DNA from: Escherichia coli
GTDB lineage: Bacteria; Pseudomonadota; Gammaproteobacteria; Enterobacterales; Enterobacteriaceae
Assembly: GCF_003018255.1 (NCBI RefSeq)
Contig: NZ_CP027440.1
Direction: 5' to 3' (one strand)
DNA length: 64,000 nt
This document shows, piece after piece, positions 1 to 64,000 of this stretch (positions are counted from its first letter, which is position 1; every line of letters begins with the position of its first letter). Position numbers and translations under genes: made by a program. The notes under the pieces were generated by a model. It did not search any database and was not told the DNA's origin. It worked only from the letters and a program-made list of their open reading frames with translations.

Positions 1-601
1 CTTCAATATTAACCGCCGGAAAGCGCCGCAACTGTGCTTCTGTTAGCGGCTCTTCAACGTTCGCCAGCGGATGATCCGCCGCCATGACAAAGCGCCATTG
101 CACCGATCCTAAGGGATCAAGACTAAAGGTATTTGCCAGCGCCTCGGTTCCCGTGACGCCGATAGCCAGTGAAAAACCTTCGTATAATAGCGAATCCCAG
201 ACGCCCATATAGATTTGTCGGGAGATGTGAAATTGGGTAAACGGGTAACGTTCATTTAGCCACGCCAGCAGCCTGGCAACGGCCTGAGGGTTATAGAGCA
301 GGTTGTTGATGACGATATTCACCTGGCGTTCCACGCCATCATTCACCTGTTGTAACTCGCTGGGCATACTTTCCAGCCAGCTCAGCCAGTCTCTGGCCTG
401 ACAAAGTAGATGCTCGCCAGCCGCCGTCAACGTCACGCTACGAGTCGTACGGAAAAACAGCGCTACTCCGGTATTCTCTTCCAGAAGTTTAATGCGATAA
501 CTGATCGTCGCCGTGGTTTTACATAATCGTTCTGCCGCTTTTGAAAAACTTCCTGTTTCAGCAACCGCAATGAAAGTCCGCAAGGTTTCTGGATCGAACA
601 T
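1..601 (-). CDS. allS: LysR-type allantoin regulon activator AllS, N-terminal part only (C-terminus lies beyond the window start)
   Basis: Reverse-strand translation from ATG at 601-599 gives [26 protein letters not shown]..., a LysR HTH N-terminus; runs off the window edge so it is absent from the ORF track. Confidence 0.8.
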
Positions 602-830
602 CTTCAGGTATCCCCTTTTAAATCCGCAAGTTGCGTGATTTTCTTATCCTCTGATTTATCAGTATTTTTACATGATAACCCTGTTCAATTTGTGGACTAA
701 ATCTAGTTTTGGAAAAATATTCCAACTTTTGTATTGATGTTGTTCTCTTAAGGTTTTAGATTGCCTGTTATTGAAACCAAGCTGACCGGTCGGCGGTGGT
801 TGAACGGAATTATGTTACAAGGACAAAGAG
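602..830. promoter_or_regulatory. Divergent allS / allA control region
   Basis: AT-rich 229-bp intergenic between divergently oriented allS and allA; exact operator sites not resolved. Confidence 0.4.
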
Positions 831-1313
831 ATGAAACTTCAGGTATTACCGTTAAGTCAGGAAGCCTTTAGTGCTTATGGCGACGTAATCGAAACGCAGC
901 AACGGGATTTTTTCCATATTAACAATGGTCTGGTGGAGCGTTACCACGATTTGGCGCTGGTTGAGATTCTTGAGCAAGACCGTACGCTTATCAGCATTAA
1001 CCGCGCGCAACCGGCGAATCTGCCGCTGACCCTTCACGAACTCGAACGTCATCCGCTGGGTACTCAGGCCTTTATCCCGATGAAAGGTGAAGTGTTTGTG
1101 GTGGTCGTGGCGTTAGGTGACGACAAACCAGACCTGTCAACCCTGCGGGCGTTTATTACCAACGGTGAACAGGGAGTGAATTACCATCGTAACGTCTGGC
1201 ATCACCCACTTTTCGCCTGGCAGCGCGTCACCGATTTTCTGACCATCGATCGCGGCGGCAGTGACAACTGTGATGTTGAAAGTATTCCTGAACAGGAACT
1301 CTGTTTTTCGTGA
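831..1313 (+). CDS. allA: Ureidoglycolate lyase
   Basis: 160-aa ORF; sequence and position match AllA at the head of the allantoin cluster. Confidence 0.9.
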
Positions 1314-1390
1314 CGCCTGCAACCGACTTGCATAAGATAAACGAATTGTTCATTGTTTATGCTCATTTGTAGGTCGGAGTTAACGTAGGT

Positions 1391-2206
1391 ATGACGGAAG
1401 TTAGACGGCGCGGCAGGCCAGGACAGGCGGAGCCTGTGGCACAGAAGGGTGCACAGGCGTTAGAGCGGGGAATTGCGATTCTGCAATATCTGGAAAAAAG
1501 TGGGGGAAGTTCGTCGGTTAGCGATATCTCTCTCAATCTGGATTTGCCGCTCTCCACGACCTTTCGCTTGCTGAAGGTTTTACAGGCAGCGGATTTTGTC
1601 TATCAGGACAGTCAGTTAGGCTGGTGGCATATAGGATTAGGTGTCTTTAACGTCGGTGCAGCGTACATCCATAACCGCGATGTACTCTCCGTCGCCGGGC
1701 CGTTTATGCGCCGCCTGATGTTACTTTCCGGCGAAACGGTCAATGTCGCGATCCGTAACGGCAATGAAGCGGTATTAATTGGTCAGTTAGAGTGTAAATC
1801 GATGGTCAGGATGTGTGCGCCGCTGGGCAGTCGTCTGCCGCTGCATGCTTCCGGTGCGGGCAAGGCGCTGCTTTATCCGCTGGCGGAAGAGGAGTTGATG
1901 AGCATCATTCTGCAAACCGGTTTGCAGCAGTTTACGCCAACTACGCTTGTGGATATGCCCACCTTGCTGAAGGACCTGGAACAAGCGCGTGAACTGGGCT
2001 ATACCGTAGATAAAGAAGAGCATGTTGTAGGCCTGAATTGCATAGCTTCAGCAATTTACGATGATGTAGGTAGTGTTGTTGCCGCTATCTCCATCTCCGG
2101 GCCTTCATCAAGACTGACAGAAGATCGTTTTGTCAGTCAGGGTGAGCTGGTCAGAGACACCGCCCGCGATATCAGCACGGCGTTGGGACTGAAAGCACAT
2201 CCATAG
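1391..2206 (+). CDS. allR: IclR-family allantoin repressor
   Basis: 271-aa ORF with N-terminal HTH and IclR effector domain; conserved synteny. Confidence 0.9.
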
Positions 2207-2295
2207 TGTCTGTCGCATCCCGCTCTGCGGAGCGGGTTTTTTTGACAAAATTTGAAAGTTGGAAAATTTTTCCAATTAATAGAGGTAGGAATAAA

Positions 2296-4077
2296 ATGGC
2301 AAAAATGAGAGCCGTTGACGCGGCAATGTATGTGCTGGAGAAAGAAGGTATCACCACCGCCTTCGGCGTTCCGGGAGCTGCAATCAATCCGTTCTACTCA
2401 GCGATGCGTAAGCACGGCGGTATTCGTCACATTCTGGCGCGTCATGTGGAAGGTGCTTCGCACATGGCGGAAGGTTATACCCGCGCAACGGCAGGGAATA
2501 TCGGCGTATGTCTGGGGACTTCCGGTCCTGCGGGCACGGACATGATCACCGCGCTCTATTCCGCTTCTGCTGATTCCATTCCTATTCTGTGCATTACCGG
2601 CCAGGCACCGCGCGCCCGTCTGCATAAAGAAGATTTTCAGGCCGTAGATATTGAAGCAATTGCTAAACCGGTCAGCAAAATGGCGGTTACAGTTCGTGAA
2701 GCGGCGCTGGTGCCTCGCGTGCTGCAACAGGCGTTTCACCTGATGCGTTCTGGTCGTCCGGGTCCGGTACTGGTGGATTTACCGTTCGACGTTCAGGTTG
2801 CGGAAATCGAGTTTGATCCTGACATGTACGAACCGCTGCCGGTCTACAAACCTGCTGCCAGCCGTATGCAGATCGAAAAAGCGGTAGAAATGTTAATTCA
2901 GGCCGAACGTCCGGTGATTGTTGCCGGGGGCGGGGTAATCAATGCTGACGCTGCTGCACTGTTACAACAGTTTGCTGAACTGACCAGCGTTCCGGTGATC
3001 CCAACGCTGATGGGCTGGGGCTGTATCCCGGATGACCACGAACTGATGGCCGGGATGGTGGGTCTGCAAACCGCGCATCGTTACGGTAACGCAACGTTGC
3101 TGGCGTCCGACATGGTGTTTGGTATCGGTAACCGTTTTGCGAACCGTCATACCGGTTCGGTAGAGAAATACACCGAAGGGCGCAAAATCGTTCATATCGA
3201 TATTGAGCCGACGCAAATTGGCCGCGTGCTGTGTCCGGATCTCGGCATTGTCTCTGATGCTAAAGCGGCGCTGACACTGCTGGTTGAAGTGGCGCAGGAG
3301 ATGCAAAAAGCGGGTCGTCTGCCGTGTCGTAAAGAATGGGTCGCCGACTGCCAGCAGCGCAAACGCACTTTGCTGCGCAAAACCCACTTCGACAATGTGC
3401 CGGTGAAACCGCAGCGCGTGTATGAAGAGATGAACAAAGCCTTTGGTCGCGATGTTTGTTATGTCACCACCATTGGTCTGTCACAAATCGCTGCGGCACA
3501 AATGCTGCATGTCTTTAAAGACCGCCACTGGATCAACTGTGGGCAGGCAGGCCCGTTGGGCTGGACCATTCCGGCGGCGCTGGGCGTGTGTGCCGCTGAT
3601 CCAGAGCGCAATGTGGTGGCGATTTCCGGTGACTTCGACTTCCAGTTCCTGATTGAAGAATTAGCCGTTGGCGCACAGTTCAACATTCCGTACATCCATG
3701 TACTGGTCAATAACGCCTATCTGGGGCTGATTCGCCAGTCGCAGCGCGCGTTTGATATGGATTACTGCGTACAGCTCGCGTTCGAAAATATTAACTCCAG
3801 TGAAGTGAACGGTTACGGCGTCGACCACGTAAAAGTAGCGGAAGGTTTAGGTTGTAAAGCGATTCGCGTTTTCAAACCGGAAGATATTGCACCAGCCTTT
3901 GAACAGGCGAAAGCCTTAATGGCGCAATATCGGGTACCGGTAGTCGTGGAAGTTATTCTCGAGCGTGTGACCAATATTTCGATGGGCAGCGAACTGGATA
4001 ACGTCATGGAATTTGAAGATATCGCCGATAACGCAGTGGACGCACCGACTGAAACCTGCTTCATGCACTATGAATAA
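2296..4077 (+). CDS. gcl: Glyoxylate carboligase (ThDP-dependent)
   Basis: ORF 2206-4077; start trimmed to ATG 2296 ([19 protein letters not shown]) after an AAGGA-like RBS, giving 593 aa. Confidence 0.9.
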
Positions 4078-4089
4078 GGGAGATAAATA

Positions 4090-4866
4090 ATGTTACGTTT
4101 CTCTGCTAATTTATCGATGTTATTTGGTGAATATGATTTTCTCGCCCGTTTTGAGAAAGCTGCGCAGTGTGGTTTTCGCGGCGTTGAATTTATGTTCCCT
4201 TATGACTATGACATTGAAGAATTAAAACAGGTGCTGGCGAGTAATAAACTCGAACATACGTTGCACAATTTACCGGCAGGTGACTGGGCGGCGGGCGAGC
4301 GGGGTATTGCTTGTATTCCTGGTCGTGAAGAAGAGTTTCGGGATGGCGTAGCAGCAGCGATTCGTTATGCTCGTGCGCTGGGTAATAAAAAAATTAACTG
4401 TCTGGTTGGTAAAACGCCGGCTGGTTTCAGCAGTGAACAGATTCACACAACGCTTGTAGAAAACCTGCGTTATGCCGCGAATATGCTGATGAAAGAAGAT
4501 ATTTTATTACTGATTGAACCTATCAACCATTTTGATATTCCTGGTTTCCATCTCACCGGAACTCGCCAGGCACTGAAACTGATTGACGATGTTGGTTGCT
4601 GCAATTTGAAAATTCAGTATGACATTTATCACATGCAGCGGATGGAAGGTGAATTAACTAATACCATGACTCAGTGGGCCGATAAAATTGGTCACCTGCA
4701 AATTGCTGATAATCCGCATCGCGGCGAACCGGGAACCGGAGAAATTAATTATGATTATCTCTTTACGGTAATCGAAAATTCTGACTACAACGGTTGGGTT
4801 GGGTGTGAATATAAACCCCAAACCACCACGGAAGCCGGTTTACGCTGGATGGATCCGTACCGTTAA
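4090..4866 (+). CDS. hyi: Hydroxypyruvate isomerase
   Basis: 258-aa TIM-barrel isomerase ORF directly downstream of gcl. Confidence 0.9.
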   Translation: MLRFSANLSMLFGEYDFLARFEKAAQCGFRGVEFMFPYDYDIEELKQVLASNKLEHTLHNLPAGDWAAGERGIACIPGREEEFRDGVAAAIRYARALGNKKINCLVGKTPAGFSSEQIHTTLVENLRYAANMLMKEDILLLIEPINHFDIPGFHLTGTRQALKLIDDVGCCNLKIQYDIYHMQRMEGELTNTMTQWADKIGHLQIADNPHRGEPGTGEINYDYLFTVIENSDYNGWVGCEYKPQTTTEAGLRWMDPYR

Positions 4867-4965
4867 AACGTAACGCTATTCAGACAATGCTTTTTTAGGC
4901 CGCTAAGTTGGCAGGGGATCGTGTTGTCTGAATTCAGGAAAAGCGAAATTTAAAAGAGGTTAATT

Positions 4966-5844
4966 ATGAAACTGGGATTTATTGGCTTAGGCATTATGGG
5001 TACACCGATGGCCATTAATCTGGCGCGAGCCGGTCATCAACTGCATGTCACAACCATTGGTCCGGTTGCTGATGAATTACTGTCACTGGGTGCCGTCAGT
5101 GTTGAAACTGCGCGCCAGGTAACGGAAGCAGCGGACATCATTTTTATTATGGTGCCGGACACACCACAGGTTGAAGAAGTTCTGTTTGGTGAAAATGGTT
5201 GTACCAAAGCCTCGCTGAAGGGCAAAACCATTGTTGATATGAGCTCCATTTCCCCGATTGAAACTAAGCGTTTCGCTCGTCAGGTGAATGAACTGGGCGG
5301 CGATTATCTCGATGCGCCAGTCTCCGGCGGTGAAATCGGCGCGCGTGAAGGGACGTTGTCGATTATGGTTGGCGGTGACGAAGCGGTATTTGAACGTGTT
5401 AAACCGCTGTTTGAACTGCTCGGTAAAAATATCACCCTCGTGGGCGGTAACGGCGACGGTCAAACCTGCAAAGTGGCAAATCAGATTATCGTGGCGCTCA
5501 ATATTGAAGCGGTTTCTGAAGCCCTGCTGTTTGCTTCAAAAGCCGGTGCAGATCCGGTACGTGTGCGCCAGGCGCTGATGGGCGGCTTTGCTTCCTCACG
5601 TATTCTGGAAGTTCACGGTGAGCGCATGATTAAACGCACCTTTAATCCAGGTTTTAAAATTGCGCTGCACCAGAAAGATCTCAACCTGGCACTGCAAAGT
5701 GCGAAAGCACTGGCGCTGAACCTGCCAAACACCGCGACCTGCCAGGAATTGTTTAATACCTGTGCGGCAAACGGTGGCAGCCAGTTGGATCACTCTGCGT
5801 TAGTGCAGGCGCTGGAATTAATGGCTAACCATAAACTGGCCTGA
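4966..5844 (+). CDS. glxR: Tartronate semialdehyde reductase
   Basis: 292 aa with N-terminal GxGxxG Rossmann motif (GFIGLGIMG); 3-hydroxyisobutyrate dehydrogenase family. Confidence 0.9.
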   Translation: MKLGFIGLGIMGTPMAINLARAGHQLHVTTIGPVADELLSLGAVSVETARQVTEAADIIFIMVPDTPQVEEVLFGENGCTKASLKGKTIVDMSSISPIETKRFARQVNELGGDYLDAPVSGGEIGAREGTLSIMVGGDEAVFERVKPLFELLGKNITLVGGNGDGQTCKVANQIIVALNIEAVSEALLFASKAGADPVRVRQALMGGFASSRILEVHGERMIKRTFNPGFKIALHQKDLNLALQSAKALALNLPNTATCQELFNTCAANGGSQLDHSALVQALELMANHKLA

Positions 5845-6013
5845 TACCCGCAATAAAAATGGCCGATATCAGAAAATGAATCGGCCAGCAATATTAAAAA
5901 AAGAAAGCAGCCAAAGATGTTGCTTCAGTATTAAAAATAATATTTTTATTTTATTTGTTCCTCATAGCTAGATTAAAAAGACGTTATTCGATACGTGAAA
6001 TTAAGAGGGATTT

Positions 6014-7468
6014 ATGGAACATCAGAGAAAACTATTCCAGCAACGCGGCTATAGCGAAGATCTATTGCCAAAAACGCAAAGCCAGCGGACCTGGAAAACA
6101 TTTAACTATTTTACCTTATGGATGGGTTCGGTTCATAACGTTCCCAATTATGTGATGGTCGGCGGCTTTTTTATTCTCGGCTTGTCTACCTTTAGTATTA
6201 TGCTGGCAATTATCCTCAGCGCCTTTTTCATTGCCGCGGTAATGGTATTAAACGGTGCTGCGGGCAGTAAATACGGTGTGCCTTTTGCCATGATCCTGCG
6301 TGCTTCTTACGGCGTACGTGGTGCACTGTTTCCCGGATTATTAAGAGGCGGGATTGCTGCCATTATGTGGTTTGGCCTGCAATGTTACGCTGGATCGCTG
6401 GCCTGCTTGATCCTGATTGGCAAAATCTGGCCGGGATTTTTAACTCTCGGTGGTGATTTCACGCTGTTAGGCCTTTCTCTACCGGGCTTAATTACTTTCT
6501 TACTCTTCTGGCTGGTCAACGTTGGTATTGGTTTTGGCGGTGGCAAAGTTTTAAATAAATTCACTGCCATTCTTAACCCGTGCATCTATATCGTTTTCGG
6601 CGGTATGGCGATTTGGGCGATTTCGCTGGTCGGGCTCGGTCCAATCTTTGACTACATTCCGAGCGGTATTCAGAAAGCAGAAAACAGTGGCTTCCTGTTC
6701 CTGGTGGTGATTAACGCGGTAGTTGCGGTCTGGGCGGCACCGGCGGTGAGCGCATCCGACTTTACGCAAAACGCCCACTCGTTTCGTGAGCAAGCGCTGG
6801 GGCAAACGCTGGGTTTAGTTGTGGCCTATATTCTGTTTGCGGTCGCCGGGGTATGTATTATTGCCGGAGCCAGTATTCACTACGGCGCTGATACCTGGAA
6901 CGTGCTGGATATTGTTCAGCGTTGGGACAGCCTGTTCGCCTCGTTCTTTGCGGTACTGGTTATTCTGATGACAACTATCTCCACTAACGCCACCGGTAAT
7001 ATTATTCCGGCCGGTTATCAGATTGCCGCTATTGCACCGACGAAACTGACCTATAAAAACGGCGTACTGATTGCCAGTATTATCAGCCTGCTGATCTGCC
7101 CGTGGAAATTAATGGAAAATCAGGACAGTATTTATCTGTTCCTCGATATTATCGGCGGGATGCTGGGTCCGGTAATTGGTGTCATGATGGCGCATTATTT
7201 TGTGGTGATGCGTGGGCAAATTAATCTTGATGAACTGTACACCGCACCTGGCGATTATAAATATTACGATAACGGTTTTAACCTCACTGCGTTTTCAGTA
7301 ACTCTGGTGGCCGTTATTTTATCTCTTGGCGGTAAGTTTATTTCCTTTATGGAACCGTTATCTCGTGTTTCATGGTTTGTCGGCGTCATCGTCGCCTTTG
7401 CGGCCTACGCCTTATTAAAGAAACGTACTACAGCAGAAAAAACAGGAGAACAAAAAGTCACAGGTTAA
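6014..7468 (+). CDS. ybbW: Allantoin permease (NCS1 family)
   Basis: 484-aa polytopic membrane ORF between glxR and allB. Confidence 0.85.
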   Translation: MEHQRKLFQQRGYSEDLLPKTQSQRTWKTFNYFTLWMGSVHNVPNYVMVGGFFILGLSTFSIMLAIILSAFFIAAVMVLNGAAGSKYGVPFAMILRASYGVRGALFPGLLRGGIAAIMWFGLQCYAGSLACLILIGKIWPGFLTLGGDFTLLGLSLPGLITFLLFWLVNVGIGFGGGKVLNKFTAILNPCIYIVFGGMAIWAISLVGLGPIFDYIPSGIQKAENSGFLFLVVINAVVAVWAAPAVSASDFTQNAHSFREQALGQTLGLVVAYILFAVAGVCIIAGASIHYGADTWNVLDIVQRWDSLFASFFAVLVILMTTISTNATGNIIPAGYQIAAIAPTKLTYKNGVLIASIISLLICPWKLMENQDSIYLFLDIIGGMLGPVIGVMMAHYFVVMRGQINLDELYTAPGDYKYYDNGFNLTAFSVTLVAVILSLGGKFISFMEPLSRVSWFVGVIVAFAAYALLKKRTTAEKTGEQKVTG

Positions 7469-7528
7469 TTAATCCCGATATTGAACATTGAGTTAAAAAA
7501 CCAATCTGTATTTTACAAGGAGTTTGTT

Positions 7529-8890
7529 ATGTCTTTTGATTTAATCATTAAAAACGGCACTGTTATTTTAGAAAACGAAGCTCGCGTTGTAGATATCGCC
7601 GTTAAAGGCGGAAAAATTGCTGCTATCGGTCAGGATCTGGGCGATGCAAAAGAAGTTATGGATGCGTCTGGTCTGGTGGTTTCGCCAGGCATGGTTGATG
7701 CGCACATCCATATTTCTGAACCGGGTCGTAGCCACTGGGAAGGTTATGAAACTGGTACTCGCGCAGCGGCAAAAGGTGGTATCACCACCATGATCGAAAT
7801 GCCGCTCAACCAGCTGCCTGCAACGGTTGACCGCGCATCGATTGAACTGAAGTTTGATGCCGCCAAAGGCAAGCTGACTATCGATGCGGCGCAACTCGGT
7901 GGCCTGGTGTCTTACAACATCGACCGTCTGCATGAGCTGGATGAAGTGGGCGTTGTCGGCTTCAAATGCTTCGTTGCGACCTGTGGCGATCGCGGTATCG
8001 ACAACGACTTCCGTGACGTCAATGACTGGCAGTTCTTCAAAGGTGCGCAGAAGCTGGGCGAACTGGGTCAGCCGGTGCTGGTGCACTGCGAAAACGCGCT
8101 GATCTGTGACGAACTGGGCGAAGAAGCGAAGCGTGAAGGTCGCGTAACCGCTCATGACTATGTGGCTTCGCGTCCGGTATTTACCGAAGTGGAAGCGATT
8201 CGCCGCGTGCTGTACCTGGCGAAAGTTGCCGGTTGCCGTCTGCACGTTTGCCATATCAGCAGCCCGGAAGGCGTTGAGGAAGTGACTCGTGCACGTCAGG
8301 AAGGTCAGGACGTTACTTGTGAATCCTGCCCGCATTACTTGGTACTGGATACCGATCAGTTCGAAGAAATCGGTACTCTGGCGAAGTGTTCACCGCCGAT
8401 CCGCGATCTGGAAAACCAGAAAGGCATGTGGGAAAAACTGTTTAACGGTGAAATAGACTGCCTGGTTTCCGACCACTCTCCATGCCCGCCGGAAATGAAA
8501 GCCGGTAACATCATGAAAGCGTGGGGCGGTATCGCTGGTCTGCAAAGCTGCATGGACGTGATGTTCGATGAAGCGGTACAGAAACGCGGAATGTCTCTGC
8601 CAATGTTCGGCAAATTAATGGCGACTAACGCAGCAGATATTTTCGGTCTGCAGCAAAAAGGCCGTATCGCCCCAGGAAAAGATGCCGACTTCGTCTTCAT
8701 TCAGCCGAATAGCAGCTATGTTCTTACCAATGACGATCTGGAATATCGCCACAAAGTCAGCCCGTATGTTGGCCGTACTATTGGCGCGCGTATCACGAAA
8801 ACCATCTTACGTGGTGATGTGATTTACGATATCGAACAGGGCTTCCCTGTTGCGCCGAAAGGTCAATTTATCCTTAAACATCAGCAGTAA
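7529..8890 (+). CDS. allB: Allantoinase
   Basis: ORF 7481-8890; start trimmed to ATG 7529 ([10 protein letters not shown]) after AAGGAG; amidohydrolase HxH metal motif ([10 protein letters not shown]). Confidence 0.9.
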
Positions 8891-8939
8891 TCTGGCCCTG
8901 CAATGCCCGTCCTTGTGGCGGGCATTCTCCGGTTAAGGT

Positions 8940-10247
8940 GTGTTTATGTTCAATTTTGCAGTGGGCCGCGAAAGCCTGTTATCAGGATTTCAGTGGTTTT
9001 TCTTTATTTTTTGCAACACGGTTGTGGTTCCTCCTACGCTACTTTCTGCTTTTCAGTTGCCGCAAAGTAGCCTGCTTACGCTCACGCAATATGCTTTTCT
9101 TGCTACCGTACTGGCCTGCTTCGCTCAGGCGTTCTGCGGTCATCGTCGCGCTATTATGGAGGGGCCGGGCGGCCTGTGGTGGGGAACCATCCTGACTATC
9201 ACCCTTGGCGAAGCATCGCGCGGGACACCGATCAACGATATCGCTACCAGTCTGGCGGTGGGGATTGCGCTCTCCGGCGTGCTGACGATGTTGATTGGTT
9301 TTAGCGGATTAGGCCATCGCCTGGCACGGTTATTTACGCCGTCGGTGATGGTCTTGTTTATGTTGATGCTGGGTGCGCAACTGACCACTATCTTTTTCAA
9401 AGGTATGCTCGGGCTGCCGTTTGGCATAGCCGACCCGAATTTTAAAATTCAATTACCGCCGTTCGCGCTCTCGGTGGCGGTGATGTGCCTGGTACTGGCG
9501 ATGATTATTTTCCTGCCACAACGTTTTGCCCGTTACGGCCTGCTGGTCGGTACGATAACCGGCTGGTTGTTGTGGTACTTTTGCTTTCCTTCTTCGCATT
9601 CGCTCTCCGGTGAGTTGCACTGGCAGTGGTTCCCGCTCGGCAGTGGCGGTGCTTTGTCGCCGGGGATTATTCTGACGGCGGTGATTACAGGTCTGGTAAA
9701 TATCAGCAATACCTACGGTGCGATTCGGGGCACGGATGTTTTTTATCCGCAGCAGGGCGCGGGGAATACGCGTTATCGTCGCAGCTTTGTGGCGACCGGA
9801 TTTATGACACTGATAACCGTGCCGCTGGCAGTAATTCCATTTTCACCGTTTGTTTCATCCATTGGTTTATTAACCCAGACAGGCGATTACACGCGGCGTT
9901 CGTTTATTTATGGCAGCGTTATTTGCCTGCTGGTGGCACTGGTTCCGGCACTCACGCGACTGTTTTGCAGTATCCCTTTACCCGTGAGTAGTGCAGTCAT
10001 GCTGGTTTCTTATCTGCCTTTACTCTTTTCCGCGCTGGTGTTTAGCCAGCAAATAACCTTTACCGCTCGCAATATTTATCGACTCGCATTGCCGTTATTT
10101 GTCGGCATATTTTTAATGGCATTACCGCCTGTGTATCTGCAAGACCTTCCATTAACGCTGCGTCCTCTGCTCAGTAACGGCTTACTGGTCGGGATTTTAC
10201 TGGCTGTTCTTATGGATAATCTTATTCCGTGGGAACGCATCGAATAA
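8940..10247 (+). CDS. ybbY: Putative purine/uracil permease (NCS2 family)
   Basis: 435-aa polytopic membrane ORF; synteny. Confidence 0.8.
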   Translation: MFMFNFAVGRESLLSGFQWFFFIFCNTVVVPPTLLSAFQLPQSSLLTLTQYAFLATVLACFAQAFCGHRRAIMEGPGGLWWGTILTITLGEASRGTPINDIATSLAVGIALSGVLTMLIGFSGLGHRLARLFTPSVMVLFMLMLGAQLTTIFFKGMLGLPFGIADPNFKIQLPPFALSVAVMCLVLAMIIFLPQRFARYGLLVGTITGWLLWYFCFPSSHSLSGELHWQWFPLGSGGALSPGIILTAVITGLVNISNTYGAIRGTDVFYPQQGAGNTRYRRSFVATGFMTLITVPLAVIPFSPFVSSIGLLTQTGDYTRRSFIYGSVICLLVALVPALTRLFCSIPLPVSSAVMLVSYLPLLFSALVFSQQITFTARNIYRLALPLFVGIFLMALPPVYLQDLPLTLRPLLSNGLLVGILLAVLMDNLIPWERIE

Positions 10248-10268
10248 TTTGTTGAAAAAGGATTGATA

Positions 10269-11414
10269 ATGAAAATTGTCATTGCGCCAGACTCGTTTAA
10301 AGAGAGTTTAAGTGCAGAAAAATGTTGTCAGGCAATTAAAGCCGGGTTTTCGACCATATTTCCCGATGCGCACTATATCTGTTTGCCGATAGCGGATGGC
10401 GGCGAAGGGACGGTGGATGCGATGGTCGCCGCGACGGGCGGCAACATCGTGACGCTTGAAGTCTGCGGGCCGATGGGCGAAACAGTGAATGCTTTTTATG
10501 GCCTTACCGGCGACGGGAAAACGGCGGTGATTGAGATGGCGGCGGCAAGCGGCCTGATGCTGGTCGCGCCTGAAAAGCGTAATCCGTTGCTGGCGTCAAG
10601 TTTTGGCACCGGAGAGCTGATTCGTCATGCGCTGGATAACGGCATTCGCCATATTATTCTCGGCATTGGCGGCAGTGCGACGGTCGACGGCGGTATGGGC
10701 ATGGCGCAGGCGCTCGGTGTGCGTTTCCTTGATGCTGACGGTCAGGTGCTGGCGGCTAACGGCGGCAATTTAGCGCGCGTGGCAAGCATTGAGATGGATG
10801 AATTCGATCCGCGTCTGGCGAACTGCCATATTGAAGTCGCATGTGATGTTGATAACCCGCTGGTAGGGGCACGCGGCGCGGCGGCGGTGTTTGGTCCGCA
10901 AAAAGGGGCAACGCCGGAAATGGTCGAAGAACTGGAACAGGGGCTGCAAAATTACGCCCGTGTTTTACAACAGCAAACTGAAATCAACGTCTGCCAGATG
11001 GCGGGCGGCGGCGCTGCGGGCGGTATGGGCATTGCGGCGGCGGTATTCCTCAATGCGGATATTAAACCGGGTATTGAGATTGTGTTGAATGCGGTCAATC
11101 TGGCGCAGGCGGTGCAGGGTGCAGCACTGGTGATCACCGGGGAAGGGCGCATCGACTCGCAAACGGCAGGCGGTAAAGCTCCGCTGGGCGTGGCGTCGGT
11201 GGCGAAGCAGTTTAATGTCCCGGTGATTGGGATTGCTGGCGTATTGGGTGATGGCGTGGAAGTGGTGCACCAGTACGGCATTGATGCGGTATTCAGCATT
11301 TTGCCACGTCTGGCACCTTTAGCCGAAGTGCTCGCCAGCGGTGAAACCAATCTCTTCAACAGTGCGCGAAATATTGCCTGCGCCATTAAAATAGGTCAGG
11401 GAATTAAAAACTGA
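10269..11414 (+). CDS. glxK: Glycerate kinase II
   Basis: ORF 10263-11414 trimmed to ATG 10269 ([14 protein letters not shown]); glycerate kinase family. Confidence 0.9.
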
Positions 11415-11429
11415 CTATTACCTTTAAAG

Positions 11430-11500
11430 CGGATGCGATTTATATCGCATCTTTTTTTACCTGAATTGACTACAAAAAAAGCCACGGAATAAACCGTGGC
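11430..11500. terminator. Convergent intrinsic terminators between glxK and allE
   Basis: Hairpin gatgcgat-ttat-atcgcatc followed by T7 (plus strand); second hairpin gccacgg-aataaa-ccgtggc preceded by A7 (terminator for the minus strand). Confidence 0.6.
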
Positions 11501-11542
11501 AAAATCCAACATAGCTAAAAATAATCAGGCGAGTGGTATGAC

Positions 11543-12268
11543 TTAAATCTCTACGTCGCGGTTGCAATCTTTCGAGTAAATATAGCTGAACGCTTCACCA
11601 CGCCCTACGCCATAACCAGCCTGTAAAGAATAAGCGCCCATAAAGATGTAATCGCCTTTTTTCACCGGGATCCAGTTATTGTCGAGGTTATAAACCCCCT
11701 GACCGGAAAGAATATAGGCACCGTGTTCCTGAACGTGGGTTTCGATATAACCGTGGCTGGCACCTGGTGCAAAAGAGAGGATATGCATGTTCATATCAAA
11801 ACCTAACTCTTTGGGCAGAAAATCCAGCAGAATAACATCGTCCATGCCTTCATAATGAATGCGTTCCAGTTCGCTGGCATTGCCAGAAACCAGCCACGGC
11901 GCATGACCTTCTACCGGAATATAGCGACGCTTATATAAAAAGATTTGGCTGTCTTCGGCCTGGGCGTTAACAAACGTCATTAAGGAGCCTGGCGGGCAAT
12001 AAAGATAGCCACCTTCACTTAAGGTAAATGTTTTCCCTTCGGCTTTGGCAGTGATATTTCCAGAGATCACATACAGGAACGTTTCAATGCCTTCGCCACC
12101 GAAGCCCTGTTGGTTGCCGCCGTTTTGATGCAGTGTGACCAGATAATCAACAAAAGAGGCACCCAGCTTTGGCGTGGAGAGGATTGTCGCGTCACAATTT
12201 TCAAAGCCCGGAATAATATTTTTTACCAGACCGTCTGGTGTTAACAGTGCGAAATTACCGTGTTTCAC
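11543..12268 (-). CDS. allE: (S)-ureidoglycine aminohydrolase (cupin)
   Basis: 241-aa ORF from GTG at 12268; the in-frame upstream extension reads KGYLNNVTGYREDLLANRAI preceded by TAA, i.e. no ATG at the position of the longer annotated form I recall. Confidence 0.8.
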   Translation of the reverse strand: MKHGNFALLTPDGLVKNIIPGFENCDATILSTPKLGASFVDYLVTLHQNGGNQQGFGGEGIETFLYVISGNITAKAEGKTFTLSEGGYLYCPPGSLMTFVNAQAEDSQIFLYKRRYIPVEGHAPWLVSGNASELERIHYEGMDDVILLDFLPKELGFDMNMHILSFAPGASHGYIETHVQEHGAYILSGQGVYNLDNNWIPVKKGDYIFMGAYSLQAGYGVGRGEAFSYIYSKDCNRDVEI

Positions 12269-12453
12269 AATCGCACGGTTAGCCAGTAAATCTTCGCGGT
12301 AACCGGTGACGTTATTTAAATATCCCTTTTATCAAATAGTGTTTTTTGCTGTTTCATAATGTTTCAGGTCGTTCATTATGTTTTTGATTATCAACGGATT
12401 TGCCATTTTTCTTGTTTCAGCTTGTTTCACGTTGTAGCGCTTTGTGCAACGAT

Positions 12454-12479
12454 CGGTGTAGTTAATGGTGTAGTCAATT
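12454..12479. repeat. attL core of the satellite
   Basis: cggtgtagttaatggtgtagtcaatt identical to 26414-26439; imperfect similarity extends ~30 bp to the left on both copies. Confidence 0.8.
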
Positions 12480-13730
12480 GTGATGACCGGAATCAAAATT
12501 ATGAGCAGAGCACTTAACAAACTGAGTGACACACAGCTAAGGAAAATCAACGGCACACCCGCCCAAAAAACAGCCTTTCTTAATGACGGTGGAAACCTGA
12601 GCGTCAGGCATTCAACCAGCGGCCTTTTAACCTGGTATTTCACATACAGGGCCGGAACGGGAAGAGGGACACAACCTGAACGCGTTAAGCTGGGAAATTA
12701 TCCCGATCTGAGCCTGAAAGCAGCCAGGGAAAAAGCCGCACAGTGTCGCGCATGGCTGGCTGAGGGGAAAAATCCACGCTATGAACTGAATTACACCATG
12801 CAGGAAGCGTTAAAGCCTGCAACGGTTGGCGATGCGCTCACCTACTGGCTTGAGTCGTACGCAAAGGAAAAGCGCACAGATTACGAATCACTGAAAAGCC
12901 GGATCAATAAAAACATAATCATCAAAATTGGTGCTATGCCGCTGGATAAATGCGAGCTACGGCACTGGCTGGCCTGTTTTGATCAGGTGGCAAAGCGAAC
13001 ACCTGTTACTGCCGGATTCTTGCTACAGACATGCAAACAGGCGCTTAAATTCTGCCGTAGGCGGCGCTATGCAATCAGCAACGTTCTGGACGATCTGAAC
13101 GTGGCGGACGTTGGGAAAAAACCGGATATAAGCGAACGTGTCTTAAGCACCAAAGAACTGGGCGAGTTATTGCAGGCGCTGGATAAAAAAATATTTTCTC
13201 CTTACTACGTCGCGTTAATCCGCCTCCTGATTGTCTTCGGAGCCAGGACGGTAGAACTGAGGTTATCGGAGATCAGCGAGTGGGATTTTACCGAAATGCT
13301 ATGGACCGTTCCGAAGGAGCACAGCAAAACGAAGGTTGCAATATTCCGGCCCATACCGGAAGCGATCCTGCCGTTCGTCACGCGGCTGGTGGAGCAGAAC
13401 AGGCACACGGGCTTATTACTGGGGGAAGTGAAACAGGAGGCTAGCGTATCGCAGTACGGCAGATTAGCGCACAGGAGGCTAAAACACCTTCAATGGTCAT
13501 TGCATGACATCCGGCGCACCTTTACAACGATGCTGAATGATTTGGGCGTGGATCCTCACGTCGTGGAGCAGCTTACAGGTCATCAGATGCCAGGGATGCA
13601 ACGAGTCTATAACCACTCCCGTTATCTCGATGCGAAACGTGATGCGCTGGATATGTGGACGGAGCGGTTAGGGATACTGGCGGGAGCACATGAAAACGTA
13701 ACCACGCTACCAGTAACCAGAATAAAATAA
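12480..13730 (+). CDS. int: Tyrosine recombinase / integrase (P4-like)
   Basis: 416-aa ORF abutting attL; C-terminal catalytic region (HDIRRTF...RYLD) typical of phage integrases. Confidence 0.85.
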   Translation: MMTGIKIMSRALNKLSDTQLRKINGTPAQKTAFLNDGGNLSVRHSTSGLLTWYFTYRAGTGRGTQPERVKLGNYPDLSLKAAREKAAQCRAWLAEGKNPRYELNYTMQEALKPATVGDALTYWLESYAKEKRTDYESLKSRINKNIIIKIGAMPLDKCELRHWLACFDQVAKRTPVTAGFLLQTCKQALKFCRRRRYAISNVLDDLNVADVGKKPDISERVLSTKELGELLQALDKKIFSPYYVALIRLLIVFGARTVELRLSEISEWDFTEMLWTVPKEHSKTKVAIFRPIPEAILPFVTRLVEQNRHTGLLLGEVKQEASVSQYGRLAHRRLKHLQWSLHDIRRTFTTMLNDLGVDPHVVEQLTGHQMPGMQRVYNHSRYLDAKRDALDMWTERLGILAGAHENVTTLPVTRIK

Positions 13731-14094
13731 TTTTTTTCGTGTTTTTTCAGTATGCGCATACTGGATAAGTGCACAGATACAACGTGAAACAATGTGCAAC
13801 AACGTGACACAATCATGAACAAGAGGCCAAAAAGAATACAGATTTATAAGTTACTGATTTTTATTGCTCAACTGGTTTTTTATACATTAGCGAATTACGC
13901 GTTAAAGCGTGCGAAAAAAGGCATAAAACAAGATTTTATGCCTTTGTATTAACATGAATTTAAATGATTTTATCCTGATTATTCCTCTTTCTGTAAACCA
14001 TACGACATCAACATTTGCCATTCACCACACTAGCGGGAACAATACGACACAATAAGACACCTGATGACTCTTTAAGAAACGAAAGGGGGCAATA

Positions 14095-14283
14095 GTGTTA
14101 AGCACTGATCGGTTTATACGTGAAAAAGAATGCGAAAAGCTAACAGGCCTTAGCCGCTCATGCCGCTACCGCCTGGAAAAGGCCGGACAATTCCCATCAC
14201 GTCGTAAACTTGGCGGGCGTTCTGTTGGCTGGTCTTTATCTGAGGTTTTGGCCTGGAAGGATAGCTGCAAGGCAGTTCACTAA
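14095..14283 (+). CDS. alpA: AlpA-family transcriptional regulator / excisionase-like protein
   Basis: 62-aa ORF (GTG start) with AlpA-type HTH signature LTGLSRS..Y.L...G.FP...LG.RSVGW..SEV..W. Confidence 0.7.
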   Translation: MLSTDRFIREKECEKLTGLSRSCRYRLEKAGQFPSRRKLGGRSVGWSLSEVLAWKDSCKAVH

Positions 14284-14423
14284 AAAGACTGGCGGCACAC
14301 AGTCGCCACACATCCACTAATACAGAGATATAACTATGAAGATTGAATATGCGCCCGAACGTGGGCGGGGATTCGTTCGCCCTGGTGAAACTGAAAAACA
14401 ACAAAATTGGGGTTTTTCAGGCA

Positions 14424-14453
14424 TAAAAAAAGCGGCCCCGATATGGAGCCGCC
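14424..14453 (-). terminator. Putative intrinsic terminator for the leftward RHH transcript
   Basis: Minus-strand hairpin GCGGC-11 nt-GCCGC followed by U7. Confidence 0.4.
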
Positions 14454-14781
14454 TTTCTGAACAATTAACCTGCTGCGCCTTATGTGTATGTGATCCCAAA
14501 CATAAGCACGGGGATGATAGCCGCTATCAGGCTGGTGGGCAATTCCTGTTTTGTCCGTATTGCGCCGCCATTTTCGCTCGTTCAGAGCGCGAATATTTTT
14601 TTAGAAACTCATCAAGGACAAAAGCGCATGGTGCGAATCTTTCTGATTCATGCTCGAGCGCCATATTTTCGTGCTCTCTGTTCGTTTTTTGCGATGGTGT
14701 ATCGCTTGATTCTTTGTTGGTCATTGTGTGTACCTGTAAAGCAATGCGCCGTAGTACCTCACACCACGGCGCTGATAGTTT

Positions 14782-14913
14782 TTATCCTTTGGGGTCTATG
14801 CCGCGCCGCTTTAGTTCAGTGCGCCCCAACTCTTTAAGCCAGTTGGCTAGGCTTATGCCGTCGCTCTGTGCTTCTTTGTCGAATTGCTCTTTTAGCTCTG
14901 GAGAAATTCGCAT
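14782..14913 (-). CDS. Small ribbon-helix-helix (CopG/Arc-like) DNA-binding protein, candidate satellite repressor
   Basis: MRISPELKEQFDKEAQSDGISLANWLKELGRTEL... within ORF 14782-15054; transcribed divergently from the early operon; start codon uncertain, weak RBS. Confidence 0.4.
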   Translation of the reverse strand: MRISPELKEQFDKEAQSDGISLANWLKELGRTELKRRGIDPKG

Positions 14914-14966
14914 TCTGAATTGTGGGGATTGCCCGTCCCCTTTAGGGCTTTTATCGCGTTTGATTG

Positions 14967-15017
14967 TTGACAAGTGGCCACCTATTAAATTAGCCTTTCT
15001 ATTGTTAGGTGGCCACC
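14967..15017. promoter_or_regulatory. Candidate operator/promoter region: two GTGGCCAC palindromes flanking a TTGACA
   Basis: TTGACA at 14967-14972; palindromes GTGGCCAC (14974-14981) and GGTGGCCACC (15008-15017), 34 bp apart, between the divergent RHH gene and the rightward early genes. Confidence 0.45.
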
Positions 15018-15030
15018 TTAACACAAGAGC

Positions 15031-15077
15031 ACTTAAAAAAGCAAAGCCCCGCAAGTGCCATTACCACTCGCAGGGCT
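15031..15077 (-). terminator. Minus-strand intrinsic terminator; candidate 3' end of an antisense RNA
   Basis: On the minus-strand RNA a 13-bp stem (agcccugcgagug / cacuugcggggcu, two G-U pairs) with a 7-nt loop is followed by UUGCUUUUUU; on the plus strand the same stem has two C-A mismatches. Confidence 0.45.
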
Positions 15078-15106
15078 TCTAACCAACAACGTAAACGAGG
15101 AGCCGT

Positions 15107-15308
15107 TATGGTTGCCGTAAATCATATACCACACCTTGTACACACACAAACTGCCTTTGTGTGGCGTTTTCTGGCCCTGAGTGCCGGAGAATCTCAAATC
15201 ATCCACGTAACCGCCTGGACGGAACGCGAAGCGCGTAACCGTTGCCCGTCCGGTTGTGTTGCTGTATTTGCCGCCCGTATTCGTCAGGGGGAAACCTATG
15301 CACAATAA
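15107..15308 (+). CDS. Small hypothetical protein, possibly Icd-like
   Basis: MVAVNHIPHLVHTQTAFVWRFLALSAGESQIIHVTAWTEREARNRCPSGCVAVFAARIRQ; the Icd-like assignment is by recalled similarity only. Confidence 0.35.
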
Positions 15309-15528
15309 AACCACACCGGACGCAGCAGAAGAAGCAATGCAAATACTGATACGTGCGCTCGTTGATGTTACCCACATGGTGGAGATTATGGAGAGAAAAT
15401 CACAGTCGGAGCACGACAAAAGAAAACTTAAAACAATAAAAATAATTGCCAAAAACTCGCTGATAAAAGTTACAGACATCCTTAATGAGGACATTAAAAG
15501 AATAAGGGAGAAAATTTGTGATGCATAA
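15298..15528 (+). CDS. Hypothetical small protein (AT-rich cargo gene 1)
   Basis: 76 aa from ATG 15298 (MHNKTTPDAAEEAMQ...); overlaps the next gene by 11 bp; locally AT-rich. Confidence 0.35.
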   Translation: MHNKTTPDAAEEAMQILIRALVDVTHMVEIMERKSQSEHDKRKLKTIKIIAKNSLIKVTDILNEDIKRIREKICDA

Positions 15529-15748
15529 AATCCCTTTTGAAGTATTAATCCACTCTGAAAACGCATTAATTAAAGCACGCGAAATGAATGCGTTGTTAAT
15601 TAAATTAATTGAAGTGCCGGAAGGTGGTGAGGAATCAGGTGTATTAATGTTTGCAGCCATTCAGACATTACTATCGCCTGTTATTGATGAACTGGATAAG
15701 GCAATGGCAATTCACGAAAATAATAACGCGCCCCACACCGGAGAATAA
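15518..15748 (+). CDS. Hypothetical small protein (AT-rich cargo gene 2)
   Basis: 76 aa; start overlaps the previous ORF, suggesting translational coupling. Confidence 0.35.
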   Translation: MMHKIPFEVLIHSENALIKAREMNALLIKLIEVPEGGEESGVLMFAAIQTLLSPVIDELDKAMAIHENNNAPHTGE

Positions 15749-15753
15749 AAATA

Positions 15754-16053
15754 ATGAAACTTAAATATTCTGGCTTAACTGCCAGTGGCAAAACTCGCAC
15801 TAAATTCATGCGCGGTGATATTTACCGCGACCAGTACGGCGGCACGGTAATGATTAAGGGCGTGGAGGAACGGCGCGTAACTTACCGCCGTGAAGGTTAC
15901 GAATATGATTGCGTGATGCCCGTTTATCAGTTCGACCGTGATTTTTCTCTGGTGCAGGCAGCGCAACGCAGCAAGCCCACCAGCAGGGAGAAAGCACGCG
16001 CCAATATTCAGGAAATAAAAAAGATGCTTAACGTATTCAGGGGTAAAAAATGA
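15754..16053 (+). CDS. Hypothetical protein
   Basis: 99-aa ORF whose stop overlaps the primase start (ATGA). Confidence 0.4.
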   Translation: MKLKYSGLTASGKTRTKFMRGDIYRDQYGGTVMIKGVEERRVTYRREGYEYDCVMPVYQFDRDFSLVQAAQRSKPTSREKARANIQEIKKMLNVFRGKK

Positions 16054-17804
16054 AACTGGCACCGAACGTAAAACAGCAGTCACGCGGCATAAAACACAAA
16101 GAAACAGAAGTCATTATTTTTGCGGGTAGTGATGCCTGGTCACACGCAAAACAATGGCAGGAACATGACGCGCGTATGGCCGGAGATAATGAGCCTCCTG
16201 TGTGGCTTGGGGAGCAGCAGTTATCAGAACTGGATAAGCTGCAAATTGTGCCGGAAGGCAGAAAATCCGTGCGCATATTCAGGGCCGGATATCTTGCACC
16301 AGTAATGATAAAGGCGATTGGTCAAAAGCTGGCGGCGGCTGGTGTACAGGATGCAAATTTTTATCCTGAGGGTATGCACGGCAAGGAGGTGCAGAACTGG
16401 CGCGAATACCTGGCCCGTGAACGCCAGAATCTTTCTGATGGTCTGGTCATTGAGCTTCCGGTAAAGCAAAAGGCGCAACTTTCGCAGATGGCGGACAGTG
16501 AGCGCGCGCAGCTGCTTGCCGATCGCTTTGATGGCGTTTGCGTACATCCTGAAAGTGAAATTGTTCACGTATGGCGCGGCGGGGTATGGTGTCCGGTCAG
16601 CACAATGGAACTTAGCCGCGAAATGGTGGCGATCTATTCAGAGCACAGGGCCACTTTCAGCAAGCGCGTAATCAATAACGCCGTGGAAGCGTTAAAAGTT
16701 ATTGCCGAACCAATGGGCGAGCCGTCCGGCGATTTGCTGCCGTTCGCCAATGGTGCGCTTGACCTGAAAACGGGGGAATTTTCCCCGCACACGCCGGAGA
16801 ACTGGATCACCACGCACAACGGCATTGAGTACACGCCACCAGCACCAGGGGAGAATATCCGCGACAACGCGCCAAACTTTCATAAATGGCTTGAGCACGC
16901 AGCCGGAAAAGACCCGCGCAAGATGATGCGTATATGTGCCGCGCTGTACATGATTATGGCGAACCGGTACGACTGGCAGATGTTTATTGAGGCCACCGGA
17001 GACGGCGGGAGCGGTAAAAGTACATTCACACACATAGCCAGCCTTCTGGCAGGGAAACAGAACACGGTAAGCGCTGAAATGACATCGCTTGATGATGCTG
17101 GTGGACGTGCGCAGGTTGTCGGGAGTCGTCTTATCGTCCTGGCTGACCAGCCGAAATATACAGGCGAAGGAACGGGCATCAAGAAAATCACGGGCGGCGA
17201 CCCCGTGGAAATTAACCCGAAATATGAGAAGCGTTTTACGGCGGTAATCAGGGCGGTGGTGCTGGCTACCAACAATAACCCGATGATATTCACCGAACGG
17301 GCCGGAGGTGTGTCACGTCGTCGCGTAATTTTCCGTTTCGACAATATCGTCAGTGAGGCCGAAAAAGACAGGGAGCTACCGGAAAAGATTGCGGCTGAAA
17401 TCCCTGTCATTATCCGCCGATTGCTGGCGAACTTTACCGACCCTGAGAAGGCACGGGCTTTACTACTGGAACAGCGTGACGGTGATGAAGCTCTGGCAAT
17501 AAAGCAACAGACGGATCCGGTTATTGAGTTTTGCCAGTTCCTGAATTTTCTGGAGGAAGCACGCGGCCTGATGATGGGCGGCGGTGGCGATTCAGTGAAG
17601 TACACGACCAGGAACAGCCTTTACCGCGTCTATCTGGCGTTTATGGCATACGCAGGCAGGAGCAAACCGCTAAACGTGGCTGAGTTCAGCAAGGCCATGA
17701 AGCCAGCGGCGAAAGTTTACGGGCATGAATATATTACGCGAAAAGTTAAGGGAGTAACGCAGACCAACGCAATTACAACAGACGATTGCGACGCGTTTTT
17801 ATAA
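16050..17804 (+). CDS. Replication protein: P4-family primase / D5-like SF3 helicase
   Basis: 584 aa with Walker A GDGGSGKST; domain architecture of satellite pri-rep proteins; iterons immediately downstream. Confidence 0.8.
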   Translation: MKLAPNVKQQSRGIKHKETEVIIFAGSDAWSHAKQWQEHDARMAGDNEPPVWLGEQQLSELDKLQIVPEGRKSVRIFRAGYLAPVMIKAIGQKLAAAGVQDANFYPEGMHGKEVQNWREYLARERQNLSDGLVIELPVKQKAQLSQMADSERAQLLADRFDGVCVHPESEIVHVWRGGVWCPVSTMELSREMVAIYSEHRATFSKRVINNAVEALKVIAEPMGEPSGDLLPFANGALDLKTGEFSPHTPENWITTHNGIEYTPPAPGENIRDNAPNFHKWLEHAAGKDPRKMMRICAALYMIMANRYDWQMFIEATGDGGSGKSTFTHIASLLAGKQNTVSAEMTSLDDAGGRAQVVGSRLIVLADQPKYTGEGTGIKKITGGDPVEINPKYEKRFTAVIRAVVLATNNNPMIFTERAGGVSRRRVIFRFDNIVSEAEKDRELPEKIAAEIPVIIRRLLANFTDPEKARALLLEQRDGDEALAIKQQTDPVIEFCQFLNFLEEARGLMMGGGGDSVKYTTRNSLYRVYLAFMAYAGRSKPLNVAEFSKAMKPAAKVYGHEYITRKVKGVTQTNAITTDDCDAFL

Positions 17805-17817
17805 TTTTTTGTAAAAG

Positions 17818-18044
17818 CCCTCTACCCCATCTACCTGAATGAAGTAAACGCATATTATTCAACATGATAAGTGGGTAGAGGGCTAGGTAGAAGGCTAATA
17901 AAAGCTCTCTACCCCTTCTACCTGATTTTATCAGTTTCAGGTAGCAGGGTAGACGGCAGGTAGAGGAGCCCAAAAAGCTATCTACCCGCTGAAAGCCGCG
18001 CCATTACTGACATGATGAGCATTCGGGTAGATGGGTAGAGGGGG
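17818..18044. repeat. Iteron-type replication origin
   Basis: At least 8 copies in both orientations of GGTAGA(G/T)GG / CC(C/T)CTACC with AT-rich spacers, directly after the primase-helicase gene. Confidence 0.6.
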
Positions 18045-18089
18045 GGGAGGCACAACTAAAAACTTTTTAAACGAGGGGGGGGAAAATAA

Positions 18090-18404
18090 ATGCGCATACA
18101 TCAAAATCACTTAACAAATATGCCAGCCGAAAACATGAATCAGGGGCGACAAATGACCAAAATTCGCAGAGACAGAACACAGGCAAAATATAAAGCGTTA
18201 GACATGACAGAGCTTTCCTTAAAGGTGGCAATCAAAGCGATAGACCACCACACACGGGCAGGATACGCGAAGGAACATCCCGACCTGATAAGCGCATTCA
18301 TGACCACGGCGGCGGCAAACTTTGCCACGTTGACAGAACGTGAGATTGCCGAAGCGGAACAGGTAACAACCATCAACGTTAAAACCGGAGAGGTGGAATC
18401 ATGA
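18090..18404 (+). CDS. Hypothetical protein
   Basis: 104-aa ORF; stop overlaps the ssb start (ATGA). Confidence 0.35.
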   Translation: MRIHQNHLTNMPAENMNQGRQMTKIRRDRTQAKYKALDMTELSLKVAIKAIDHHTRAGYAKEHPDLISAFMTTAAANFATLTEREIAEAEQVTTINVKTGEVES

Positions 18405-18811
18405 CAGCACAGATAGCCGCTTACGGGCGGCTGGTGGACGACCCGCAGGTAAAACAGACCAGCAAGGGCACACCGATGACGCTGGTTCGTATGGCGGTAT
18501 CGCTGCCATGCAGCCAGGCACATGACGGACAGGCGACGTTATGGTTATCGGTTATCGCATTTGGCAAACAGGCCGATTTCCTGGCTAAACATCAAAAAGG
18601 CGATGTTGCCAGCGTATCCGGCACGATGCAGGTAAGCCAGTGGACCGGACAGAACGGGGAAACGCGGCGGGGGTATCAGGTTATTGCAGACAGCGTAATC
18701 AGTGCCCGCGCGGCACGTCCAGGCGGGAACAGACGCAAAACCACAGGCACACAGGGTAATCAGCCACCAGCGGGAGGCGATGACCCTTACGGTGACGGTA
18801 TTCCGTTCTGA
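18401..18811 (+). CDS. ssb: Single-stranded DNA-binding protein
   Basis: 136 aa; Gly/Pro-rich linker and acidic C-terminal tail DDPYGDGIPF resembling the SSB D-I-P-F tip. Confidence 0.6.
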   Translation: MTAQIAAYGRLVDDPQVKQTSKGTPMTLVRMAVSLPCSQAHDGQATLWLSVIAFGKQADFLAKHQKGDVASVSGTMQVSQWTGQNGETRRGYQVIADSVISARAARPGGNRRKTTGTQGNQPPAGGDDPYGDGIPF

Positions 18812-18821
18812 GGGGGTGACG

Positions 18822-19070
18822 ATGGTACATGACCGCATAGCGGAGGAACTCGAGGCAAAAGGCTTTTACCGGAGGGCGTCGGCGCGATGGGGTGAAGTCA
18901 TGCAACTGGTGGAGACAGACAAGGAACGGCATCAGGTTACGATGCGACGGCTGGAATGTTCCAGGAAGGCACAGAGGCCACCGGAGCCGCCAACGGAGAA
19001 CTACGCAGACCTGAGAAATGCAGTAAATCGCACTTACGCAGACATGGGGCTGAGCAAATTAGCAGAGTAG
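18822..19070 (+). CDS. PerC-family transcriptional regulator (putative)
   Basis: MVHDRIAEELEAKGFYRRASARWGEVM... matches the PerC-type AEELE.KG.WRRA..RW motif; start chosen at ATG 18822. Confidence 0.45.
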   Translation: MVHDRIAEELEAKGFYRRASARWGEVMQLVETDKERHQVTMRRLECSRKAQRPPEPPTENYADLRNAVNRTYADMGLSKLAE

Positions 19071-19092
19071 GAATATCAGAACCACACCACGC

Positions 19093-19125
19093 AGCCGGAG
19101 CAATCCGGCTTTTTGTTATTTTTTG
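19093..19125 (+). terminator. Intrinsic terminator after the PerC-like gene
   Basis: Hairpin agccgga-gcaa-tccggct followed by TTTTTGTTATTTTTT. Confidence 0.55.
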
Positions 19126-19336
19126 TAAATTATTTGTTCGTGGTTGTTCCACGTTGTTCACTGAGCGGATCGGCATATTTTACCCGAACTGAATCATGAT
19201 TATTCTCGCCCGTGGTGCCAGGACGCTGGGGCCACTTTCCCGCCTGTTAATGTGCTCGCCAATATTCATTACCAGGCGGGAAAACGATCGGTGCGATTGC
19301 TGATTTCCTTATGAAAAACGGTTGAGTGTTTGCCGC

Positions 19337-19374
19337 GTCCTGGAGTTCCTTACTTAACCCCAGGACTTTTTTTT
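19337..19374 (+). promoter_or_regulatory. Hairpin plus T8 tract abutting the capsid start codon
   Basis: 7-bp stem gtcctgg/ccaggac (16-nt loop) followed by eight T that run directly into ATG 19375; no SD sequence. Confidence 0.4.
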
Positions 19375-20532
19375 ATGCCGAGAATAATCGAATTACGCCA
19401 GCAGAAAACCGCCATTAAAAATCAGATGCGCGACATGCTGGAGAACGCTGAAAAAGAAAACCGCAGTCTTAACGATGCTGAGGGCGCAAAATTTGACGAA
19501 TTACGCGCTAAAGCTGAATCCCTCGATAAAGACATTTCCCGCCTTGAAGCCATTGCAGACGAAGAGCGCAGCAAGCCAGGTAAAAGCAGCCAGACCACTG
19601 ACCCCGCAGAACTACGCAGCTACATTCTGACAGGTGAAACCCGCGCATTAAGTACAGGCGTTCCCGCTGATGGTGGTTATACCGTTATCCCCGAACTGAA
19701 CACCGAAATCATGCGAATGCTGGCGGATGAATCCACCATGCGCCGCATCTGTACCGTGAAAAAAATCAGCAGCAACGAGTTTAAGCAGCTTGTTTCCGCT
19801 GGCGGTGCGACCGTTAACCACGGTGAAGAGGGTAAGGCACGCGAACAGACCAGCACCCCGCAGATTAACGAGGTGAGCATTAAGCTGTATCCGGTCTATG
19901 CGTACCCGCGCACCACACAGGAAATCGTGGATTTTTCCGATGTGGACATCCTTTCATGGCTGACGGGTGAGATTGGCGACACCTTCACGGAAACCGAAGA
20001 AAGCGATCTGGTTGTGGGCGACGGTGACAAAAAAGCAAAAGGTTTTTTATCCGTACCCCGTGCAGAGAAGAACGACAAAGAGCGTGATTTTGGTACGTTG
20101 CAGGTAATTAAACCTTCCGAATCTCTGGCGTGGACATCTGCGGACCCGCTGATCGACCTGAAATTTGCATTACGTAAAAAATACCGCAAAAACGCGGTCT
20201 GGGTGGTTAACTCCACGACGGCGGCAAAACTCCAGAAGGTGAAGAACGCGAACGGTGATTACATCTGGCGTGACCGTTTACAGGCGGGTGATCCTGATAC
20301 GTTGCTGGGCCTTCCGGTCGAATATCTGGAGTTTATGCCTGATAACGTTATTGCCCTGGGTGACTTCAAACGCGGTTACTACATTGTTGATCACGAAACA
20401 GGTGTTCGCACCAGACCGGACAACCTCACAGAGCCGGGCTTCATCAAAATTTTCACGCAGAAATATTTAGGCGGTGGCGTGGTGGATTCGAACGCGATCA
20501 AGATTCTGGAACTGCCACAGGACGACGATTAA
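19375..20532 (+). CDS. Major capsid protein (HK97 fold) with N-terminal coiled-coil scaffold-like region
   Basis: ORF 19330-20532 (TTG) trimmed to ATG 19375 (MPRIIELRQQKTAIKNQ...). Confidence 0.8.
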   Translation: MPRIIELRQQKTAIKNQMRDMLENAEKENRSLNDAEGAKFDELRAKAESLDKDISRLEAIADEERSKPGKSSQTTDPAELRSYILTGETRALSTGVPADGGYTVIPELNTEIMRMLADESTMRRICTVKKISSNEFKQLVSAGGATVNHGEEGKAREQTSTPQINEVSIKLYPVYAYPRTTQEIVDFSDVDILSWLTGEIGDTFTETEESDLVVGDGDKKAKGFLSVPRAEKNDKERDFGTLQVIKPSESLAWTSADPLIDLKFALRKKYRKNAVWVVNSTTAAKLQKVKNANGDYIWRDRLQAGDPDTLLGLPVEYLEFMPDNVIALGDFKRGYYIVDHETGVRTRPDNLTEPGFIKIFTQKYLGGGVVDSNAIKILELPQDDD

Positions 20533-20543
20533 CAGCATACAGA

Positions 20544-20571
20544 AGGGGCTTAAAAGCCCCTTTAGTGTTTT
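20544..20571 (+). terminator. Putative terminator between capsid and protease genes
   Basis: Hairpin aggggctt-aa-aagcccct followed by TTAGTGTTTT. Confidence 0.45.
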
Positions 20572-21144
20572 ATGGGTGAAAAAATTATGAAGAGTATGGA
20601 AATCCGGTCATCGGAAATCACCACCAGCGGAGCCGGTACGCTGACGGGCTACGTTGTTCGCTGGGATAAGCTTTCAGAACTGTTATGGGGTGAGTTTTAC
20701 GAAAAATTCCAGCGGGGGGCGTTTACTGAATGGCTTGCGGCGGGTAATGACGTTCGCGGCCTGTATGAGCATGACCACAGCATGTTACTGGGGCGCACCC
20801 GTTCCGGCACGCTGAAACTGGAAGAGGACGAAACAGGGTTACGCTTTGAACTGACCCCACCGGATACCAGTACAGGGCGCGACGTTATCGAACTGGTTAA
20901 GCGTGGGGACATCTCGGGGATGAGCTTTGGCTTTCGCTCCCGTAAGGATGTATGGGATACCACAACAGATCCATGCGTGCGCACCGTGCTGGTGGCGGAA
21001 CTGTACGAAATTACCGTTACATCGGTACCGGCTTACCCCGATTCCGGCGTGGAGCTGGCCCGCCGTTCCCTGTATGAGCAGCACCCCGAAAAAATGCCGC
21101 GTGCGGATAATCGCCGCTGGTGGGTGGATTTAGCGGGGGTGTGA
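20572..21144 (+). CDS. Prohead maturation protease (HK97 family)
   Basis: 190-aa ORF following the capsid gene; length and position fit a prohead protease. Confidence 0.75.
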   Translation: MGEKIMKSMEIRSSEITTSGAGTLTGYVVRWDKLSELLWGEFYEKFQRGAFTEWLAAGNDVRGLYEHDHSMLLGRTRSGTLKLEEDETGLRFELTPPDTSTGRDVIELVKRGDISGMSFGFRSRKDVWDTTTDPCVRTVLVAELYEITVTSVPAYPDSGVELARRSLYEQHPEKMPRADNRRWWVDLAGV

Positions 21145-21145
21145 T

Positions 21146-22357
21146 ATGTGGCCTTTCAGAAGAAAAAAAGAGCAGCGCAGCATGACGCTTGATAAGTTTA
21201 TGGCGCTGGCTGGCACATCGAACACGGGGGCGGGTGAGTACGTATCATCGGGGACAGCGGAATCACTGCCCGCCGTCATGAACGCCGTGACGGTCATCTC
21301 TGAGGCGGTGGCTACCATGCCGTGTTACCTGTACCTGGTACGCAATGAGAAGGGGAAGGAGGCCCGCGAGTGGCTTGATTCTCATCCGGTCGATCACATC
21401 CTCAACGAGCGCCCGAACGCGTGGCAGACTCCCTACCAGTTTAAGCGAATGATGATCCGCCACTGCCTGTTAAACGGTAATGCTTATGCGGTGATTCAGT
21501 GGGGGCGTGATGGTTTTCCGGTGGCTTTACATCCTTACCCGCCGCAGTCGGTGAACGTGGAGCAGACAGGTGATCATAACTGGCGCTACTGCATCACTGA
21601 CGCCTACACCGGAAACACCCGCAACTATTTACCGTGGGAGGTTCTCCACCTTCGTTACTCCACGGATGACGGTTTTATGGGGCGCTCACCTGTAACCATC
21701 TGCCGCGAATCGCTGGGGCTTGGGCTGGCCCAACAACGCCACGGCGCGAGCGTGATGCGTGATGGCATGATGGCGGCAGGGGTTATCACGTCAGGCGAAT
21801 GGCTGGACGGCGTGAAGGGCAAACAGGCATTAGCCGCACTGGAACGCTACAAAGGGGCCAGAAACGCCGGAAAAACGCCCATCCTTGAAGGGGGGATGAG
21901 CTATCAGCAGCTGGGCATGAGTAATCAGGATGCCGAATGGCTGGCCTCCCGTCGCTTCACCATTGAAGACATCGCCCGAATGTTCAACGTCTCGCCGATT
22001 TTTTTGCAGGAATACAGCAACAGCACCTACAGCAACTTCAGCGAGGCAAGCCGCGCATTTCTCACCATGACGATGCGCCCGTGGCTGGCGAACTTTGAGC
22101 AGCAGATAAAAAACGCCCTGCTGGTGGCCTCGCCTGTACCTGGTATCCGGTATCAGGTGGAGTTTGACAGCGCGGACCTGTTACGGGCCACACCTGGCGA
22201 ACGCTTTGCCACCTATGAACGCGGCATCAAATCCGGCGTTATGTGCCCGAACGAAGCCCGCGAACGTGAAGGGCTGTCCCCGCGTGATGGTGGTGATGAG
22301 TTCAGCCAGGCATGGAAACAGGAAGTAAAAATCAGCGAGGGAGAAAAACCGGAATGA
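21146..22357 (+). CDS. Portal protein
   Basis: 403-aa ORF in the head module; portal-like by length and position. Confidence 0.8.
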   Translation: MWPFRRKKEQRSMTLDKFMALAGTSNTGAGEYVSSGTAESLPAVMNAVTVISEAVATMPCYLYLVRNEKGKEAREWLDSHPVDHILNERPNAWQTPYQFKRMMIRHCLLNGNAYAVIQWGRDGFPVALHPYPPQSVNVEQTGDHNWRYCITDAYTGNTRNYLPWEVLHLRYSTDDGFMGRSPVTICRESLGLGLAQQRHGASVMRDGMMAAGVITSGEWLDGVKGKQALAALERYKGARNAGKTPILEGGMSYQQLGMSNQDAEWLASRRFTIEDIARMFNVSPIFLQEYSNSTYSNFSEASRAFLTMTMRPWLANFEQQIKNALLVASPVPGIRYQVEFDSADLLRATPGERFATYERGIKSGVMCPNEAREREGLSPRDGGDEFSQAWKQEVKISEGEKPE

Positions 22358-22692
22358 ACATAGGGCGACTGCGTGACAGGATAACGATTCAGACCCTGAA
22401 ACAGACCAGGGATATAACCGGCGAAATACTCGAAACGTGGGAGGACGGTCACACACTCTGGGCAAGCGTGAACATGGTCAGCAGCAAGGAGGCCATTTCA
22501 TCGGGCGCAGAGCTGGCGATTGGTACCGTAAGGATCTGGATACGGTACCGGAAGGACATCAACGCCACCTGCCGGATAAAGGTCAGTACGGGGCCGCTGG
22601 CGGGGCGTGTACTGAATATCATCGGGCAGCCGCTGCCGGATGCCGCCAGGACACGCCTTGAAATTCTTTGTCGTGAGGGCGCGGAAAAATGA
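22354..22692 (+). CDS. Head-tail adaptor / head closure protein
   Basis: ATG 22354 overlaps the portal stop (ATGA); MNIGRLRDRITIQ... Confidence 0.55.
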   Translation: MNIGRLRDRITIQTLKQTRDITGEILETWEDGHTLWASVNMVSSKEAISSGAELAIGTVRIWIRYRKDINATCRIKVSTGPLAGRVLNIIGQPLPDAARTRLEILCREGAEK

Positions 22693-22985
22693 CAGAAGAA
22701 CTTATCACCCTGGAAGAAGTGAAACTCCATTGCCGCATCGATGGCGACGATGAAGACCAGTTAATCAGCGGATACATTGCCGCATCGCTTGAGGCGTGCC
22801 AGATACACATAGGCAGGCGCTTTGATGACGGGCTGGAGTTCACGCCAGCCATAAAGATTGGCTGCATGATGTTTATCGCTCACCTGTATGAAAATCGCCA
22901 GATTGTCGCGGATAACGCAAAAACACGCGTACCCATGACGATAGGCGCACTCTGGACGGCTTACCGTGATGTGGGGGTGTACTGA
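22689..22985 (+). CDS. Head-tail connector (gp6-like)
   Basis: 98 aa; overlapping stop/start with neighbours on both sides. Confidence 0.55.
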   Translation: MTEELITLEEVKLHCRIDGDDEDQLISGYIAASLEACQIHIGRRFDDGLEFTPAIKIGCMMFIAHLYENRQIVADNAKTRVPMTIGALWTAYRDVGVY

Positions 22986-23425
22986 TGCCGTGGCAACCAT
23001 TAAGACGATGCACAGAACCAGGCTGTAACAGGCGCGTTAAATCCGGCAAGTGTGAGGAGCACAGGCGGGCGGCATGGCGTGCAGAGGATGCCAGACGAGG
23101 ACACCGCCGCGCGCGTGGATATTCCAGACAGTGGGACAAATACCGCGCCATGTATCTGAGTAAAAACCCGTTATGCGTGCGATGCCTTGAGAAGGGGATA
23201 TATACGCCCGCCGTGGTGGTGGATCACATTATCCCGATTAATGGCGGTGATGATGTTCTCTTCTGGCCCGAATGGAACCATCAACCATTGTGCCAGGCGT
23301 GTCATAACCAGAAAACGAAATGGCTTGATCCGGCAACAAAAAGCAAGCGTGCCGCAGGTGGATTTCGTGAAGAGGAAGAACGGGCTGCTAACCGCAATAA
23401 CTGGATGTATGACGCTGATGAATGA
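22985..23425 (+). CDS. HNH endonuclease (packaging-associated)
   Basis: Cys-rich zinc-finger and HNH motifs (CVRCLEKG...VDHIIPINGG...CQACHNQKT); sits upstream of terS/terL as in cos-packaging HK97-like systems. Confidence 0.8.
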   Translation: MPWQPLRRCTEPGCNRRVKSGKCEEHRRAAWRAEDARRGHRRARGYSRQWDKYRAMYLSKNPLCVRCLEKGIYTPAVVVDHIIPINGGDDVLFWPEWNHQPLCQACHNQKTKWLDPATKSKRAAGGFREEEERAANRNNWMYDADE

Positions 23426-23591
23426 GCGGGAACAAAACCGCCTTATCCGTGGACTTATAAGGCAGCGTGACGCATGGAAGACACAGGAAACAGGGCATAA
23501 AGATAAAGCGTCAGGACGCGCAGAACGCATCACAGCGAAGCGATTAACCGACCGTGACCGCGAGGTTATGGAATGTTTCCGCAATCGCTGA
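23420..23591 (+). CDS. Hypothetical small protein
   Basis: 57-aa reading frame MNEREQNRLIRGLIRQRDAWK... between HNH and terS; may not be expressed. Confidence 0.25.
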
Positions 23592-23713
23592 TGAGGCTGT
23601 ATGACGGGGTGGGGGGCGTTTTCAGGACAAACCCGACCCCGCCGGGCACCGAACGCCTCCTCAAATTTTTATGCACGGGAATTTTTTGAAAAATAATCTG
23701 GCGAAAAATAAGC

Positions 23714-24070
23714 ATGGCAAGACCACCGAAAGCCCCCGCCTACCTGGATGATATCGCCGTGAAGCAGTGGCGGGAAAAATCTAGGCAGCTTGCGGAACGG
23801 GGAGACCTGACCCCCGCCGACTGGAGCAATCTGGAACTGTATTGTGTCAACTACTCCATTTACCGGAAAGCCGTTGCAGACCTTGCGGCGCGCGGGTTCA
23901 GCATTGTTAACAGTCAGGGCGGCGAGAGCAGAAACCCCGCATTAAGCGCAAAATCCGACGCTGAAAGAGTGATGATAAAAATGGCCTCTTTGCTCGGTTT
24001 TGACCCGATAAGCCGCCGTAAAAATCCACCGGAAACAGAAGAAGAGGACGAGCTTGACCGCCTGGAATAA
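23714..24070 (+). CDS. terS: Terminase small subunit (P27 family)
   Basis: 118 aa, MARPPKAPAYLDDIAVKQWRE...; overlaps the terL start. Confidence 0.75.
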   Translation: MARPPKAPAYLDDIAVKQWREKSRQLAERGDLTPADWSNLELYCVNYSIYRKAVADLAARGFSIVNSQGGESRNPALSAKSDAERVMIKMASLLGFDPISRRKNPPETEEEDELDRLE

Positions 24071-25715
24071 GTACGCAGAAGACGTAAAAACGGGCAAAAT
24101 TCCGGCCTGTAAACGGCTGAAACAGGCCGTTAAACGGTACTTTTCGGACCTTGAAAGCCCCCTTTACACGTTCGATCGTGAGGTTGTGGAGCGGTTTATT
24201 GCCTTTTCCAGGGTGTGCCCGCACGTAAAAGGGCCGATGCGTGGCAGACCCATTGAGCTGGAGCCGTGGCAGCAGTTCGCCTTTGCGTGCATCCTCGGCT
24301 TTAAGGTTAAGGCCACCGGACGGCGCAAATACACGAGCGCCTTTATCGAAGTGCCGCGCAAAAATGCGAAATCCACGACCGCCGCGATTCTGGCTAACTG
24401 GTTTCTGATTATGGAGAACGGGCAGCAGGATATTTACACCGCAGCGGTGAGCCGTGACCAGGCGCGGATCGTTTTTGATGATGCGCGTCAGATGTGCCTT
24501 TTATCCCGACCGTTACGCAGGCGGGTGAATATTCAGGCCCACAAGGTGATGCACCCGAAAAGCAACAGCCTGTTAAAGCCGCTGGCAGCAAAAGCGGCAA
24601 CCATCGAGGGAACAAACCCCAGCCTTTCCATCGTGGACGAATACCACCTACACCCCGATAACGGCGTTTATTCCGCGCTTGAGCTGGGGATGGGCGCACG
24701 TCCCGAAGGGCTGTTATTTGCCATTACCACATCGGGCAGTAACGTCGTTTCAACCTGTAAACAGCACTATGATTATTGCTGCCAGATCCTGGACGGCGAA
24801 GAGGTCAACGATTCAATTTTTGTGCTGATTTACGAGCTGGACGACGAAAACGAGGTTGATGATCCGGCGATGTGGATAAAGGCTAACCCTAACATCGATG
24901 TTTCCGTGGATCGTGAAAAACTGGCCTCAACCATCCAGAAAGCGCGGGGTATTCCGTCGCAATGGGTGGAGATGATGACAAAGCGATTTAATATCTGGTG
25001 CCAGGGGGCTACCCCGTGGATGGGTAACGGCGCATGGGCTGAGTGTGCCGGAACGTTCACGGAGGAAGATTTACACGGGCAGGAGTGTTACGCGGGGCTG
25101 GACTTATCATCAACCAGCGATATTTCCAGCGTGTGCTATGCCTTTCCGGTCGGTAAAAATATCATGCTGGTTTCCCGTCATTATCTGCCGGAGTTCCAGC
25201 TACAGAACCCCGCCAATAAAAACCGCGCTGTCTATCGCCAGTGGGCTAAAGCGGGCTGGATACGCACAACGCCAGGTGACTGCATTGATTACGACCGGAT
25301 CAGAGATGACATCATGCAGGATGCGGAGAAATTTAATATCAGGCTGGTGGGCTTTGATACGTGGAACGCCACGCATCTCAGGACGCAATTACAGGGGGCT
25401 GGTTTTGAGGTGGAGCCGTTCCCGCAAACCTACCTCAGATTCAGTCCGGCGGCGAAATCGTTCGAAGTTTTTGTTAACCGCAGGGTGATTGTGCATCGTG
25501 GCGATCCGGTGTTGTCCTGGTCGATGAGTAACGTCGTGATGCAGAGTGACGCGAACGCCAATATCAAGCCGAACAAGAAAAAATCACCGAACAAGATAGA
25601 CCCGAGCGTAGCGGCGCTGATGGCGTTTGGTACATTCCAGGCAGAGCATGAGGATTTTGCTTTTGATATAAGCGACAGCCACCGCCAGAAACTGGAAGAA
25701 TTTAGCGGGGTGTAA
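24054..25715 (+). CDS. terL: Terminase large subunit
   Basis: 553 aa with ATPase and nuclease regions; final large gene before attR. Confidence 0.85.
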   Translation: MTAWNKYAEDVKTGKIPACKRLKQAVKRYFSDLESPLYTFDREVVERFIAFSRVCPHVKGPMRGRPIELEPWQQFAFACILGFKVKATGRRKYTSAFIEVPRKNAKSTTAAILANWFLIMENGQQDIYTAAVSRDQARIVFDDARQMCLLSRPLRRRVNIQAHKVMHPKSNSLLKPLAAKAATIEGTNPSLSIVDEYHLHPDNGVYSALELGMGARPEGLLFAITTSGSNVVSTCKQHYDYCCQILDGEEVNDSIFVLIYELDDENEVDDPAMWIKANPNIDVSVDREKLASTIQKARGIPSQWVEMMTKRFNIWCQGATPWMGNGAWAECAGTFTEEDLHGQECYAGLDLSSTSDISSVCYAFPVGKNIMLVSRHYLPEFQLQNPANKNRAVYRQWAKAGWIRTTPGDCIDYDRIRDDIMQDAEKFNIRLVGFDTWNATHLRTQLQGAGFEVEPFPQTYLRFSPAAKSFEVFVNRRVIVHRGDPVLSWSMSNVVMQSDANANIKPNKKKSPNKIDPSVAALMAFGTFQAEHEDFAFDISDSHRQKLEEFSGV

Positions 25716-25728
25716 TGAGGTCAGCAGC

Positions 25729-26010
25729 ATGACAGAAGCCGAAATACTGCGATTAATCCGCCGCGTCTCTGGAATCAGCCAGCAGGCTGACGAACAGACC
25801 ACGCAGCCGGACAGCGTGACAGCCGAAAATTATGCGCGTGTTGTTGCTGAGGTGATGCGCCGTGATGGTATCCAGCTTAATGATGCGGATATGCGCGACA
25901 TACGGATCCGCGTTCTTGAAATGCTGGCCTACAATCGCCGTGTAGAGATGTACAGGGAGAAAGAGAAAATTACGTACAACTGGAAGAAGCCGGAGCGGTT
26001 ACGGCGGTAA
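25729..26010 (+). CDS. Hypothetical protein
   Basis: 93-aa ORF after terL. Confidence 0.4.
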   Translation: MTEAEILRLIRRVSGISQQADEQTTQPDSVTAENYARVVAEVMRRDGIQLNDADMRDIRIRVLEMLAYNRRVEMYREKEKITYNWKKPERLRR

Positions 26011-26012
26011 CG

Positions 26013-26082
26013 TGTTGATTTAAAGGCGGCTCAATTTTGAGCCTCGTAACTGGTTGATATTTCCGGCAACCTCAATTTGAGG
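26013..26082. repeat. Two tandem GTTGAT...CTCAATTTGAG palindrome units; candidate cos/packaging or operator site
   Basis: Unit 1 gtgttgatttaaaggcggctcaattttgagcc and unit 2 ggttgatatttccggcaacctcaatttgagg, ~40-bp period, in the 400-bp non-coding right end of the satellite. Confidence 0.4.
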
Positions 26083-26413
26083 AGAGCGGAAACATCATCC
26101 CTCACATTCTGAATGGTCATAATGACCACGCAGGCCATCGAGGCAACCATAGCGATCATCGTTACGGTTGGAGCTTTCCGCCATTGGTGGAAAAGGTGCA
26201 CATCTGGATCATCATTACGGTGATCAAGGGTATGTAAAACCCACCAGCCTGATTAAAGGTTAACCGGAAAAAAAATCCGGTAGCCCCGTTATGGGGATCC
26301 CCATATCGACATTAACGCCCCTCATGAATTGGTGCGCTTCCCCCTGGAAAGATTACCCGCCTGTATATTTCTTGTGTCTATTTGTTCCACGTTGTTTCAT
26401 ACAGTGCACCGAA

Positions 26414-26439
26414 CGGTGTAGTTAATGGTGTAGTCAATT
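26414..26439. repeat. attR core of the satellite
   Basis: Identical 26-mer to 12454-12479. Confidence 0.8.
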
Positions 26440-26531
26440 TGCGATTTTTGGCACTTTTTGTAGTGCGGGTTATTTAATTAAATCAATGTGTTATTGAAAA
26501 TAAGTTATAGATATATCCCATTTATAACTCC

Positions 26532-27767
26532 TTATTTCTGCCAGGCAAGTTGATAAAGCATGAGTGCCAACGTTTTGACCCCTTCGGCAAGGTCGGTAAT
26601 ATTGGTGCGTTCCGCCGGGTTATGGCTGATCCCGTTGATGCTGGGAATGAAAATCATGCAGGTCGGCACGCGAGGCGCGAAAATTTGCGCGTCGTGCCCG
26701 GCACCACTGTGCATTACCCGGTAGTTCTGTTTTTCACTTTCACACAATTCTGTCAGGGTGGCGACCAGCTCCTTATTCATCGGCACGGGTTCTTCGTCCA
26801 TCCATAAATCGATATCAATACCAATGTCCATTTCATCGCAAATCGCCCGCATGTCGTTTTCTAACTGCTGGGTGAAATCGCGCAGCACGGCAGCGTCGGT
26901 ATGACGACAATCAATGGTGAACGTGGTTTTACCCGGTACCACATTCACCGTATTCGGACGCGGCTCCACCTTGCCAAAGGTAAGCACCAGCGGGTCGCCC
27001 ATCTTTTTCGCTTTTTCGATCGACTGATGGCAAATGCGACTGAAAGCGTAAACCGTATCACGACGATAACCCATCGGCGTGGTGCCTGCATGGTTTGATT
27101 CGCCGTTCAGCGTCACCGTATAACGACGCTGCCCGACAATTGCATTCACCACGCCAATTGACTGCCCATTACTTTCCAGCACACAGCCCTGTTCGATATG
27201 CAGTTCGACAAAGGCTTTAATATCCTGACGCGGAGTTAGTGGGGCGTTCGGCAGAGTAAATCCGCAAGCCTTCATCGCATCGACAAAACTATTTCCTTTG
27301 GCATCACAGATATTCCGCACGTCGTCAGGATTCGCCAGCCCAAAGATATTTTTACTGCCCCAGAAGACATACGGGAAGCGGCTGCCTTCTTCTTCTGCCA
27401 TCGCCACCACTTCGACCGTACGTAACGGCGCGCCGTATTGCGTTTTCAGCCAGTCAATTGCCAGCCACGCCGCCAGCGCACCGAATTGCCCGTCGAGGTT
27501 ACCGCCGTTAACCACGGTATCGATATGCGAACCGCTCAGAACCACTTCCTGTGGATATTCGGTGCCACTCAGGCGACCGTATAAATTCCCCACTTCATCG
27601 AAACGTGTTTCCAGCCCGCTTGCTGCCATTCTTTTTTTAAACTGCTGCTGAGTTTCCAGCCATTCCGGCGAATAAAGTAAACGGGTCATCCCACCCGCTG
27701 GGTCAGCGCCAAAAGAGGAAAGCCAGGGCAGCGTTTCTTCTATGGCTTGACGGAAATGTGTAATCAT
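26532..27767 (-). CDS. allC: Allantoate amidohydrolase
   Basis: ORF 26532-27785 trimmed to the second ATG (MITHFRQAIEETLPWL); M20 peptidase family. Confidence 0.9.
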   Translation of the reverse strand: MITHFRQAIEETLPWLSSFGADPAGGMTRLLYSPEWLETQQQFKKRMAASGLETRFDEVGNLYGRLSGTEYPQEVVLSGSHIDTVVNGGNLDGQFGALAAWLAIDWLKTQYGAPLRTVEVVAMAEEEGSRFPYVFWGSKNIFGLANPDDVRNICDAKGNSFVDAMKACGFTLPNAPLTPRQDIKAFVELHIEQGCVLESNGQSIGVVNAIVGQRRYTVTLNGESNHAGTTPMGYRRDTVYAFSRICHQSIEKAKKMGDPLVLTFGKVEPRPNTVNVVPGKTTFTIDCRHTDAAVLRDFTQQLENDMRAICDEMDIGIDIDLWMDEEPVPMNKELVATLTELCESEKQNYRVMHSGAGHDAQIFAPRVPTCMIFIPSINGISHNPAERTNITDLAEGVKTLALMLYQLAWQK

Positions 27768-27788
27768 AAGAAAGTCCTGTCTCAATAA

Positions 27789-28838
27789 TTATTGCGCAAA
27801 GGGATTTTTCGTTTCGTATGACGTGTTATAAAGCGCGTCGGAAATTAAATACTGGTAAATATCATCAACAATTTCGATGCCTTCGACGGCGGCTTTGCGT
27901 TGTTTAATATCCTGATCCTGTCCGGGATAATAAACCTGATTAAAACCGGGCGCGGGGGTAATGGCATTTAATTCGCGCATGGTCTGGCTAAGATGTTGAC
28001 GGAATAATTCGCTGGAGGAGAAAAAGTTCGGATTAATAACGATATGTAATTGCCCCAAATTACGCCCGGCGTGTAAATCGTCATACATCGAACTAACCTG
28101 TCGCCCGAACGGTAAGCCGAGTAAGACGCCTGAGAGGACGTCAATCATCATCATCAGGCCATACCCTTTCGGTCCGGCGGCAGGGAGCAGGGCGTTAACT
28201 GCAAATGGATCGGTTGTTGGTGCTCCGTTTTTATCGACCGCCCAGGTATCCGGGATAGACATATTACGCGAGCGGGCGTCGAGCACTTTTCCCCATGCCT
28301 GTACGGTAGTCGCCATATCAAAGGTAAGGATCTCGTCGCCTTCTCCCGGCGCGGCAAAGGTCAGTGGGTTAGTACCGTAGTAAATTTCCGCGCCGCCAAA
28401 CGGCACCACCATTGGATCGGACTGGCACATCGAAATGCCAATTAACCCGGCGCGAGCTGCCTGCTGCACAAAATAAGAGATTGCGCCGCTGTGACCCATC
28501 CGGCTGATACCGACCACCGCAACGCCATTTTGCTGGGCGGTTTTGATGGCATGTTCCATACCCATTTTCGCCGCGACCTGTCCGGCGGCATTGTCGGCAT
28601 GTAAAATTGCCGAGCACGGCCCGGTTTCCTCAAGACGAAACTCCGGTTCGCGGTTGGTGCCGCCTTTTGAAATGCGTTCCGCGTAGTATTCCACGCGCAC
28701 CGCGCCATGAGAGTGGATCCCTCTGGCATCGGCGTAAACCAATACTTCAGCCACGGTTGCAGCGTGCTCACGTTTTAACCCAGCCTGGCAGAGTTTATTC
28801 TCAATTAGCTGGTGGAGTGTTTCCCGACTGATTTTCAT
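27789..28838 (-). CDS. allD: Ureidoglycolate dehydrogenase
   Basis: 349-aa Ldh2-family ORF; synteny. Confidence 0.9.
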   Translation of the reverse strand: MKISRETLHQLIENKLCQAGLKREHAATVAEVLVYADARGIHSHGAVRVEYYAERISKGGTNREPEFRLEETGPCSAILHADNAAGQVAAKMGMEHAIKTAQQNGVAVVGISRMGHSGAISYFVQQAARAGLIGISMCQSDPMVVPFGGAEIYYGTNPLTFAAPGEGDEILTFDMATTVQAWGKVLDARSRNMSIPDTWAVDKNGAPTTDPFAVNALLPAAGPKGYGLMMMIDVLSGVLLGLPFGRQVSSMYDDLHAGRNLGQLHIVINPNFFSSSELFRQHLSQTMRELNAITPAPGFNQVYYPGQDQDIKQRKAAVEGIEIVDDIYQYLISDALYNTSYETKNPFAQ

Positions 28839-29154
28839 CTGTCTTCCTTTTTAACGACGGTGTGAAGCATGACTGCAATTAACATACAGGGAAAATATCT
28901 GGATTATGTGATCCAGACAGGCAAAAAAATATAGTTAGAATTTATTTGATAATCCGCTCGCTTTTAACCTAGTTTTTAAAACAACCACGCTTATTAAAAA
29001 ATAACACGTAATAGCATGGCGGTTATTTGAATTCTTTTGTTAATAATCCCTGTGTGATATTCATCACCTTATTTACTCGTTGTCATCGATACCGTAATCG
29101 CCACATTAACACTGCTCGTGCAATTGCCATGGGTGCAATTTTTAAGGAGTTGTT

Positions 29155-30822
29155 ATGATCCACGCCTTTATTAAAAAAGGGTGTTTTCAGGATTCGGTCA
29201 GTTTAATGATTATTTCACGAAAACTCAGCGAATCAGAAAATGTTGATGATGTTTCCGTAATGATGGGTACGCCCGCCAATAAAGCGTTATTAGATACCAC
29301 AGGTTTCTGGCATGACGATTTTAATAACGCCACGCCGAACGATATTTGCGTGGCAATTCGTAGCGAAGCGGCGGATGCGGGGATCGCGCAGGCGATTATG
29401 CAGCAGCTTGAAGAGGCGCTAAAACAACTGGCGCAGGGGTCAGCCAGCAGCCAGGCGTTGACGCAGGTGCGCCGCTGGGACAGTGCCTGTCAGAAATTAC
29501 CCGATGCCAATCTGGCGCTGATTTCAGTGGCTGGTGAGTATGCGGCGGAGCTGGCGAACCAGGCGCTGGATCGCAACCTCAACGTGATGATGTTCTCCGA
29601 TAACGTCACGCTGGAAGATGAAATCCAACTTAAAACCCGCGCGCGGGAAAAAGGCTTGCTGGTGATGGGGCCGGACTGCGGTACGTCGATGATTGCCGGC
29701 ACGCCGCTGGCTTTTGCTAACGTGATACCGGAAGGCAACATTGGCGTCATTGGCGCTTCCGGTACCGGGATTCAGGAGCTGTGCTCACAGATTGCGCTGG
29801 CAGGGGAGGGAATTACTCACGCGATTGGCCTTGGCGGGCGCGACCTCAGCCGTGAAGTGGGCGGCATCAGTGCGCTGACGGCGCTGGAAATGCTCAGTGC
29901 AGACGAGAAAAGCGAAGTGCTGGCATTTGTTTCAAAACCACCTGCCGAAGCGGTGCGTCTGAAAATTGTTAATGCCATGAAAGCAACTGGCAAACCGACG
30001 GTGGCGCTGTTTTTAGGTTATACCCCGGCGGTGGCCCGCGACGAGAATGTCTGGTTTGCCTCCTCGCTGGATGAGGCCGCTCGTCTGGCTTGTCTGCTTT
30101 CACGCGTCACTGCGCGACGTAACGCGATAGCGCCTGTCAGCAGCGGATTTATTTGCGGTTTGTATACCGGCGGTACGCTGGCTGCTGAAGCTGCGGGATT
30201 ACTTGCCGGACACCTTGGCGTGGAAGCCGACGATACCCATCAACATGGCATGATGCTGGACGCCGACGGACATCAGATCCTCGACCTGGGCGATGATTTT
30301 TACACCGTCGGGCGTCCCCATCCGATGATCGACCCGACCTTACGCAACCTGTTAATTGCCGATCTCGGCGCTAAACCGCAAGTGCGCGTGTTGCTGCTTG
30401 ATGTCGTGATTGGCTTCGGTGCGACCGCCGATCCTGCCGCCTCGCTGGTGAGCGCCTGGCAAAAAGCCTGTGCCGCGCGTTCAGACAATCAACCACTGTA
30501 TGCCATTGCCACGGTGACAGGCACTGAACGTGACCCGCAATGCCGCGCGCAGCAAATCGCCACGCTGGAAGATGCGGGGATCGCGGTAGTGAGTTCGCTA
30601 CCGGAAGCCACCTTGCTGGCTGCGGCGTTAATTCATCCGCTCTCGTCAGCCACACAGCAACACACACCGTCATTACTGGAAAACGTCGCCGTGATTAACA
30701 TCGGATTATGCAGCTTTGCGCTGGAGCTACAAAGCGCCAGCAAACCGGTTGTGCATTACCAATGGTCGCCAGTCGCCGGCGGCAATAAAAAACTGGCTCG
30801 TTTATTAGAACGTTTGCAATAA
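29155..30822 (+). CDS. fdrA: FdrA (acyl-CoA synthetase-like)
   Basis: 555-aa ORF; CoA-binding / succinyl-CoA synthetase-like domains. Confidence 0.85.
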   Translation: MIHAFIKKGCFQDSVSLMIISRKLSESENVDDVSVMMGTPANKALLDTTGFWHDDFNNATPNDICVAIRSEAADAGIAQAIMQQLEEALKQLAQGSASSQALTQVRRWDSACQKLPDANLALISVAGEYAAELANQALDRNLNVMMFSDNVTLEDEIQLKTRAREKGLLVMGPDCGTSMIAGTPLAFANVIPEGNIGVIGASGTGIQELCSQIALAGEGITHAIGLGGRDLSREVGGISALTALEMLSADEKSEVLAFVSKPPAEAVRLKIVNAMKATGKPTVALFLGYTPAVARDENVWFASSLDEAARLACLLSRVTARRNAIAPVSSGFICGLYTGGTLAAEAAGLLAGHLGVEADDTHQHGMMLDADGHQILDLGDDFYTVGRPHPMIDPTLRNLLIADLGAKPQVRVLLLDVVIGFGATADPAASLVSAWQKACAARSDNQPLYAIATVTGTERDPQCRAQQIATLEDAGIAVVSSLPEATLLAAALIHPLSSATQQHTPSLLENVAVINIGLCSFALELQSASKPVVHYQWSPVAGGNKKLARLLERLQ

Positions 30823-30831
30823 GGGGTTCCC

Positions 30832-32091
30832 ATGTTTACATCAGTGGCGCAAGCCAATGCTGCGGTTATCGAACAAATTCGTCGCGCTCGTCCACACTGG
30901 CTGGATGTGCAACCGGCTTCTTCACTTATCAGCGAACTAAACGAGGGCAAAACACTGCTTCACGCCGGGCCGCCAATGCGCTGGCAGGAGATGACCGGAC
31001 CCATGAAAGGGGCATGTGTGGGCGCATGTCTGTTTGAAGGCTGGGCGAAAGATGAAGCGCAGGCGCTGGCAATGCTGGATCAGGGGGAAGTGAACTTCAT
31101 TCCTTGTCACCATGTGAATGCCGTCGGGCCAATGGGCGGCATTACTTCTGCCAGTATGCCGATGCTGGTGGTCGAGAACGTGACCGACGGCAACCGGGCG
31201 TACTGCAACCTCAACGAAGGTATCGGCAAAGTGATGCGTTTTGGCGCTTACGGCGAAGATGTTCTGACTCGCCATCGCTGGATGCGCGATGTGTTAATGC
31301 CAGTATTAAGCGCGGCGCTGGGGCGCATGGAGCGCGGTATCGATCTCACCGCGATGATGGCGCAGGGCATTACCATGGGCGATGAGTTCCATCAACGCAA
31401 TATTGCTTCCTCAGCACTGTTAATGCGTGCGCTGGCCCCACACATTGCTCGCCTCGATCATGATAAACAGCACATCGCGGAAGTGATGGATTTCCTCAGC
31501 GTGACCGATCAGTTCTTCCTTAACCTCGCGATGGCTTACTGCAAGGCGGCGATGGATGCTGGTGCGATGATCCGCGCAGGCAGCATCGTCACGGCTATGA
31601 CCCGCAACGGCAATATGTTCGGGATTCGGGTAAGCGGGCTGGGCGAACGCTGGTTTACTGCGCCTGTAAACACTCCCCAAGGGCTGTTTTTCACCGGCTT
31701 CTCGCAGGAGCAGGCGAACCCGGATATGGGCGATAGCGCAATTACCGAAACCTTTGGTATTGGCGGTGCGGCGATGATCGCAGCGCCTGGCGTAACGCGC
31801 TTTGTCGGTGCGGGTGGCATGGAAGCGGCCAGAGCGGTATCTGAAGAGATGGCGGAAATCTTCCTTGAACGCAATATGCAGTTGCAGATCCCCGGCTGGG
31901 ATTTCCAGGGCGCGTGCCTGGGGCTGGATATTCGTCGCGTGGTAGAAACCGGCATTACGCCGCTCATCAATACCGGAATCGCCCATAAAGAGGCGGGGAT
32001 CGGGCAGATTGGCGCAGGCACCGTGCGGGCACCGCTGGCGTGCTTTGAGCAGGCGCTGGAAGCACTGGCTGAAAGCATGGGGATTGGTTGA
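30832..32091 (+). CDS. ylbE: DUF1116-family protein YlbE
   Basis: 419-aa ORF; synteny. Confidence 0.8.
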
Positions 32092-32101
32092 GGAACGCAC
32101 A

Positions 32102-32917
32102 ATGACGATCATCCATCCTCTGCTTGCCAGTAGTAGCGCACCGAATTATCGCCAGTCCTGGCGGTTAGCGGGAGTGTGGCGGCGGGCGATTAACCTGATG
32201 ACGGAAAGCGGCGAACTGTTAACGCTGCATCGTCAGGGTAGTGGTTTCGGCCCCGGAGGATGGGTGCTTCGCCGCGCGCAATTCGATGCGTTATGCGGTG
32301 GATTATGCGGCAATGAACGACCACAGGTTATGGCTCAAGGGATTCGCCTCGGACGTTTCACGGTTAAACAGCCACAGCGTTATTGTTTGCTGCGTATTAC
32401 GCCGCCTGCGCATCCTCAACCGCTTGCAGCTGCATGGATGCAACGCGCGGAGGAAACCGGGCTTTTCGGGCCACTGGCGTTGGCGGCAGGCGATCCGCTT
32501 CCTGCTGAATTACGCCAGTTTCGTCACTGTTTTCAGGCCGCGCTCAATGGCGTTAAGACCGACTGGCGGCACTGGCTGGGTAAAGGCCCAGGATTAACGC
32601 CAAGTCATGATGACACGCTGAGCGGAATGCTGCTGGCGGCCTGGTATTATGGCGCTTTAGATGCGCGCTCCGGTCGCCCGTTTTTTGCCTGTTCCGACAA
32701 TCTTCAACTCGTTACCACAGCGGTGAGCGTCAGTTATTTACGTTATGCCGCGCAAGGATACTTCGCCTCGCCACTCCTGCACTTTATTCATGCTCTGAGT
32801 TGCCCGAAACGTACCGCTGTTGCGATTGATTCGCTGCTGGCGCTGGGGCATACGTCAGGGGCAGATACGCTGCTGGGGTTCTGGCTTGGCCAACAATTAT
32901 TACAAGGAAAATCATGA
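32102..32917 (+). CDS. ylbF: DUF2877-family protein YlbF
   Basis: ORF 32009-32917 trimmed to ATG 32102 ([11 protein letters not shown]), 271 aa. Confidence 0.7.
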
Positions 32918-33807
32918 AAACACTGGTTGTGGCTCTTGGGGGCAACGCCTTACTCCAGCGCGGTGAGGCGCTGACGGCAGAAAATCAATATCGCAACATT
33001 GCCAGTGCTGTACCCGCACTGGCGCGCCTGGCCCGTTCTTATCGGCTGGCGATTGTTCACGGCAACGGGCCGCAGGTGGGGCTGCTGGCGTTACAGAATC
33101 TGGCGTGGAAAGAGGTAGAACCGTATCCGCTGGATGTGCTGGTGGCGGAAAGCCAGGGGATGATTGGCTATATGCTGGCGCAGAGCTTGAGCGCACAGCC
33201 GCAGATGCCGCCTGTCACGACAGTGCTGACGCGCATTGAAGTTTCGCCTGATGATCCGGCGTTTTTGCAGCCAGAGAAGTTTATCGGTCCGGTTTATCAG
33301 CCAGAAGAACAAGAGGCACTGGAAGCGGCTTATGGCTGGCAGATGAAACGTGATGGTAAATATTTACGCCGGGTGGTGGCGTCTCCGCAACCGCGTAAAA
33401 TTCTCGACAGCGAAGCCATCGAGTTGTTGCTCAAAGAGGGGCATGTGGTGATTTGCAGTGGCGGCGGCGGTGTGCCTGTGACGAAAGACGGGGCAGGGAG
33501 TGAAGCGGTAATTGATAAAGATCTCGCCGCTGCGTTGCTCGCCGAGCAGATTAATGCCGATGGACTGGTGATCCTCACCGATGCTGATGCGGTATATGAA
33601 AACTGGGGAACGCCGCAGCAACGTGCCATTCGCCATGCCACACCGGATGAGTTAGCGCCATTTGCCAAAGCCGATGGTTCGATGGGGCCGAAGGTGACTG
33701 CGGTGAGTGGCTATGTCAGAAGCCGTGGCAAACCCGCGTGGATTGGGGCGTTATCGCGGATTGAAGAGACGCTGGCGGGCGAAGCGGGGACTTGTATTTC
33801 GCTGTAG
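32914..33807 (+). CDS. ybcF: Carbamate kinase-like protein
   Basis: 297 aa, amino-acid kinase fold ([14 protein letters not shown]...). Confidence 0.85.
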
Positions 33808-33836
33808 TGATGGGCACCAGGCAATTGGCACATCCA

Positions 33837-34325
<489 letters not shown>

Positions 34326-34339
34326 AAAATGAGCATCAA

Positions 34340-35407
34340 TTAACTGAACTTGCTCTGCGCCCACATCACGCCGCTGGCATACTCTGGCGGCAGCAGCGGG
34401 ATTAAGGCTTCCAGCGTCGCGGTCAGACGCGATGTGTCGCTGTCGGTCAAATTCAGATGCCCCACTTTACGCCCCGGACGGACTTCTTTGTCGTACCAGT
34501 GCAGATGCACCAGCGGCAGTTTCAGCCAGTCATAATTCACATCGCTACCAATCAGGTTGATCATCACCGACGGACTATTCACTACCGGTTGCGGTAACGG
34601 CAGATCGGTAATCGCCCGCAGATGCAGCTCAAACTGGCTGATGCTGGCACCGTTTTGTGTCCAGTGACCGCTGTTATGCACACGCGGAGCCAGTTCGTTG
34701 ATCAGCAGACCTTGCGGGGTGACAAAACACTCCATTGCCATCACGCCTACATAGCCCAGCTCCTGCATAATCGCCGACAGCATCTCTTCGGCTTGCGCTT
34801 GCTGCTGCGCATTGGCCTGCGGGAAAGCGACGCTGGTGCGCAAAATACCGTCCTGATGCAGGTTATGCGTCAGCGGATAAAACACGGTGCTGCCATCAAA
34901 ACCGCGCGCGCCAACCAGCGACACTTCACCAGAGAAGTTAATGCCCTGCTCGACAATACATTCGCCGTAACACTCTGCCGGTAACTGTTCGGTTTCATTT
35001 GCGCGTAAACGCCATTGACCGCGACCGTCATAGCCACCAGTGCGACGCTTAACAATCGCCAGTTCACCTAAACGATCAAACACCGCAGGCCACTCGCTGC
35101 GATCGGCAAGTAACTGCCACGGCGCGGTCGGCAGGTGGAGCTTATCGAAAAGCTGCTTCTGAGTCAGACGGTCGGCAATAATCGGGAACACATCGCGGTT
35201 CACAAAGGCCGGATGGCGCGCCAGCTCGCGGGTTAATGCGGTTTCCGGCCAGCGTTCGATCTCAGCGGTAATCACACTTTGTTGAACAGGCACCGCCGCC
35301 GGTTCAGCGTCCAGCCCGACCGGCCAGACAGCAATGCCTAACGGTTCGCCTGCCTGACGCAGCATACGGCCTAACTGCCCGTTACCGAGGACGCAAACCT
35401 GTTTCAT
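34340..35407 (-). CDS. purK: N5-carboxyaminoimidazole ribonucleotide synthase
   Basis: 355-aa ATP-grasp ORF overlapping the purE stop. Confidence 0.9.
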
Positions 35408-35913
35408 GCCGCACCTCGCGGGTCCGGGTTTTCCAGCACTTCGTCGGTCTGGGCTTTGCGCCAGTCATTCAGACGCTGGTGCAGTTCTTTATCATGAGTC
35501 GCAAGAATTTGTGCTGCCAGTAACGCCGCGTTTGCCGCGCCAGCTTTACCAATCGCCAGCGTACCCACCGGAATGCCGCGCGGCATTTGTACGATGGAGT
35601 AGAGGCTATCGACACCGCTCAGTGCGGCGCTCTGTACTGGCACGCCCAGCACTGGCACCAGCGTTTTGGCGGCAATCATGCCTGGCAGGTGCGCTGCGCC
35701 GCCTGCGCCCGCAATAATCACCTGATAACCGTTCTCTTCGGCACTTTCGGCGAAGCTGAACAGTTTATCGGGGGTGCGGTGAGCAGAAACCACTTCAACG
35801 TGGTGTGGGACATTCAGGATTTCGAAGATTTCGGCGGCGAACTGCATGGTAGCCCAGTCGCTTTTGGACCCCATCACGATGGCGACACGCGCCGGATTAT
35901 TGCGGGAAGACAT
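35404..35913 (-). CDS. purE: N5-CAIR mutase
   Basis: ORF 35404-35940 trimmed to [19 protein letters not shown] (169 aa). Confidence 0.9.
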
Positions 35914-36030
35914 GCGTCTTAAAACTCCTGTGGTGCACAACTCTCGGCTTTAGAGGGCACAGAGAATAGCACGGAAAGAGAGCAAGGAAAACGGTTGCGC
36001 GGTTATGAAATCAGCAAAGTTGCGCGTTTT

Positions 36031-36753
36031 TTAAAATGGAAAATGGATCAACTCAACGTCATCCGCCGTGACTTTCACCATCGAACCTTCAGTATGCCAG
36101 GCACCCAGCACGACGCGGAAAGCAGGTTGCTGATTGGCGATAAGTTCATGTACTGCCGGGCGATGGGTATGCCCGTGAATCAGCCATTGCACCTGATGTT
36201 TTTCCATCGCACTGACCACCGCGTTTTGGTTAACGTCCATGATCGCCAGCGATTTACTGCTGTTGGCTTCTTTGCTGTTCGCGCGCATTCGCGCGGCAAT
36301 GCGTTTGCGCACAAACAACGGCAGGGCGAGGAATAGCGTTTGCAGCCAGGGTTTGTGGACTTTGGCGCGAAAAGCCTGATAACCGGCGTCATCGGTGCAC
36401 AGCGTGTCGCCATGCATAATCAACACCCGGCGACCATAAAGTTCGAGCACCTTTTCTTCCGGCAATAACGTCATGCCGCTTTCACGGGCAAAGCGTTTGC
36501 CGAGCAGAAAATCACGGTTGCCATGAATGAAATAACAGGGAACGCCGGAATCGGACACCGCTTTGATCGCTGCCGCCATCTGGCGATGGAGTGGGTTGGG
36601 ATCGTCGTCGCCAATCCATGCTTCAAACAGATCGCCAAGAATATACAGCGCGTCGGCCTTGCGGGCTTCCCCCGCTAAAAAACGCAGAAAACCGGCGGTG
36701 ATCGCCGGTTCTTCCGCGCAGAGATGAAGATCTGCAATAAAGAGTGTCGCCAC
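36031..36753 (-). CDS. lpxH: UDP-2,3-diacylglucosamine pyrophosphatase
   Basis: 240 aa, calcineurin-like phosphoesterase motifs ([11 protein letters not shown]...GNRD). Confidence 0.9.
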
Positions 36754-36755
36754 GA

Positions 36756-37250
36756 TTACTCGCTAACGGTCACGCTTTCAATGATAACGTCTTCTTTTGG
36801 CACGTCCTGGTGCATACCGCTACGACCGGTTGCAACACCTTTGATTTTGTCTACCACGTCCATGCCTTCAACCACTTCAGCAAACACGCAGTAACCCCAA
36901 CCTTGCAGGCTTTCGCCAGAGAAGTTCAGGAAGTCGTTATCAACCACGTTGATGAAGAACTGTGCAGTTGCAGAGTGCGGTGCCTGAGTACGGGCCATTG
37001 CCAGTGTACCACGGGTATTTTTCAGACCGTTGTTAGCTTCGTTTTTGATCGGGTCTTTGGTGGTTTTTTGCTTCATGCCCGGCTCAAAACCGCCGCCCTG
37101 AATCATAAAGCCGTTGATTACACGGTGGAAAATGGTGTTGTTGTAAAAACCTTCGCGGCAGTAGTCCAGGAAGTTTTTAACTGTTTCAGGTGCTTTATCG
37201 TCAAAAGTTTTGATGACAATATCGCCGTGATTGGTGTGGAAAGTAACCAT
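36756..37250 (-). CDS. ppiB: Peptidyl-prolyl cis-trans isomerase B (cyclophilin)
   Basis: 164-aa cyclophilin ORF. Confidence 0.9.
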
Positions 37251-37423
37251 TTTTGCATCCTGTTCCGTTTGATTGGTGCTTCAACCCGGTTCGGGTCATA
37301 TATAGGGTGGTGTTATAGCATAACCGCACGATCGGATCATCACGCAATGTATGCTGATTCGCGCGGGAAATATGGGTATTATACGCAACTCAATTACCCA
37401 CACATGTCTAAACGGAATCTTCG

Positions 37424-38809
37424 ATGCTAAAAATCTTCAATACTCTGACACGCCAAAAAGAGGAATTTAAGCCTATTCACGCCGGGGAAGTCGGCATGTA
37501 CGTGTGTGGAATCACCGTTTACGATCTCTGTCATATCGGTCACGGGCGTACCTTTGTTGCTTTTGACGTGGTTGCGCGCTATCTGCGTTTCCTCGGCTAT
37601 AAGCTGAAGTATGTGCGCAACATTACCGATATCGACGACAAAATCATCAAACGCGCCAATGAAAATGGCGAAAGCTTTGTAGCGCTGGTGGATCGCATGA
37701 TCGCCGAAATGCACAAAGATTTTGATGCTTTGAATATTCTGCGCCCGGATATGGAGCCGCGCGCGACGCACCATATCGCAGAAATTATTGAACTCACTGA
37801 ACAACTGATCGCCAAAGGTCACGCGTATGTGGCGGACAACGGCGACGTGATGTTCGACGTACCGACCGATCCGACTTATGGCGTGCTGTCGCGTCAGGAT
37901 CTCGACCAGTTGCAGGCAGGCGCGCGCGTTGACGTAGTCGATGACAAACGCAACCCAATGGATTTCGTTCTGTGGAAGATGTCGAAAGAGGGCGAACCGA
38001 GCTGGCCGTCGCCGTGGGGCGCGGGCCGTCCAGGCTGGCACATTGAATGTTCGGCAATGAACTGCAAGCAGCTGGGTAACCACTTTGATATCCACGGCGG
38101 CGGTTCAGACCTGATGTTCCCGCACCACGAGAACGAAATCGCGCAGTCCACCTGTGCCCATGATGGTCAGTATGTGAACTACTGGATGCACTCGGGGATG
38201 GTGATGGTTGACCGCGAGAAGATGTCCAAATCGCTGGGTAACTTCTTTACCGTGCGCGATGTGCTGAAATACTACGACGCGGAAACCGTGCGTTACTTCC
38301 TGATGTCAGGCCACTATCGCAGCCAGCTGAACTACAGCGAAGAGAACCTGAAGCAGGCACGCGCGGCGCTGGAGCGTCTCTACACTGCGCTGCGTGGCAC
38401 AGATAAAACCGTTGCGCCTGCCGGTGGCGAAGCGTTTGAAGCGCGCTTTATTGAAGCGATGGACGACGATTTCAACACCCCGGAAGCCTATTCCGTGCTG
38501 TTTGATATGGCGCGTGAAGTGAACCGTCTGAAAGCAGAAGATATGGCAGCGGCGAATGCAATGGCATCTCACCTGCGTAAACTTTCCGCTGTATTGGGCC
38601 TGCTGGAGCAAGAACCGGAAGCGTTCCTGCAAAGCGGTGCGCAGGCAGACGACAGCGAAGTGGCTGAGATTGAAGCGTTAATTCAACAGCGTCTGGATGC
38701 CCGTAAAGCGAAAGACTGGGCGGCGGCAGATGCGGCGCGTGACCGTCTTAACGAGATGGGGATCGTGCTGGAAGATGGCCCGCAAGGGACCACCTGGCGT
38801 CGTAAGTAA
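37424..38809 (+). CDS. cysS: Cysteinyl-tRNA synthetase
   Basis: 461 aa with class I HIGH (CHIGHGRT) and KMSKS motifs. Confidence 0.95.
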
Positions 38810-38844
38810 TTGCGCTATTGCCGGATGCGAGTTTTCGCATCCGG

Positions 38845-39366
38845 TTATCGTCTGCGCCACCACAACATTCCCATCAGTAGCATCCCCGGCAACCACACCC
38901 ACATCAATTCAGAAATAATCACCTGATGCCCGTACGGCGTGGTGTAACGAGACAATGCAAACGGCGCGACTTTAATCACCTGCCAGGGAGCGAAAAAGCG
39001 TTCATCTGACCACGGCCACAGCCAGCCAACGCCTTTACCGCCAGTGGTTACCGAATCCAGCAAGCTGTGCGATAGCAACGAGACGGTTAAAAACAGCCAG
39101 CAGCGAATCAGCCCAGCCCTGAACCATCGACGTCCAATCAGCACACATAACAGCGGGACAACAAACGCAAACACCAGCGAATGGGTAAACCCGCGATGAC
39201 CAAAAACATTGCCGTAAGCAAAGCCAAATTTAAACGACAATACGTCGGCATCAGGCAGCATCGCCAGGACGATTCCGGCAAATAACAGGCGCGGAGGGAT
39301 GACTTTCGAACCCAACCCTAAACCAATGCAAAGGGGAACGGCGGCGTGCGTAATAACGGTTGGCAT
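38845..39366 (-). CDS. ybcI: Inner-membrane metal-dependent hydrolase-like protein
   Basis: 173-aa hydrophobic ORF; synteny. Confidence 0.8.
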   Translation of the reverse strand: MPTVITHAAVPLCIGLGLGSKVIPPRLLFAGIVLAMLPDADVLSFKFGFAYGNVFGHRGFTHSLVFAFVVPLLCVLIGRRWFRAGLIRCWLFLTVSLLSHSLLDSVTTGGKGVGWLWPWSDERFFAPWQVIKVAPFALSRYTTPYGHQVIISELMWVWLPGMLLMGMLWWRRR

Positions 39367-39473
39367 GATGGTCGCTTCGGCAAAATGTCGATGCTATCAG
39401 CATGGATGAACGGGGCGTAGAGGGCAACAGTCTGAAAAGAGAACCGGCCTGTTGTTACAGGCCGGGAAAGGGA

Positions 39474-39686
39474 TCAGGCAACAACCTGTACGCTGTGACC
39501 TGCAAAACTCACTGTCTGCCCGGCGACGATTTTGCAGCGTTTGCGCGTTTCAACCGCACCGTCGACTTTCACCTGGCCTTCGGCAATCGCGATTTTCGCC
39601 TGCGCGCCGCTTTCGCTCCAGCCTTCCAGTTTCAGCAAGTCGCACAGCTCAACGTGCGGATGTTTACCTAAAGAAAATGTCGCCAT
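39474..39686 (-). CDS. ybcJ: S4-domain RNA-binding protein
   Basis: ORF 39474-39740 trimmed to MATFSLGKHPHVELCDLLK (70 aa). Confidence 0.8.
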   Translation of the reverse strand: MATFSLGKHPHVELCDLLKLEGWSESGAQAKIAIAEGQVKVDGAVETRKRCKIVAGQTVSFAGHSVQVVA

Positions 39687-39687
39687 G

Positions 39688-40554
39688 TTACTCACCCTGT
39701 GGATCATGATATTCAACGCACGCCTGTAGCGTGTTTTCAATCAGCGTGGCAACCGTCATCGGGCCAACGCCGCCCGGAACAGGCGTAATGTATGAGGCGC
39801 GTTTAGCCGCGTCTTCAAACACGACGTCGCCCACAACTTTGCCATTTTCCAGACGGTTGATGCCGACATCAATCACAATTGCGCCTTCTTTGATCCAGTC
39901 ACCAGGAATAAAGCCCGGCTTGCCGACGGCAACGATCAGTAGATCGGCATTTTCTACGTGGTGACGCAGATTTTTAGTGAAACGGTGAGTCACGGTGGTG
40001 GTGCAACCTGCCAGTAGCAGTTCCATGCTCATCGGGCGGCCAACGATATTCGATGCGCCAATCACCACGGCGTTGAGGCCGAAGGTATCAATGTTGTAAC
40101 GCTCAAGCAGCGTGACAATACCGCGCGGGGTGCAGGGACGCAGACGCGGCGCGCGCTGGCACAGGCGACCGACGTTATAAGGATGGAAACCGTCCACGTC
40201 TTTGTCCGGGTGTATACGTTCCAGCACTTTGACGTTATCAATACCCGCCGGTAACGGCAGTTGAACCAGAATGCCATCGATGGTGTTGTCGGCATTCAGC
40301 GCATCGATAAGCTCCAGCAGCTCCGCTTCGCTGGTGGTTTCCGGGAGGTCATAAGAGCGGGAGACGAACCCGACTTCTTCACAAGCCTTGCGTTTGCTTG
40401 CGACATAAATTTGCGATGCAGGGTTACTACCCACCAGCACAACGGCCAGTCCTGGTGCCCGCAGTCCGGCTGCAATACGCGCCTGAACTTTTTGAGCAAC
40501 TTCAGAGCGCACCTGCTGCGCAATCGTTTTACCGTCAATAATCTTTGCTGCCAT
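39688..40554 (-). CDS. folD: Bifunctional methylene-THF dehydrogenase / cyclohydrolase
   Basis: 288-aa ORF; FolD family. Confidence 0.9.
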
Positions 40555-40824
40555 CAGAGAGAGGATTCCATCTGTTACGTAGGTCGAAGGGGATGCGTCT
40601 ATTTTGTCAGAAGCGTGGCGCGCTGTCAGTTTTCGTTTTCTGAAAAGTAAAACCTTCTGTACCTGGCTGATTCACACCTATCATGATAACCGTCGTTGGT
40701 TTGCCGCCATAGTGAGCTACATCTGATGCGGTCGTACACTTGTTCAGCAACTGGTTCAAAAGCCATTGACTCAGCAAGGGTTGACCGTATAATTCACGCG
40801 ATTACAGCACACCGTGGTATCAAT

Positions 40825-40901
40825 GCGCCCTTAGCTCAGTTGGATAGAGCAACGACCTTCTAAGTCGTGGGCCGCAGGTTCGAATCCTGCAGGGCGCGCC
40901 A
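40825..40901 (+). tRNA. argU: tRNA-Arg (anticodon UCU)
   Basis: GCGCCCTTAGCTCAGTTGGATAGAGCAACGACCTTCTAAGTCGTGGGCCGCAGGTTCGAATCCTGCAGGGCGCGCCA; cloverleaf, UCU anticodon, encoded CCA. Confidence 0.9.
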
Positions 40902-40908
40902 TTAAAAT

Positions 40909-41536
40909 TCAATCAGTTACGCCTTCTTTATTTCTTCTATAATTCCAGAGTGGGACATTATCACCAAAAATGTCGTCTATTTTCCTCGCGTGCTCAGTCA
41001 AATGATTAGGCGCAAGGTGAGCATATCTACGAACCATTTCTCTGGACTCCCATCCGCCCATTTCCTGAAGCACTGATAATGGGACGCCTGACGGAATCAA
41101 CCAGCTTGCCCAGGTATGCCAGAGGTCATGGAAACGGAAATTTTCAATTCCTGCACGACGACAAGCTGATAGCCATGCTGTCTTGCTGTCAATGCGCATC
41201 TTCCTGAGCGCAGGCATTGATGTTCCATCTGCTCGCTTAGCCGCCCTGGTATGTACACCCACATTTGTGATGCTTGCCTGTTTGATCACGCAACACTTTA
41301 GAGGCGGTATCGTTCAGCGCCACACCAATGGCGCAGTTTGATTTGCTATCTTCTGGATTCACCCTGGCAACTTGTCGCTGCATGTCAATCTGTTGCCACT
41401 CCAGATTTATGATGTTCGACTTTCTCAGAACAGTTACCAGCGCAAATTTGACGACAGATTTCAGTGGTTCGGGGCTCTCATCAATCAGGCGTTTGGCCTG
41501 ATTCTTTTGTAAGTCTCTTGTGCCATTCCACCTCAT
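40909..41536 (-). pseudogene. Phage integrase, frameshifted and N-terminally truncated
   Basis: Two reading frames (40909-41289 with the catalytic HDLWHTWAS...RYAHL region; 41237-41536 with the middle region) read as one disrupted integrase oriented with its 3' end next to the tRNA. Confidence 0.7.
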
Positions 41537-41589
41537 ACAGGTTTGCCTGCAAACAGTACTGATATTGCCCAGATATTCCGGCTGGCTTC

Positions 41590-41865
41590 GTGGTTGTTTT
41601 CAACAGTGATGAGGCATCGTGGCATCTCGTTGAAGACCATCGGGGTAAAACGGTTTATGACGTGGCATCAGGGGACGCATTATTTATTTCTGAACTCGGT
41701 CCGTTACCGGAAAATGTCACCAGGTATCCCCGGCAGGGGAGTTTCAGAAGTGGAACGGCATATCATGGATAAAGGATACGGAGGAAGAAACCTCGTTGCT
41801 GGAAGCCTGGAAGATGTATCGGGTGTTGCTGAACCGAGTTGATACATCAACTGCCCCTGATATTT
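41590..41865 (+). pseudogene. Tail fibre assembly (Tfa) gene fragment, frameshifted
   Basis: [19 protein letters not shown]...GPLPENVT in one frame and ...[29 protein letters not shown] in another; typical Tfa N- and C-terminal segments. Confidence 0.5.
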
Positions 41866-41948
41866 AGTGGCCTGTGAACCCTGTCAGAGAGTAATCATTG
41901 GGATTATGCCGCAGAACGTCGTGCGCAAGAACGTGCTGCGGCTGGATG

Positions 41949-42617
41949 CTATTTTTTCCCTGAAGCGGAAAACATTACTACAGTACCTTTAACCTTGGTT
42001 TTAACATTCTCGAAATGCTCTGAGAGTATATGTGTTAAGCCTTCTTCGGAATCTTTTGTGTTTGAAAAGATGCCTTTCTGATTGTAAATGCGCATCAGTT
42101 TTTGACCGAAGCTATTGTGCACAACGCCGTCACCAAGAATTGTGGCTCCGTATAGAGTTCCATCGTCAGTTAAGGCCTGCGCCGCATTGCGTATTACACA
42201 GCTTTTTGTAGATATATTTCCAGGCAGGCAGTGAAGAAGGTAAAACATGGAAATGGAATCAAATTGACCATGTAACGCCGCGGGATAAGGATCAAAAACA
42301 TCATGGCTAATTTTATGTTTAATTTTTGATTCCCCAGCCCTTGTCGATGCCGCGTTCAGGCTAGCTTCGTTCAAATCCATTAAAGATATCAGACTACTCT
42401 CAGGTACGTGAGTAAGGTAAAACCCAGTTCCAACGCCAATATCCAGATGGTTGTTACCTAAATGTTCCAGAAAGTGTGGAAGAAGGTGTTCCTTTGTAGG
42501 ACATCCCCATGCAAGCCGATTTGATACACCCAAAACCCACCAGTCATAAAGCTTTAGGGTAAGTGGTGTGTAAATTTTAGCCCCATCATCTGTGTTTTTT
42601 TTCATTAGTTTCACCAT
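41949..42617 (-). CDS. Class I SAM-dependent methyltransferase
   Basis: 222 aa with SAM-binding motif LDIGVGTGFYL; intact reading frame. Confidence 0.7.
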   Translation of the reverse strand: MVKLMKKNTDDGAKIYTPLTLKLYDWWVLGVSNRLAWGCPTKEHLLPHFLEHLGNNHLDIGVGTGFYLTHVPESSLISLMDLNEASLNAASTRAGESKIKHKISHDVFDPYPAALHGQFDSISMFYLLHCLPGNISTKSCVIRNAAQALTDDGTLYGATILGDGVVHNSFGQKLMRIYNQKGIFSNTKDSEEGLTHILSEHFENVKTKVKGTVVMFSASGKK

Positions 42618-42848
42618 GTTATAGTTTTATTTGTGAATTAAATCAATTATAGCGATGAATTACAAGGGGTTAAATGATGCCACGGCATAACGAATTTGAA
42701 TATATTGAGTCTTGTGTTGCGGTAAGAGGTTACACGCCAGGACGCAGGTTAAATGCTTACAAGATTAGGGGATATTGTTTGCTTTTAACGGTAAACAAAT
42801 TCCCCGGGGCTATACAATACCACCGGGGAGAAAATCTATTTAACGTTG

Positions 42849-43802
42849 TTAAAAGGTGTACTTAAGACCAGCAGTAGTGATGAAGTTATAGTTTTCTATG
42901 CCTGCACCATTTTTGCTGTAGTCAGAAGTGTTATCATTGTGATCATAAAGTGAAGTATCACCTTTTTTATTCGTAACCCGATTCCATGCGCCTTCAATAT
43001 AAACTTTTGCATTAGGCGTTACGTAATAACCTGCATTGACTGCAACAGAATAGTAATTTTGGTCTTTGACTTTACTGCGATAAGTGATTCTTTTTCCTGG
43101 GTCATAGTGTTCATCGTTATCAGATGCTTCCACCCAGCCGCTGTATTTAAATGTGCCACCTAGCTCAAAATCTTCATAACGATAACTTCCAGTCAAGCCA
43201 ATGTAGGGCATTTTAAAACGTTGTTTGTAGCCGATTGCTCTTTCTCCATTCGGGAAGGAGCCGATATCATCTCTGAATCCCTCCTCAGAACTGTAGATAT
43301 AGGAACCACCTCTGGCTGTAAAGCTATAACGGCTTTCCTGATATCCGGCCATGAGTCCCAGGCGGTAATTGGGTTCGTTGAGGAACCAGCCTTTGATATT
43401 CAGATCAAATTCGTTGGCATAATTGAGTTGTGTATCAGGGTGTCTACTTTCATCCGTCCAGGTTCCGGGGTTACTGGAATCCATCCAGTCCTGATCGACC
43501 ATATTGCCACCTCGGCTGCCGAGTGTTGTCCAGCCAGCAGCCCCGATAGATATCTGGGGCATCAAATCCCAATTAATTGCACCTTTAATAATTGCAGCGT
43601 TATTGAATTTCCAGTCAAGTTGACTGACTTTTCGGCCTCCTTCTTCGGCTAGATAAACACGCTCTTTTGTTTTTCCGCTCAGAGTTCCAAGACTAATGTC
43701 CGCATTTATGTTGTCAGGAGTAAACGATAAAGTCTCGGTAGAAGCAAAAGAGCTGATCGCAATAGGGGTTGTCAGGACTATTCCCAGAAGTTTCGCCCGC
43801 AT
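42849..43802 (-). CDS. ompT: Outer-membrane protease (omptin)
   Basis: 317 aa with signal peptide and omptin beta-barrel sequence ending ...TAGLKYTF. Confidence 0.9.
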   Translation of the reverse strand: MRAKLLGIVLTTPIAISSFASTETLSFTPDNINADISLGTLSGKTKERVYLAEEGGRKVSQLDWKFNNAAIIKGAINWDLMPQISIGAAGWTTLGSRGGNMVDQDWMDSSNPGTWTDESRHPDTQLNYANEFDLNIKGWFLNEPNYRLGLMAGYQESRYSFTARGGSYIYSSEEGFRDDIGSFPNGERAIGYKQRFKMPYIGLTGSYRYEDFELGGTFKYSGWVEASDNDEHYDPGKRITYRSKVKDQNYYSVAVNAGYYVTPNAKVYIEGAWNRVTNKKGDTSLYDHNDNTSDYSKNGAGIENYNFITTAGLKYTF

Positions 43803-44226
43803 AAAAGGTCTCCATTCAATCGTTTTAATGATTGAGTATGTATTTTTTATATCTAACTTAATGAGTCAATTGTATATTGCCCCACTGTTTATATTTTGTT
43901 TAACATTGAATTTTTGTCACAATGCACTGTCAGTTTTTTAGTTTAATTGTCTGTTTGTGTTTTGCATTGTGGTTTTATGGGCTAATTATTTTTTTCTTTG
44001 TGGAGTTTTTATCTATTCAAGTACCATGCCTTTAGATGCATATTAGCGATAATAGCATGAGGTTTATCCTCAATTGCTGTGTTTTTTAGTATAAAAAAGA
44101 GGAACAAAACTGAGACACATAAGGCCTCGCAATGGCTTGCAAGGTTTTACATATTTTGAGGTGGTGGAACGTGTGAACGCAGAGATGGCGCGGTAATTTG
44201 TTGATTTAAAATGTCGTTCCTGGAGT

Positions 44227-44270
44227 TTCTAAGTCGTGGGCTACAGGTTCGAATCCTGCAGGGCGAGCCA
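44227..44270 (+). repeat. Partial duplicate of the tRNA-Arg 3' end (attR of the remnant)
   Basis: ttctaagtcgtgggctacaggttcgaatcctgcagggcgagcca matches the 3' 44 nt of the tRNA with 3 mismatches. Confidence 0.75.
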
Positions 44271-44460
44271 TTTCCTCGCCATTTATTTGTTCCCTTTTAC
44301 AAATTACACCATCACTTTGTTGTCGCGGTTTTGCTAAATAATTGGAACACGTCAGACGAATAAAATGAAAACAGAAATTCTGCTAAACAATTCATCTTGC
44401 CAGGATTTTGATTAGGAAAGTGAAAAGGAAAGGAGCAAGCTAAGTTGCTCCCTTTAATCA

Positions 44461-45351
44461 TTAATACTCAAGGATACTCTGCGCGACGGGCAAATAGCGC
44501 AGAGAGAAATAGAGCGTGTCTTTACCGCAAGAGGAACGTTTCGCTAACAGCGAGGCGATCTCTGCATCCGGTTTCGGTTTCGCTGTAAACGTTTTACCTT
44601 TACCAGCGACAAACAGTTCATAAACAATGCCGCTTGCTGGGGCGGAACTTTGGCAATCGGCGCTGGCCTGTAGATAACGTTCACGCTGTTCAGCGGTCAG
44701 TTTATCCACGCCGCTGCCATCCTGTACCCAGACATTAACACCGGTTGCTTTAACTTGTTCCAGCAGTTGGCGATAGCCATCTGGCGACATGTTTCCGGCG
44801 AAAAAACTACTGATATAAACCGGTTTTGCTGAAACATCGCTAATCAACCGCTGCGCGTTGTTTAACCATGTTAGCAAAGGTTGACGGGCGGCTTCGCTGC
44901 GCCAGTTCAGGTCGTCAATTTCCGCGCTGATGTACCAGCCATCCGGCGTTACGCCAGGCACGGCGCTCCATAATCTGGCTTGCTGGAGATCGGCAGCCAG
45001 CAGGCGATTAAGATAGCTTTCCAGCGCTGCGGAGGACTGTTTCTGGTGTATAAAAAATTCCGGATCGGCGTTCAGCCCGACAATCAGCTTCAGGCCAGCC
45101 TGTTGCGCAGCTGCGGCACGCTTAAACAATAACGCGCGCTGTTCTGGCTGGGTGAATGCATCGCCGTAACGGGTCCATTGCAAAACCAGGGTATCGAAGC
45201 CTTGCAAACGTAACTGACTCATCAGCCCCTGCCACTGGGTATCGGTAACCTGACTATCACGGTTTTGTGGTTGCCAGATAATACCTTTCATCGCAAAGGA
45301 AAAAGGGCTGACCAAAAGCAGTGTCAACAATACGAAAATGAACTTACGCAT
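44461..45351 (-). CDS. ybcH: Periplasmic glycoside-hydrolase-like protein
   Basis: 296 aa with signal peptide; immediately downstream of nfrA in the same orientation. Confidence 0.8.
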   Translation of the reverse strand: MRKFIFVLLTLLLVSPFSFAMKGIIWQPQNRDSQVTDTQWQGLMSQLRLQGFDTLVLQWTRYGDAFTQPEQRALLFKRAAAAQQAGLKLIVGLNADPEFFIHQKQSSAALESYLNRLLAADLQQARLWSAVPGVTPDGWYISAEIDDLNWRSEAARQPLLTWLNNAQRLISDVSAKPVYISSFFAGNMSPDGYRQLLEQVKATGVNVWVQDGSGVDKLTAEQRERYLQASADCQSSAPASGIVYELFVAGKGKTFTAKPKPDAEIASLLAKRSSCGKDTLYFSLRYLPVAQSILEY

Positions 45352-48324
45352 TTACCAGTGCACTCCAATGGTGAGAAACGCGTTGTTGCGCTCTCCGTTA
45401 CGTTGATTAATCGCCTTAAAGGTATGTTGATATTCGATGCCGAGACTGACTTTGTGCGGCCAGGCGTCGTAGTGCGTCTCGCCGGTCCAGATATTCCAGC
45501 GGACCCCGACACCGCCAAGCTGCGCGCCCTGAGTGCCTTTATCACGATAACCGTTGTCCTGAACGTGAGCATAAGGCTCAATAGTCTGCCCGTTTGCCAC
45601 CTTCTGATGCCAGCTGACTCGATAATCTGCCGTCCACGCCTGAATATCCTGGCGGATATATTGCGCCGCATCGAGGTACAGGTTTTGGGCAAACCAGCCT
45701 GAACCGTTCGGGTGCCATTCGTCGCTGTATTTGCCGCCATTAAAGAATGAGGCGCTGGCGCGCAGCATGGTATCGGATGCGCCATTTTGTCCGTTCAGCG
45801 GCAACTGCTGTTCGACGGCGAGGAAAAAGATCTGATCGCGCAGCGGCTTCCAGCGCAGACCGGTGCCGGACATCGGATTTTTCACCGGCATCATCACCCC
45901 GTTTTCACCGGTATCGGCAAAGACGCGGCTATAAACTGAGAGCAGGTCGCCTTCCAGCAGCATATTGCGTCCGATGCGGTACTCGGCTTCCAGTTGCCCG
46001 TAGCTACGATAGCTTTTCCTTGGCGCTGCGCCGCCGACATTATTGTTAGCGGTACTCATTGCGCCGGAACGCAAGCCAATAGAAGAATCGAAACTGAACG
46101 TCCAGTGGCGACCGACCTCCTCATGCAGACGGCGGAAATTGAAGCGTTGCTGATTTTGCTCTGGGGTCAGTGGGGTTATCAGCGCCTGATTATCAATGTC
46201 ATCAATCACCAGTCGGGCGTAGTGCTGCGTCGCAGGCATGTCATCCAGACGCTGGTTCACGTAGGCCAGTTGTCGGATAAGTGCCGGATCGTCCGGTAGC
46301 CCTTTATGCGCCTGTTCGAGCATTTCCCGCGACTGTGCGATATCACCGCTATCCCACAAGGCGTAACCGAGCGCTGCCTGGGTGTTGCTATTATTCGGTT
46401 CCAGTTCCAGAGCGGCGCGCAAATCACTCACCGCCGCCGGGACATTATGACGTTGGCGATAAATTGTCGCCCGCGCAACGTAAGCGTTGGCAGAAGGCGC
46501 AATATTGATTGAGCGCGTGAGATCGCTCAGTGCGAGTTCCGGCTGACCAGGAATGTAACGTTGCGCATGCAGCCACCAGTAGAGGGCATTGTTTCCCAGC
46601 CCACGTTGTTCTGCCTGCTGAAGCCAGCGATCGCGAGCCGCACCATTTCCTGCCGCCTGGGCGGTATTGGCAGCAGCAAGCAGATCCTCATTGCTCATGC
46701 CGTGAAGACTGATTTTCTGCCAGGCCGCCAGTGCGGTGGCGTAGTCCTCAACCTGATACGCCTGATAGGCTACCGCACGATGTTGCCAGGCGTTCGGTTG
46801 TCGTTGTTCGGCCTGAAGCCATGCATACAACGCCACACCGGGTAGCGTGTCCCGATAACACTTTGCCAGACGGTTCCAGGCGGCAGCATCGTAGGAAGGC
46901 GACATATCGCCCAGCAAGCGAACTATTGCCGGGCAATTATCTGCAATACCCGGCAACTGACTTTGCCACTGACGTTGCTCCGCCAGCGGTAAGGGTTTCG
47001 ATAAAATCGCCACCTTCGCCGGAGTTGCCAGGTAAGGATGACTTTCCAGCAGAGACGCCAGTCGCGCCATTAAAGTCTGGCTGACACGCGCATCGCCCTG
47101 GAAAGGATAGCGTTGCAGCAATAAATCGGCAGCTTCACGTGACTGCTCGTTCTGCATCAGTTGCCAGGTCAGTTGATCCAGGCGGGTAAGATTTGCCGGT
47201 TCTTGCTGATACAGCAATCGTGCCAGACGCAGAGCTTCAGCCTTGTTACGGGTCGCCACGCTAACGGTATAACGCTCCTCAAGCATTTCATTGGCGGGGA
47301 GGGTGGCGAGCAGTTTTTGCGCTGCGTCGTACTGACCTTCTTTTAACAGCACCGGTAGCGTCGCGCCAACAACATACTGGCGGTTGTCGGCAAACTGTAC
47401 CGTATAATTCGCCAACGCCTGAACGGGGTTGCCGCTGTATTTAGATAACAGATAGAGCCAACTTTTCTCTTGTGCGTCCGTGGTAAATAGCGGCGTATTT
47501 TCAATGAGATAATGCTGGAGGCGTGCTTTTTCGCCACGATAAGCCAGCGCGGTCGCGTAAGTAATATATGACTGAGGATCGGTGAAGATCCCCTGTGATT
47601 GCAGCGCCAGGATCCGATCGTCCAGCTGCCCGGCAAGAAGCACATCAAACCACTGACGGCGTTCTGCCGCGCTTAATGTGTTCTGCTGGCGTGCTTCATT
47701 GTATAGCGTATCTGCCTGGGACCATTGTTTCAGGTAGATTGCCCGTTGCAGCAGATCGGTTCGCAGCGTTTTTCCTTCCGGCGATGCAGCAAACGTCGCA
47801 TCGTTCAGTTGCGCTCTGGCGACAGGTAATTGTGCCAGCCGCAGGGCATTCTGCCCGACTTCACTGCGACAACGCAGGGTCGGCGCAGCATCGCACGCTT
47901 TTTGCTGGGCAAGCAGTTCTTCAACAGTCGTAACGCTTTTCACTTCAACTGGAATAGCCGCCAGACTGCGCTCAAGTCGGGCATCTCCTGGGTGACGTTT
48001 CAGTTGATCCTCAAGCAACAGCCGCGCCCGGTCATCATGACCAAAATGGCGATAGGCTTCCGCAAGGTATAAAGTCAGCGGAATATTATCCGGCACCTGT
48101 TGGTGTATATATTCAAATTCGCGGATGGCGGTTGCTTCGTCGTTATTTTTCTGTGCCTTCAGCGCCTTATCGAGACGGGGATAAATAACAAAATGGCGAT
48201 AATCGCTCAGCCCCAGCTCTTCTGCGCTGGTGCCGATATTGTCTGCGAGTGCGCTGGTGCTCAATAAAGACGTCAGCAGTAAACCAGACCATCCGATGAC
48301 GCGATTAAGGTTATTCTCCTTCAT
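45352..48324 (-). CDS. nfrA: Outer-membrane TPR/beta-barrel protein NfrA (phage N4 adsorption / exopolysaccharide export)
   Basis: ORF 45352-48345; ~990 aa with multiple TPR repeats and a C-terminal beta-barrel; start taken at MKENNLNRV. Confidence 0.85.
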   Translation of the reverse strand: MKENNLNRVIGWSGLLLTSLLSTSALADNIGTSAEELGLSDYRHFVIYPRLDKALKAQKNNDEATAIREFEYIHQQVPDNIPLTLYLAEAYRHFGHDDRARLLLEDQLKRHPGDARLERSLAAIPVEVKSVTTVEELLAQQKACDAAPTLRCRSEVGQNALRLAQLPVARAQLNDATFAASPEGKTLRTDLLQRAIYLKQWSQADTLYNEARQQNTLSAAERRQWFDVLLAGQLDDRILALQSQGIFTDPQSYITYATALAYRGEKARLQHYLIENTPLFTTDAQEKSWLYLLSKYSGNPVQALANYTVQFADNRQYVVGATLPVLLKEGQYDAAQKLLATLPANEMLEERYTVSVATRNKAEALRLARLLYQQEPANLTRLDQLTWQLMQNEQSREAADLLLQRYPFQGDARVSQTLMARLASLLESHPYLATPAKVAILSKPLPLAEQRQWQSQLPGIADNCPAIVRLLGDMSPSYDAAAWNRLAKCYRDTLPGVALYAWLQAEQRQPNAWQHRAVAYQAYQVEDYATALAAWQKISLHGMSNEDLLAAANTAQAAGNGAARDRWLQQAEQRGLGNNALYWWLHAQRYIPGQPELALSDLTRSINIAPSANAYVARATIYRQRHNVPAAVSDLRAALELEPNNSNTQAALGYALWDSGDIAQSREMLEQAHKGLPDDPALIRQLAYVNQRLDDMPATQHYARLVIDDIDNQALITPLTPEQNQQRFNFRRLHEEVGRHWTFSFDSSIGLRSGAMSTANNNVGGAAPRKSYRSYGQLEAEYRIGRNMLLEGDLLSVYSRVFADTGENGVMMPVKNPMSGTGLRWKPLRDQIFFLAVEQQLPLNGQNGASDTMLRASASFFNGGKYSDEWHPNGSGWFAQNLYLDAAQYIRQDIQAWTADYRVSWHQKVANGQTIEPYAHVQDNGYRDKGTQGAQLGGVGVRWNIWTGETHYDAWPHKVSLGIEYQHTFKAINQRNGERNNAFLTIGVHW

Positions 48325-50548
48325 TTTCGGACTCCAGTTGCGCAACCTGTTCTGGGTTTAAACCTGCTTTGAGTAATAGTGATTGCATCGAAACTTGTAA
48401 TTCGCGTTGAATTGTCAGGACGCGATCCAACGTTTCCTGGCTGATAACGCCTTCGGTGACCAAAAACTTGCCGAGCGGCAGAGAACTGCGTTCATGGCGC
48501 AATAACAACACGTTAATTGCTGAACGATTAATATGACCGAGCGTGGTCAGTATTTCGGCGAACAGGAACTGATGCGGCACATATTGCCGCCAGATTTCAC
48601 CGGCCTGCTGTTCCGTGAGCCACTGATGCTGAACCGCATTGTACAACATTGCCCGCGGGTCGTGACCGCGTCGGCGTGCATACCAGTGACGTAACCCCGT
48701 GACAATTTGTCCGCGCAGAACAATGACGTAACGCACTTTGCGTCCGACTTTACGCGTCAGGGCTGCCAGCGAAACCGGGTCAATACCATCTTCACTGCCG
48801 ACAATTAACTCATCATTTTCCAGACGCAGCGGCAGCACTGCATAATGCAGCGCCACGGAAGCCGGCATTTCGGCAATCAGTGATGAAGGGATCTGCCAGG
48901 CGTCGATCGACTCCCACGCCACGCCGTTTTGCTCTGCCAGCGCCTGTGCCAGCTGTTCGGCGCTAATCAGCCCCTGCATCAGCATTGAACCGCCCAGGCG
49001 TAGACCTTCGACGCGATTACGCAGTGCTGTATCGAGTTGTTCTTCAGTGATGACCTGATTTTCCAGCAGGATTTGGCCTAACGGGCGCAACGAGCGGGTA
49101 TCGCCAGTCACGCTGGGGAAGTCATGCGTTGTTTTATCCCACGCGACGCGACGTGGATCGCCGTGTTGAAGTACCTGTTTTAACGCGCGCCAGTTGGCCA
49201 TGAAGTTAATCAGGTTGCCCCAGAAAAGACGCAGGACAGATAGCAGCCCCTGCGTCAGACCGTAGTAGCCAGTGACAAAAATCACCCGCTGCACGATGCG
49301 GTTAACCATCAAACCAAAGTTTAGCCACAGCAGGGTCATTAACCATGCGCTGCCGCTGAAAATAGAAAGGAAATGCCAGGCATCGGGCCACAAACTTTCA
49401 TACGCCAGTAACAGCAAAAGCTGGATCATCACCAGCATCGCGAGGAAGCTGACAAAGTTACTGATTGCCCCTTTGCGGTCGCGCCAGAGAAAGTAGTTCA
49501 GCGTCAGGCTGGAGGTCCATTTGTGGGTTTTAAAGCCCTGGAAAACAATGCCGATGATCCAGCGAGATTTTTGTCGAACCGCAGTCGAAAAGGTATCGGG
49601 GAAATATTCGCGCACGCAGATCATGTTTGACGTCCGCGCGTGCTGTAAAAATTTACGCTGCTCGCGTTCTTTGGCTTCGTCCACCACCGGAAAACGGACA
49701 AAAATTTCCGTCATACCTTTTTCTTTCAGGCGGAAACCAATGTCGTAATCTTCAGTCAGACTCTGCACGTCGAAAGCAATACCGTCACCGTCAGCTAACA
49801 GTGCGGTCACGGCGCGGCGGCTGAAACAGGTGCCGACGCCTGCGCTGGGCACCTGTCCGGCGAGGGCTTCACGCACCGGAACATCTTTGCCATGCAGTTC
49901 TGAAAACTCATCAATGTAGGTCATGCTGGTGAAGTGCGTCCATTCGCGTTCGAACGGATACACTGGGATCTGAATCAGATCTTTACGCTCGACCAGATAG
50001 TTGAACAGACGCAATTCCATCGGTGAAATCACATCTTCGGCGTCATGCAGAATAAAACCAGCAAAAGCGAAATTGGCGCTACGTTCAAATTGGGTGATGG
50101 CGTCCAGCACGTTGTTCAGACAGTCGGCTTTGCTGGTGGGGCCAGGACGCGCGCAGACTACCTTATGCACGTTCGGGAAGCGAGCGCACACTTCGTCAAC
50201 ATCACGCTGAGTATCGGGGTCGTTGGGGTAGGTGCCAACAAAGATATGATAGTTTTCGTAGTCGAGCGTGGTCGCCGCCAGCTCGGCCATATTGCCGATG
50301 ACGCCCGTTTCATTCCACGCCGGAACCATAATCGCTAACGGTTTTTCATCTGGTTTATACAGTTCGCGGTAACTCATTCGCGGGTAGCGGCGATAAACAC
50401 TCAACTTGCGTTTAATGCGGCGTACCCAGTAGACGACATCAATAAAAAAATCGTCCAGCCCGCTGATGAACATGATGACCGCTAACGTTATCGCGATTAC
50501 TTTTAAGCCGTAGAGCCAGGTAGCAAAAACATCAAGAAGCCAGTCCAC
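48311..50548 (-). CDS. nfrB: Inner-membrane family-2 glycosyltransferase NfrB
   Basis: 745 aa, N-terminal TM segments plus GT-2 domain and C-terminal regulatory domain; overlaps the nfrA start. Confidence 0.85.
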   Translation of the reverse strand: MDWLLDVFATWLYGLKVIAITLAVIMFISGLDDFFIDVVYWVRRIKRKLSVYRRYPRMSYRELYKPDEKPLAIMVPAWNETGVIGNMAELAATTLDYENYHIFVGTYPNDPDTQRDVDEVCARFPNVHKVVCARPGPTSKADCLNNVLDAITQFERSANFAFAGFILHDAEDVISPMELRLFNYLVERKDLIQIPVYPFEREWTHFTSMTYIDEFSELHGKDVPVREALAGQVPSAGVGTCFSRRAVTALLADGDGIAFDVQSLTEDYDIGFRLKEKGMTEIFVRFPVVDEAKEREQRKFLQHARTSNMICVREYFPDTFSTAVRQKSRWIIGIVFQGFKTHKWTSSLTLNYFLWRDRKGAISNFVSFLAMLVMIQLLLLLAYESLWPDAWHFLSIFSGSAWLMTLLWLNFGLMVNRIVQRVIFVTGYYGLTQGLLSVLRLFWGNLINFMANWRALKQVLQHGDPRRVAWDKTTHDFPSVTGDTRSLRPLGQILLENQVITEEQLDTALRNRVEGLRLGGSMLMQGLISAEQLAQALAEQNGVAWESIDAWQIPSSLIAEMPASVALHYAVLPLRLENDELIVGSEDGIDPVSLAALTRKVGRKVRYVIVLRGQIVTGLRHWYARRRGHDPRAMLYNAVQHQWLTEQQAGEIWRQYVPHQFLFAEILTTLGHINRSAINVLLLRHERSSLPLGKFLVTEGVISQETLDRVLTIQRELQVSMQSLLLKAGLNPEQVAQLESENEGE

Positions 50549-50745
50549 ACAAAAACCTTACATTAACGCTGGTTATGTTTAGGGTGGCGTATATTAAGGT
50601 TTTTTATGAATTGTGACAGCTTTTTACCATTAATAGGTATGACTATTGCGGCACGTTATTTTTACACTGGTTATAAAAGTTGCCGTTTGCGTAGAATGTA
50701 GACAAAAGCGTGGTGTCAAGGAGGGGAGGTTAACGCAGGGAAAGA

Positions 50746-51882
50746 TTACGAAAGCCCGCTCCCAGCAAGGACTGACGCGAGATAGTTTCTGTCCATGGCT
50801 GCTTTTCGCAACTTACGTCTTAACCCTGCCTTGAATACCTTATCATTCGTCAAAATATTAATAGCGATGTGCCGTAGCCCTGAAAATAATTCTGCTGCAT
50901 TTCCTCTTCTTATTTTGCAGTCGTCTTCATTCATTACCACGTCCAGACGCCAGTGCAGCTTATTCTCCACGTGCCAGTGGTTTCGGATTGCTGTGGCGAA
51001 CTTCTCTGCGGTTAAATCAGCAGAACTGATATAATATCTGACCGTCATTTCTGGCTCTTTCTTTTGTTCTGCTATTATTGACCGAAAGGAGACTGCCACG
51101 CATAATTTCTTCAGTCCTTTCCATTCAAACGTGAAATCAATAAGTTCATCAGGGACATCGCAAACAATGTGAAGCCGGATTTCTTCTCTGCCGTGACTCT
51201 TTTCACTAATTGCGTAACTGTCATGCTCTGGATTATTTAATTCTTTCAGTGGGAATTTTTCCTCAAAGGCTTTATTAAGCCGCCCCTGATTTCCTTTTAC
51301 AGCGAATAAATAATCACCGCCCTGTTTTTGTATCTTCTCTGCAATATCTTTCTGGCAACCCATCGCATCAGTTGTGATGATTTTTCCTTTAATATCCAGC
51401 ATGTTAAGAAGTTCTGGGATAGCTGTAATCTCATTAGATTTCTCATCCGTCCTGATCTGTCCGATGACCAGACTGTGCATTGTTGAGAACGCACTAATGA
51501 CATGAATCGCTCCCCTGCGGCGACTCCTGTCATAAGAATGCCGGAGTGTTTTTCCATCGATTGCAATAACGTCTTTATCATCTGAAGTATGGCAATCTCG
51601 CATCCAGTTAATAAAGCACTCGTGAAATTTTGAAGGACTGATACAGGATACAACTCTGGCGATGGTATCGTGAACAGGAATACCATTTTCAAAATCACCA
51701 TATTGTTTTAAAAAATCGAGATGTGTTTCCCCAAAATCCTCTATATCTTCCCAGCCTTCTGCACCAGAAATAACGGCACAAATAGTCAACAGTAGAATAT
51801 CCGACAATTTATGTTCCACTTTCCAGGCTTGTCTGTAATCGGGGATAATAGAAATATGTTCCATCAATTTTTTAAGTTCCAT
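50746..51882 (-). mobile_element. ISAs1-family transposase (H-repeat-associated protein)
   Basis: 378 aa, [51 protein letters not shown]...; classic H-rpt ORF at the distal end of an Rhs element. Confidence 0.85.
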
Positions 51883-51908
51883 TTTGTTCTCCTTAATTAT
51901 GTAAGGAG

Positions 51909-52147
51909 TATTTGATCATGTATACGCAATAAAAAACAGCTTCAGGTAATGAGGAATATCTCGATTTTTAAACATAAAATGCGAATTACTTAGTACAAAA
52001 AATGTACTTCTGATGATCTTTCCCTGGTATTTGATCATGTATAAGCAATAAAAAACAGCTTCAGGTAATGAGGAATATCTCAATTTTTAAACATAAAATG
52101 CGAATTGTTTAGTACAAAAAAGCAGCGTTACGTGATCTTTCCCTGGT
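51909..52147. repeat. Two tandem ~119-bp direct repeats
   Basis: tatttgatcatgtata(c/a)gcaataaaaaacagcttcaggtaatgaggaatatct...ctttccctgg at 51909-52026 and 52028-52147, ~93% identical. Confidence 0.8.
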
Positions 52148-52272
52148 GCAGGAACTGAGGAAGGAACTTTATCAGGTTAAACAGGTGGTGAAGGGAATGA
52201 AGAACGGGATATCCGGCGTATTACGCGAGGTATAAAAATAAAAGCCGGGAGATTGTCACTCCCGGCAACATA

Positions 52273-52554
52273 TTATTTTTTTATTTCATTATATCTGATA
52301 AAAAAAGTATTTAGCGCATCATGTTCATCTTGTGAGAACAATAAAATAATTTTATCCCATGAATGTCCTGTTACTCCATAATAGTCTTCAATATAAGATT
52401 GAAGCCTTATTAATATCTCAATATTGACGATTTCTTTTGGCTCTCTCATTTGCCATCCATCCAGGAAAGCTTTTAACGCCGATATGGTATGCCTGCTTAA
52501 ATATAAAGCTGGTCTTTTTTCTATCATATCAATCAGTTTAACAATATCATTCAT
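52273..52554 (-). CDS. Putative immunity protein for the orphan Rhs toxin tip
   Basis: 93-aa AT-rich ORF starting 3 bp after the orphan toxin stop. Confidence 0.5.
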   Translation of the reverse strand: MNDIVKLIDMIEKRPALYLSRHTISALKAFLDGWQMREPKEIVNIEILIRLQSYIEDYYGVTGHSWDKIILLFSQDEHDALNTFFIRYNEIKK

Positions 52555-52556
52555 AA

Positions 52557-53180
52557 TTAAAACCTTGATGGAGTAATGGTGTATTCGCCAGGAGAGTATA
52601 TATCATTCAGCCAATCTTCATACTTTATACCAGAAGGATTCATATTATCAAAAACTGTATCACCTACTTTTATTGCTTCATGATGACCATTAGTTGCTAT
52701 ATTTTTACCTATTCTATCACTCCATATATTGCCAAAGGCACCTTGTTTATTTTTAGTTTCGAGTATGAGATGCTCACCATTTACCCCAGCTTGTTGCATT
52801 TTACTTTTTAACGCTGCGGCAAATTTATCGCATTGAAAAAGCTGTTTAAACTTATCACTTATTGTTGTTGCAAGATCCCTTGTTTTTGCGATATCGCAAA
52901 TGGTTAATCCTAATGGATCAATATAACCAAGGGGATTATGAACATATGCATAATTGTTTATCCCGCCTCTCAGCCCTATCGGGTCACTCACCAGGTACAT
53001 CCCTGTTTCCGGCTCGTAATACCGGAACCGGTTATAGCACAGCCCGGATTCCGTATCCTGCCACTGTCCTGCATACAGCAGGCCGGGGTCGGGGTCGGCT
53101 TCCGGGTCCAGCTCCCCGCGCGGGTCCGGGTAGCCGGTGTCTGCGGGCAGACTGAGTGCCAGCCCCCACAGGCTGGTTTG
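52557..53180 (-). CDS. Orphan Rhs C-terminal module (core end with DPxGL motifs plus ~115-aa toxin domain)
   Basis: In frame with the upstream orphan core but separated by TGA; reads ...YRYYEPETGMYLVSDPIGLRGG...YIDPLGLTICDIAKTRD... Confidence 0.55.
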   Translation of the reverse strand, partial: QTSLWGLALSLPADTGYPDPRGELDPEADPDPGLLYAGQWQDTESGLCYNRFRYYEPETGMYLVSDPIGLRGGINNYAYVHNPLGYIDPLGLTICDIAKTRDLATTISDKFKQLFQCDKFAAALKSKMQQAGVNGEHLILETKNKQGAFGNIWSDRIGKNIATNGHHEAIKVGDTVFDNMNPSGIKYEDWLNDIYSPGEYTITPSRF

Positions 53181-54476
53181 TCACGGTCGCCACACGGTTT
53201 TACCTTCACTGTTAAAGAGCATCAGCGGACGGCCCGTCAGGTCGCTCACCGCATGATTCGTCCGCGTCACCCACTGCGGGGCCACCGACGGATGCGGCTG
53301 CCGTACCCGGCTGCACTGCTGGCTTATCAGCTCAAAGCCGTTAAACACCAGGTGCCGTACGCTGTACAGTTTATCATCGCGGTATTCCCGGATTTCCGCA
53401 ATATTGTCGCCGTCCCACAGGTACGTAAAACGGATTTTCTTCCGGTCGCAGCGTTTTTCCGTCCGCCTGCCGCTGGCGTCGTAGCGGTATTCCCACTGCT
53501 CACCCTGTGCGCTGCAATACCCGGTCAGCTGGTCACGGCTGTCCCACCGGAACCGCTCTGTTTCCGGGCGGTAGCCGTCACGGTGTCTGGTGCGGCTGAC
53601 CATCCGGCCTGCGGCGTCATAGTCATACTGCGTGTTTCCGGCCTGTTTCAGCCGGTGGCCTCCGGCATACTGGTCAGTCTCTTCACTTATCCGGTGCCTG
53701 CCCGCAGACTGCGCCTTCAGGTAGCCACAACTGTCATAGCCATAGGACTCATCGCCTTCGCCATAGCCCAGCCCGGTGCCTGAGGCTGTCACCGCCGTGA
53801 CCTGACCGTTCCGGTCCAGCCGGTATTCCCGCCGTGTTTCCCGTCCGTAATCTTCCCGGCTGGTGACAGCCGACACATTGCCCGCGCTGTCGTAACGGTA
53901 CTCCCGTACCAGTGAGGGGAGCAGCCCGCCCCATGTGGTTTCCTCCGGGAAAAATCCGGCGCGCTGGGTGACAAGCTGGCTGGCTGCATTCCAGCCCTGC
54001 TCACAGGCAAAACCCCGGTTACTGTGCCGGAGCACTTCACGTCCTGCCTCATCACGGCTGAACGTCAGCGTCTCATCCCCCGGCAGGATAACCTCCGTCA
54101 GTTCTCCGGCGGCGTTGTAGCGGTAGGTGGTTTTCAGCAGGGATTCACCGGGATGTCTGTCGCGTTCATCTTCCGGTGGCAGGATACAGCGGATGACGGT
54201 GTGTTCATCGGGGTAGTGGTATTCAATGGCCCGTCGGCCCTGAGTGGTGACATTCACCCGCCCGCGTTCGTCATAGCCGGTGCGCTGTGATGTGCCGTCC
54301 GGGCTGAAGATACCCGTCAGCCTGCCGGATTTGTCATACGCATACTGCGTTTTGCCTTCCGGCGTGATGACTTCTGCCAGGCGGCCTGCGGCGTCCCGGC
54401 TGTAGAGGATGGTTTCCTCCAGACCGTTAACCCTGGCGGTACACAGGCCATCGGCGTCATAGCGGTAACGCCAGGC
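53181..54476 (-). pseudogene. Orphan rhs core fragment (duplicate of the 3' core of the main rhs)
   Basis: ~1.3 kb ~98% identical to 55589-56885; 5'-truncated; ends in the same in-frame TGA. Confidence 0.75.
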
Positions 54477-54503
54477 TACTCCGTTGTACCCAGCTCATAG
54501 AAT

Positions 54504-54926
54504 TTATCTAGCAATTTGTATTAAGGGGGTTTCACCCACATGTTTTAATAAACTCATTAACCAGATGGCCTCTTCTCTCGTTCCGGAGTATATTACCTTC
54601 GATTCATTTCTAATAATTCGAAGTGCTTCTTTTGTATCAATCGAAAAAGCCTTACGAATGACTTTTATAGTTTCCATCTGTGATTTTATATTTTCAAGTC
54701 TAACATTCCATAAACCCTCAAAATCAATCAATTGTAGACGAATTTTTTCTGGGGGAAAGCCTATATCATCTGATTCACTACGTAATCCGCAATTATGGCA
54801 TATAATTGATTCATACCATGCGAGTATACCATTGTGACTCGTCTGCCCTATAGCTATAGAACATATTTTTCCACAGCAAGGACACTCAATAGTCGTTTTA
54901 AATTCATCACCAAACACTATAACCAC
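54504..54926 (-). CDS. Putative immunity protein for the main Rhs toxin (Cys-rich zinc-ribbon-like)
   Basis: 140 aa, CPCCGK...CHNCG motifs; start overlaps the toxin stop by 10 bp. Confidence 0.55.
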   Translation of the reverse strand: MVIVFGDEFKTTIECPCCGKICSIAIGQTSHNGILAWYESIICHNCGLRSESDDIGFPPEKIRLQLIDFEGLWNVRLENIKSQMETIKVIRKAFSIDTKEALRIIRNESKVIYSGTREEAIWLMSLLKHVGETPLIQIAR

Positions 54927-55588
54927 CCTCTCATCCGCTTATATCTTCGAATCGTCTCGTAAAATTTCTGTTCCATCTCAGTACCTTTGGGATGATGATC
55001 ATTCAATCCTCGCTTCCACCACCTATGATGTAATTCTTCATGAATAATAACATCTCTTAATGCTGCACGAGACGAAAAACTATTTTTACCAAACTGAGTT
55101 CCTTCCCAAAGTTTAGCAATCCCTGTTCGCATAAACGGATTGTATTGAGGGATATATGTTAGTTTAAGATATGCAAAATCTTCTTTAAGTATGGCTGTAA
55201 TTGCCTTATTTCTGGCTCTGGCCGTAGAACCTGTAACATGACCGAGATCAGAAACATAAGTCTGTGGCCCTCTAGAAAACTCGACTGTTTTATTAATTAT
55301 ACTAGTTATAGCTAATCCCAGCGGATCAACATACCCACACGGATTAGGCACATACCGGTAAGTCTGCTCACCCCCCAGCAACCCCAGCGGATCACTCACC
55401 AGGTACATCCCTGTTTCCGGCTCGTAATACCGGAACCGGTTATAGCACAACCCGGATTCCGCATCCCGCCACTGTCCTGCATACAGCAGGCCGGGGTCGG
55501 GGTCGGCTTCCGGGTCCAGCTCCCCGCGCGGGTCCGGGTAGCCGGTGTCTGCGGGCAGACTGAGTGCCAGCCCCCACAGGCTGGTTTG
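54917..55588 (-). CDS. Rhs C-terminal module: core end (DPLGL...DPLGL) plus toxin domain with HExxH motif
   Basis: Same frame as the rhs core after TGA; QTSLWGL...LYAGQWRDAESGLCYNRFRYYEPETGMYLVSDPLGL...IIHEELHHRWW... Confidence 0.6.
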   Translation of the reverse strand, partial: QTSLWGLALSLPADTGYPDPRGELDPEADPDPGLLYAGQWRDAESGLCYNRFRYYEPETGMYLVSDPLGLLGGEQTYRYVPNPCGYVDPLGLAITSIINKTVEFSRGPQTYVSDLGHVTGSTARARNKAITAILKEDFAYLKLTYIPQYNPFMRTGIAKLWEGTQFGKNSFSSRAALRDVIIHEELHHRWWKRGLNDHHPKGTEMEQKFYETIRRYKRMRGWL

Positions 55589-58500
55589 TCACGGTCGCCA
55601 CACGGTTTTACCTTCACTGTTAAAGAGCATCAGCGGACGGCCCGTCAGGTCGCTCACCGCATGATTCGTCCGCGTCACCCACTGCGGGGCCACCGACGGA
55701 TGCGGCTGCCGTACCCGGCTGCACTGCTGGCTTATCAGCTCAAAGCCGTTAAACACCAGGTGCCGTACGCTGTACAGTTTATCATCGCGGTATTCCCGGA
55801 TTTCCGCAATATTGTCGCCGTCCCACAGGTACGTAAAACGGATTTTCTTCCGGTCGCAGCGTTTTTCCGTCCGCCTGCCGCTGGCGTCGTAGCGGTATTC
55901 CCACTGCTCACCCTGTGCGCTGCAATACCCGGTCAGCTGGTCACGGCTGTCCCACCGGAACCGCTCTGTTTCCGGGCGGTAGCCGTCACGGTGTCTGGTG
56001 CGGCTGACCATCCGGCCTGCGGCGTCATAGTCATACTGCGTGTTTCCGGCCTGTTTCAGCCGGTGGCCTCCGGCATACCGCTCAGTCTCTTCACTTATCC
56101 GGTGCCTGCCCGCAGACTGCGCCTTCAGGTAGCCGCAGCTGTCATAGCCATAAGTCTCATCGCCTTCGCCATAGCCCAGCCCGGTGCCTGAGGCTGTCAC
56201 CGCCGTGACCTGGCCGTTCCGGTCCAGCCGGTACTCCCGGCGTGTTTCCCGTCCGTAATCTTCCCGGCTGGTGACACCTGACACGTTACCCGCGCTGTCG
56301 TAACGGTACTCCCGTACCAGTGACGGAACCAGCCCGCCCCATGTGGCTTCTTCCGGAAAAAATCCGGCGCGCTGGCTGACAGGCTGGCCGGCTGCATTCC
56401 AGCCCTGCTCACAGGCAAAACCCCGGTTACTGTGCCGGAGCACTTCACGTCCTGCCTCATCACGGCTGAACGTCAGCGTCTCATCCCCCGGCAGGATAAC
56501 CTCCGTCAGTTCTCCGGCGGCGTTGTAGCGGTAGGTGGTTTTCAGCAGGGATTCATCGGGGTGTCTGTCGCGTTCATCTTCCGGTGGCAGGATACAGCGG
56601 ATGACGGTGTGTTCATCGGGGTAATGGTACTCAATGGCCCGTCGGCCCTGAGTGGTGACATTCACCCGCCCGCGTTCGTCATAGCCGGTGCGCTGTGATG
56701 TGCCGTCCGGGCTGAAGATACCCGTCAGCCTGCCGGATTTGTCATACGCATACTGCGTTTTGCCTTCCGGCGTGATGATTTCTGCCAGGCGGCCTGCGGC
56801 GTCCCGGCTGTAGAGGATGGTTTCCTCCAGGCCGTTAACCCTGGCGGTACACAGGCCATCGGCGTCATAGCGGTAACGCCAGGTCACGCCGCCCCAGTCA
56901 TGCTCTTCCGTCACCCGCCCACAGTTGTCGAGAAGATAACGGTATGACTCACCCTGCGGGTTGATGACTTCTGTCAGTTGCAGCGTGTCTTTATCATAGC
57001 GGTACTGCCAGCGGTGGCCTTCACCGTCCGTTCGCGCCACCGGCAAATCAAACGGGCCGTATTCCATTGTCCAGACAACGCCGTTACCGTCCGTGTACGC
57101 CAGCAGGTTGCCGTGGCGGTCATAGCGGAATCCTTCTGCGCCGGTTCCTGCCCGCTCAAGGCCGCTCAGTTTATGGTGCTGCTGCCACTGCAACCGCACT
57201 GACTGACCGCCGGGGCCGCGCATCTTCACCGGCAGGTCGTGACCACTGTATTCGGTGTGGTGTTCACGGCCCATCACGTCGGTGAGTGTTTCCGGCCGGT
57301 TGTGGTGGTCGTACTCTATGCCCAGACGCCGTTCATCCTGGCGGAATATCCCCGACAGCAGCCCCTGAGCGGTGTACGCCAGCCGGGTCTCTTCGCCCTG
57401 TGGCGATACCAGACTCACCGGCAGGCCGCGTTCATCGCACTGCTGTGTCCACGTCTGCCCGGCAGGGTCGGTGATGTTGCTGAGCAGGCCGCGCTCATCA
57501 TAGCGGTACAACCACACCGCGCCGTCTGCCGCCGTATAACGGCTTAACTGACCGTGTACGGCGTTGTATTCAAATTTCTCCACCCGTCCGGCAGGGGAGT
57601 GGCGGGCCAGCAGGTGATGGAATTCATCCCATTCATACGTGGTGGTGCTGCCGTCCGGCGCTTCTTCCCGCAGAATATTGCCGTCAGGATCATAGTAATA
57701 ACGGTGAATGCCCTTGCCGTCCGTCACGGTGGTGCAGCCGTCACTATAGTCCAGCGTGGCGTTGTAATAGCCGTCCGCCCCGGTGACATTCACGCACCGG
57801 CCCTGTTCATCGTAGGTGAAACGGCTCCACGTCTGGTCGTTATCGGACCAGCGGATGATCCGGTCCGCAGCGTCGTACTCATAAAACAGGTGGTAGTCCA
57901 GCCGCGCATCCGCTTCGGTCAGCCGCCCCCGCGCATCCTGTTCGTAGGTCGCCAGCGTCTGTATGCCGTTATCCGTGCGGTGAATGGCTTTCAGGTAGCC
58001 GCTGGCGTGGTACGTCAGTTTAAGCCGGATCCCGTCGGTGTGACTGACACCCGTGATGCGGTACTGGCTGTCGCGCTCAAACGTGATGCGGTTGCTGGCG
58101 GTGTCGCTCATCCCGCCCAGCATGTACATCCGGTCACCGGGGCTGTGTGCCAGGCGGTCATCATTGGTATCGTCAGTCACCGGGTGGCGCAGGCGCATTC
58201 CCGGAAAGGCGTCATAAAAGAAGCGGCTGCTCAGGGCATCACGGTCGAACAGCTCCAGGTAATCGTCGCGGCGGCGCAGGATATACTGGGCGTGATACGG
58301 GTTAACCGCCGTATCACTGTCTCCGTCGAAGGCAAAGTACAGCGTGGCTCCCTGGCTGATGATATCCACCCGGTTTCCCTGTTCACGCACCCAGGCGTAT
58401 TCGCTCCAGGAGTCGCTCCAGCCCACGCCCGTCAGGCCATGCAGTGGCAGTACAGAACTGTGGAAACGGGTGAAGGAGAGGGGGAGTGTCTGGCCCAGCG

Positions 58501-59728
58501 TAAAGTCGGTACGTTCGTCGCAGTATGCGCCGGTTACCGGATCGACAGGATCTGTTACCCATCTGATGACTTTATTGGCAATACTTTTTAACGACTTACC
58601 TGTTTTCCCCAGCAACGCGCCGAGCTTTGCCCCCAGCAGCTTCCCGCTTTTCCCCAGCAGGTTTCCCAGTTTGCCGAGTTTCGCCAGATTCCCCAGTTTT
58701 CCCAGCAGTCCCGCGGGCGGCAGAAGATAGCTGGCTATCGTTATTCCCCCCAGGATCATTCTCTGCCACGGCGGGAACTCCGGCTGGATATCCAGATAGG
58801 TCACCTGTTCACCGCCAATAAAGACGTCCGGCGAACCTTCCACGATTGCCGCGCTGCACTCCAGTTTGTCGCCCTTGCGCGCGGCAGGCTGATTGTTGAT
58901 AAAGACGTTGCTGCTGCCCTGGGCTATCCTCGGTGGTTTGTTCTCCTTGTCGCAGAGCGCCGTGTCCTCACCGGCTTCCGGGAAATCCACGTCTTTTTTG
59001 ATTTCGCCACGCCCGCCCACCATGGTGGCAAACTCCATTAATACCGGACCGGCGGGAAACAGAAGCGATGCGCCGGCGCTGACGCGATCCATAATACCGG
59101 CATTGCTGTCCGTCAGGGTGATAACAGCGTTCCCCCAGGCCTTCGCCAGTGGCACTGCTTTTTCCGCTGCCGATTCAAGCAGGTCAGTGGCAATATCCCC
59201 CCATGAAGGTTCCCCCTGTGGTGGAGAGGGTATTGCTTCAGTCAGGGGAGGAGGGGGAAGGGTGACGGCGGCCCTGGCTGCTGGCTTACCGTTAATTTTT
59301 ACGTTTTCAGAACCGGTATTGATGGCGCCGTCCGTGTCACAAAAACTGTTTATCCATGACTCAAGCTGGTTCTGTTTCTCCTCCACATAATCACTCGCCT
59401 TATAGCTGGCATACATCAGCGCAGGCACCAGAACCAGCGCATAAGGGCCGGTGGCGCAGGCGGCCATAATCAGGCAACCTTCTGCGATAGTTACTATCGC
59501 CCCCAGCACGGCCCCTGCCAGTGCCCCCAGAAAACTTTTATGCTGAATTTCATCGCCCAGCCTGGCGGCAGGTGGGCCGGACTTCTTTGCTGCCAGCATC
59601 TGTGCAATGGCTTTGTCGTTGGCTGCCCGTTTCATCTGGCTGGCGACCATCGCCTGCTGTGACAGCATTCGCATTGCCAGCGTACCGCCTGCGGTCGCTC
59701 CCTGTGGGCCGCCTGGTCCTTCACTCAT
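55589..59728 (-). CDS. rhs: T6SS Rhs effector: prePAAR motif, transmembrane region, PAAR domain and YD-repeat core
   Basis: 1379 aa; N-terminal AARLGDEIQH (prePAAR AARxxDxxxH), hydrophobic helices, PAAR-like segment, then YD repeats; terminates at TGA just before the DPxGL region. Confidence 0.85.
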   Translation of the reverse strand: MSEGPGGPQGATAGGTLAMRMLSQQAMVASQMKRAANDKAIAQMLAAKKSGPPAARLGDEIQHKSFLGALAGAVLGAIVTIAEGCLIMAACATGPYALVLVPALMYASYKASDYVEEKQNQLESWINSFCDTDGAINTGSENVKINGKPAARAAVTLPPPPLTEAIPSPPQGEPSWGDIATDLLESAAEKAVPLAKAWGNAVITLTDSNAGIMDRVSAGASLLFPAGPVLMEFATMVGGRGEIKKDVDFPEAGEDTALCDKENKPPRIAQGSSNVFINNQPAARKGDKLECSAAIVEGSPDVFIGGEQVTYLDIQPEFPPWQRMILGGITIASYLLPPAGLLGKLGNLAKLGKLGNLLGKSGKLLGAKLGALLGKTGKSLKSIANKVIRWVTDPVDPVTGAYCDERTDFTLGQTLPLSFTRFHSSVLPLHGLTGVGWSDSWSEYAWVREQGNRVDIISQGATLYFAFDGDSDTAVNPYHAQYILRRRDDYLELFDRDALSSRFFYDAFPGMRLRHPVTDDTNDDRLAHSPGDRMYMLGGMSDTASNRITFERDSQYRITGVSHTDGIRLKLTYHASGYLKAIHRTDNGIQTLATYEQDARGRLTEADARLDYHLFYEYDAADRIIRWSDNDQTWSRFTYDEQGRCVNVTGADGYYNATLDYSDGCTTVTDGKGIHRYYYDPDGNILREEAPDGSTTTYEWDEFHHLLARHSPAGRVEKFEYNAVHGQLSRYTAADGAVWLYRYDERGLLSNITDPAGQTWTQQCDERGLPVSLVSPQGEETRLAYTAQGLLSGIFRQDERRLGIEYDHHNRPETLTDVMGREHHTEYSGHDLPVKMRGPGGQSVRLQWQQHHKLSGLERAGTGAEGFRYDRHGNLLAYTDGNGVVWTMEYGPFDLPVARTDGEGHRWQYRYDKDTLQLTEVINPQGESYRYLLDNCGRVTEEHDWGGVTWRYRYDADGLCTARVNGLEETILYSRDAAGRLAEIITPEGKTQYAYDKSGRLTGIFSPDGTSQRTGYDERGRVNVTTQGRRAIEYHYPDEHTVIRCILPPEDERDRHPDESLLKTTYRYNAAGELTEVILPGDETLTFSRDEAGREVLRHSNRGFACEQGWNAAGQPVSQRAGFFPEEATWGGLVPSLVREYRYDSAGNVSGVTSREDYGRETRREYRLDRNGQVTAVTASGTGLGYGEGDETYGYDSCGYLKAQSAGRHRISEETERYAGGHRLKQAGNTQYDYDAAGRMVSRTRHRDGYRPETERFRWDSRDQLTGYCSAQGEQWEYRYDASGRRTEKRCDRKKIRFTYLWDGDNIAEIREYRDDKLYSVRHLVFNGFELISQQCSRVRQPHPSVAPQWVTRTNHAVSDLTGRPLMLFNSEGKTVWRP

Positions 59729-59747
59729 GTGTTATCCCTCGTTTATG

Positions 59748-60209
59748 TCAGCGCGGCTGGTCCTTTTGGATGTCATTCTCCGGTGGCAACGGGGTGAAGC
59801 TCTTTATCACCTCCAGCAGCATCGTCTTTTGACTGTTCTTCAGGGATAAGGAGGTGCTGAAAGTGAAGGTCAGCAGCGTATCTCCACGCCGCTGGAATAC
59901 GGCTATCTGGTCAATCCGTCCCTGGTTCCCCTCATCTTCCGGACCGTTCCAGGAATAATCCAGCAGCCAGGCCGGGGCCTCTGCCAGAGTGATTTCCCGG
60001 CAGGCATGTTCGGTGTACCCATCAAGTTTGCCCTGGTACAGCGCCAGCGTTTCCTGGTACAGCTCTGGTGTCAGGGTTCCCTGTGGAACGGCTTCGCGGG
60101 TAATGACCAGGTTGATGCCACTGTTATCTGTGGACACCAGGACCTGCATTGACTGATCCTGCCATTGCGATGGCAGCTGAATATGACCTTCATTAAAAGT
60201 GAACTGCAT
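59748..60209 (-). CDS. Eag-type (DUF1795) chaperone for the prePAAR effector
   Basis: 153-aa ORF between vgrG and rhs; family assigned by context and size. Confidence 0.65.
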   Translation of the reverse strand: MQFTFNEGHIQLPSQWQDQSMQVLVSTDNSGINLVITREAVPQGTLTPELYQETLALYQGKLDGYTEHACREITLAEAPAWLLDYSWNGPEDEGNQGRIDQIAVFQRRGDTLLTFTFSTSLSLKNSQKTMLLEVIKSFTPLPPENDIQKDQPR

Positions 60210-60236
60210 AAAATACTCCCTGATAATCTGAATGAA

Positions 60237-62138
60237 TCAGTTGATGAAAACAGAACCGCCCACGATGGTGATGCCATCCTTCGACAGCCTGATTACCGTC
60301 GATTCCCCGACCTGTAGCTGAATGCCATCCGGCGTCAGCGCAATTTTGCTTTCCTCCACGGCCAGCATAATTTGCTTAATTGCCGTATAAGCCTGTATAC
60401 CGTCGCCTTCGCCACCATTGTTTACAGCGTCAACATGCACTGAACCGGCAATCGTGCCTCTGTCCTGAAAAACATCCTCAGATAAAGACCCTTTTAGTAC
60501 GCCTGTGATTTTGTGGCCTTTTTCCACCGTAAGAAGGCGGTTACCTTCCTGGATCATGACCGTCTGGTCATTTTTTACGGTTTCGCGGTGATCGTGTTTT
60601 ACGGTGGTGGTACGGTCGTTGAGTACCTCGGTATCCATGTTCTTCTGGGCGTGGATGTAGACCTGTTCTTTCCCTGTCGCATCGTCAAACTTCAGCTCGT
60701 TAAACCCGCTGCCCATATATGTTTTGGAGCGGATGGTCATCTGCGTCTTCGTTCCCGGCAGGCTGCCCGGCGAGCGGTTATCTTCGTGGTAGGTGCGCCC
60801 CATAATGATCGGCTGGTCCGGATCGCCGTTGAGGAAGTCCACAATCACCTCCTGACCCACGCGCGGTATCGCCAGGTTGCCAAATCCCGGCCCCGCCCAC
60901 GCCTGCGCCACCCGTATCCAGCACGAACTGTCCTGATTGGCCGGGTTATAGCGGTCCCAGTTGAATTTCACCCGCACCCGGCCATGCTCGTCGCAGAAGA
61001 TTTCCTCTCCCGCAGGCCCCGTCACGACGGCGCTCTGCGGACCGTCCACTGACGGCTTTGGCTTCGGCTGAGGTCGCCACGTCCGGTCTGCCGGTATTAC
61101 CGCAAAGTGGTTATTCAGCGTGGTACCTGACCCCCTGCGTCCCGGCACCGCCTGCGGCTGTTCGCCGTGCAGTTCGCTCGCCACCACCTGCCATTCCCGG
61201 TTCAGGTTCGCCTGCGGATGCTCCGTCAGCACAATTCGCCGTCCAGGCCATATCTCCGGCGAGCGGCTCATTCCCCGCGCGGTTTCGGCGTTGTTTCGCC
61301 AGCCGTCCATCTGCCAGCGGGCAAAGTTCTGCCCGTGGGCGCTCTTGAAACGCCCGGGCCAGTCATACACTTCATACTGTGTGCGCTGGTAATCCTGATG
61401 CTGGCCTTCCTGGTCAAAACGTCCGGCCCAGCCGGGGCGTTTAAAGGTGTAGTCTTTGGTCACCACAGAGGAAGGACGGATTTGTGCGCTGTAGCGGAAC
61501 TGGCTGATGCAGAGGGTGCTCACCTCGGTACGGGTGTTCGGGTTCCAGGGGATTTCAAAGGATTCCGGCAGATAGCGGACCGTGTCGCACAGCACCAGAC
61601 TCTGGTCGGTACTTTTCTGCGCGTGCTCCTCATAGAAGAAGATGCCTTCCTCCGCTGCTATCCGGCAGAGAAAGTCGTAATCGGTTTCACCGTACTGGAC
61701 ACAAAACTCACGGGAAGGATGCGGCTCACTGAACAGCGGGCTCCACTCCGTGACGTCATTTTCCTGCAGTATGGTGCCGAGGATGCTTCTGATGTCCTCG
61801 TTCTGGAATATACGGAAGTTCTGACGCAGTCCTGCCCGCCACAGCGGCGGGCGCACCTTCATGCTGTACAGCATCTGGTTTTTGTCGTTCTCCCCGAGTT
61901 CAAACCAGGTCACCACGCCTTTCACCCGGCGCTGTACGTCATCGCCCTGCCATACCGTCAGGTAGGCCATTTTGTCCAGCACCTGCGCAAATTCAAGGGA
62001 GAGAAACTGCTGACTGACCAGAGAAAGGTCAAGGGAAAAAAGTGAAGAGAGTGACTGGGTGAGATGAAAGGAGACCACCGCAAAAGCGTCCGGTGGCAGG
62101 CCGTCCACTTCCAGTGTGAAACGTAATCCGGTTGACAT
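60237..62138 (-). CDS. vgrG: T6SS spike protein VgrG
   Basis: 633 aa, MSTGLRFTLEVDGLPPDAFAVVSFHLTQSLSSLFSLDLSLVS...; gp27/gp5-like VgrG N-terminus. Confidence 0.85.
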   Translation of the reverse strand: MSTGLRFTLEVDGLPPDAFAVVSFHLTQSLSSLFSLDLSLVSQQFLSLEFAQVLDKMAYLTVWQGDDVQRRVKGVVTWFELGENDKNQMLYSMKVRPPLWRAGLRQNFRIFQNEDIRSILGTILQENDVTEWSPLFSEPHPSREFCVQYGETDYDFLCRIAAEEGIFFYEEHAQKSTDQSLVLCDTVRYLPESFEIPWNPNTRTEVSTLCISQFRYSAQIRPSSVVTKDYTFKRPGWAGRFDQEGQHQDYQRTQYEVYDWPGRFKSAHGQNFARWQMDGWRNNAETARGMSRSPEIWPGRRIVLTEHPQANLNREWQVVASELHGEQPQAVPGRRGSGTTLNNHFAVIPADRTWRPQPKPKPSVDGPQSAVVTGPAGEEIFCDEHGRVRVKFNWDRYNPANQDSSCWIRVAQAWAGPGFGNLAIPRVGQEVIVDFLNGDPDQPIIMGRTYHEDNRSPGSLPGTKTQMTIRSKTYMGSGFNELKFDDATGKEQVYIHAQKNMDTEVLNDRTTTVKHDHRETVKNDQTVMIQEGNRLLTVEKGHKITGVLKGSLSEDVFQDRGTIAGSVHVDAVNNGGEGDGIQAYTAIKQIMLAVEESKIALTPDGIQLQVGESTVIRLSKDGITIVGGSVFIN

Positions 62139-62881
62139 AGCAACCTCCGTGAAAATGAATAATAATCCGCATATATTGCATGTACAACATGTCGGGTAAT
62201 GAGATAAGCGGGCCGGCTTCAGGCGTTACCGGGGAATATCAGAAAAGTGTCATGGTTATGTGATGATTTTGTCCGGGATTTTACTTCAGAGAAACGGGGG
62301 GCTGTTGACTCAACAAAATAATCACAAACTCAACTGACGGGTTCACGATGTTATTAAGGACAGGCTCGTATATTACATCGAGTAACAAAAAAACACCTGA
62401 TATGCAAAGTCAAACCAATATTTGTAATGTCTTTTTATTCACAATAATAAATAACTCAATAAACATTATTGAAATGAATGATGGTTTGTATAAGGAATAT
62501 ACGCTACCGCCCCACCCTGATAACATGATCTGCACATTGCTATCTTAACGTCGTTAGACGCTGGCTTAATAGTGAATATTTTAAATTAGGAATTTATCAA
62601 GTTCACTTGATAAATAGACCGCGTGAATAATATAGAGATTAATGATGCCTGACTGCGCTTTATATTATAGCCGATTCTTTTATAGTGATGAAAATTTAGT
62701 AATAGCATTGTGCTCTACAATTGGTAGAAACACGAATTTAATTAAATTGCATATCTAAATATCTCGTAAATATCCGAAAATGAATAACCTTCGATTTCAG
62801 ACGACCAATAAGGTCTTCCCTGTTTTATTGATAAATAATAACAGAAGGCGATACATCACTCTTTGAGTTTGAACTAACTAA

Positions 62882-64000
62882 TTAACCTTTCTCCGGTAGT
62901 TTGATCATAAACCTTGTCCCCCGAGCATCTGACGTTACTGCAACCGTGCCTTTATGCGCGACAACAATCGATTTCACTATCGCCAGGCCAATACCGCTAC
63001 CTTCGCCTTTTCGCTGACGGGAGGGGTCAACGCGATAGAAACGGTCAAACAATCGCGGTAAGTGCTCGGGCGCAATGGGCGTACCGGGGTTTTCGACGGT
63101 AACTTGCACCAGGTGATCGACCGTCTGGCAGCGCACGACAATTGTCTCTCCGGTTGGCGTATAACGCAGGGCATTAGAAAGCAGGTTGCTTAACGCCCGA
63201 CGCAGCATCAGCGGATCGCCCGCAACCTGACACTCGTCGCCAACAAACCGCAGCTCCACGCCGCGATCTTCTGCTAACGCCTCGAAAAAATCGAACACTT
63301 TGCCGACTTCATCCGCCAGGTTGAGCATTTTCTTTTCGGGGATTAGCTGGTTGTTATCGGCCTGAGCGAGAAACAGCATATCGCTGACCATTTTCGCCAT
63401 TCGCGTCAGCTCTTCGAGATTAGAGTAGTGCACATCTTCCAGCTCCTTCTGGCTGCGCGACTGGCTGAGGGCGATTTCCGTTTGCGTAATGAGATTAGTA
63501 ATAGGTGTGCGAATTTCGTGGGCGATATCCGCTGAGAAATTGGACTGGCGGGTAAAGACATCCTCAATACGCTCGATCATATGGTTGAACGACAGTACCA
63601 GCTGTTCCAGCTCAATGGGCACGGTCTGCGGGTCAAGGCGAACGTCGAGATCTTTCGAGGTAATGTTCTGGATTTGACGGCTGACGCTGCGGATCGGCGC
63701 GTGACCTTTATGTACCGCCAACAGCACGATAAAGACGATCAGGATGCTGATTACCGATGCGGTCATAATAAGTTTATTCATCAAATCATTTATGTAATGA
63801 AGATGAAAATCGATCGAAAGCGCAATGTAGAGCGTATAAATCGGTTTGCCGTCCACCAGTGGGCCAACCGGCAAGCTAATCATCCGCCAGTTGCTGTGTT
63901 CCATATGCCCGTGACCGTGGCCCGGCATCATCATCGTCGGGCCGGAAAGGAGATACACCTCGCCGCCCTGCGCGTCTTTATCGGGTATGGCGTCACGCGT
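62882..64000 (-). CDS. cusS: Copper/silver sensor histidine kinase CusS, C-terminal part (N-terminus beyond window end)
   Basis: H-box HEIRTPITNL and ATPase G-boxes (GSGIGLAIVKSIV); the ORF runs off the right edge. Confidence 0.8.
   Translation of the reverse strand, partial: TRDAIPDKDAQGGEVYLLSGPTMMMPGHGHGHMEHSNWRMISLPVGPLVDGKPIYTLYIALSIDFHLHYINDLMNKLIMTASVISILIVFIVLLAVHKGHAPIRSVSRQIQNITSKDLDVRLDPQTVPIELEQLVLSFNHMIERIEDVFTRQSNFSADIAHEIRTPITNLITQTEIALSQSRSQKELEDVHYSNLEELTRMAKMVSDMLFLAQADNNQLIPEKKMLNLADEVGKVFDFFEALAEDRGVELRFVGDECQVAGDPLMLRRALSNLLSNALRYTPTGETIVVRCQTVDHLVQVTVENPGTPIAPEHLPRLFDRFYRVDPSRQRKGEGSGIGLAIVKSIVVAHKGTVAVTSDARGTRFMIKLPEKG

Follow-up and report, generated by a model that had tools for sequence, protein, structure and literature searches.

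An orphan Rhs C-terminal cassette with a Tox-PL-2 tip and a putative immunity gene in the nfrB-cusS vgrG-rhs island of Escherichia coli

Results

The vgrG-rhs island and its flanks

The window, i.e. the whole stretch of 64,000 nucleotides of E. coli DNA analysed here, harbours a vgrG-rhs island at the nfrB-cusS site (Table 1). Its main rhs gene shows the components of a class I prePAAR-PAAR-Rhs effector of a type VI secretion system (T6SS): a prePAAR motif, a PAAR domain, an RHS shell and, next to the gene, an Eag/DUF1795 gene together with vgrG. The Pfam profiles found are PF25799 (23.5 bits, just under the cutoff of 25), PF05488 and PF05593 in the main rhs and PF08786 in the adjacent gene. 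Such an effector should also be encoded by a single ORF that spans PAAR domain, core end and toxin; here this ORF is interrupted by a TGA. Downstream of the main gene and its putative immunity gene lies a second, start-less rhs fragment (the orphan), followed by a small ORF and a terminator-like hairpin (8-bp stem with 7 GC pairs, GCCGGGAG...CTCCCGGC, then TTTTATTTTT). Beyond it, the symE remnant breaks off at 52145/52146, where the end of the ISAs1 sequence cuts it, and after the ISAs1 gene about 120 bp of the IS end are present in duplicate (51908-52146).

Table 1. Features of the rhs array and its surroundings (positions of the window).
Feature	Position	Strand	Basis or remark
Intact ISAs1 (H-repeat/ISEc1) transposase gene flanking the rhs array	50746..51882	-	
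symE-type toxin gene, 3' remnant, convergent with the immunity ORF	52128..52235	+	PGAP annotation of collinear record; homology boundaries
Terminator-like GC hairpin and T-run directly after the orphan immunity ORF, closing the rhs array	52244..52266	-	Consensus match only
Putative immunity gene of the Tox-PL-2 tip, 93 aa, 29% GC	52273..52554	-	ORF list; homologue synteny
Orphan toxin tip, 115 aa, Tox-PL-2 papain-fold domain, plus stop	52557..52904	-	Coding 52560-52904, stop 52557-52559
Tox-PL-2 signature codons	Cys25 52830-52832; Asn72..His75, His75 52680-52682; Asp86-Asn87 52644-52649	-	
Hyperconserved core end, SDPIGL...NPLGYIDPLGL	52905..52986	-	Part of exchangeable cassette, moves with tip
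5'-truncated rhs core fragment	52971..54475	-	Direct repeat of 55379-56883; BLASTN, frame and mismatch map
In-frame TGA nonsense codon, orphan (ancestral GGA, Gly)	53181..53183	-	92 codons upstream of cleavage-site DPLGL
Junction, 28 bp, between main immunity ORF stop and orphan core start	54476..54503	.	No rhs homology
Putative immunity gene (140 aa) for the tip of the main rhs, without family assignment	54504..54926	-	ORF list, Pfam
Main rhs tip, Tox-MPTase5 metallopeptidase toxin, HEELH motif	54920..55312	-	PF15641, E 2e-29
Main rhs core segment duplicated in the orphan, homologous recombination substrate	55379..56883	-	BLASTN
Identical in-frame TGA, main rhs	55589..55591	-	Separates 1,379-aa PAAR-Rhs shell from core end and toxin
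Main rhs ORF up to the TGA; prePAAR, PAAR, DUF6531, RHS repeats	55592..59728	-	Pfam
DcrB/DUF1795-type (Eag-like) accessory gene, upstream of rhs	59748..60209	-	PF08786, E 2.5e-27
vgrG, T6SS spike gene heading the island	60237..62138	-	Vgr family protein in collinear record's annotation

The orphan core fragment

A BLASTN comparison within the window gives a single ungapped match of 1,505 bp between the orphan and the main gene (97.67% identity, 35 mismatches, 0 gaps); to no other rhs in the rest of the window does the orphan show homology. The initial annotation had described a copy of ~1.3 kb, ~98% identical to 55589-56885. The duplication itself holds, but its extent has to be corrected, since the repeat continues for another 210 bp in the gene-wise 3' direction, where it takes in the core end and reaches the first DPxGL. 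The earlier coordinates of the main gene start at 55589 because of the TGA at 55589-55591; the in-frame TGA common to the orphan and the main rhs had been overlooked.

As had been proposed, the fragment is truncated at its 5' end. The homology ends at 54475/54476, 28 bp past the stop of the main gene's immunity ORF, in-frame stops lie just upstream of the fragment, and no start codon occurs in frame before a GTG at 54257. Apart from the TGA the reading frame is open (the whole orphan frame spans 1.9 kb, with this one codon as the only interruption); a start codon, a PAAR domain and an N-terminal region are missing. At the other end, the homology to the main gene stops at 52971 and the homology to a copy of the cassette that other strains carry at their kdpA-phr rhs locus stops at 52986; both end points coincide with first DPxGL codons. 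The GC content falls from 62% in the core fragment to 35% in the tip and 29% in the small ORF, which had correctly been called AT-rich. We can rule out an assembly or duplication artefact, because three independent genomes of E. coli, all of them complete (JNE112863, JNE23-011 and DETEC-S792), show the same arrangement.

The Tox-PL-2 tip

The sequence following DPLGL opens with TICDIAKTRDLATTISDK... and makes up the whole tip of the orphan. It matches the Tox-PL-2 profile (PF15643) with 80.5 bits (cutoff 25, E 1.2e-22) over profile positions 7-102 of 103 and shows the papain-like alpha+beta fold of this family. The residues C, NxxH and DN, which are the defining signature of Tox-PL-2 (PMC3482391), are intact (QC25DK, N72GHH75 and D86N87), and the corresponding columns are invariant or at least 90% conserved among 76 homologues. 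The tip thus differs from that of the main gene, which belongs to Tox-MPTase5 (PF15641), and the expectation of a different tip of ~115 aa is borne out.

By family, the tip is predicted to be a Cys-His-Asp enzyme with a papain/transglutaminase fold. A profile of the toxin searched against the PDB sequences gave nothing significant. Protein-glutaminase (PDB 3a54, 2zk9, 8z3i) and other deamidases or proteases of the transglutaminase fold (NTAQ1/C8orf32, LapG, SseI) share just 6-17% identity with the tip. No solved structure is related to the tip at the level of sequence. Our best guess, taken from these structural neighbours, is that the tip would deamidate or cleave its substrate at a Gln-type site.

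The 93-aa ORF

The ATG of the small ORF lies 2 bp past the toxin stop, not 3 bp as noted before, and an AAGG motif resembling a Shine-Dalgarno sequence is found 8 nt upstream of it. The encoded protein is predicted to be all-alpha (structure model, pLDDT 94) and belongs to a family of 118 clusters. No assignment to Imm73 or to any other Pfam or NCBIfam family was obtained: 18 members of the family searched against Pfam at E<=1 gave 0 matches, Imm73 included, and none of the 118 clusters carries a precomputed Pfam domain, be it of an immunity family or of any other. A profile of the protein searched against the PDB sequences likewise returned nothing significant. The all-alpha character that the modelled protein has in common with Imm73 is a mere resemblance.

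The homologues of the ORF are located 3-13 nt downstream of Tox-PL-2 toxins. This pairing was found on VgrG-linked Rhs proteins (Burkholderia mayonis, B. ubonensis, Kosakonia), on an Rhs fragment of Neisseria zalophi and on a cargo protein of an extracellular contractile injection system (eCIS) in a Bacteroidetes MAG. The identities of toxin and neighbour fall in parallel (100/100, 76/87, 57/62 and 52/64%), and in one Superficieibacter locus (L009) the gene has been kept beside just 22 residual toxin codons. Because its relatives directly follow Tox-PL-2 toxins across phyla and on unrelated delivery scaffolds, the 93-aa ORF is likely the immunity gene for the Tox-PL-2 tip.

Distribution of the module and recombination with the main gene

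The Tox-PL-2 module was found in 7 of 5,426 complete E. coli genomes. Besides the three genomes with the orphan arrangement, E. coli AF40 possesses the same tip and immunity ORF fused to the main rhs. Joining the two copies of the window in silico by a crossover gives a product to which the AF40 gene is collinear over 5,131 bp with 96.8% identity; the length, too, is exactly what such a crossover predicts. The tip protein is 100% identical in JNE112863, DETEC-S792 and AF40, and by 100% DNA identity also in JNE23-011; the 93-aa ORF is likewise intact in these four genomes, with 100% identity. Both states of the proposed switch therefore exist in nature, the tip lying downstream and presumably silent (the window, JNE112863, JNE23-011 and DETEC-S792) or being fused to the main gene (AF40). 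Among the repeat copies mosaic haplotypes are present, and hence recombination between copies occurs. The comparison across genomes, with the AF40 fusion and the mosaic and gene-conversion tracts, supports the earlier suggestion that recombination with the main gene can switch the tip. However, AF40 may represent the ancestral state that was displaced later instead of a recombinant.

A shared nonsense codon

The TGA haplotype occurs in only 3 of the 5,426 genomes, and all three carry the Tox-PL-2 orphan. A search with the local haplotype of the window, GGA restored, found no exact match in the 5,426 genomes; the TGA therefore resides on a rare haplotype of its own. In the closest relative, JNE112863, the TGA is confined to the orphan, while the main gene has GGA and is intact (about 1,601 aa). 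Main gene and orphan of this strain differ at ~13 sites across the conversion tract, whereas the main gene of the window equals the orphan there. In DETEC-S792 all four copies have the TGA.

The mismatches between the two copies of the window are distributed unevenly. Over 53060-53670 (611 bp, including the TGA) there are none, while 22 of the 35 lie in 53671-53981; in 200,000 random placements of the mismatches no mismatch-free run of this length was obtained. Since the TGA is located inside this 611-bp tract, identical in both copies, the sequence comparison indicates that the codon was copied from the orphan into the main rhs by gene conversion. A crossover anywhere in the repeat would therefore still yield an interrupted gene in this strain. 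Neither the main gene nor any recombinant appears to encode an uninterrupted shell-plus-toxin protein, and the system of this strain appears to be disarmed. As a secondary point, this suggests that main/orphan recombination can do harm: orphan tips may disarm the main effector by gene conversion of their own nonsense mutations, as in this case with an orphan-born codon that was copied into the delivery gene. The TGA may also be consistent with an orphan that is simply decaying.

Discussion

Interpretation of the region and proposed working

With a probability of about 0.85 we regard the region as an orphan, i.e. dissociated, Rhs C-terminal cassette in the nfrB-cusS vgrG-rhs island, consisting of a promoter-less and start-less core copy, a Tox-PL-2 tip and the cognate immunity gene. 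All sequence-level features of the displaced toxin/immunity module named by the initial annotation are present, namely the near-identical truncated core, the unrelated tip after the PxxxxDPxGL motif and the tightly linked small ORF.

In its present place the toxin part is probably silent because it lacks the PAAR and N-terminal delivery region as well as a start codon. The immunity ORF could still be translated from read-through or internal transcripts, and its product would shield the cell from kin attacking with an Rhs effector of the Tox-PL-2 type. Through the 1.5-kb repeat the orphan could undergo RecA-type recombination with the main rhs. Such a crossover would remove 2,408 bp, made up of the Tox-MPTase5 tip, the immunity gene of that tip and the junction, and would join the Tox-PL-2 tip to the delivery-competent gene. 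After delivery by the T6SS, autocleavage behind DPLGL would free the tip, which would most likely modify a target protein in the cytoplasm. Because the module is rare in E. coli, strong selection for it is unlikely.

Alternative explanations

A less favourable view of the region is that of a dead relic, a decaying pseudogene left behind by a past tip displacement, in which neither the toxin part nor the small ORF has a present role. The premature TGA, the missing start codon, the lack of promoter evidence and the rarity of the module in E. coli would fit, as would the fact that in related genomes PGAP lists the orphan as a pseudogene interrupted by an internal stop and that degenerate dissociated tips are common (PMC2935791). 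However, a frame of 1.9 kb that is open but for one codon and a tip that retains every signature residue and has an identical protein sequence in all four other genomes examined do not look like advanced decay. Likewise the immunity ORF is intact, has not changed in these four genomes and was kept in L009 despite the deletion of the toxin, and the orphan recently served as recombination donor to the main gene. We consider a relic unlikely, though by no means negligible. At the other extreme, the module might be expressed internally, as has been shown for the main and orphan rhs tips of Salmonella, and regulate the growth of its own cell like a toxin-antitoxin system. A transcript beginning within the core end would be translated from an in-frame ATG at 53000, which opens an ORF of 147 aa (MYLVSDPIGL... 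plus toxin) that contains the entire tip and is unaffected by the TGA, which lies upstream; the immunity protein would restrain the product. For Salmonella, internal promoters and start sites a short way upstream of PxxxxDPxGL have been reported, and for E. coli P2-like sequences (PMC7043789). The Salmonella P2 region can be aligned to the window in the same frame, but no more than 59 of the 108 nt agree. With the P2 hexamers as assigned in this analysis, agreement is found at none of the positions of the -35 hexamer (0 of 6) and at 4 of 6 in the -10 hexamer (TATAAC vs TACAAT, without the conserved final T); moreover, no clear Shine-Dalgarno sequence precedes the ATG and the promoter scan has no match there. 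A P2 promoter of the Salmonella type is not conserved here and was rejected. The generic sigma-70 scan of the region gave 8 promoter-like matches against 5.8 +/- 2.3 expected from shuffled sequence, which is no excess and hence no evidence for an independent expression of the immunity gene. Internal expression of the toxin is in our opinion improbable. Even less can be said for a recoding of the TGA, by selenocysteine or by programmed read-through, that would leave both genes functional. The stop is a UGA followed by C, which is a weak termination context in E. coli, and a small hairpin (CCAGCC-N6-GGCTGG) is situated 4 nt downstream. This hairpin, however, belongs to the conserved coding sequence and is present in the GGA alleles too, relatives have GGA (Gly) at this codon, including the main gene of the closest genome, and the TGA allele is restricted to the three genomes mentioned. 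An Rfam search of 50500-55500 at E<=1 revealed no SECIS-type or other recoding element, the only match being a chance one to Ssr1 (16 bits vs a gathering score of 820). Recoding was rejected as extremely improbable.

The last alternative concerns the origin of the cassette. In E. coli PEC395 and d1-58 the same cassette (52145-52986 of the window, 842 bp, 96.8% identity) is located between tandem backbones of 5.9 kb, each of which comprises symE, an HTH gene, a gene resembling CHC2 primases, xerC, a hypothetical gene and a core end of 78 bp. Such backbones are present in 66 of the 5,426 genomes (median 4 copies), and they lie downstream of an Rhs whose protein is only about 25% identical to the Rhs of the window. 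The unit of Tox-PL-2, immunity gene and symE could be a mobile tip cassette, carried as cargo by a previously undescribed XerC-recombinase/primase integrative element. This element would join tips to unrelated rhs genes by inserting at their DPxGL-coding end, frequently as tandem arrays, and ISAs1 could have removed the backbone later; that the symE of the window is cut exactly at the ISAs1 end would agree with this. The orphan of the window would then be the fossil of an insertion that lost its backbone through ISAs1. Jackson et al. (2009) predicted an "episomal pool of tips" and an integrase but could not find them (PMC2935791); the element, if real, would be both. In the literature searched, nothing relevant to a recombinase-linked Rhs tip element was found. 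Against an origin of this kind stands that no backbone sequence is found in the window. Furthermore, the 1.5 kb of core in the orphan match the type of the neighbouring gene, which is the signature of homologous displacement (PMC2935791). We regard both the element itself and its part in the history of the window as doubtful, although the comparison points to such an element, outside the window, as a carrier of Rhs tips from one rhs lineage to unrelated ones.

Comparison with known systems

Taken by itself, the orphan cassette is a textbook Rhs orphan module and adds little: the kind of element is known, the allele is rare, and orphan modules of this locus were already described in 2009. The array occupies the same chromosomal site as "position 4" of the E. 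coli clade IV rhs genes (nfrB-cusS; Jackson et al. 2009, PMC2935791), where a full-length rhs is likewise followed by near-identical core fragments each carrying an unrelated low-GC tip. The window differs from this description in its Tox-PL-2 tip, which is rare in E. coli, and in the nonsense codon that was apparently copied from the orphan into the main gene.

The pair STM0291/STM0292 of Salmonella Typhimurium (rhs-main/rhs-CT-orphan; Koskiniemi et al. 2014, PMC3967940) is built in the same way, with a T6SS-linked full-length rhs in front of a start-less orphan that shares its core. Each of the two has its own immunity gene (RhsI), and the recombination which fuses the main gene to the orphan tip has been demonstrated experimentally in Salmonella (PMC3967940). 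The repeat of the window is longer and more similar (1,505 bp at 97.7% vs 522 bp at 95%), the toxin families are others, and both copies of the window are interrupted by a stop. In the orphan cdiA-CT/cdiI and rhs-CT/rhsI modules (Poole et al. 2011, PMC3150448), too, a displaced tip and the immunity gene belonging to it are found downstream of a polymorphic toxin gene of full length, and the modules often adjoin IS or integrase genes, as is the case in the window. In contrast to the cdiA-CT/cdiI modules, delivery would be by Rhs and the T6SS and not by CdiA/CdiB.

The tip itself corresponds to Tox-PL-2 as defined together with Imm73 by Zhang et al. (2012, PMC3482391), given its Pfam match well over the threshold, its signature and its position at the C-terminus of an RHS protein. 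It differs by the adjacent immunity ORF, which matches neither Imm73 nor any other Pfam family, and by its context. In the 2012 survey Tox-PL-2 was found with T2SS and TcdB/TcaC in beta- and delta-proteobacteria, cyanobacteria and firmicutes (PMC3482391), whereas here it is linked to a PAAR-Rhs of the T6SS in Enterobacteriaceae. A candidate immunity family of 118 clusters, which has no Pfam model or solved structure, can now be assigned to these uncharacterised toxins, and the pair has therefore become directly testable.

Anatomy of the orphan module

When 52001-54600 is compared by BLASTN with the remainder of the window, the orphan rhs fragment (52971-54475) aligns with 55379-56883 of the neighbouring main rhs gene over 1,505 bp (97.67% identity, 35 mismatches, 0 gaps); no second match was found elsewhere in the window. 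The initial annotation had described a duplicate of the rhs 3' core of about 1.3 kb; the near-identity stands, while the length has to be corrected to 1.5 kb. The copy lies on the minus strand and represents the 3' part of the core. Its rhs homology starts abruptly at 54475, 28 bp past the stop of the ORF behind the main rhs, with in-frame stops directly upstream and without a start codon at its 5' end. Past ...NPLGYIDPLGL the orphan departs completely from the main gene and continues into a 115-aa tip, followed after 2 bp, and not 3 bp as first given, by a 93-aa ORF. GC content drops along the orphan, from 62% (core fragment) through 35% (tip) to 29% (ORF). The description of a truncated core with a different tip and an AT-rich 93-aa ORF behind it holds.

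The genes of the island lie on the minus strand, the symE remnant excepted, in the order vgrG, accessory gene, main rhs with its tip, 140-aa ORF, orphan, symE remnant, ISAs1 and nfrB. With nfrB on one side and cusS on the other, the island is the E. coli rhs "position 4" (clade IV), which served Jackson et al. 2009 (PMC2935791) as illustration of C-terminal tip displacement.

Table. Features of the island and of the backbone arrays found in other E. coli genomes.
Feature	Coordinates	Strand	Remark
vgrG	60237-62138	minus	
DcrB/DUF1795-type accessory gene	59748-60209	minus	
prePAAR-PAAR-DUF6531-RHS gene (main rhs)	from 59728	minus	
Tox-MPTase5 tip of main rhs		minus	PF15641
140-aa ORF behind main rhs tip	54504-54926	minus	
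Orphan tip	52560-52904		
93-aa ORF	52273-52554		
Terminator-like hairpin	52244-52266		just downstream of 93-aa ORF
symE remnant	52128-52235	plus	symE-type, a type I toxin-antitoxin family
ISAs1/H-repeat transposase gene, intact	50746-51882		between symE remnant and nfrB
Tandem backbone array, PEC395	L015 1998-16492		downstream of PAAR-Rhs, kdpA-phr
Tandem backbone array	L016		downstream of PAAR-Rhs, kdpA-phr
Tandem backbone array, 23CRST046	L017 18834-37492		downstream of PAAR-Rhs, kdpA-phr

At 51908-52146 an ISAs1/ISEc1 end segment of some 120 bp occurs twice. The repeat core comprises 95 nt (51908-52002 and 52027-52121, 96% identity); at 52145/52146 the second copy runs directly into the truncated symE.

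The Tox-PL-2 tip and its putative immunity gene

The orphan tip matches the Pfam family Tox-PL-2 (PF15643) with 80.5 bits at a cutoff of 25, and 421 relatives were found among 1.8 billion representative proteins. An alignment of 76 of these reproduces the C / NxxH / DN signature by which the family is defined (PMC3482391): Cys25, His75, Asp86 and Asn87 show no or almost no variation, and all four are intact in the window tip. It is the fold that suggests deamidation or cleavage of a target-cell protein as its possible activity, because a sequence search found no sequence-level relative among solved structures and the literature offers a prediction only, namely a thiol peptidase or transglutaminase-like enzyme (PMC3482391).

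Searches of Pfam and NCBIfam gave no family for the 93-aa ORF, not even Imm73, the published immunity partner of Tox-PL-2 (PMC3482391). Its family is nevertheless coherent: 18 clusters are close to it, and a profile search extends the number to 118, of which a single one has a Pfam annotation, namely the toxin's own PF15643. Among the homologues with known genomic context, those of Burkholderia mayonis, B. ubonensis and Kosakonia lie 3 nt downstream of a full-length VgrG-linked Rhs::Tox-PL-2 gene. In Neisseria zalophi the distance is 13 nt and the gene ahead is an Rhs fragment with Tox-PL-2; in a Bacteroidetes MAG it is 4 nt, behind an eCIS cargo protein with Tox-PL-2 at its end. In Superficieibacter the homologue stands beside a 22-codon toxin remnant, and in one Nostoc genome it stands alone, no Tox-PL-2 gene being called nearby. 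Toxin and ORF also diverge in parallel. Cognate immunity genes are typically recognised by such a tie to the toxin domain, whatever the delivery scaffold, and this is the likely function of the ORF. Its predicted structure is an all-alpha bundle (pLDDT 94), for which no informative fold match was found.

Exchange between orphan and main gene

The whole query occurs in four of 5,426 complete E. coli genomes, and tip plus immunity ORF in seven. JNE112863 and JNE23-011 share the main-plus-orphan layout of the window; in DETEC-S792 the main gene is followed by three orphans, Tox-PL-2 being the last. AF40 lacks the Tox-MPTase5 module and carries the Tox-PL-2 tip directly on a full-length rhs. When a crossover in the window is simulated in silico, the product and AF40 form a single alignment (5,131 bp, 96.8% identity), and, a 6-bp indel apart, the gene lengths agree exactly. 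AF40 may have arisen by recombination or may represent the ancestral state; whichever its origin, both switch states, tip displaced and tip on the main rhs, occur naturally. Mosaic haplotypes are seen among the nine core copies of the comparison genomes. A 6-bp indel (one extra Asp-Pro, EADPDPGLLY; region of 53093-53098 and 55501-55506) is found in both window copies and in neither JNE112863 copy, which is further evidence for concerted evolution within one genome.

The AF40 fusion gene (locus L003, 14140 downward) is interrupted independently, by a different nonsense mutation. Codon 31, ahead of the prePAAR motif, has changed from CAG to TAG; an ATG follows immediately, so that re-initiation is conceivable.

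JNE112863 is otherwise collinear with the window and lacks a 14.2-kb insertion (12333-26503, near allantoin genes). The insertion encodes an integrase, D5-like primase, HK97-type capsid, prohead protease, portal and large terminase, with no tail genes among seven scanned ORFs of at least 150 aa. It resembles a capsid-forming phage satellite (cf-PICI-like) or else a small prophage remnant.

A nonsense codon shared by both copies

Both window copies contain an in-frame TGA (orphan 53181-53183, main gene 55589-55591; ...GKTVWRP*QTSLWG...). The codon precedes the cleavage-site DPLGL by 92 codons and the first DPxGL by 68. Relatives have GGA (Gly) here, including AF40 and the intact main gene of JNE112863, which is the complete genome nearest to the window. 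Only three complete genomes of 5,426 have the TGA haplotype, all bearing the Tox-PL-2 orphan: in JNE112863 and JNE23-011 it affects the orphan alone, in DETEC-S792 all four rhs copies. Orphan and main gene are identical over 53060-53670 (611 bp, TGA inside), a mismatch-free run whose length none of 200,000 random placements reached, whereas the adjoining 53671-53981 alone holds 22 of the 35 mismatches. Upstream of this tract the window main gene resembles that of JNE; within it the JNE main gene differs from the orphan at about 13 sites, whereas the window main gene equals the orphan. The simplest reading is a gene-conversion tract of 209-600 bp from orphan to main gene. Because the TGA was apparently converted in from the orphan, the main gene as it stands encodes a 1,379-aa shell without core end and toxin, and because both copies share it, a crossover anywhere in the repeat would leave the gene interrupted.

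Recoding of the TGA is unlikely, since an Rfam scan of 50500-55500 at E<=1 returned no recoding-type element and the allele is rare and derived. The orphan tip might be expressed internally as a toxin-antitoxin-like module, as rhs tips in Salmonella are expressed from internal promoters with toxin-antitoxin-like behaviour (PMC7043789). Translation from the in-frame ATG at 53000 would yield 147 aa; however, the Salmonella P2 promoter is not conserved in the window and a promoter scan found no promoter-like site near this ATG, and we regard internal expression as improbable.

A possible recombinase-borne cassette outside the window

The cassette 52145-52986 (first DPIGL codons, tip, immunity ORF and symE 3' end) recurs with 96.8% identity in the E. 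coli strains PEC395 and d1-58, where tandem 5.9-kb backbones flank it within the kdpA-phr rhs locus. Every backbone comprises SymE, HTH, a CHC2 primase-like gene, a XerC-type tyrosine recombinase, a hypothetical gene and a terminal 78-bp "core end". Of 5,426 E. coli genomes, 66 contain it (median four copies, up to 6 per genome), with a different tip/immunity pair behind each copy. In the tabulated arrays one copy has the Tox-PL-2 cassette of the window. The Rhs upstream of the arrays is only about 25% identical to that of the window. Homology to rhs starts exactly at the DPIGL codons, at which the main/orphan homology of the window ends. The backbone may act as a site-specific carrier of Rhs tips; a literature search found no description of it. 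It might conceivably have delivered the cassette of the window, in which no backbone sequence is present and symE is cut by the ISAs1 end.

Wherever the cassette occurs, a symE-type gene faces the Tox-PL-2 immunity gene in convergent orientation. Superficieibacter (L009 8346-8615), PEC395 and d1-58 have it in full length, the window in truncated form.

Comparison with known rhs loci

The orphan module is real, and its interpretation as a displaced toxin/immunity module, proposed in the initial annotation, is supported by the anatomy, the conserved linkage of tip and ORF and the exchange between copies. More unusual are the natural fusion variant in AF40, the unannotated putative immunity family for Tox-PL-2, the lead of a recombinase-borne cassette, and the shared, apparently converted nonsense codon. 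The orphan itself belongs to a well-known kind of element, of which it represents a rare allele, and its locus had been described before.

Follow-up and report, generated by a model that had tools for sequence, protein, structure and literature searches.

The window, a 64,000-nucleotide stretch of an Escherichia coli genome, carries on its minus strand an Rhs gene whose C-terminal tip belongs to the predicted metallopeptidase family Tox-MPTase5. It is followed by a gene that accompanies this toxin family across phyla, and an in-frame TGA interrupts the Rhs frame ahead of the toxin. We consider it likely that the locus represents a class I prePAAR-PAAR-Rhs zinc-protease toxin with a dedicated immunity cassette, which in this strain has been severed from delivery by the TGA codon (Table 1). 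[quoted passage not shown] Tox-MPTase5 itself has been a computational prediction since 2012, without substrate, structure or named immunity protein, and this locus together with the intact allele of JNE23-011 offers a tractable T6SS example of the family in E. coli.

Table 1. Features of the Rhs locus in the order in which they are read on the minus strand
Feature	Position	Strand	Remarks
vgrG, T6SS spike, 633 aa	60237..62138	-	ORF; JNE23-011 equivalent annotated as type VI secretion Vgr family protein
Eag-type chaperone (DcrB-related / DUF1795), 153 aa	59748..60209	-	ORF; annotated as DcrB-related protein in near-identical genomes
Rhs effector with N-terminal prePAAR, TM region, PAAR and YD-repeat shell; 1379 codons before the premature stop	55592..59728	-	
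611-bp stretch identical with the adjacent orphan Rhs fragment; contains the recombination/conversion tract that brought in the TGA	55468..56078	-	
Premature in-frame TGA (WRP*QTSLWG)	55589..55591	-	Codon 1380 of 1603
Rhs C-terminal core (plug / aspartyl autoprotease region), 92 codons	55313..55588	-	Ends with DPLG-x18-DPLGL
Toxin tip, 131 aa, Tox-MPTase5 domain, predicted zincin-like	54920..55312	-	HEELH codons 55028-55042; TAG stop 54917-54919
Putative cognate immunity gene, 137 aa (140 aa from GTG at 54926)	54504..54917	-	Predicted Cys4 zinc ribbon and bL12-CTD/ClpS-like domain
Orphan Rhs core fragment with the same TGA (53181-53183), fused to papain-fold toxin tip (52557-53000)	52557..54484	-	
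Putative immunity gene of the orphan papain-fold tip, 93 aa	52273..52554	-	ORF; annotated as hypothetical protein

Read through the stop, the conceptual Rhs frame comprises 1603 codons from 59728 to 54920 on the minus strand. Its first 420 amino acids match the Pfam families prePAAR_I (E = 4e-05), PAAR_motif (E = 2.6e-10) and DUF6531, and its C-terminal core matches the NCBIfam model Rhs_assc_core (TIGR03696, E = 2.9e-12). The genes upstream encode an Eag-type chaperone and VgrG, with annotations taken from genomes that are 99.2–99.6% identical to the window. Judged by these domains, the carrier is a class I prePAAR T6SS effector, a class that requires Eag chaperones (Ahmad et al., PMC7773334). 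The uninterrupted shell-plug-toxin frame expected of this class is present in JNE23-011 and is broken here by the TGA.

DPLGL occurs at Rhs codons 1446–1450 and 1468–1472, in the spacing DPxG-x18-DPxG, and the tip follows directly after the DPLG-x18-DPLGL of the PAAR-Rhs protein, at the C-terminal position of polymorphic toxins. The role of the PxxxxDPxGL motif and aspartyl autocleavage are taken from the model of Photorhabdus Rhs1 (PMC8636562). G+C content is 0.60–0.67 in the Rhs core versus 0.33–0.38 over the tip and the immunity gene, a discontinuity between core and tip that is usual for rhs genes (PMC8636562).

The target of the toxin probably lies in the cytoplasm, because the sequence of the immunity protein has no signal peptide, because it contains a Cys4 site, and because of the prePAAR/PAAR/Eag/VgrG delivery context. 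The toxins of characterised prePAAR effectors act in the cytoplasm (PMC7773334).

The toxin tip and its relatives

The earlier note, made from the DNA letters, had described a tip of ~150 aa after the second DPLGL, with IIHEELHHRWW as a sign of a metallopeptidase-like toxin. The motif is indeed found there on the minus strand (HEELH = H91-E-E-L-H95), in a tip that is shorter than described, with only 131 aa. The metallopeptidase-like character is borne out by a full-length Pfam match and a zincin-like predicted fold, while the peptidase chemistry is a prediction. The tip matches Tox-MPTase5 (PF15641) with E = 1.4e-29 over model positions 2–110 of 110, and the isolated tip matches the same HMM with E = 5.2e-30. 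At the sequence level it is thus a full-length member of this family.

Tox-MPTase5 was defined computationally by Zhang et al. (2012, Biol Direct 7:18; PMC3482391). Their table lists the signature 'HEELH', a metallopeptidase fold, association with RHS repeats, delivery by T2SS, and '-' in the immunity column. The toxin of the window does not differ from this description, as HMM match, HEELH, post-RHS position and zincin-like fold are common to both. The setting does differ: the table gives T2SS and no immunity family, whereas here we found a prePAAR/PAAR T6SS Rhs carrier and a conserved immunity family. The literature that we searched on Tox-MPTase5 and PF15641 contained in silico mentions only, with no experimental report for any member.

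All 21 tip homologs, which come from E. coli, metagenomes, a Blastocatellia bacterium and Streptomyces, match Tox-MPTase5. Homologs sit at the C-terminus of frames of 1200–2134 codons, and of a Streptomyces Rhs. Their alignment contains a long series of invariant residues (H91, E92, E93, L94, H95, H96, R97, W98, W99, G102, H107, F117, Y118, Y124, M127, R128, G129 and W130); the flanks of HEELH are likewise invariant, and H106 and E114 are nearly so. This invariance, together with the Pfam E-value, rules out that HExxH is a chance motif. The earlier note had named a nuclease or deaminase match that would make HExxH coincidental as a way in which its proposal could fail. We looked for such a match and none appeared; Pfam scans of the tip and the 21 members listed neither a nuclease family nor Peptidase_U49. 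In two further homologs, outside the 21-homolog alignment, H96 is replaced by N or Q, and hence H96 is unlikely to be a metal ligand. Candidates for the third metal ligand, as suggested by the alignment, are H107, H106 and E114.

The AlphaFold2 model of the tip (pLDDT 88.8) places HEELH inside a helix (residues 82–100) and predicts a minimal zincin, with a zincin-like alpha+beta fold. Spartan, Wss1, ArdC and YbeY are among its top fold matches. In agreement with this fold, an independent family-embedding study puts Tox-MPTase5 near DUF4157, WLM and SprT (PMC11467057). Yet, sequence identity of the tip to SprT/Spartan, Wss1 (WLM) and ArdC (Pfam clan MA) is just 9–15%, Pfam scans of the tip and its homologs gave no match to these families, and the toxin profile found no match among PDB sequences at E-values up to 1. 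The roles differ as well. Spartan, Wss1 and ArdC work inside their own cell, on DNA-protein crosslinks or as proteases associated with DNA, whereas the tip is a predicted secreted interbacterial toxin with an immunity partner.

The Tox-MPTase4 tips of E. coli (such as those of STEC004 and O104:H4; immunity protein Cti1) are likewise HExxH zincin-like toxins on T6SS Rhs proteins, located in vgrG islands with a downstream immunity gene. However, they belong to PF15640 instead of PF15641 and have a different immunity protein. MPTase4 is stated to act on the membrane and cell wall (preprint 10.1101/2024.03.05.583533), in contrast to the presumably cytoplasmic target of the present tip. Similarly, the C-terminal metallopeptidase of Pseudomonas aeruginosa VgrG2b falls in the class of HExxH zinc metallopeptidases that T6SS delivers as antibacterial toxins. 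It forms a fusion with the spike, however, and its site of action is the periplasm (PMC6899460), whereas here the carrier is an Rhs protein, the immunity protein lacks a signal peptide, and the target would be cytoplasmic.

The downstream protein and its linkage to Tox-MPTase5

The same note had pointed to an overlapping ORF of 140 aa with the motifs CPCCGK...CHNCG in a zinc-ribbon-like arrangement. Motifs and overlap are both present. The length of 140 aa applies to the ORF at 54504–54926, counted from its first GTG, but the RefSeq start is the GTG at 54917, which gives a protein of 137 aa. This start codon overlaps the toxin stop in TAGTG and has a GAGGG 8 nt upstream. The zinc-ribbon motifs correspond to C12-P-C-C15 and C40-H-N-C43. 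In an alignment of 60 homologs, C12, C15 and C40 are invariant and C43 is conserved in at least 90%, as are L32, W34, E48, D50, G53, P56, R60, G68, W70, G112, T113 and E116.

In the AlphaFold2 model (pLDDT 96.1), residues 6–52 form a four-stranded zinc-ribbon domain and residues 57–135 an alpha/beta domain. The zinc ribbon suggested by the earlier note is therefore upheld, but it accounts for only part of the protein, as the C-terminal half resembles the C-terminal domain (CTD) of bL12 or ClpS. The family profile matches bL12 in the PDB with E = 3e-5 to 2e-4, an alignment confined to the CTD-like part (profile positions 63–131), the N-terminus being the Cys4 zinc ribbon. ClpS matches the C-terminal domain equally well by fold, although no ClpS sequence match was found. 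The model thus predicts a bL12-CTD/ClpS-like domain that follows an N-terminal Cys4 zinc ribbon. We rejected the idea of a true bL12 ortholog, since the protein has no N-terminal dimerisation / uL10-binding domain and no hinge, and has the Cys4 ribbon instead. Unlike bL12 and ClpS, moreover, its most conserved motif is the family-specific G-T-x-x-E-x-x-W.

Comparison of the immunity protein with Pfam and NCBIfam yielded no family, with sub-threshold similarities alone to Elf1, ZPR1, Lar, the Cas12f TNB domain and the Ribosomal_L12 C-terminal domain. The family has no name in Pfam, NCBIfam or the 2012 catalogue, and we found no description of it in the literature searched; searches on bL12-like or ClpS-like immunity proteins returned unrelated L12-ClpS contexts only. 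The earlier note had been able to name a family for neither protein. This holds for the immunity protein but not for the toxin, which belongs to Tox-MPTase5 (PMC3482391).

A word-indexed search had suggested a very narrow family of 2 clusters. This was overturned by an exhaustive HMMER search of 1.84 billion representatives, which retrieved 418 members at E ≤ 1e-3, including 126 at E ≤ 1e-10, most of them 130–150 aa long. Foldseek against AFDB50 found at least 120 clusters, from many phyla, that share the two-domain fold; nearly all are labelled "uncharacterized", with automatic names that refer to an L7/L12 C-terminal or a ClpS core domain for a few. One apparent member of 4434 aa (P0105), with 10 'stretches', was discarded as a false positive; it is repetitive, unrelated and without a match to the family HMM. 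With 418 cluster representatives, the family could annotate many "hypothetical" and orphan immunity genes.

Scanning one genome per species from the toxin side yielded 26 Tox-MPTase5 loci. They derive from Dyella, Massilia, Variovorax, Tahibacter, Pseudomonas, Aliikangiella, Thiotrichaceae, Desulfobacterales, Planctomycetaceae, Lachnospiraceae, other Clostridia, Streptomyces and Nocardiopsis. In 24 of these loci the contig extends beyond the toxin, and in 22 of the 24 the immunity-family HMM has a match directly downstream, a result that covers Proteobacteria, Lachnospiraceae, Streptomyces, Planctomycetes and Desulfobacterales. This synteny across phyla agrees with the toxin-immunity pairing proposed from the single locus. 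The same order, toxin then immunity gene, was seen in metagenomic loci L003–L008 and L012, and in a Streptomyces locus with an uncalled ORF.

From the immunity side, we sampled distant homologs with 25–40% identity. Three of these adjoin Tox-MPTase5 on its downstream side, one stands behind a 43-aa toxin remnant ("MIHEELHHRWWKRG...RMRGWE"), one is solitary with no toxin present, and one follows another small non-toxin gene, possibly itself an immunity gene. Homologs at merely 25–30% identity are still located behind Tox-MPTase5 or its remnant. Tandem and fused forms exist, with P0024 as a tandem duplicate. Across phyla the toxin retains 45–69% identity (mostly 55–68%), compared to 22–45% for the immunity protein. 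Because linkage to Tox-MPTase5 is kept across phyla, with remnant, solitary and tandem forms, the downstream gene would represent a dedicated cognate immunity family of Tox-MPTase5. From the order of the genes we infer that its product binds and neutralises the toxin.

The premature stop and the distribution of the cassette

The TGA lies 92 codons before the cleavage site, ahead of the plug and protease region. The stretch singled out by the earlier note has 55588 as its upper coordinate, the base after this in-frame stop at 55589–55591, and the note did not mention the stop. In place of the TGA codon, E. coli W reads GGA or GGG (Gly), and the codon is G-initial in the intact JNE23-011 gene. 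An exact 61-mer containing the TGA occurs in 3 of 5426 complete E. coli genomes. Its identity in three independent complete genomes rules out a sequencing error.

The locus is laid out in the same way in JNE23-011, with 99.6% identity over 11.5 kb. There the main Rhs-MPTase5 gene (WP_456287228.1) is uninterrupted, and the stop occurs in the orphan only. Nearly half of the alignment columns in which the window differs from JNE23-011 over these 11.5 kb (21 of 45) fall in 55450–55700. Within the window, the main and orphan copies show zero mismatches over 55468–56078, whereas the rest of their ~1.5-kb repeat contains 32–40 differing positions. Given this 611-bp identity and the clustering of the JNE23-011 differences at the stop, the sequences show that the TGA was copied into the main gene from the orphan, which has the same stop, through a conversion tract no longer than 611 bp. 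An orphan rhs fragment has thus probably inactivated the main effector by way of a short conversion tract, the opposite of the better-known course of events, in which an orphan tip takes the place of a main one.

In DETEC-S792 the gene is 99.2% identical and is annotated in RefSeq as a pseudogene with an internal stop; the stop is present in all four Rhs pieces of this strain. The orphan pieces are annotated in sister strains as 'RHS ... internal stop' and 'papain fold toxin domain-containing protein', and the 93-aa orphan immunity protein has no NCBIfam family match. The effector thus ends ahead of its plug, protease and toxin. Delivery of the toxin is improbable in the present strain, and the immunity gene is intact.

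Of the 5426 complete E. coli genomes, 20 contain the tip and immunity cassette. E. coli W and its relatives have it as an orphan module behind a main Rhs gene with a different tip and an Imm26 immunity gene. Hence, the cassette occupies the main or the orphan position depending on the strain. The same locus of E. coli W contains a separate orphan annotated as zincin-like metallopeptidase toxin.

Mode of action and alternative explanations

In the intact version, as in JNE23-011, the Rhs shell would enclose the 131-aa tip, a DPxG-x18-DPxG aspartyl autoprotease would cut after the second DPLGL, and an assembly of VgrG, Eag and PAAR would carry the Rhs protein into a neighbouring cell. Once in the target cytoplasm, the tip would act as a zinc-dependent hydrolase, most probably an endopeptidase, in which H91, H95 and either H107 or E114 would bind the metal and E92 would be the general base. 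Its substrate would be an essential, widely conserved cytoplasmic protein. Immunity presumably comes from one-to-one binding of the immunity protein to the toxin, which is thereby blocked. In the present strain the orphan-derived TGA truncates the main effector, while the immunity gene would still protect against kin firing the toxin.

An alternative explanation is that the tip is a metal-dependent nuclease, for instance a YbeY-like endoribonuclease, or a nucleic-acid-dependent enzyme, which cuts rRNA, tRNA or DNA. The fold score of YbeY equals those of the proteases, and the remaining top matches (Spartan, Wss1 and ArdC) are enzymes associated with DNA. In addition, the tip is strongly basic, with a pI of 10.1 and a net charge of +10 (the median pI of the family is 9.9), and carries invariant R-W-W and R-M-R-G-W motifs. 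However, YbeY has an HGxLH-type H3xH5xH motif without a catalytic Glu, whereas the catalytic Glu of HExxH is invariant among the 21 tip homologs. The Pfam scans that failed to find nuclease families in the 21 members also speak against this explanation, which we regard as unlikely. A further alternative is that the downstream protein is an accessory factor instead of an inhibitor, for instance one that binds nucleic acids through its zinc ribbon, regulates the toxin or activates it. This would fit the weak resemblance of its ribbon to those of Elf1, Lar, the Cas12f TNB domain and ZPR1, and L12/ClpS domains do occur in non-immunity contexts of conflict systems. Yet, Rhs immunity genes as a rule directly follow their toxin on its 3' side, with stop and start overlapping, as this gene does. 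Moreover, the gene is retained where the toxin is a 43-aa remnant or absent, it exists as a tandem duplicate, and it also occurs beside another non-toxin gene that is possibly an immunity gene. Since position, retention without toxin, duplication and neighbours are all typical of immunity genes, a role as accessory factor seems very improbable.

Alternatively, the cassette might still be active in this strain, either by readthrough of the UGA or from an internal start, in the latter case as an intracellular toxin-antitoxin-like module. In E. coli, UGA is a leaky stop when the next base is C, as it is here (TGAC), so that a small amount of full-length Rhs-toxin might form. Furthermore, an ORF from a TTG at 55450 spans the DPLGL region and the tip. 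The TGA allele also persists, as shown by the three complete genomes and by all four Rhs pieces of DETEC-S792, and Rhs elements acting as toxin-antitoxin modules are reported for orphan Rhs of Salmonella (PMC7043789). Against this, promoter-like and terminator sites in 54300–55800 were no commoner than expected from shuffled sequence, and hence give no support for an internal promoter. A product made after the stop could not be secreted, because it would lack PAAR and the shell, and RefSeq calls the TGA allele a pseudogene. Continued activity therefore appears improbable, and a zinc-protease toxin with its immunity protein, cut off from delivery, is the explanation that we prefer.

The preferred explanation leaves room for a concrete and testable idea about the target, suggested by the resemblance to bL12. 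Possibly, the immunity protein uses its bL12-CTD-like half as a decoy that imitates the target. Tox-MPTase5 would then dock on and perhaps cleave the ribosomal stalk protein bL12, or act at the stalk or GTPase-associated centre. Besides the profile match of the immunity domain to the bL12 CTD (E = 3e-5), residues aligned to K70, R73 and E82 of bL12 are kept in most of 142 immunity homologs (K in 54%, R in 76% and E/D in 71%, respectively), and these three residues lie on the translation-factor-binding face of bL12. An extremely basic toxin would also suit an acidic bL12, and conservation of the toxin across phyla is as expected for a universal target. On the other hand, L12/ClpS is a small module that is widely reused, including in unrelated conflict systems, and ClpS performs equally well by fold. 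Conservation of the immunity family, moreover, peaks in its own GTxxExxW motif. We consider a bL12 decoy doubtful, but if true it would imply a ribosome-directed protease toxin and immunity by target mimicry.

Setting of the rhs element

On one side the rhs element adjoins nfrB and nfrA; the neighbours at the vgrG end of the locus are, in sister genomes, cusS and cusR. The rhs locus is therefore the T6SS vgrG island that E. coli carries between the cus and nfr genes.

Features between the orphan Rhs fragment and the nfr genes
Feature	Position	Strand	Basis or remark
Second, orphan Rhs tip	52557-53000	minus	Sister-genome annotation: papain fold toxin domain
Putative immunity gene (93 aa), after the orphan tip	52273-52554	minus	
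SymE-family type I toxin gene remnant, lacking its N-terminus	about 52140-52247	plus	Alignment to annotated JNE23-011 counterpart
ISAs1/ISEc1 (H-repeat) transposase gene, intact, 378 aa	50746-51882	minus	Boundary of rhs element
nfrB and nfrA, phage N4 adsorption genes, adjoining rhs element	45352-50548	minus	

The orphan tip and its putative immunity gene have a G+C content of 0.31–0.38, and the putative immunity protein matched no NCBIfam family. The SymE-family remnant has the orphan immunity gene on one side and ISEc1 on the other. The annotation of the sister strain JNE23-011 gives its copy of the transposase gene an internal stop. Of the 45 differences that separate this strain from the window, five are located in the transposase gene.

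Tox-MPTase5 and its immunity gene in other genomes

Comparison of the toxin and immunity alignments (A1 and A2, respectively) and of the Tox-MPTase5 loci L014–L039 revealed a marked difference in conservation. The Tox-MPTase5 domain is mostly 55–68% identical among E. coli, Lachnospiraceae, Streptomyces and Planctomycetes (A1), whereas the cognate immunity proteins share only 22–45% identity (A2). Many of the metagenomic Tox-MPTase5 ORFs are short (120–215 aa) and have varied, Gly-rich N-termini instead of Rhs repeats.

The MPTase5 immunity gene outlives its toxin. For instance, in the locus L040 (3315-3856) a 43-aa Tox-MPTase5 remnant is followed by an intact immunity gene, while the immunity gene is solitary in two further loci (L010 and L011). 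In the immunity homologue P0024, a single protein of 292 aa, the immunity domain is tandemly duplicated.

In E. coli W (L002; 7500-10111 and 10145-12157), the same MPTase5 tip and its immunity gene form an orphan module. The main Rhs protein ahead of this module carries a different tip with an Imm26 immunity gene, and a further orphan after it is annotated as a zincin-like metallopeptidase toxin.

An in-frame TGA shared by both Rhs copies

An in-frame TGA interrupts the main rhs gene (55589-55591) and recurs in the neighbouring orphan fragment (53181-53183), where other strains have the Gly codon GGA. A 611-bp stretch of the main rhs gene (55468-56078) is identical to the orphan copy. The TGA reached the main copy on a tract inside this stretch. 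The main rhs gene is uninterrupted in JNE23-011.

Compared to JNE23-011, both Rhs copies of the window also contain six additional bases (55501-55506 and 53093-53098), which add one more Asp-Pro unit to the ...EADPDPG... linker.
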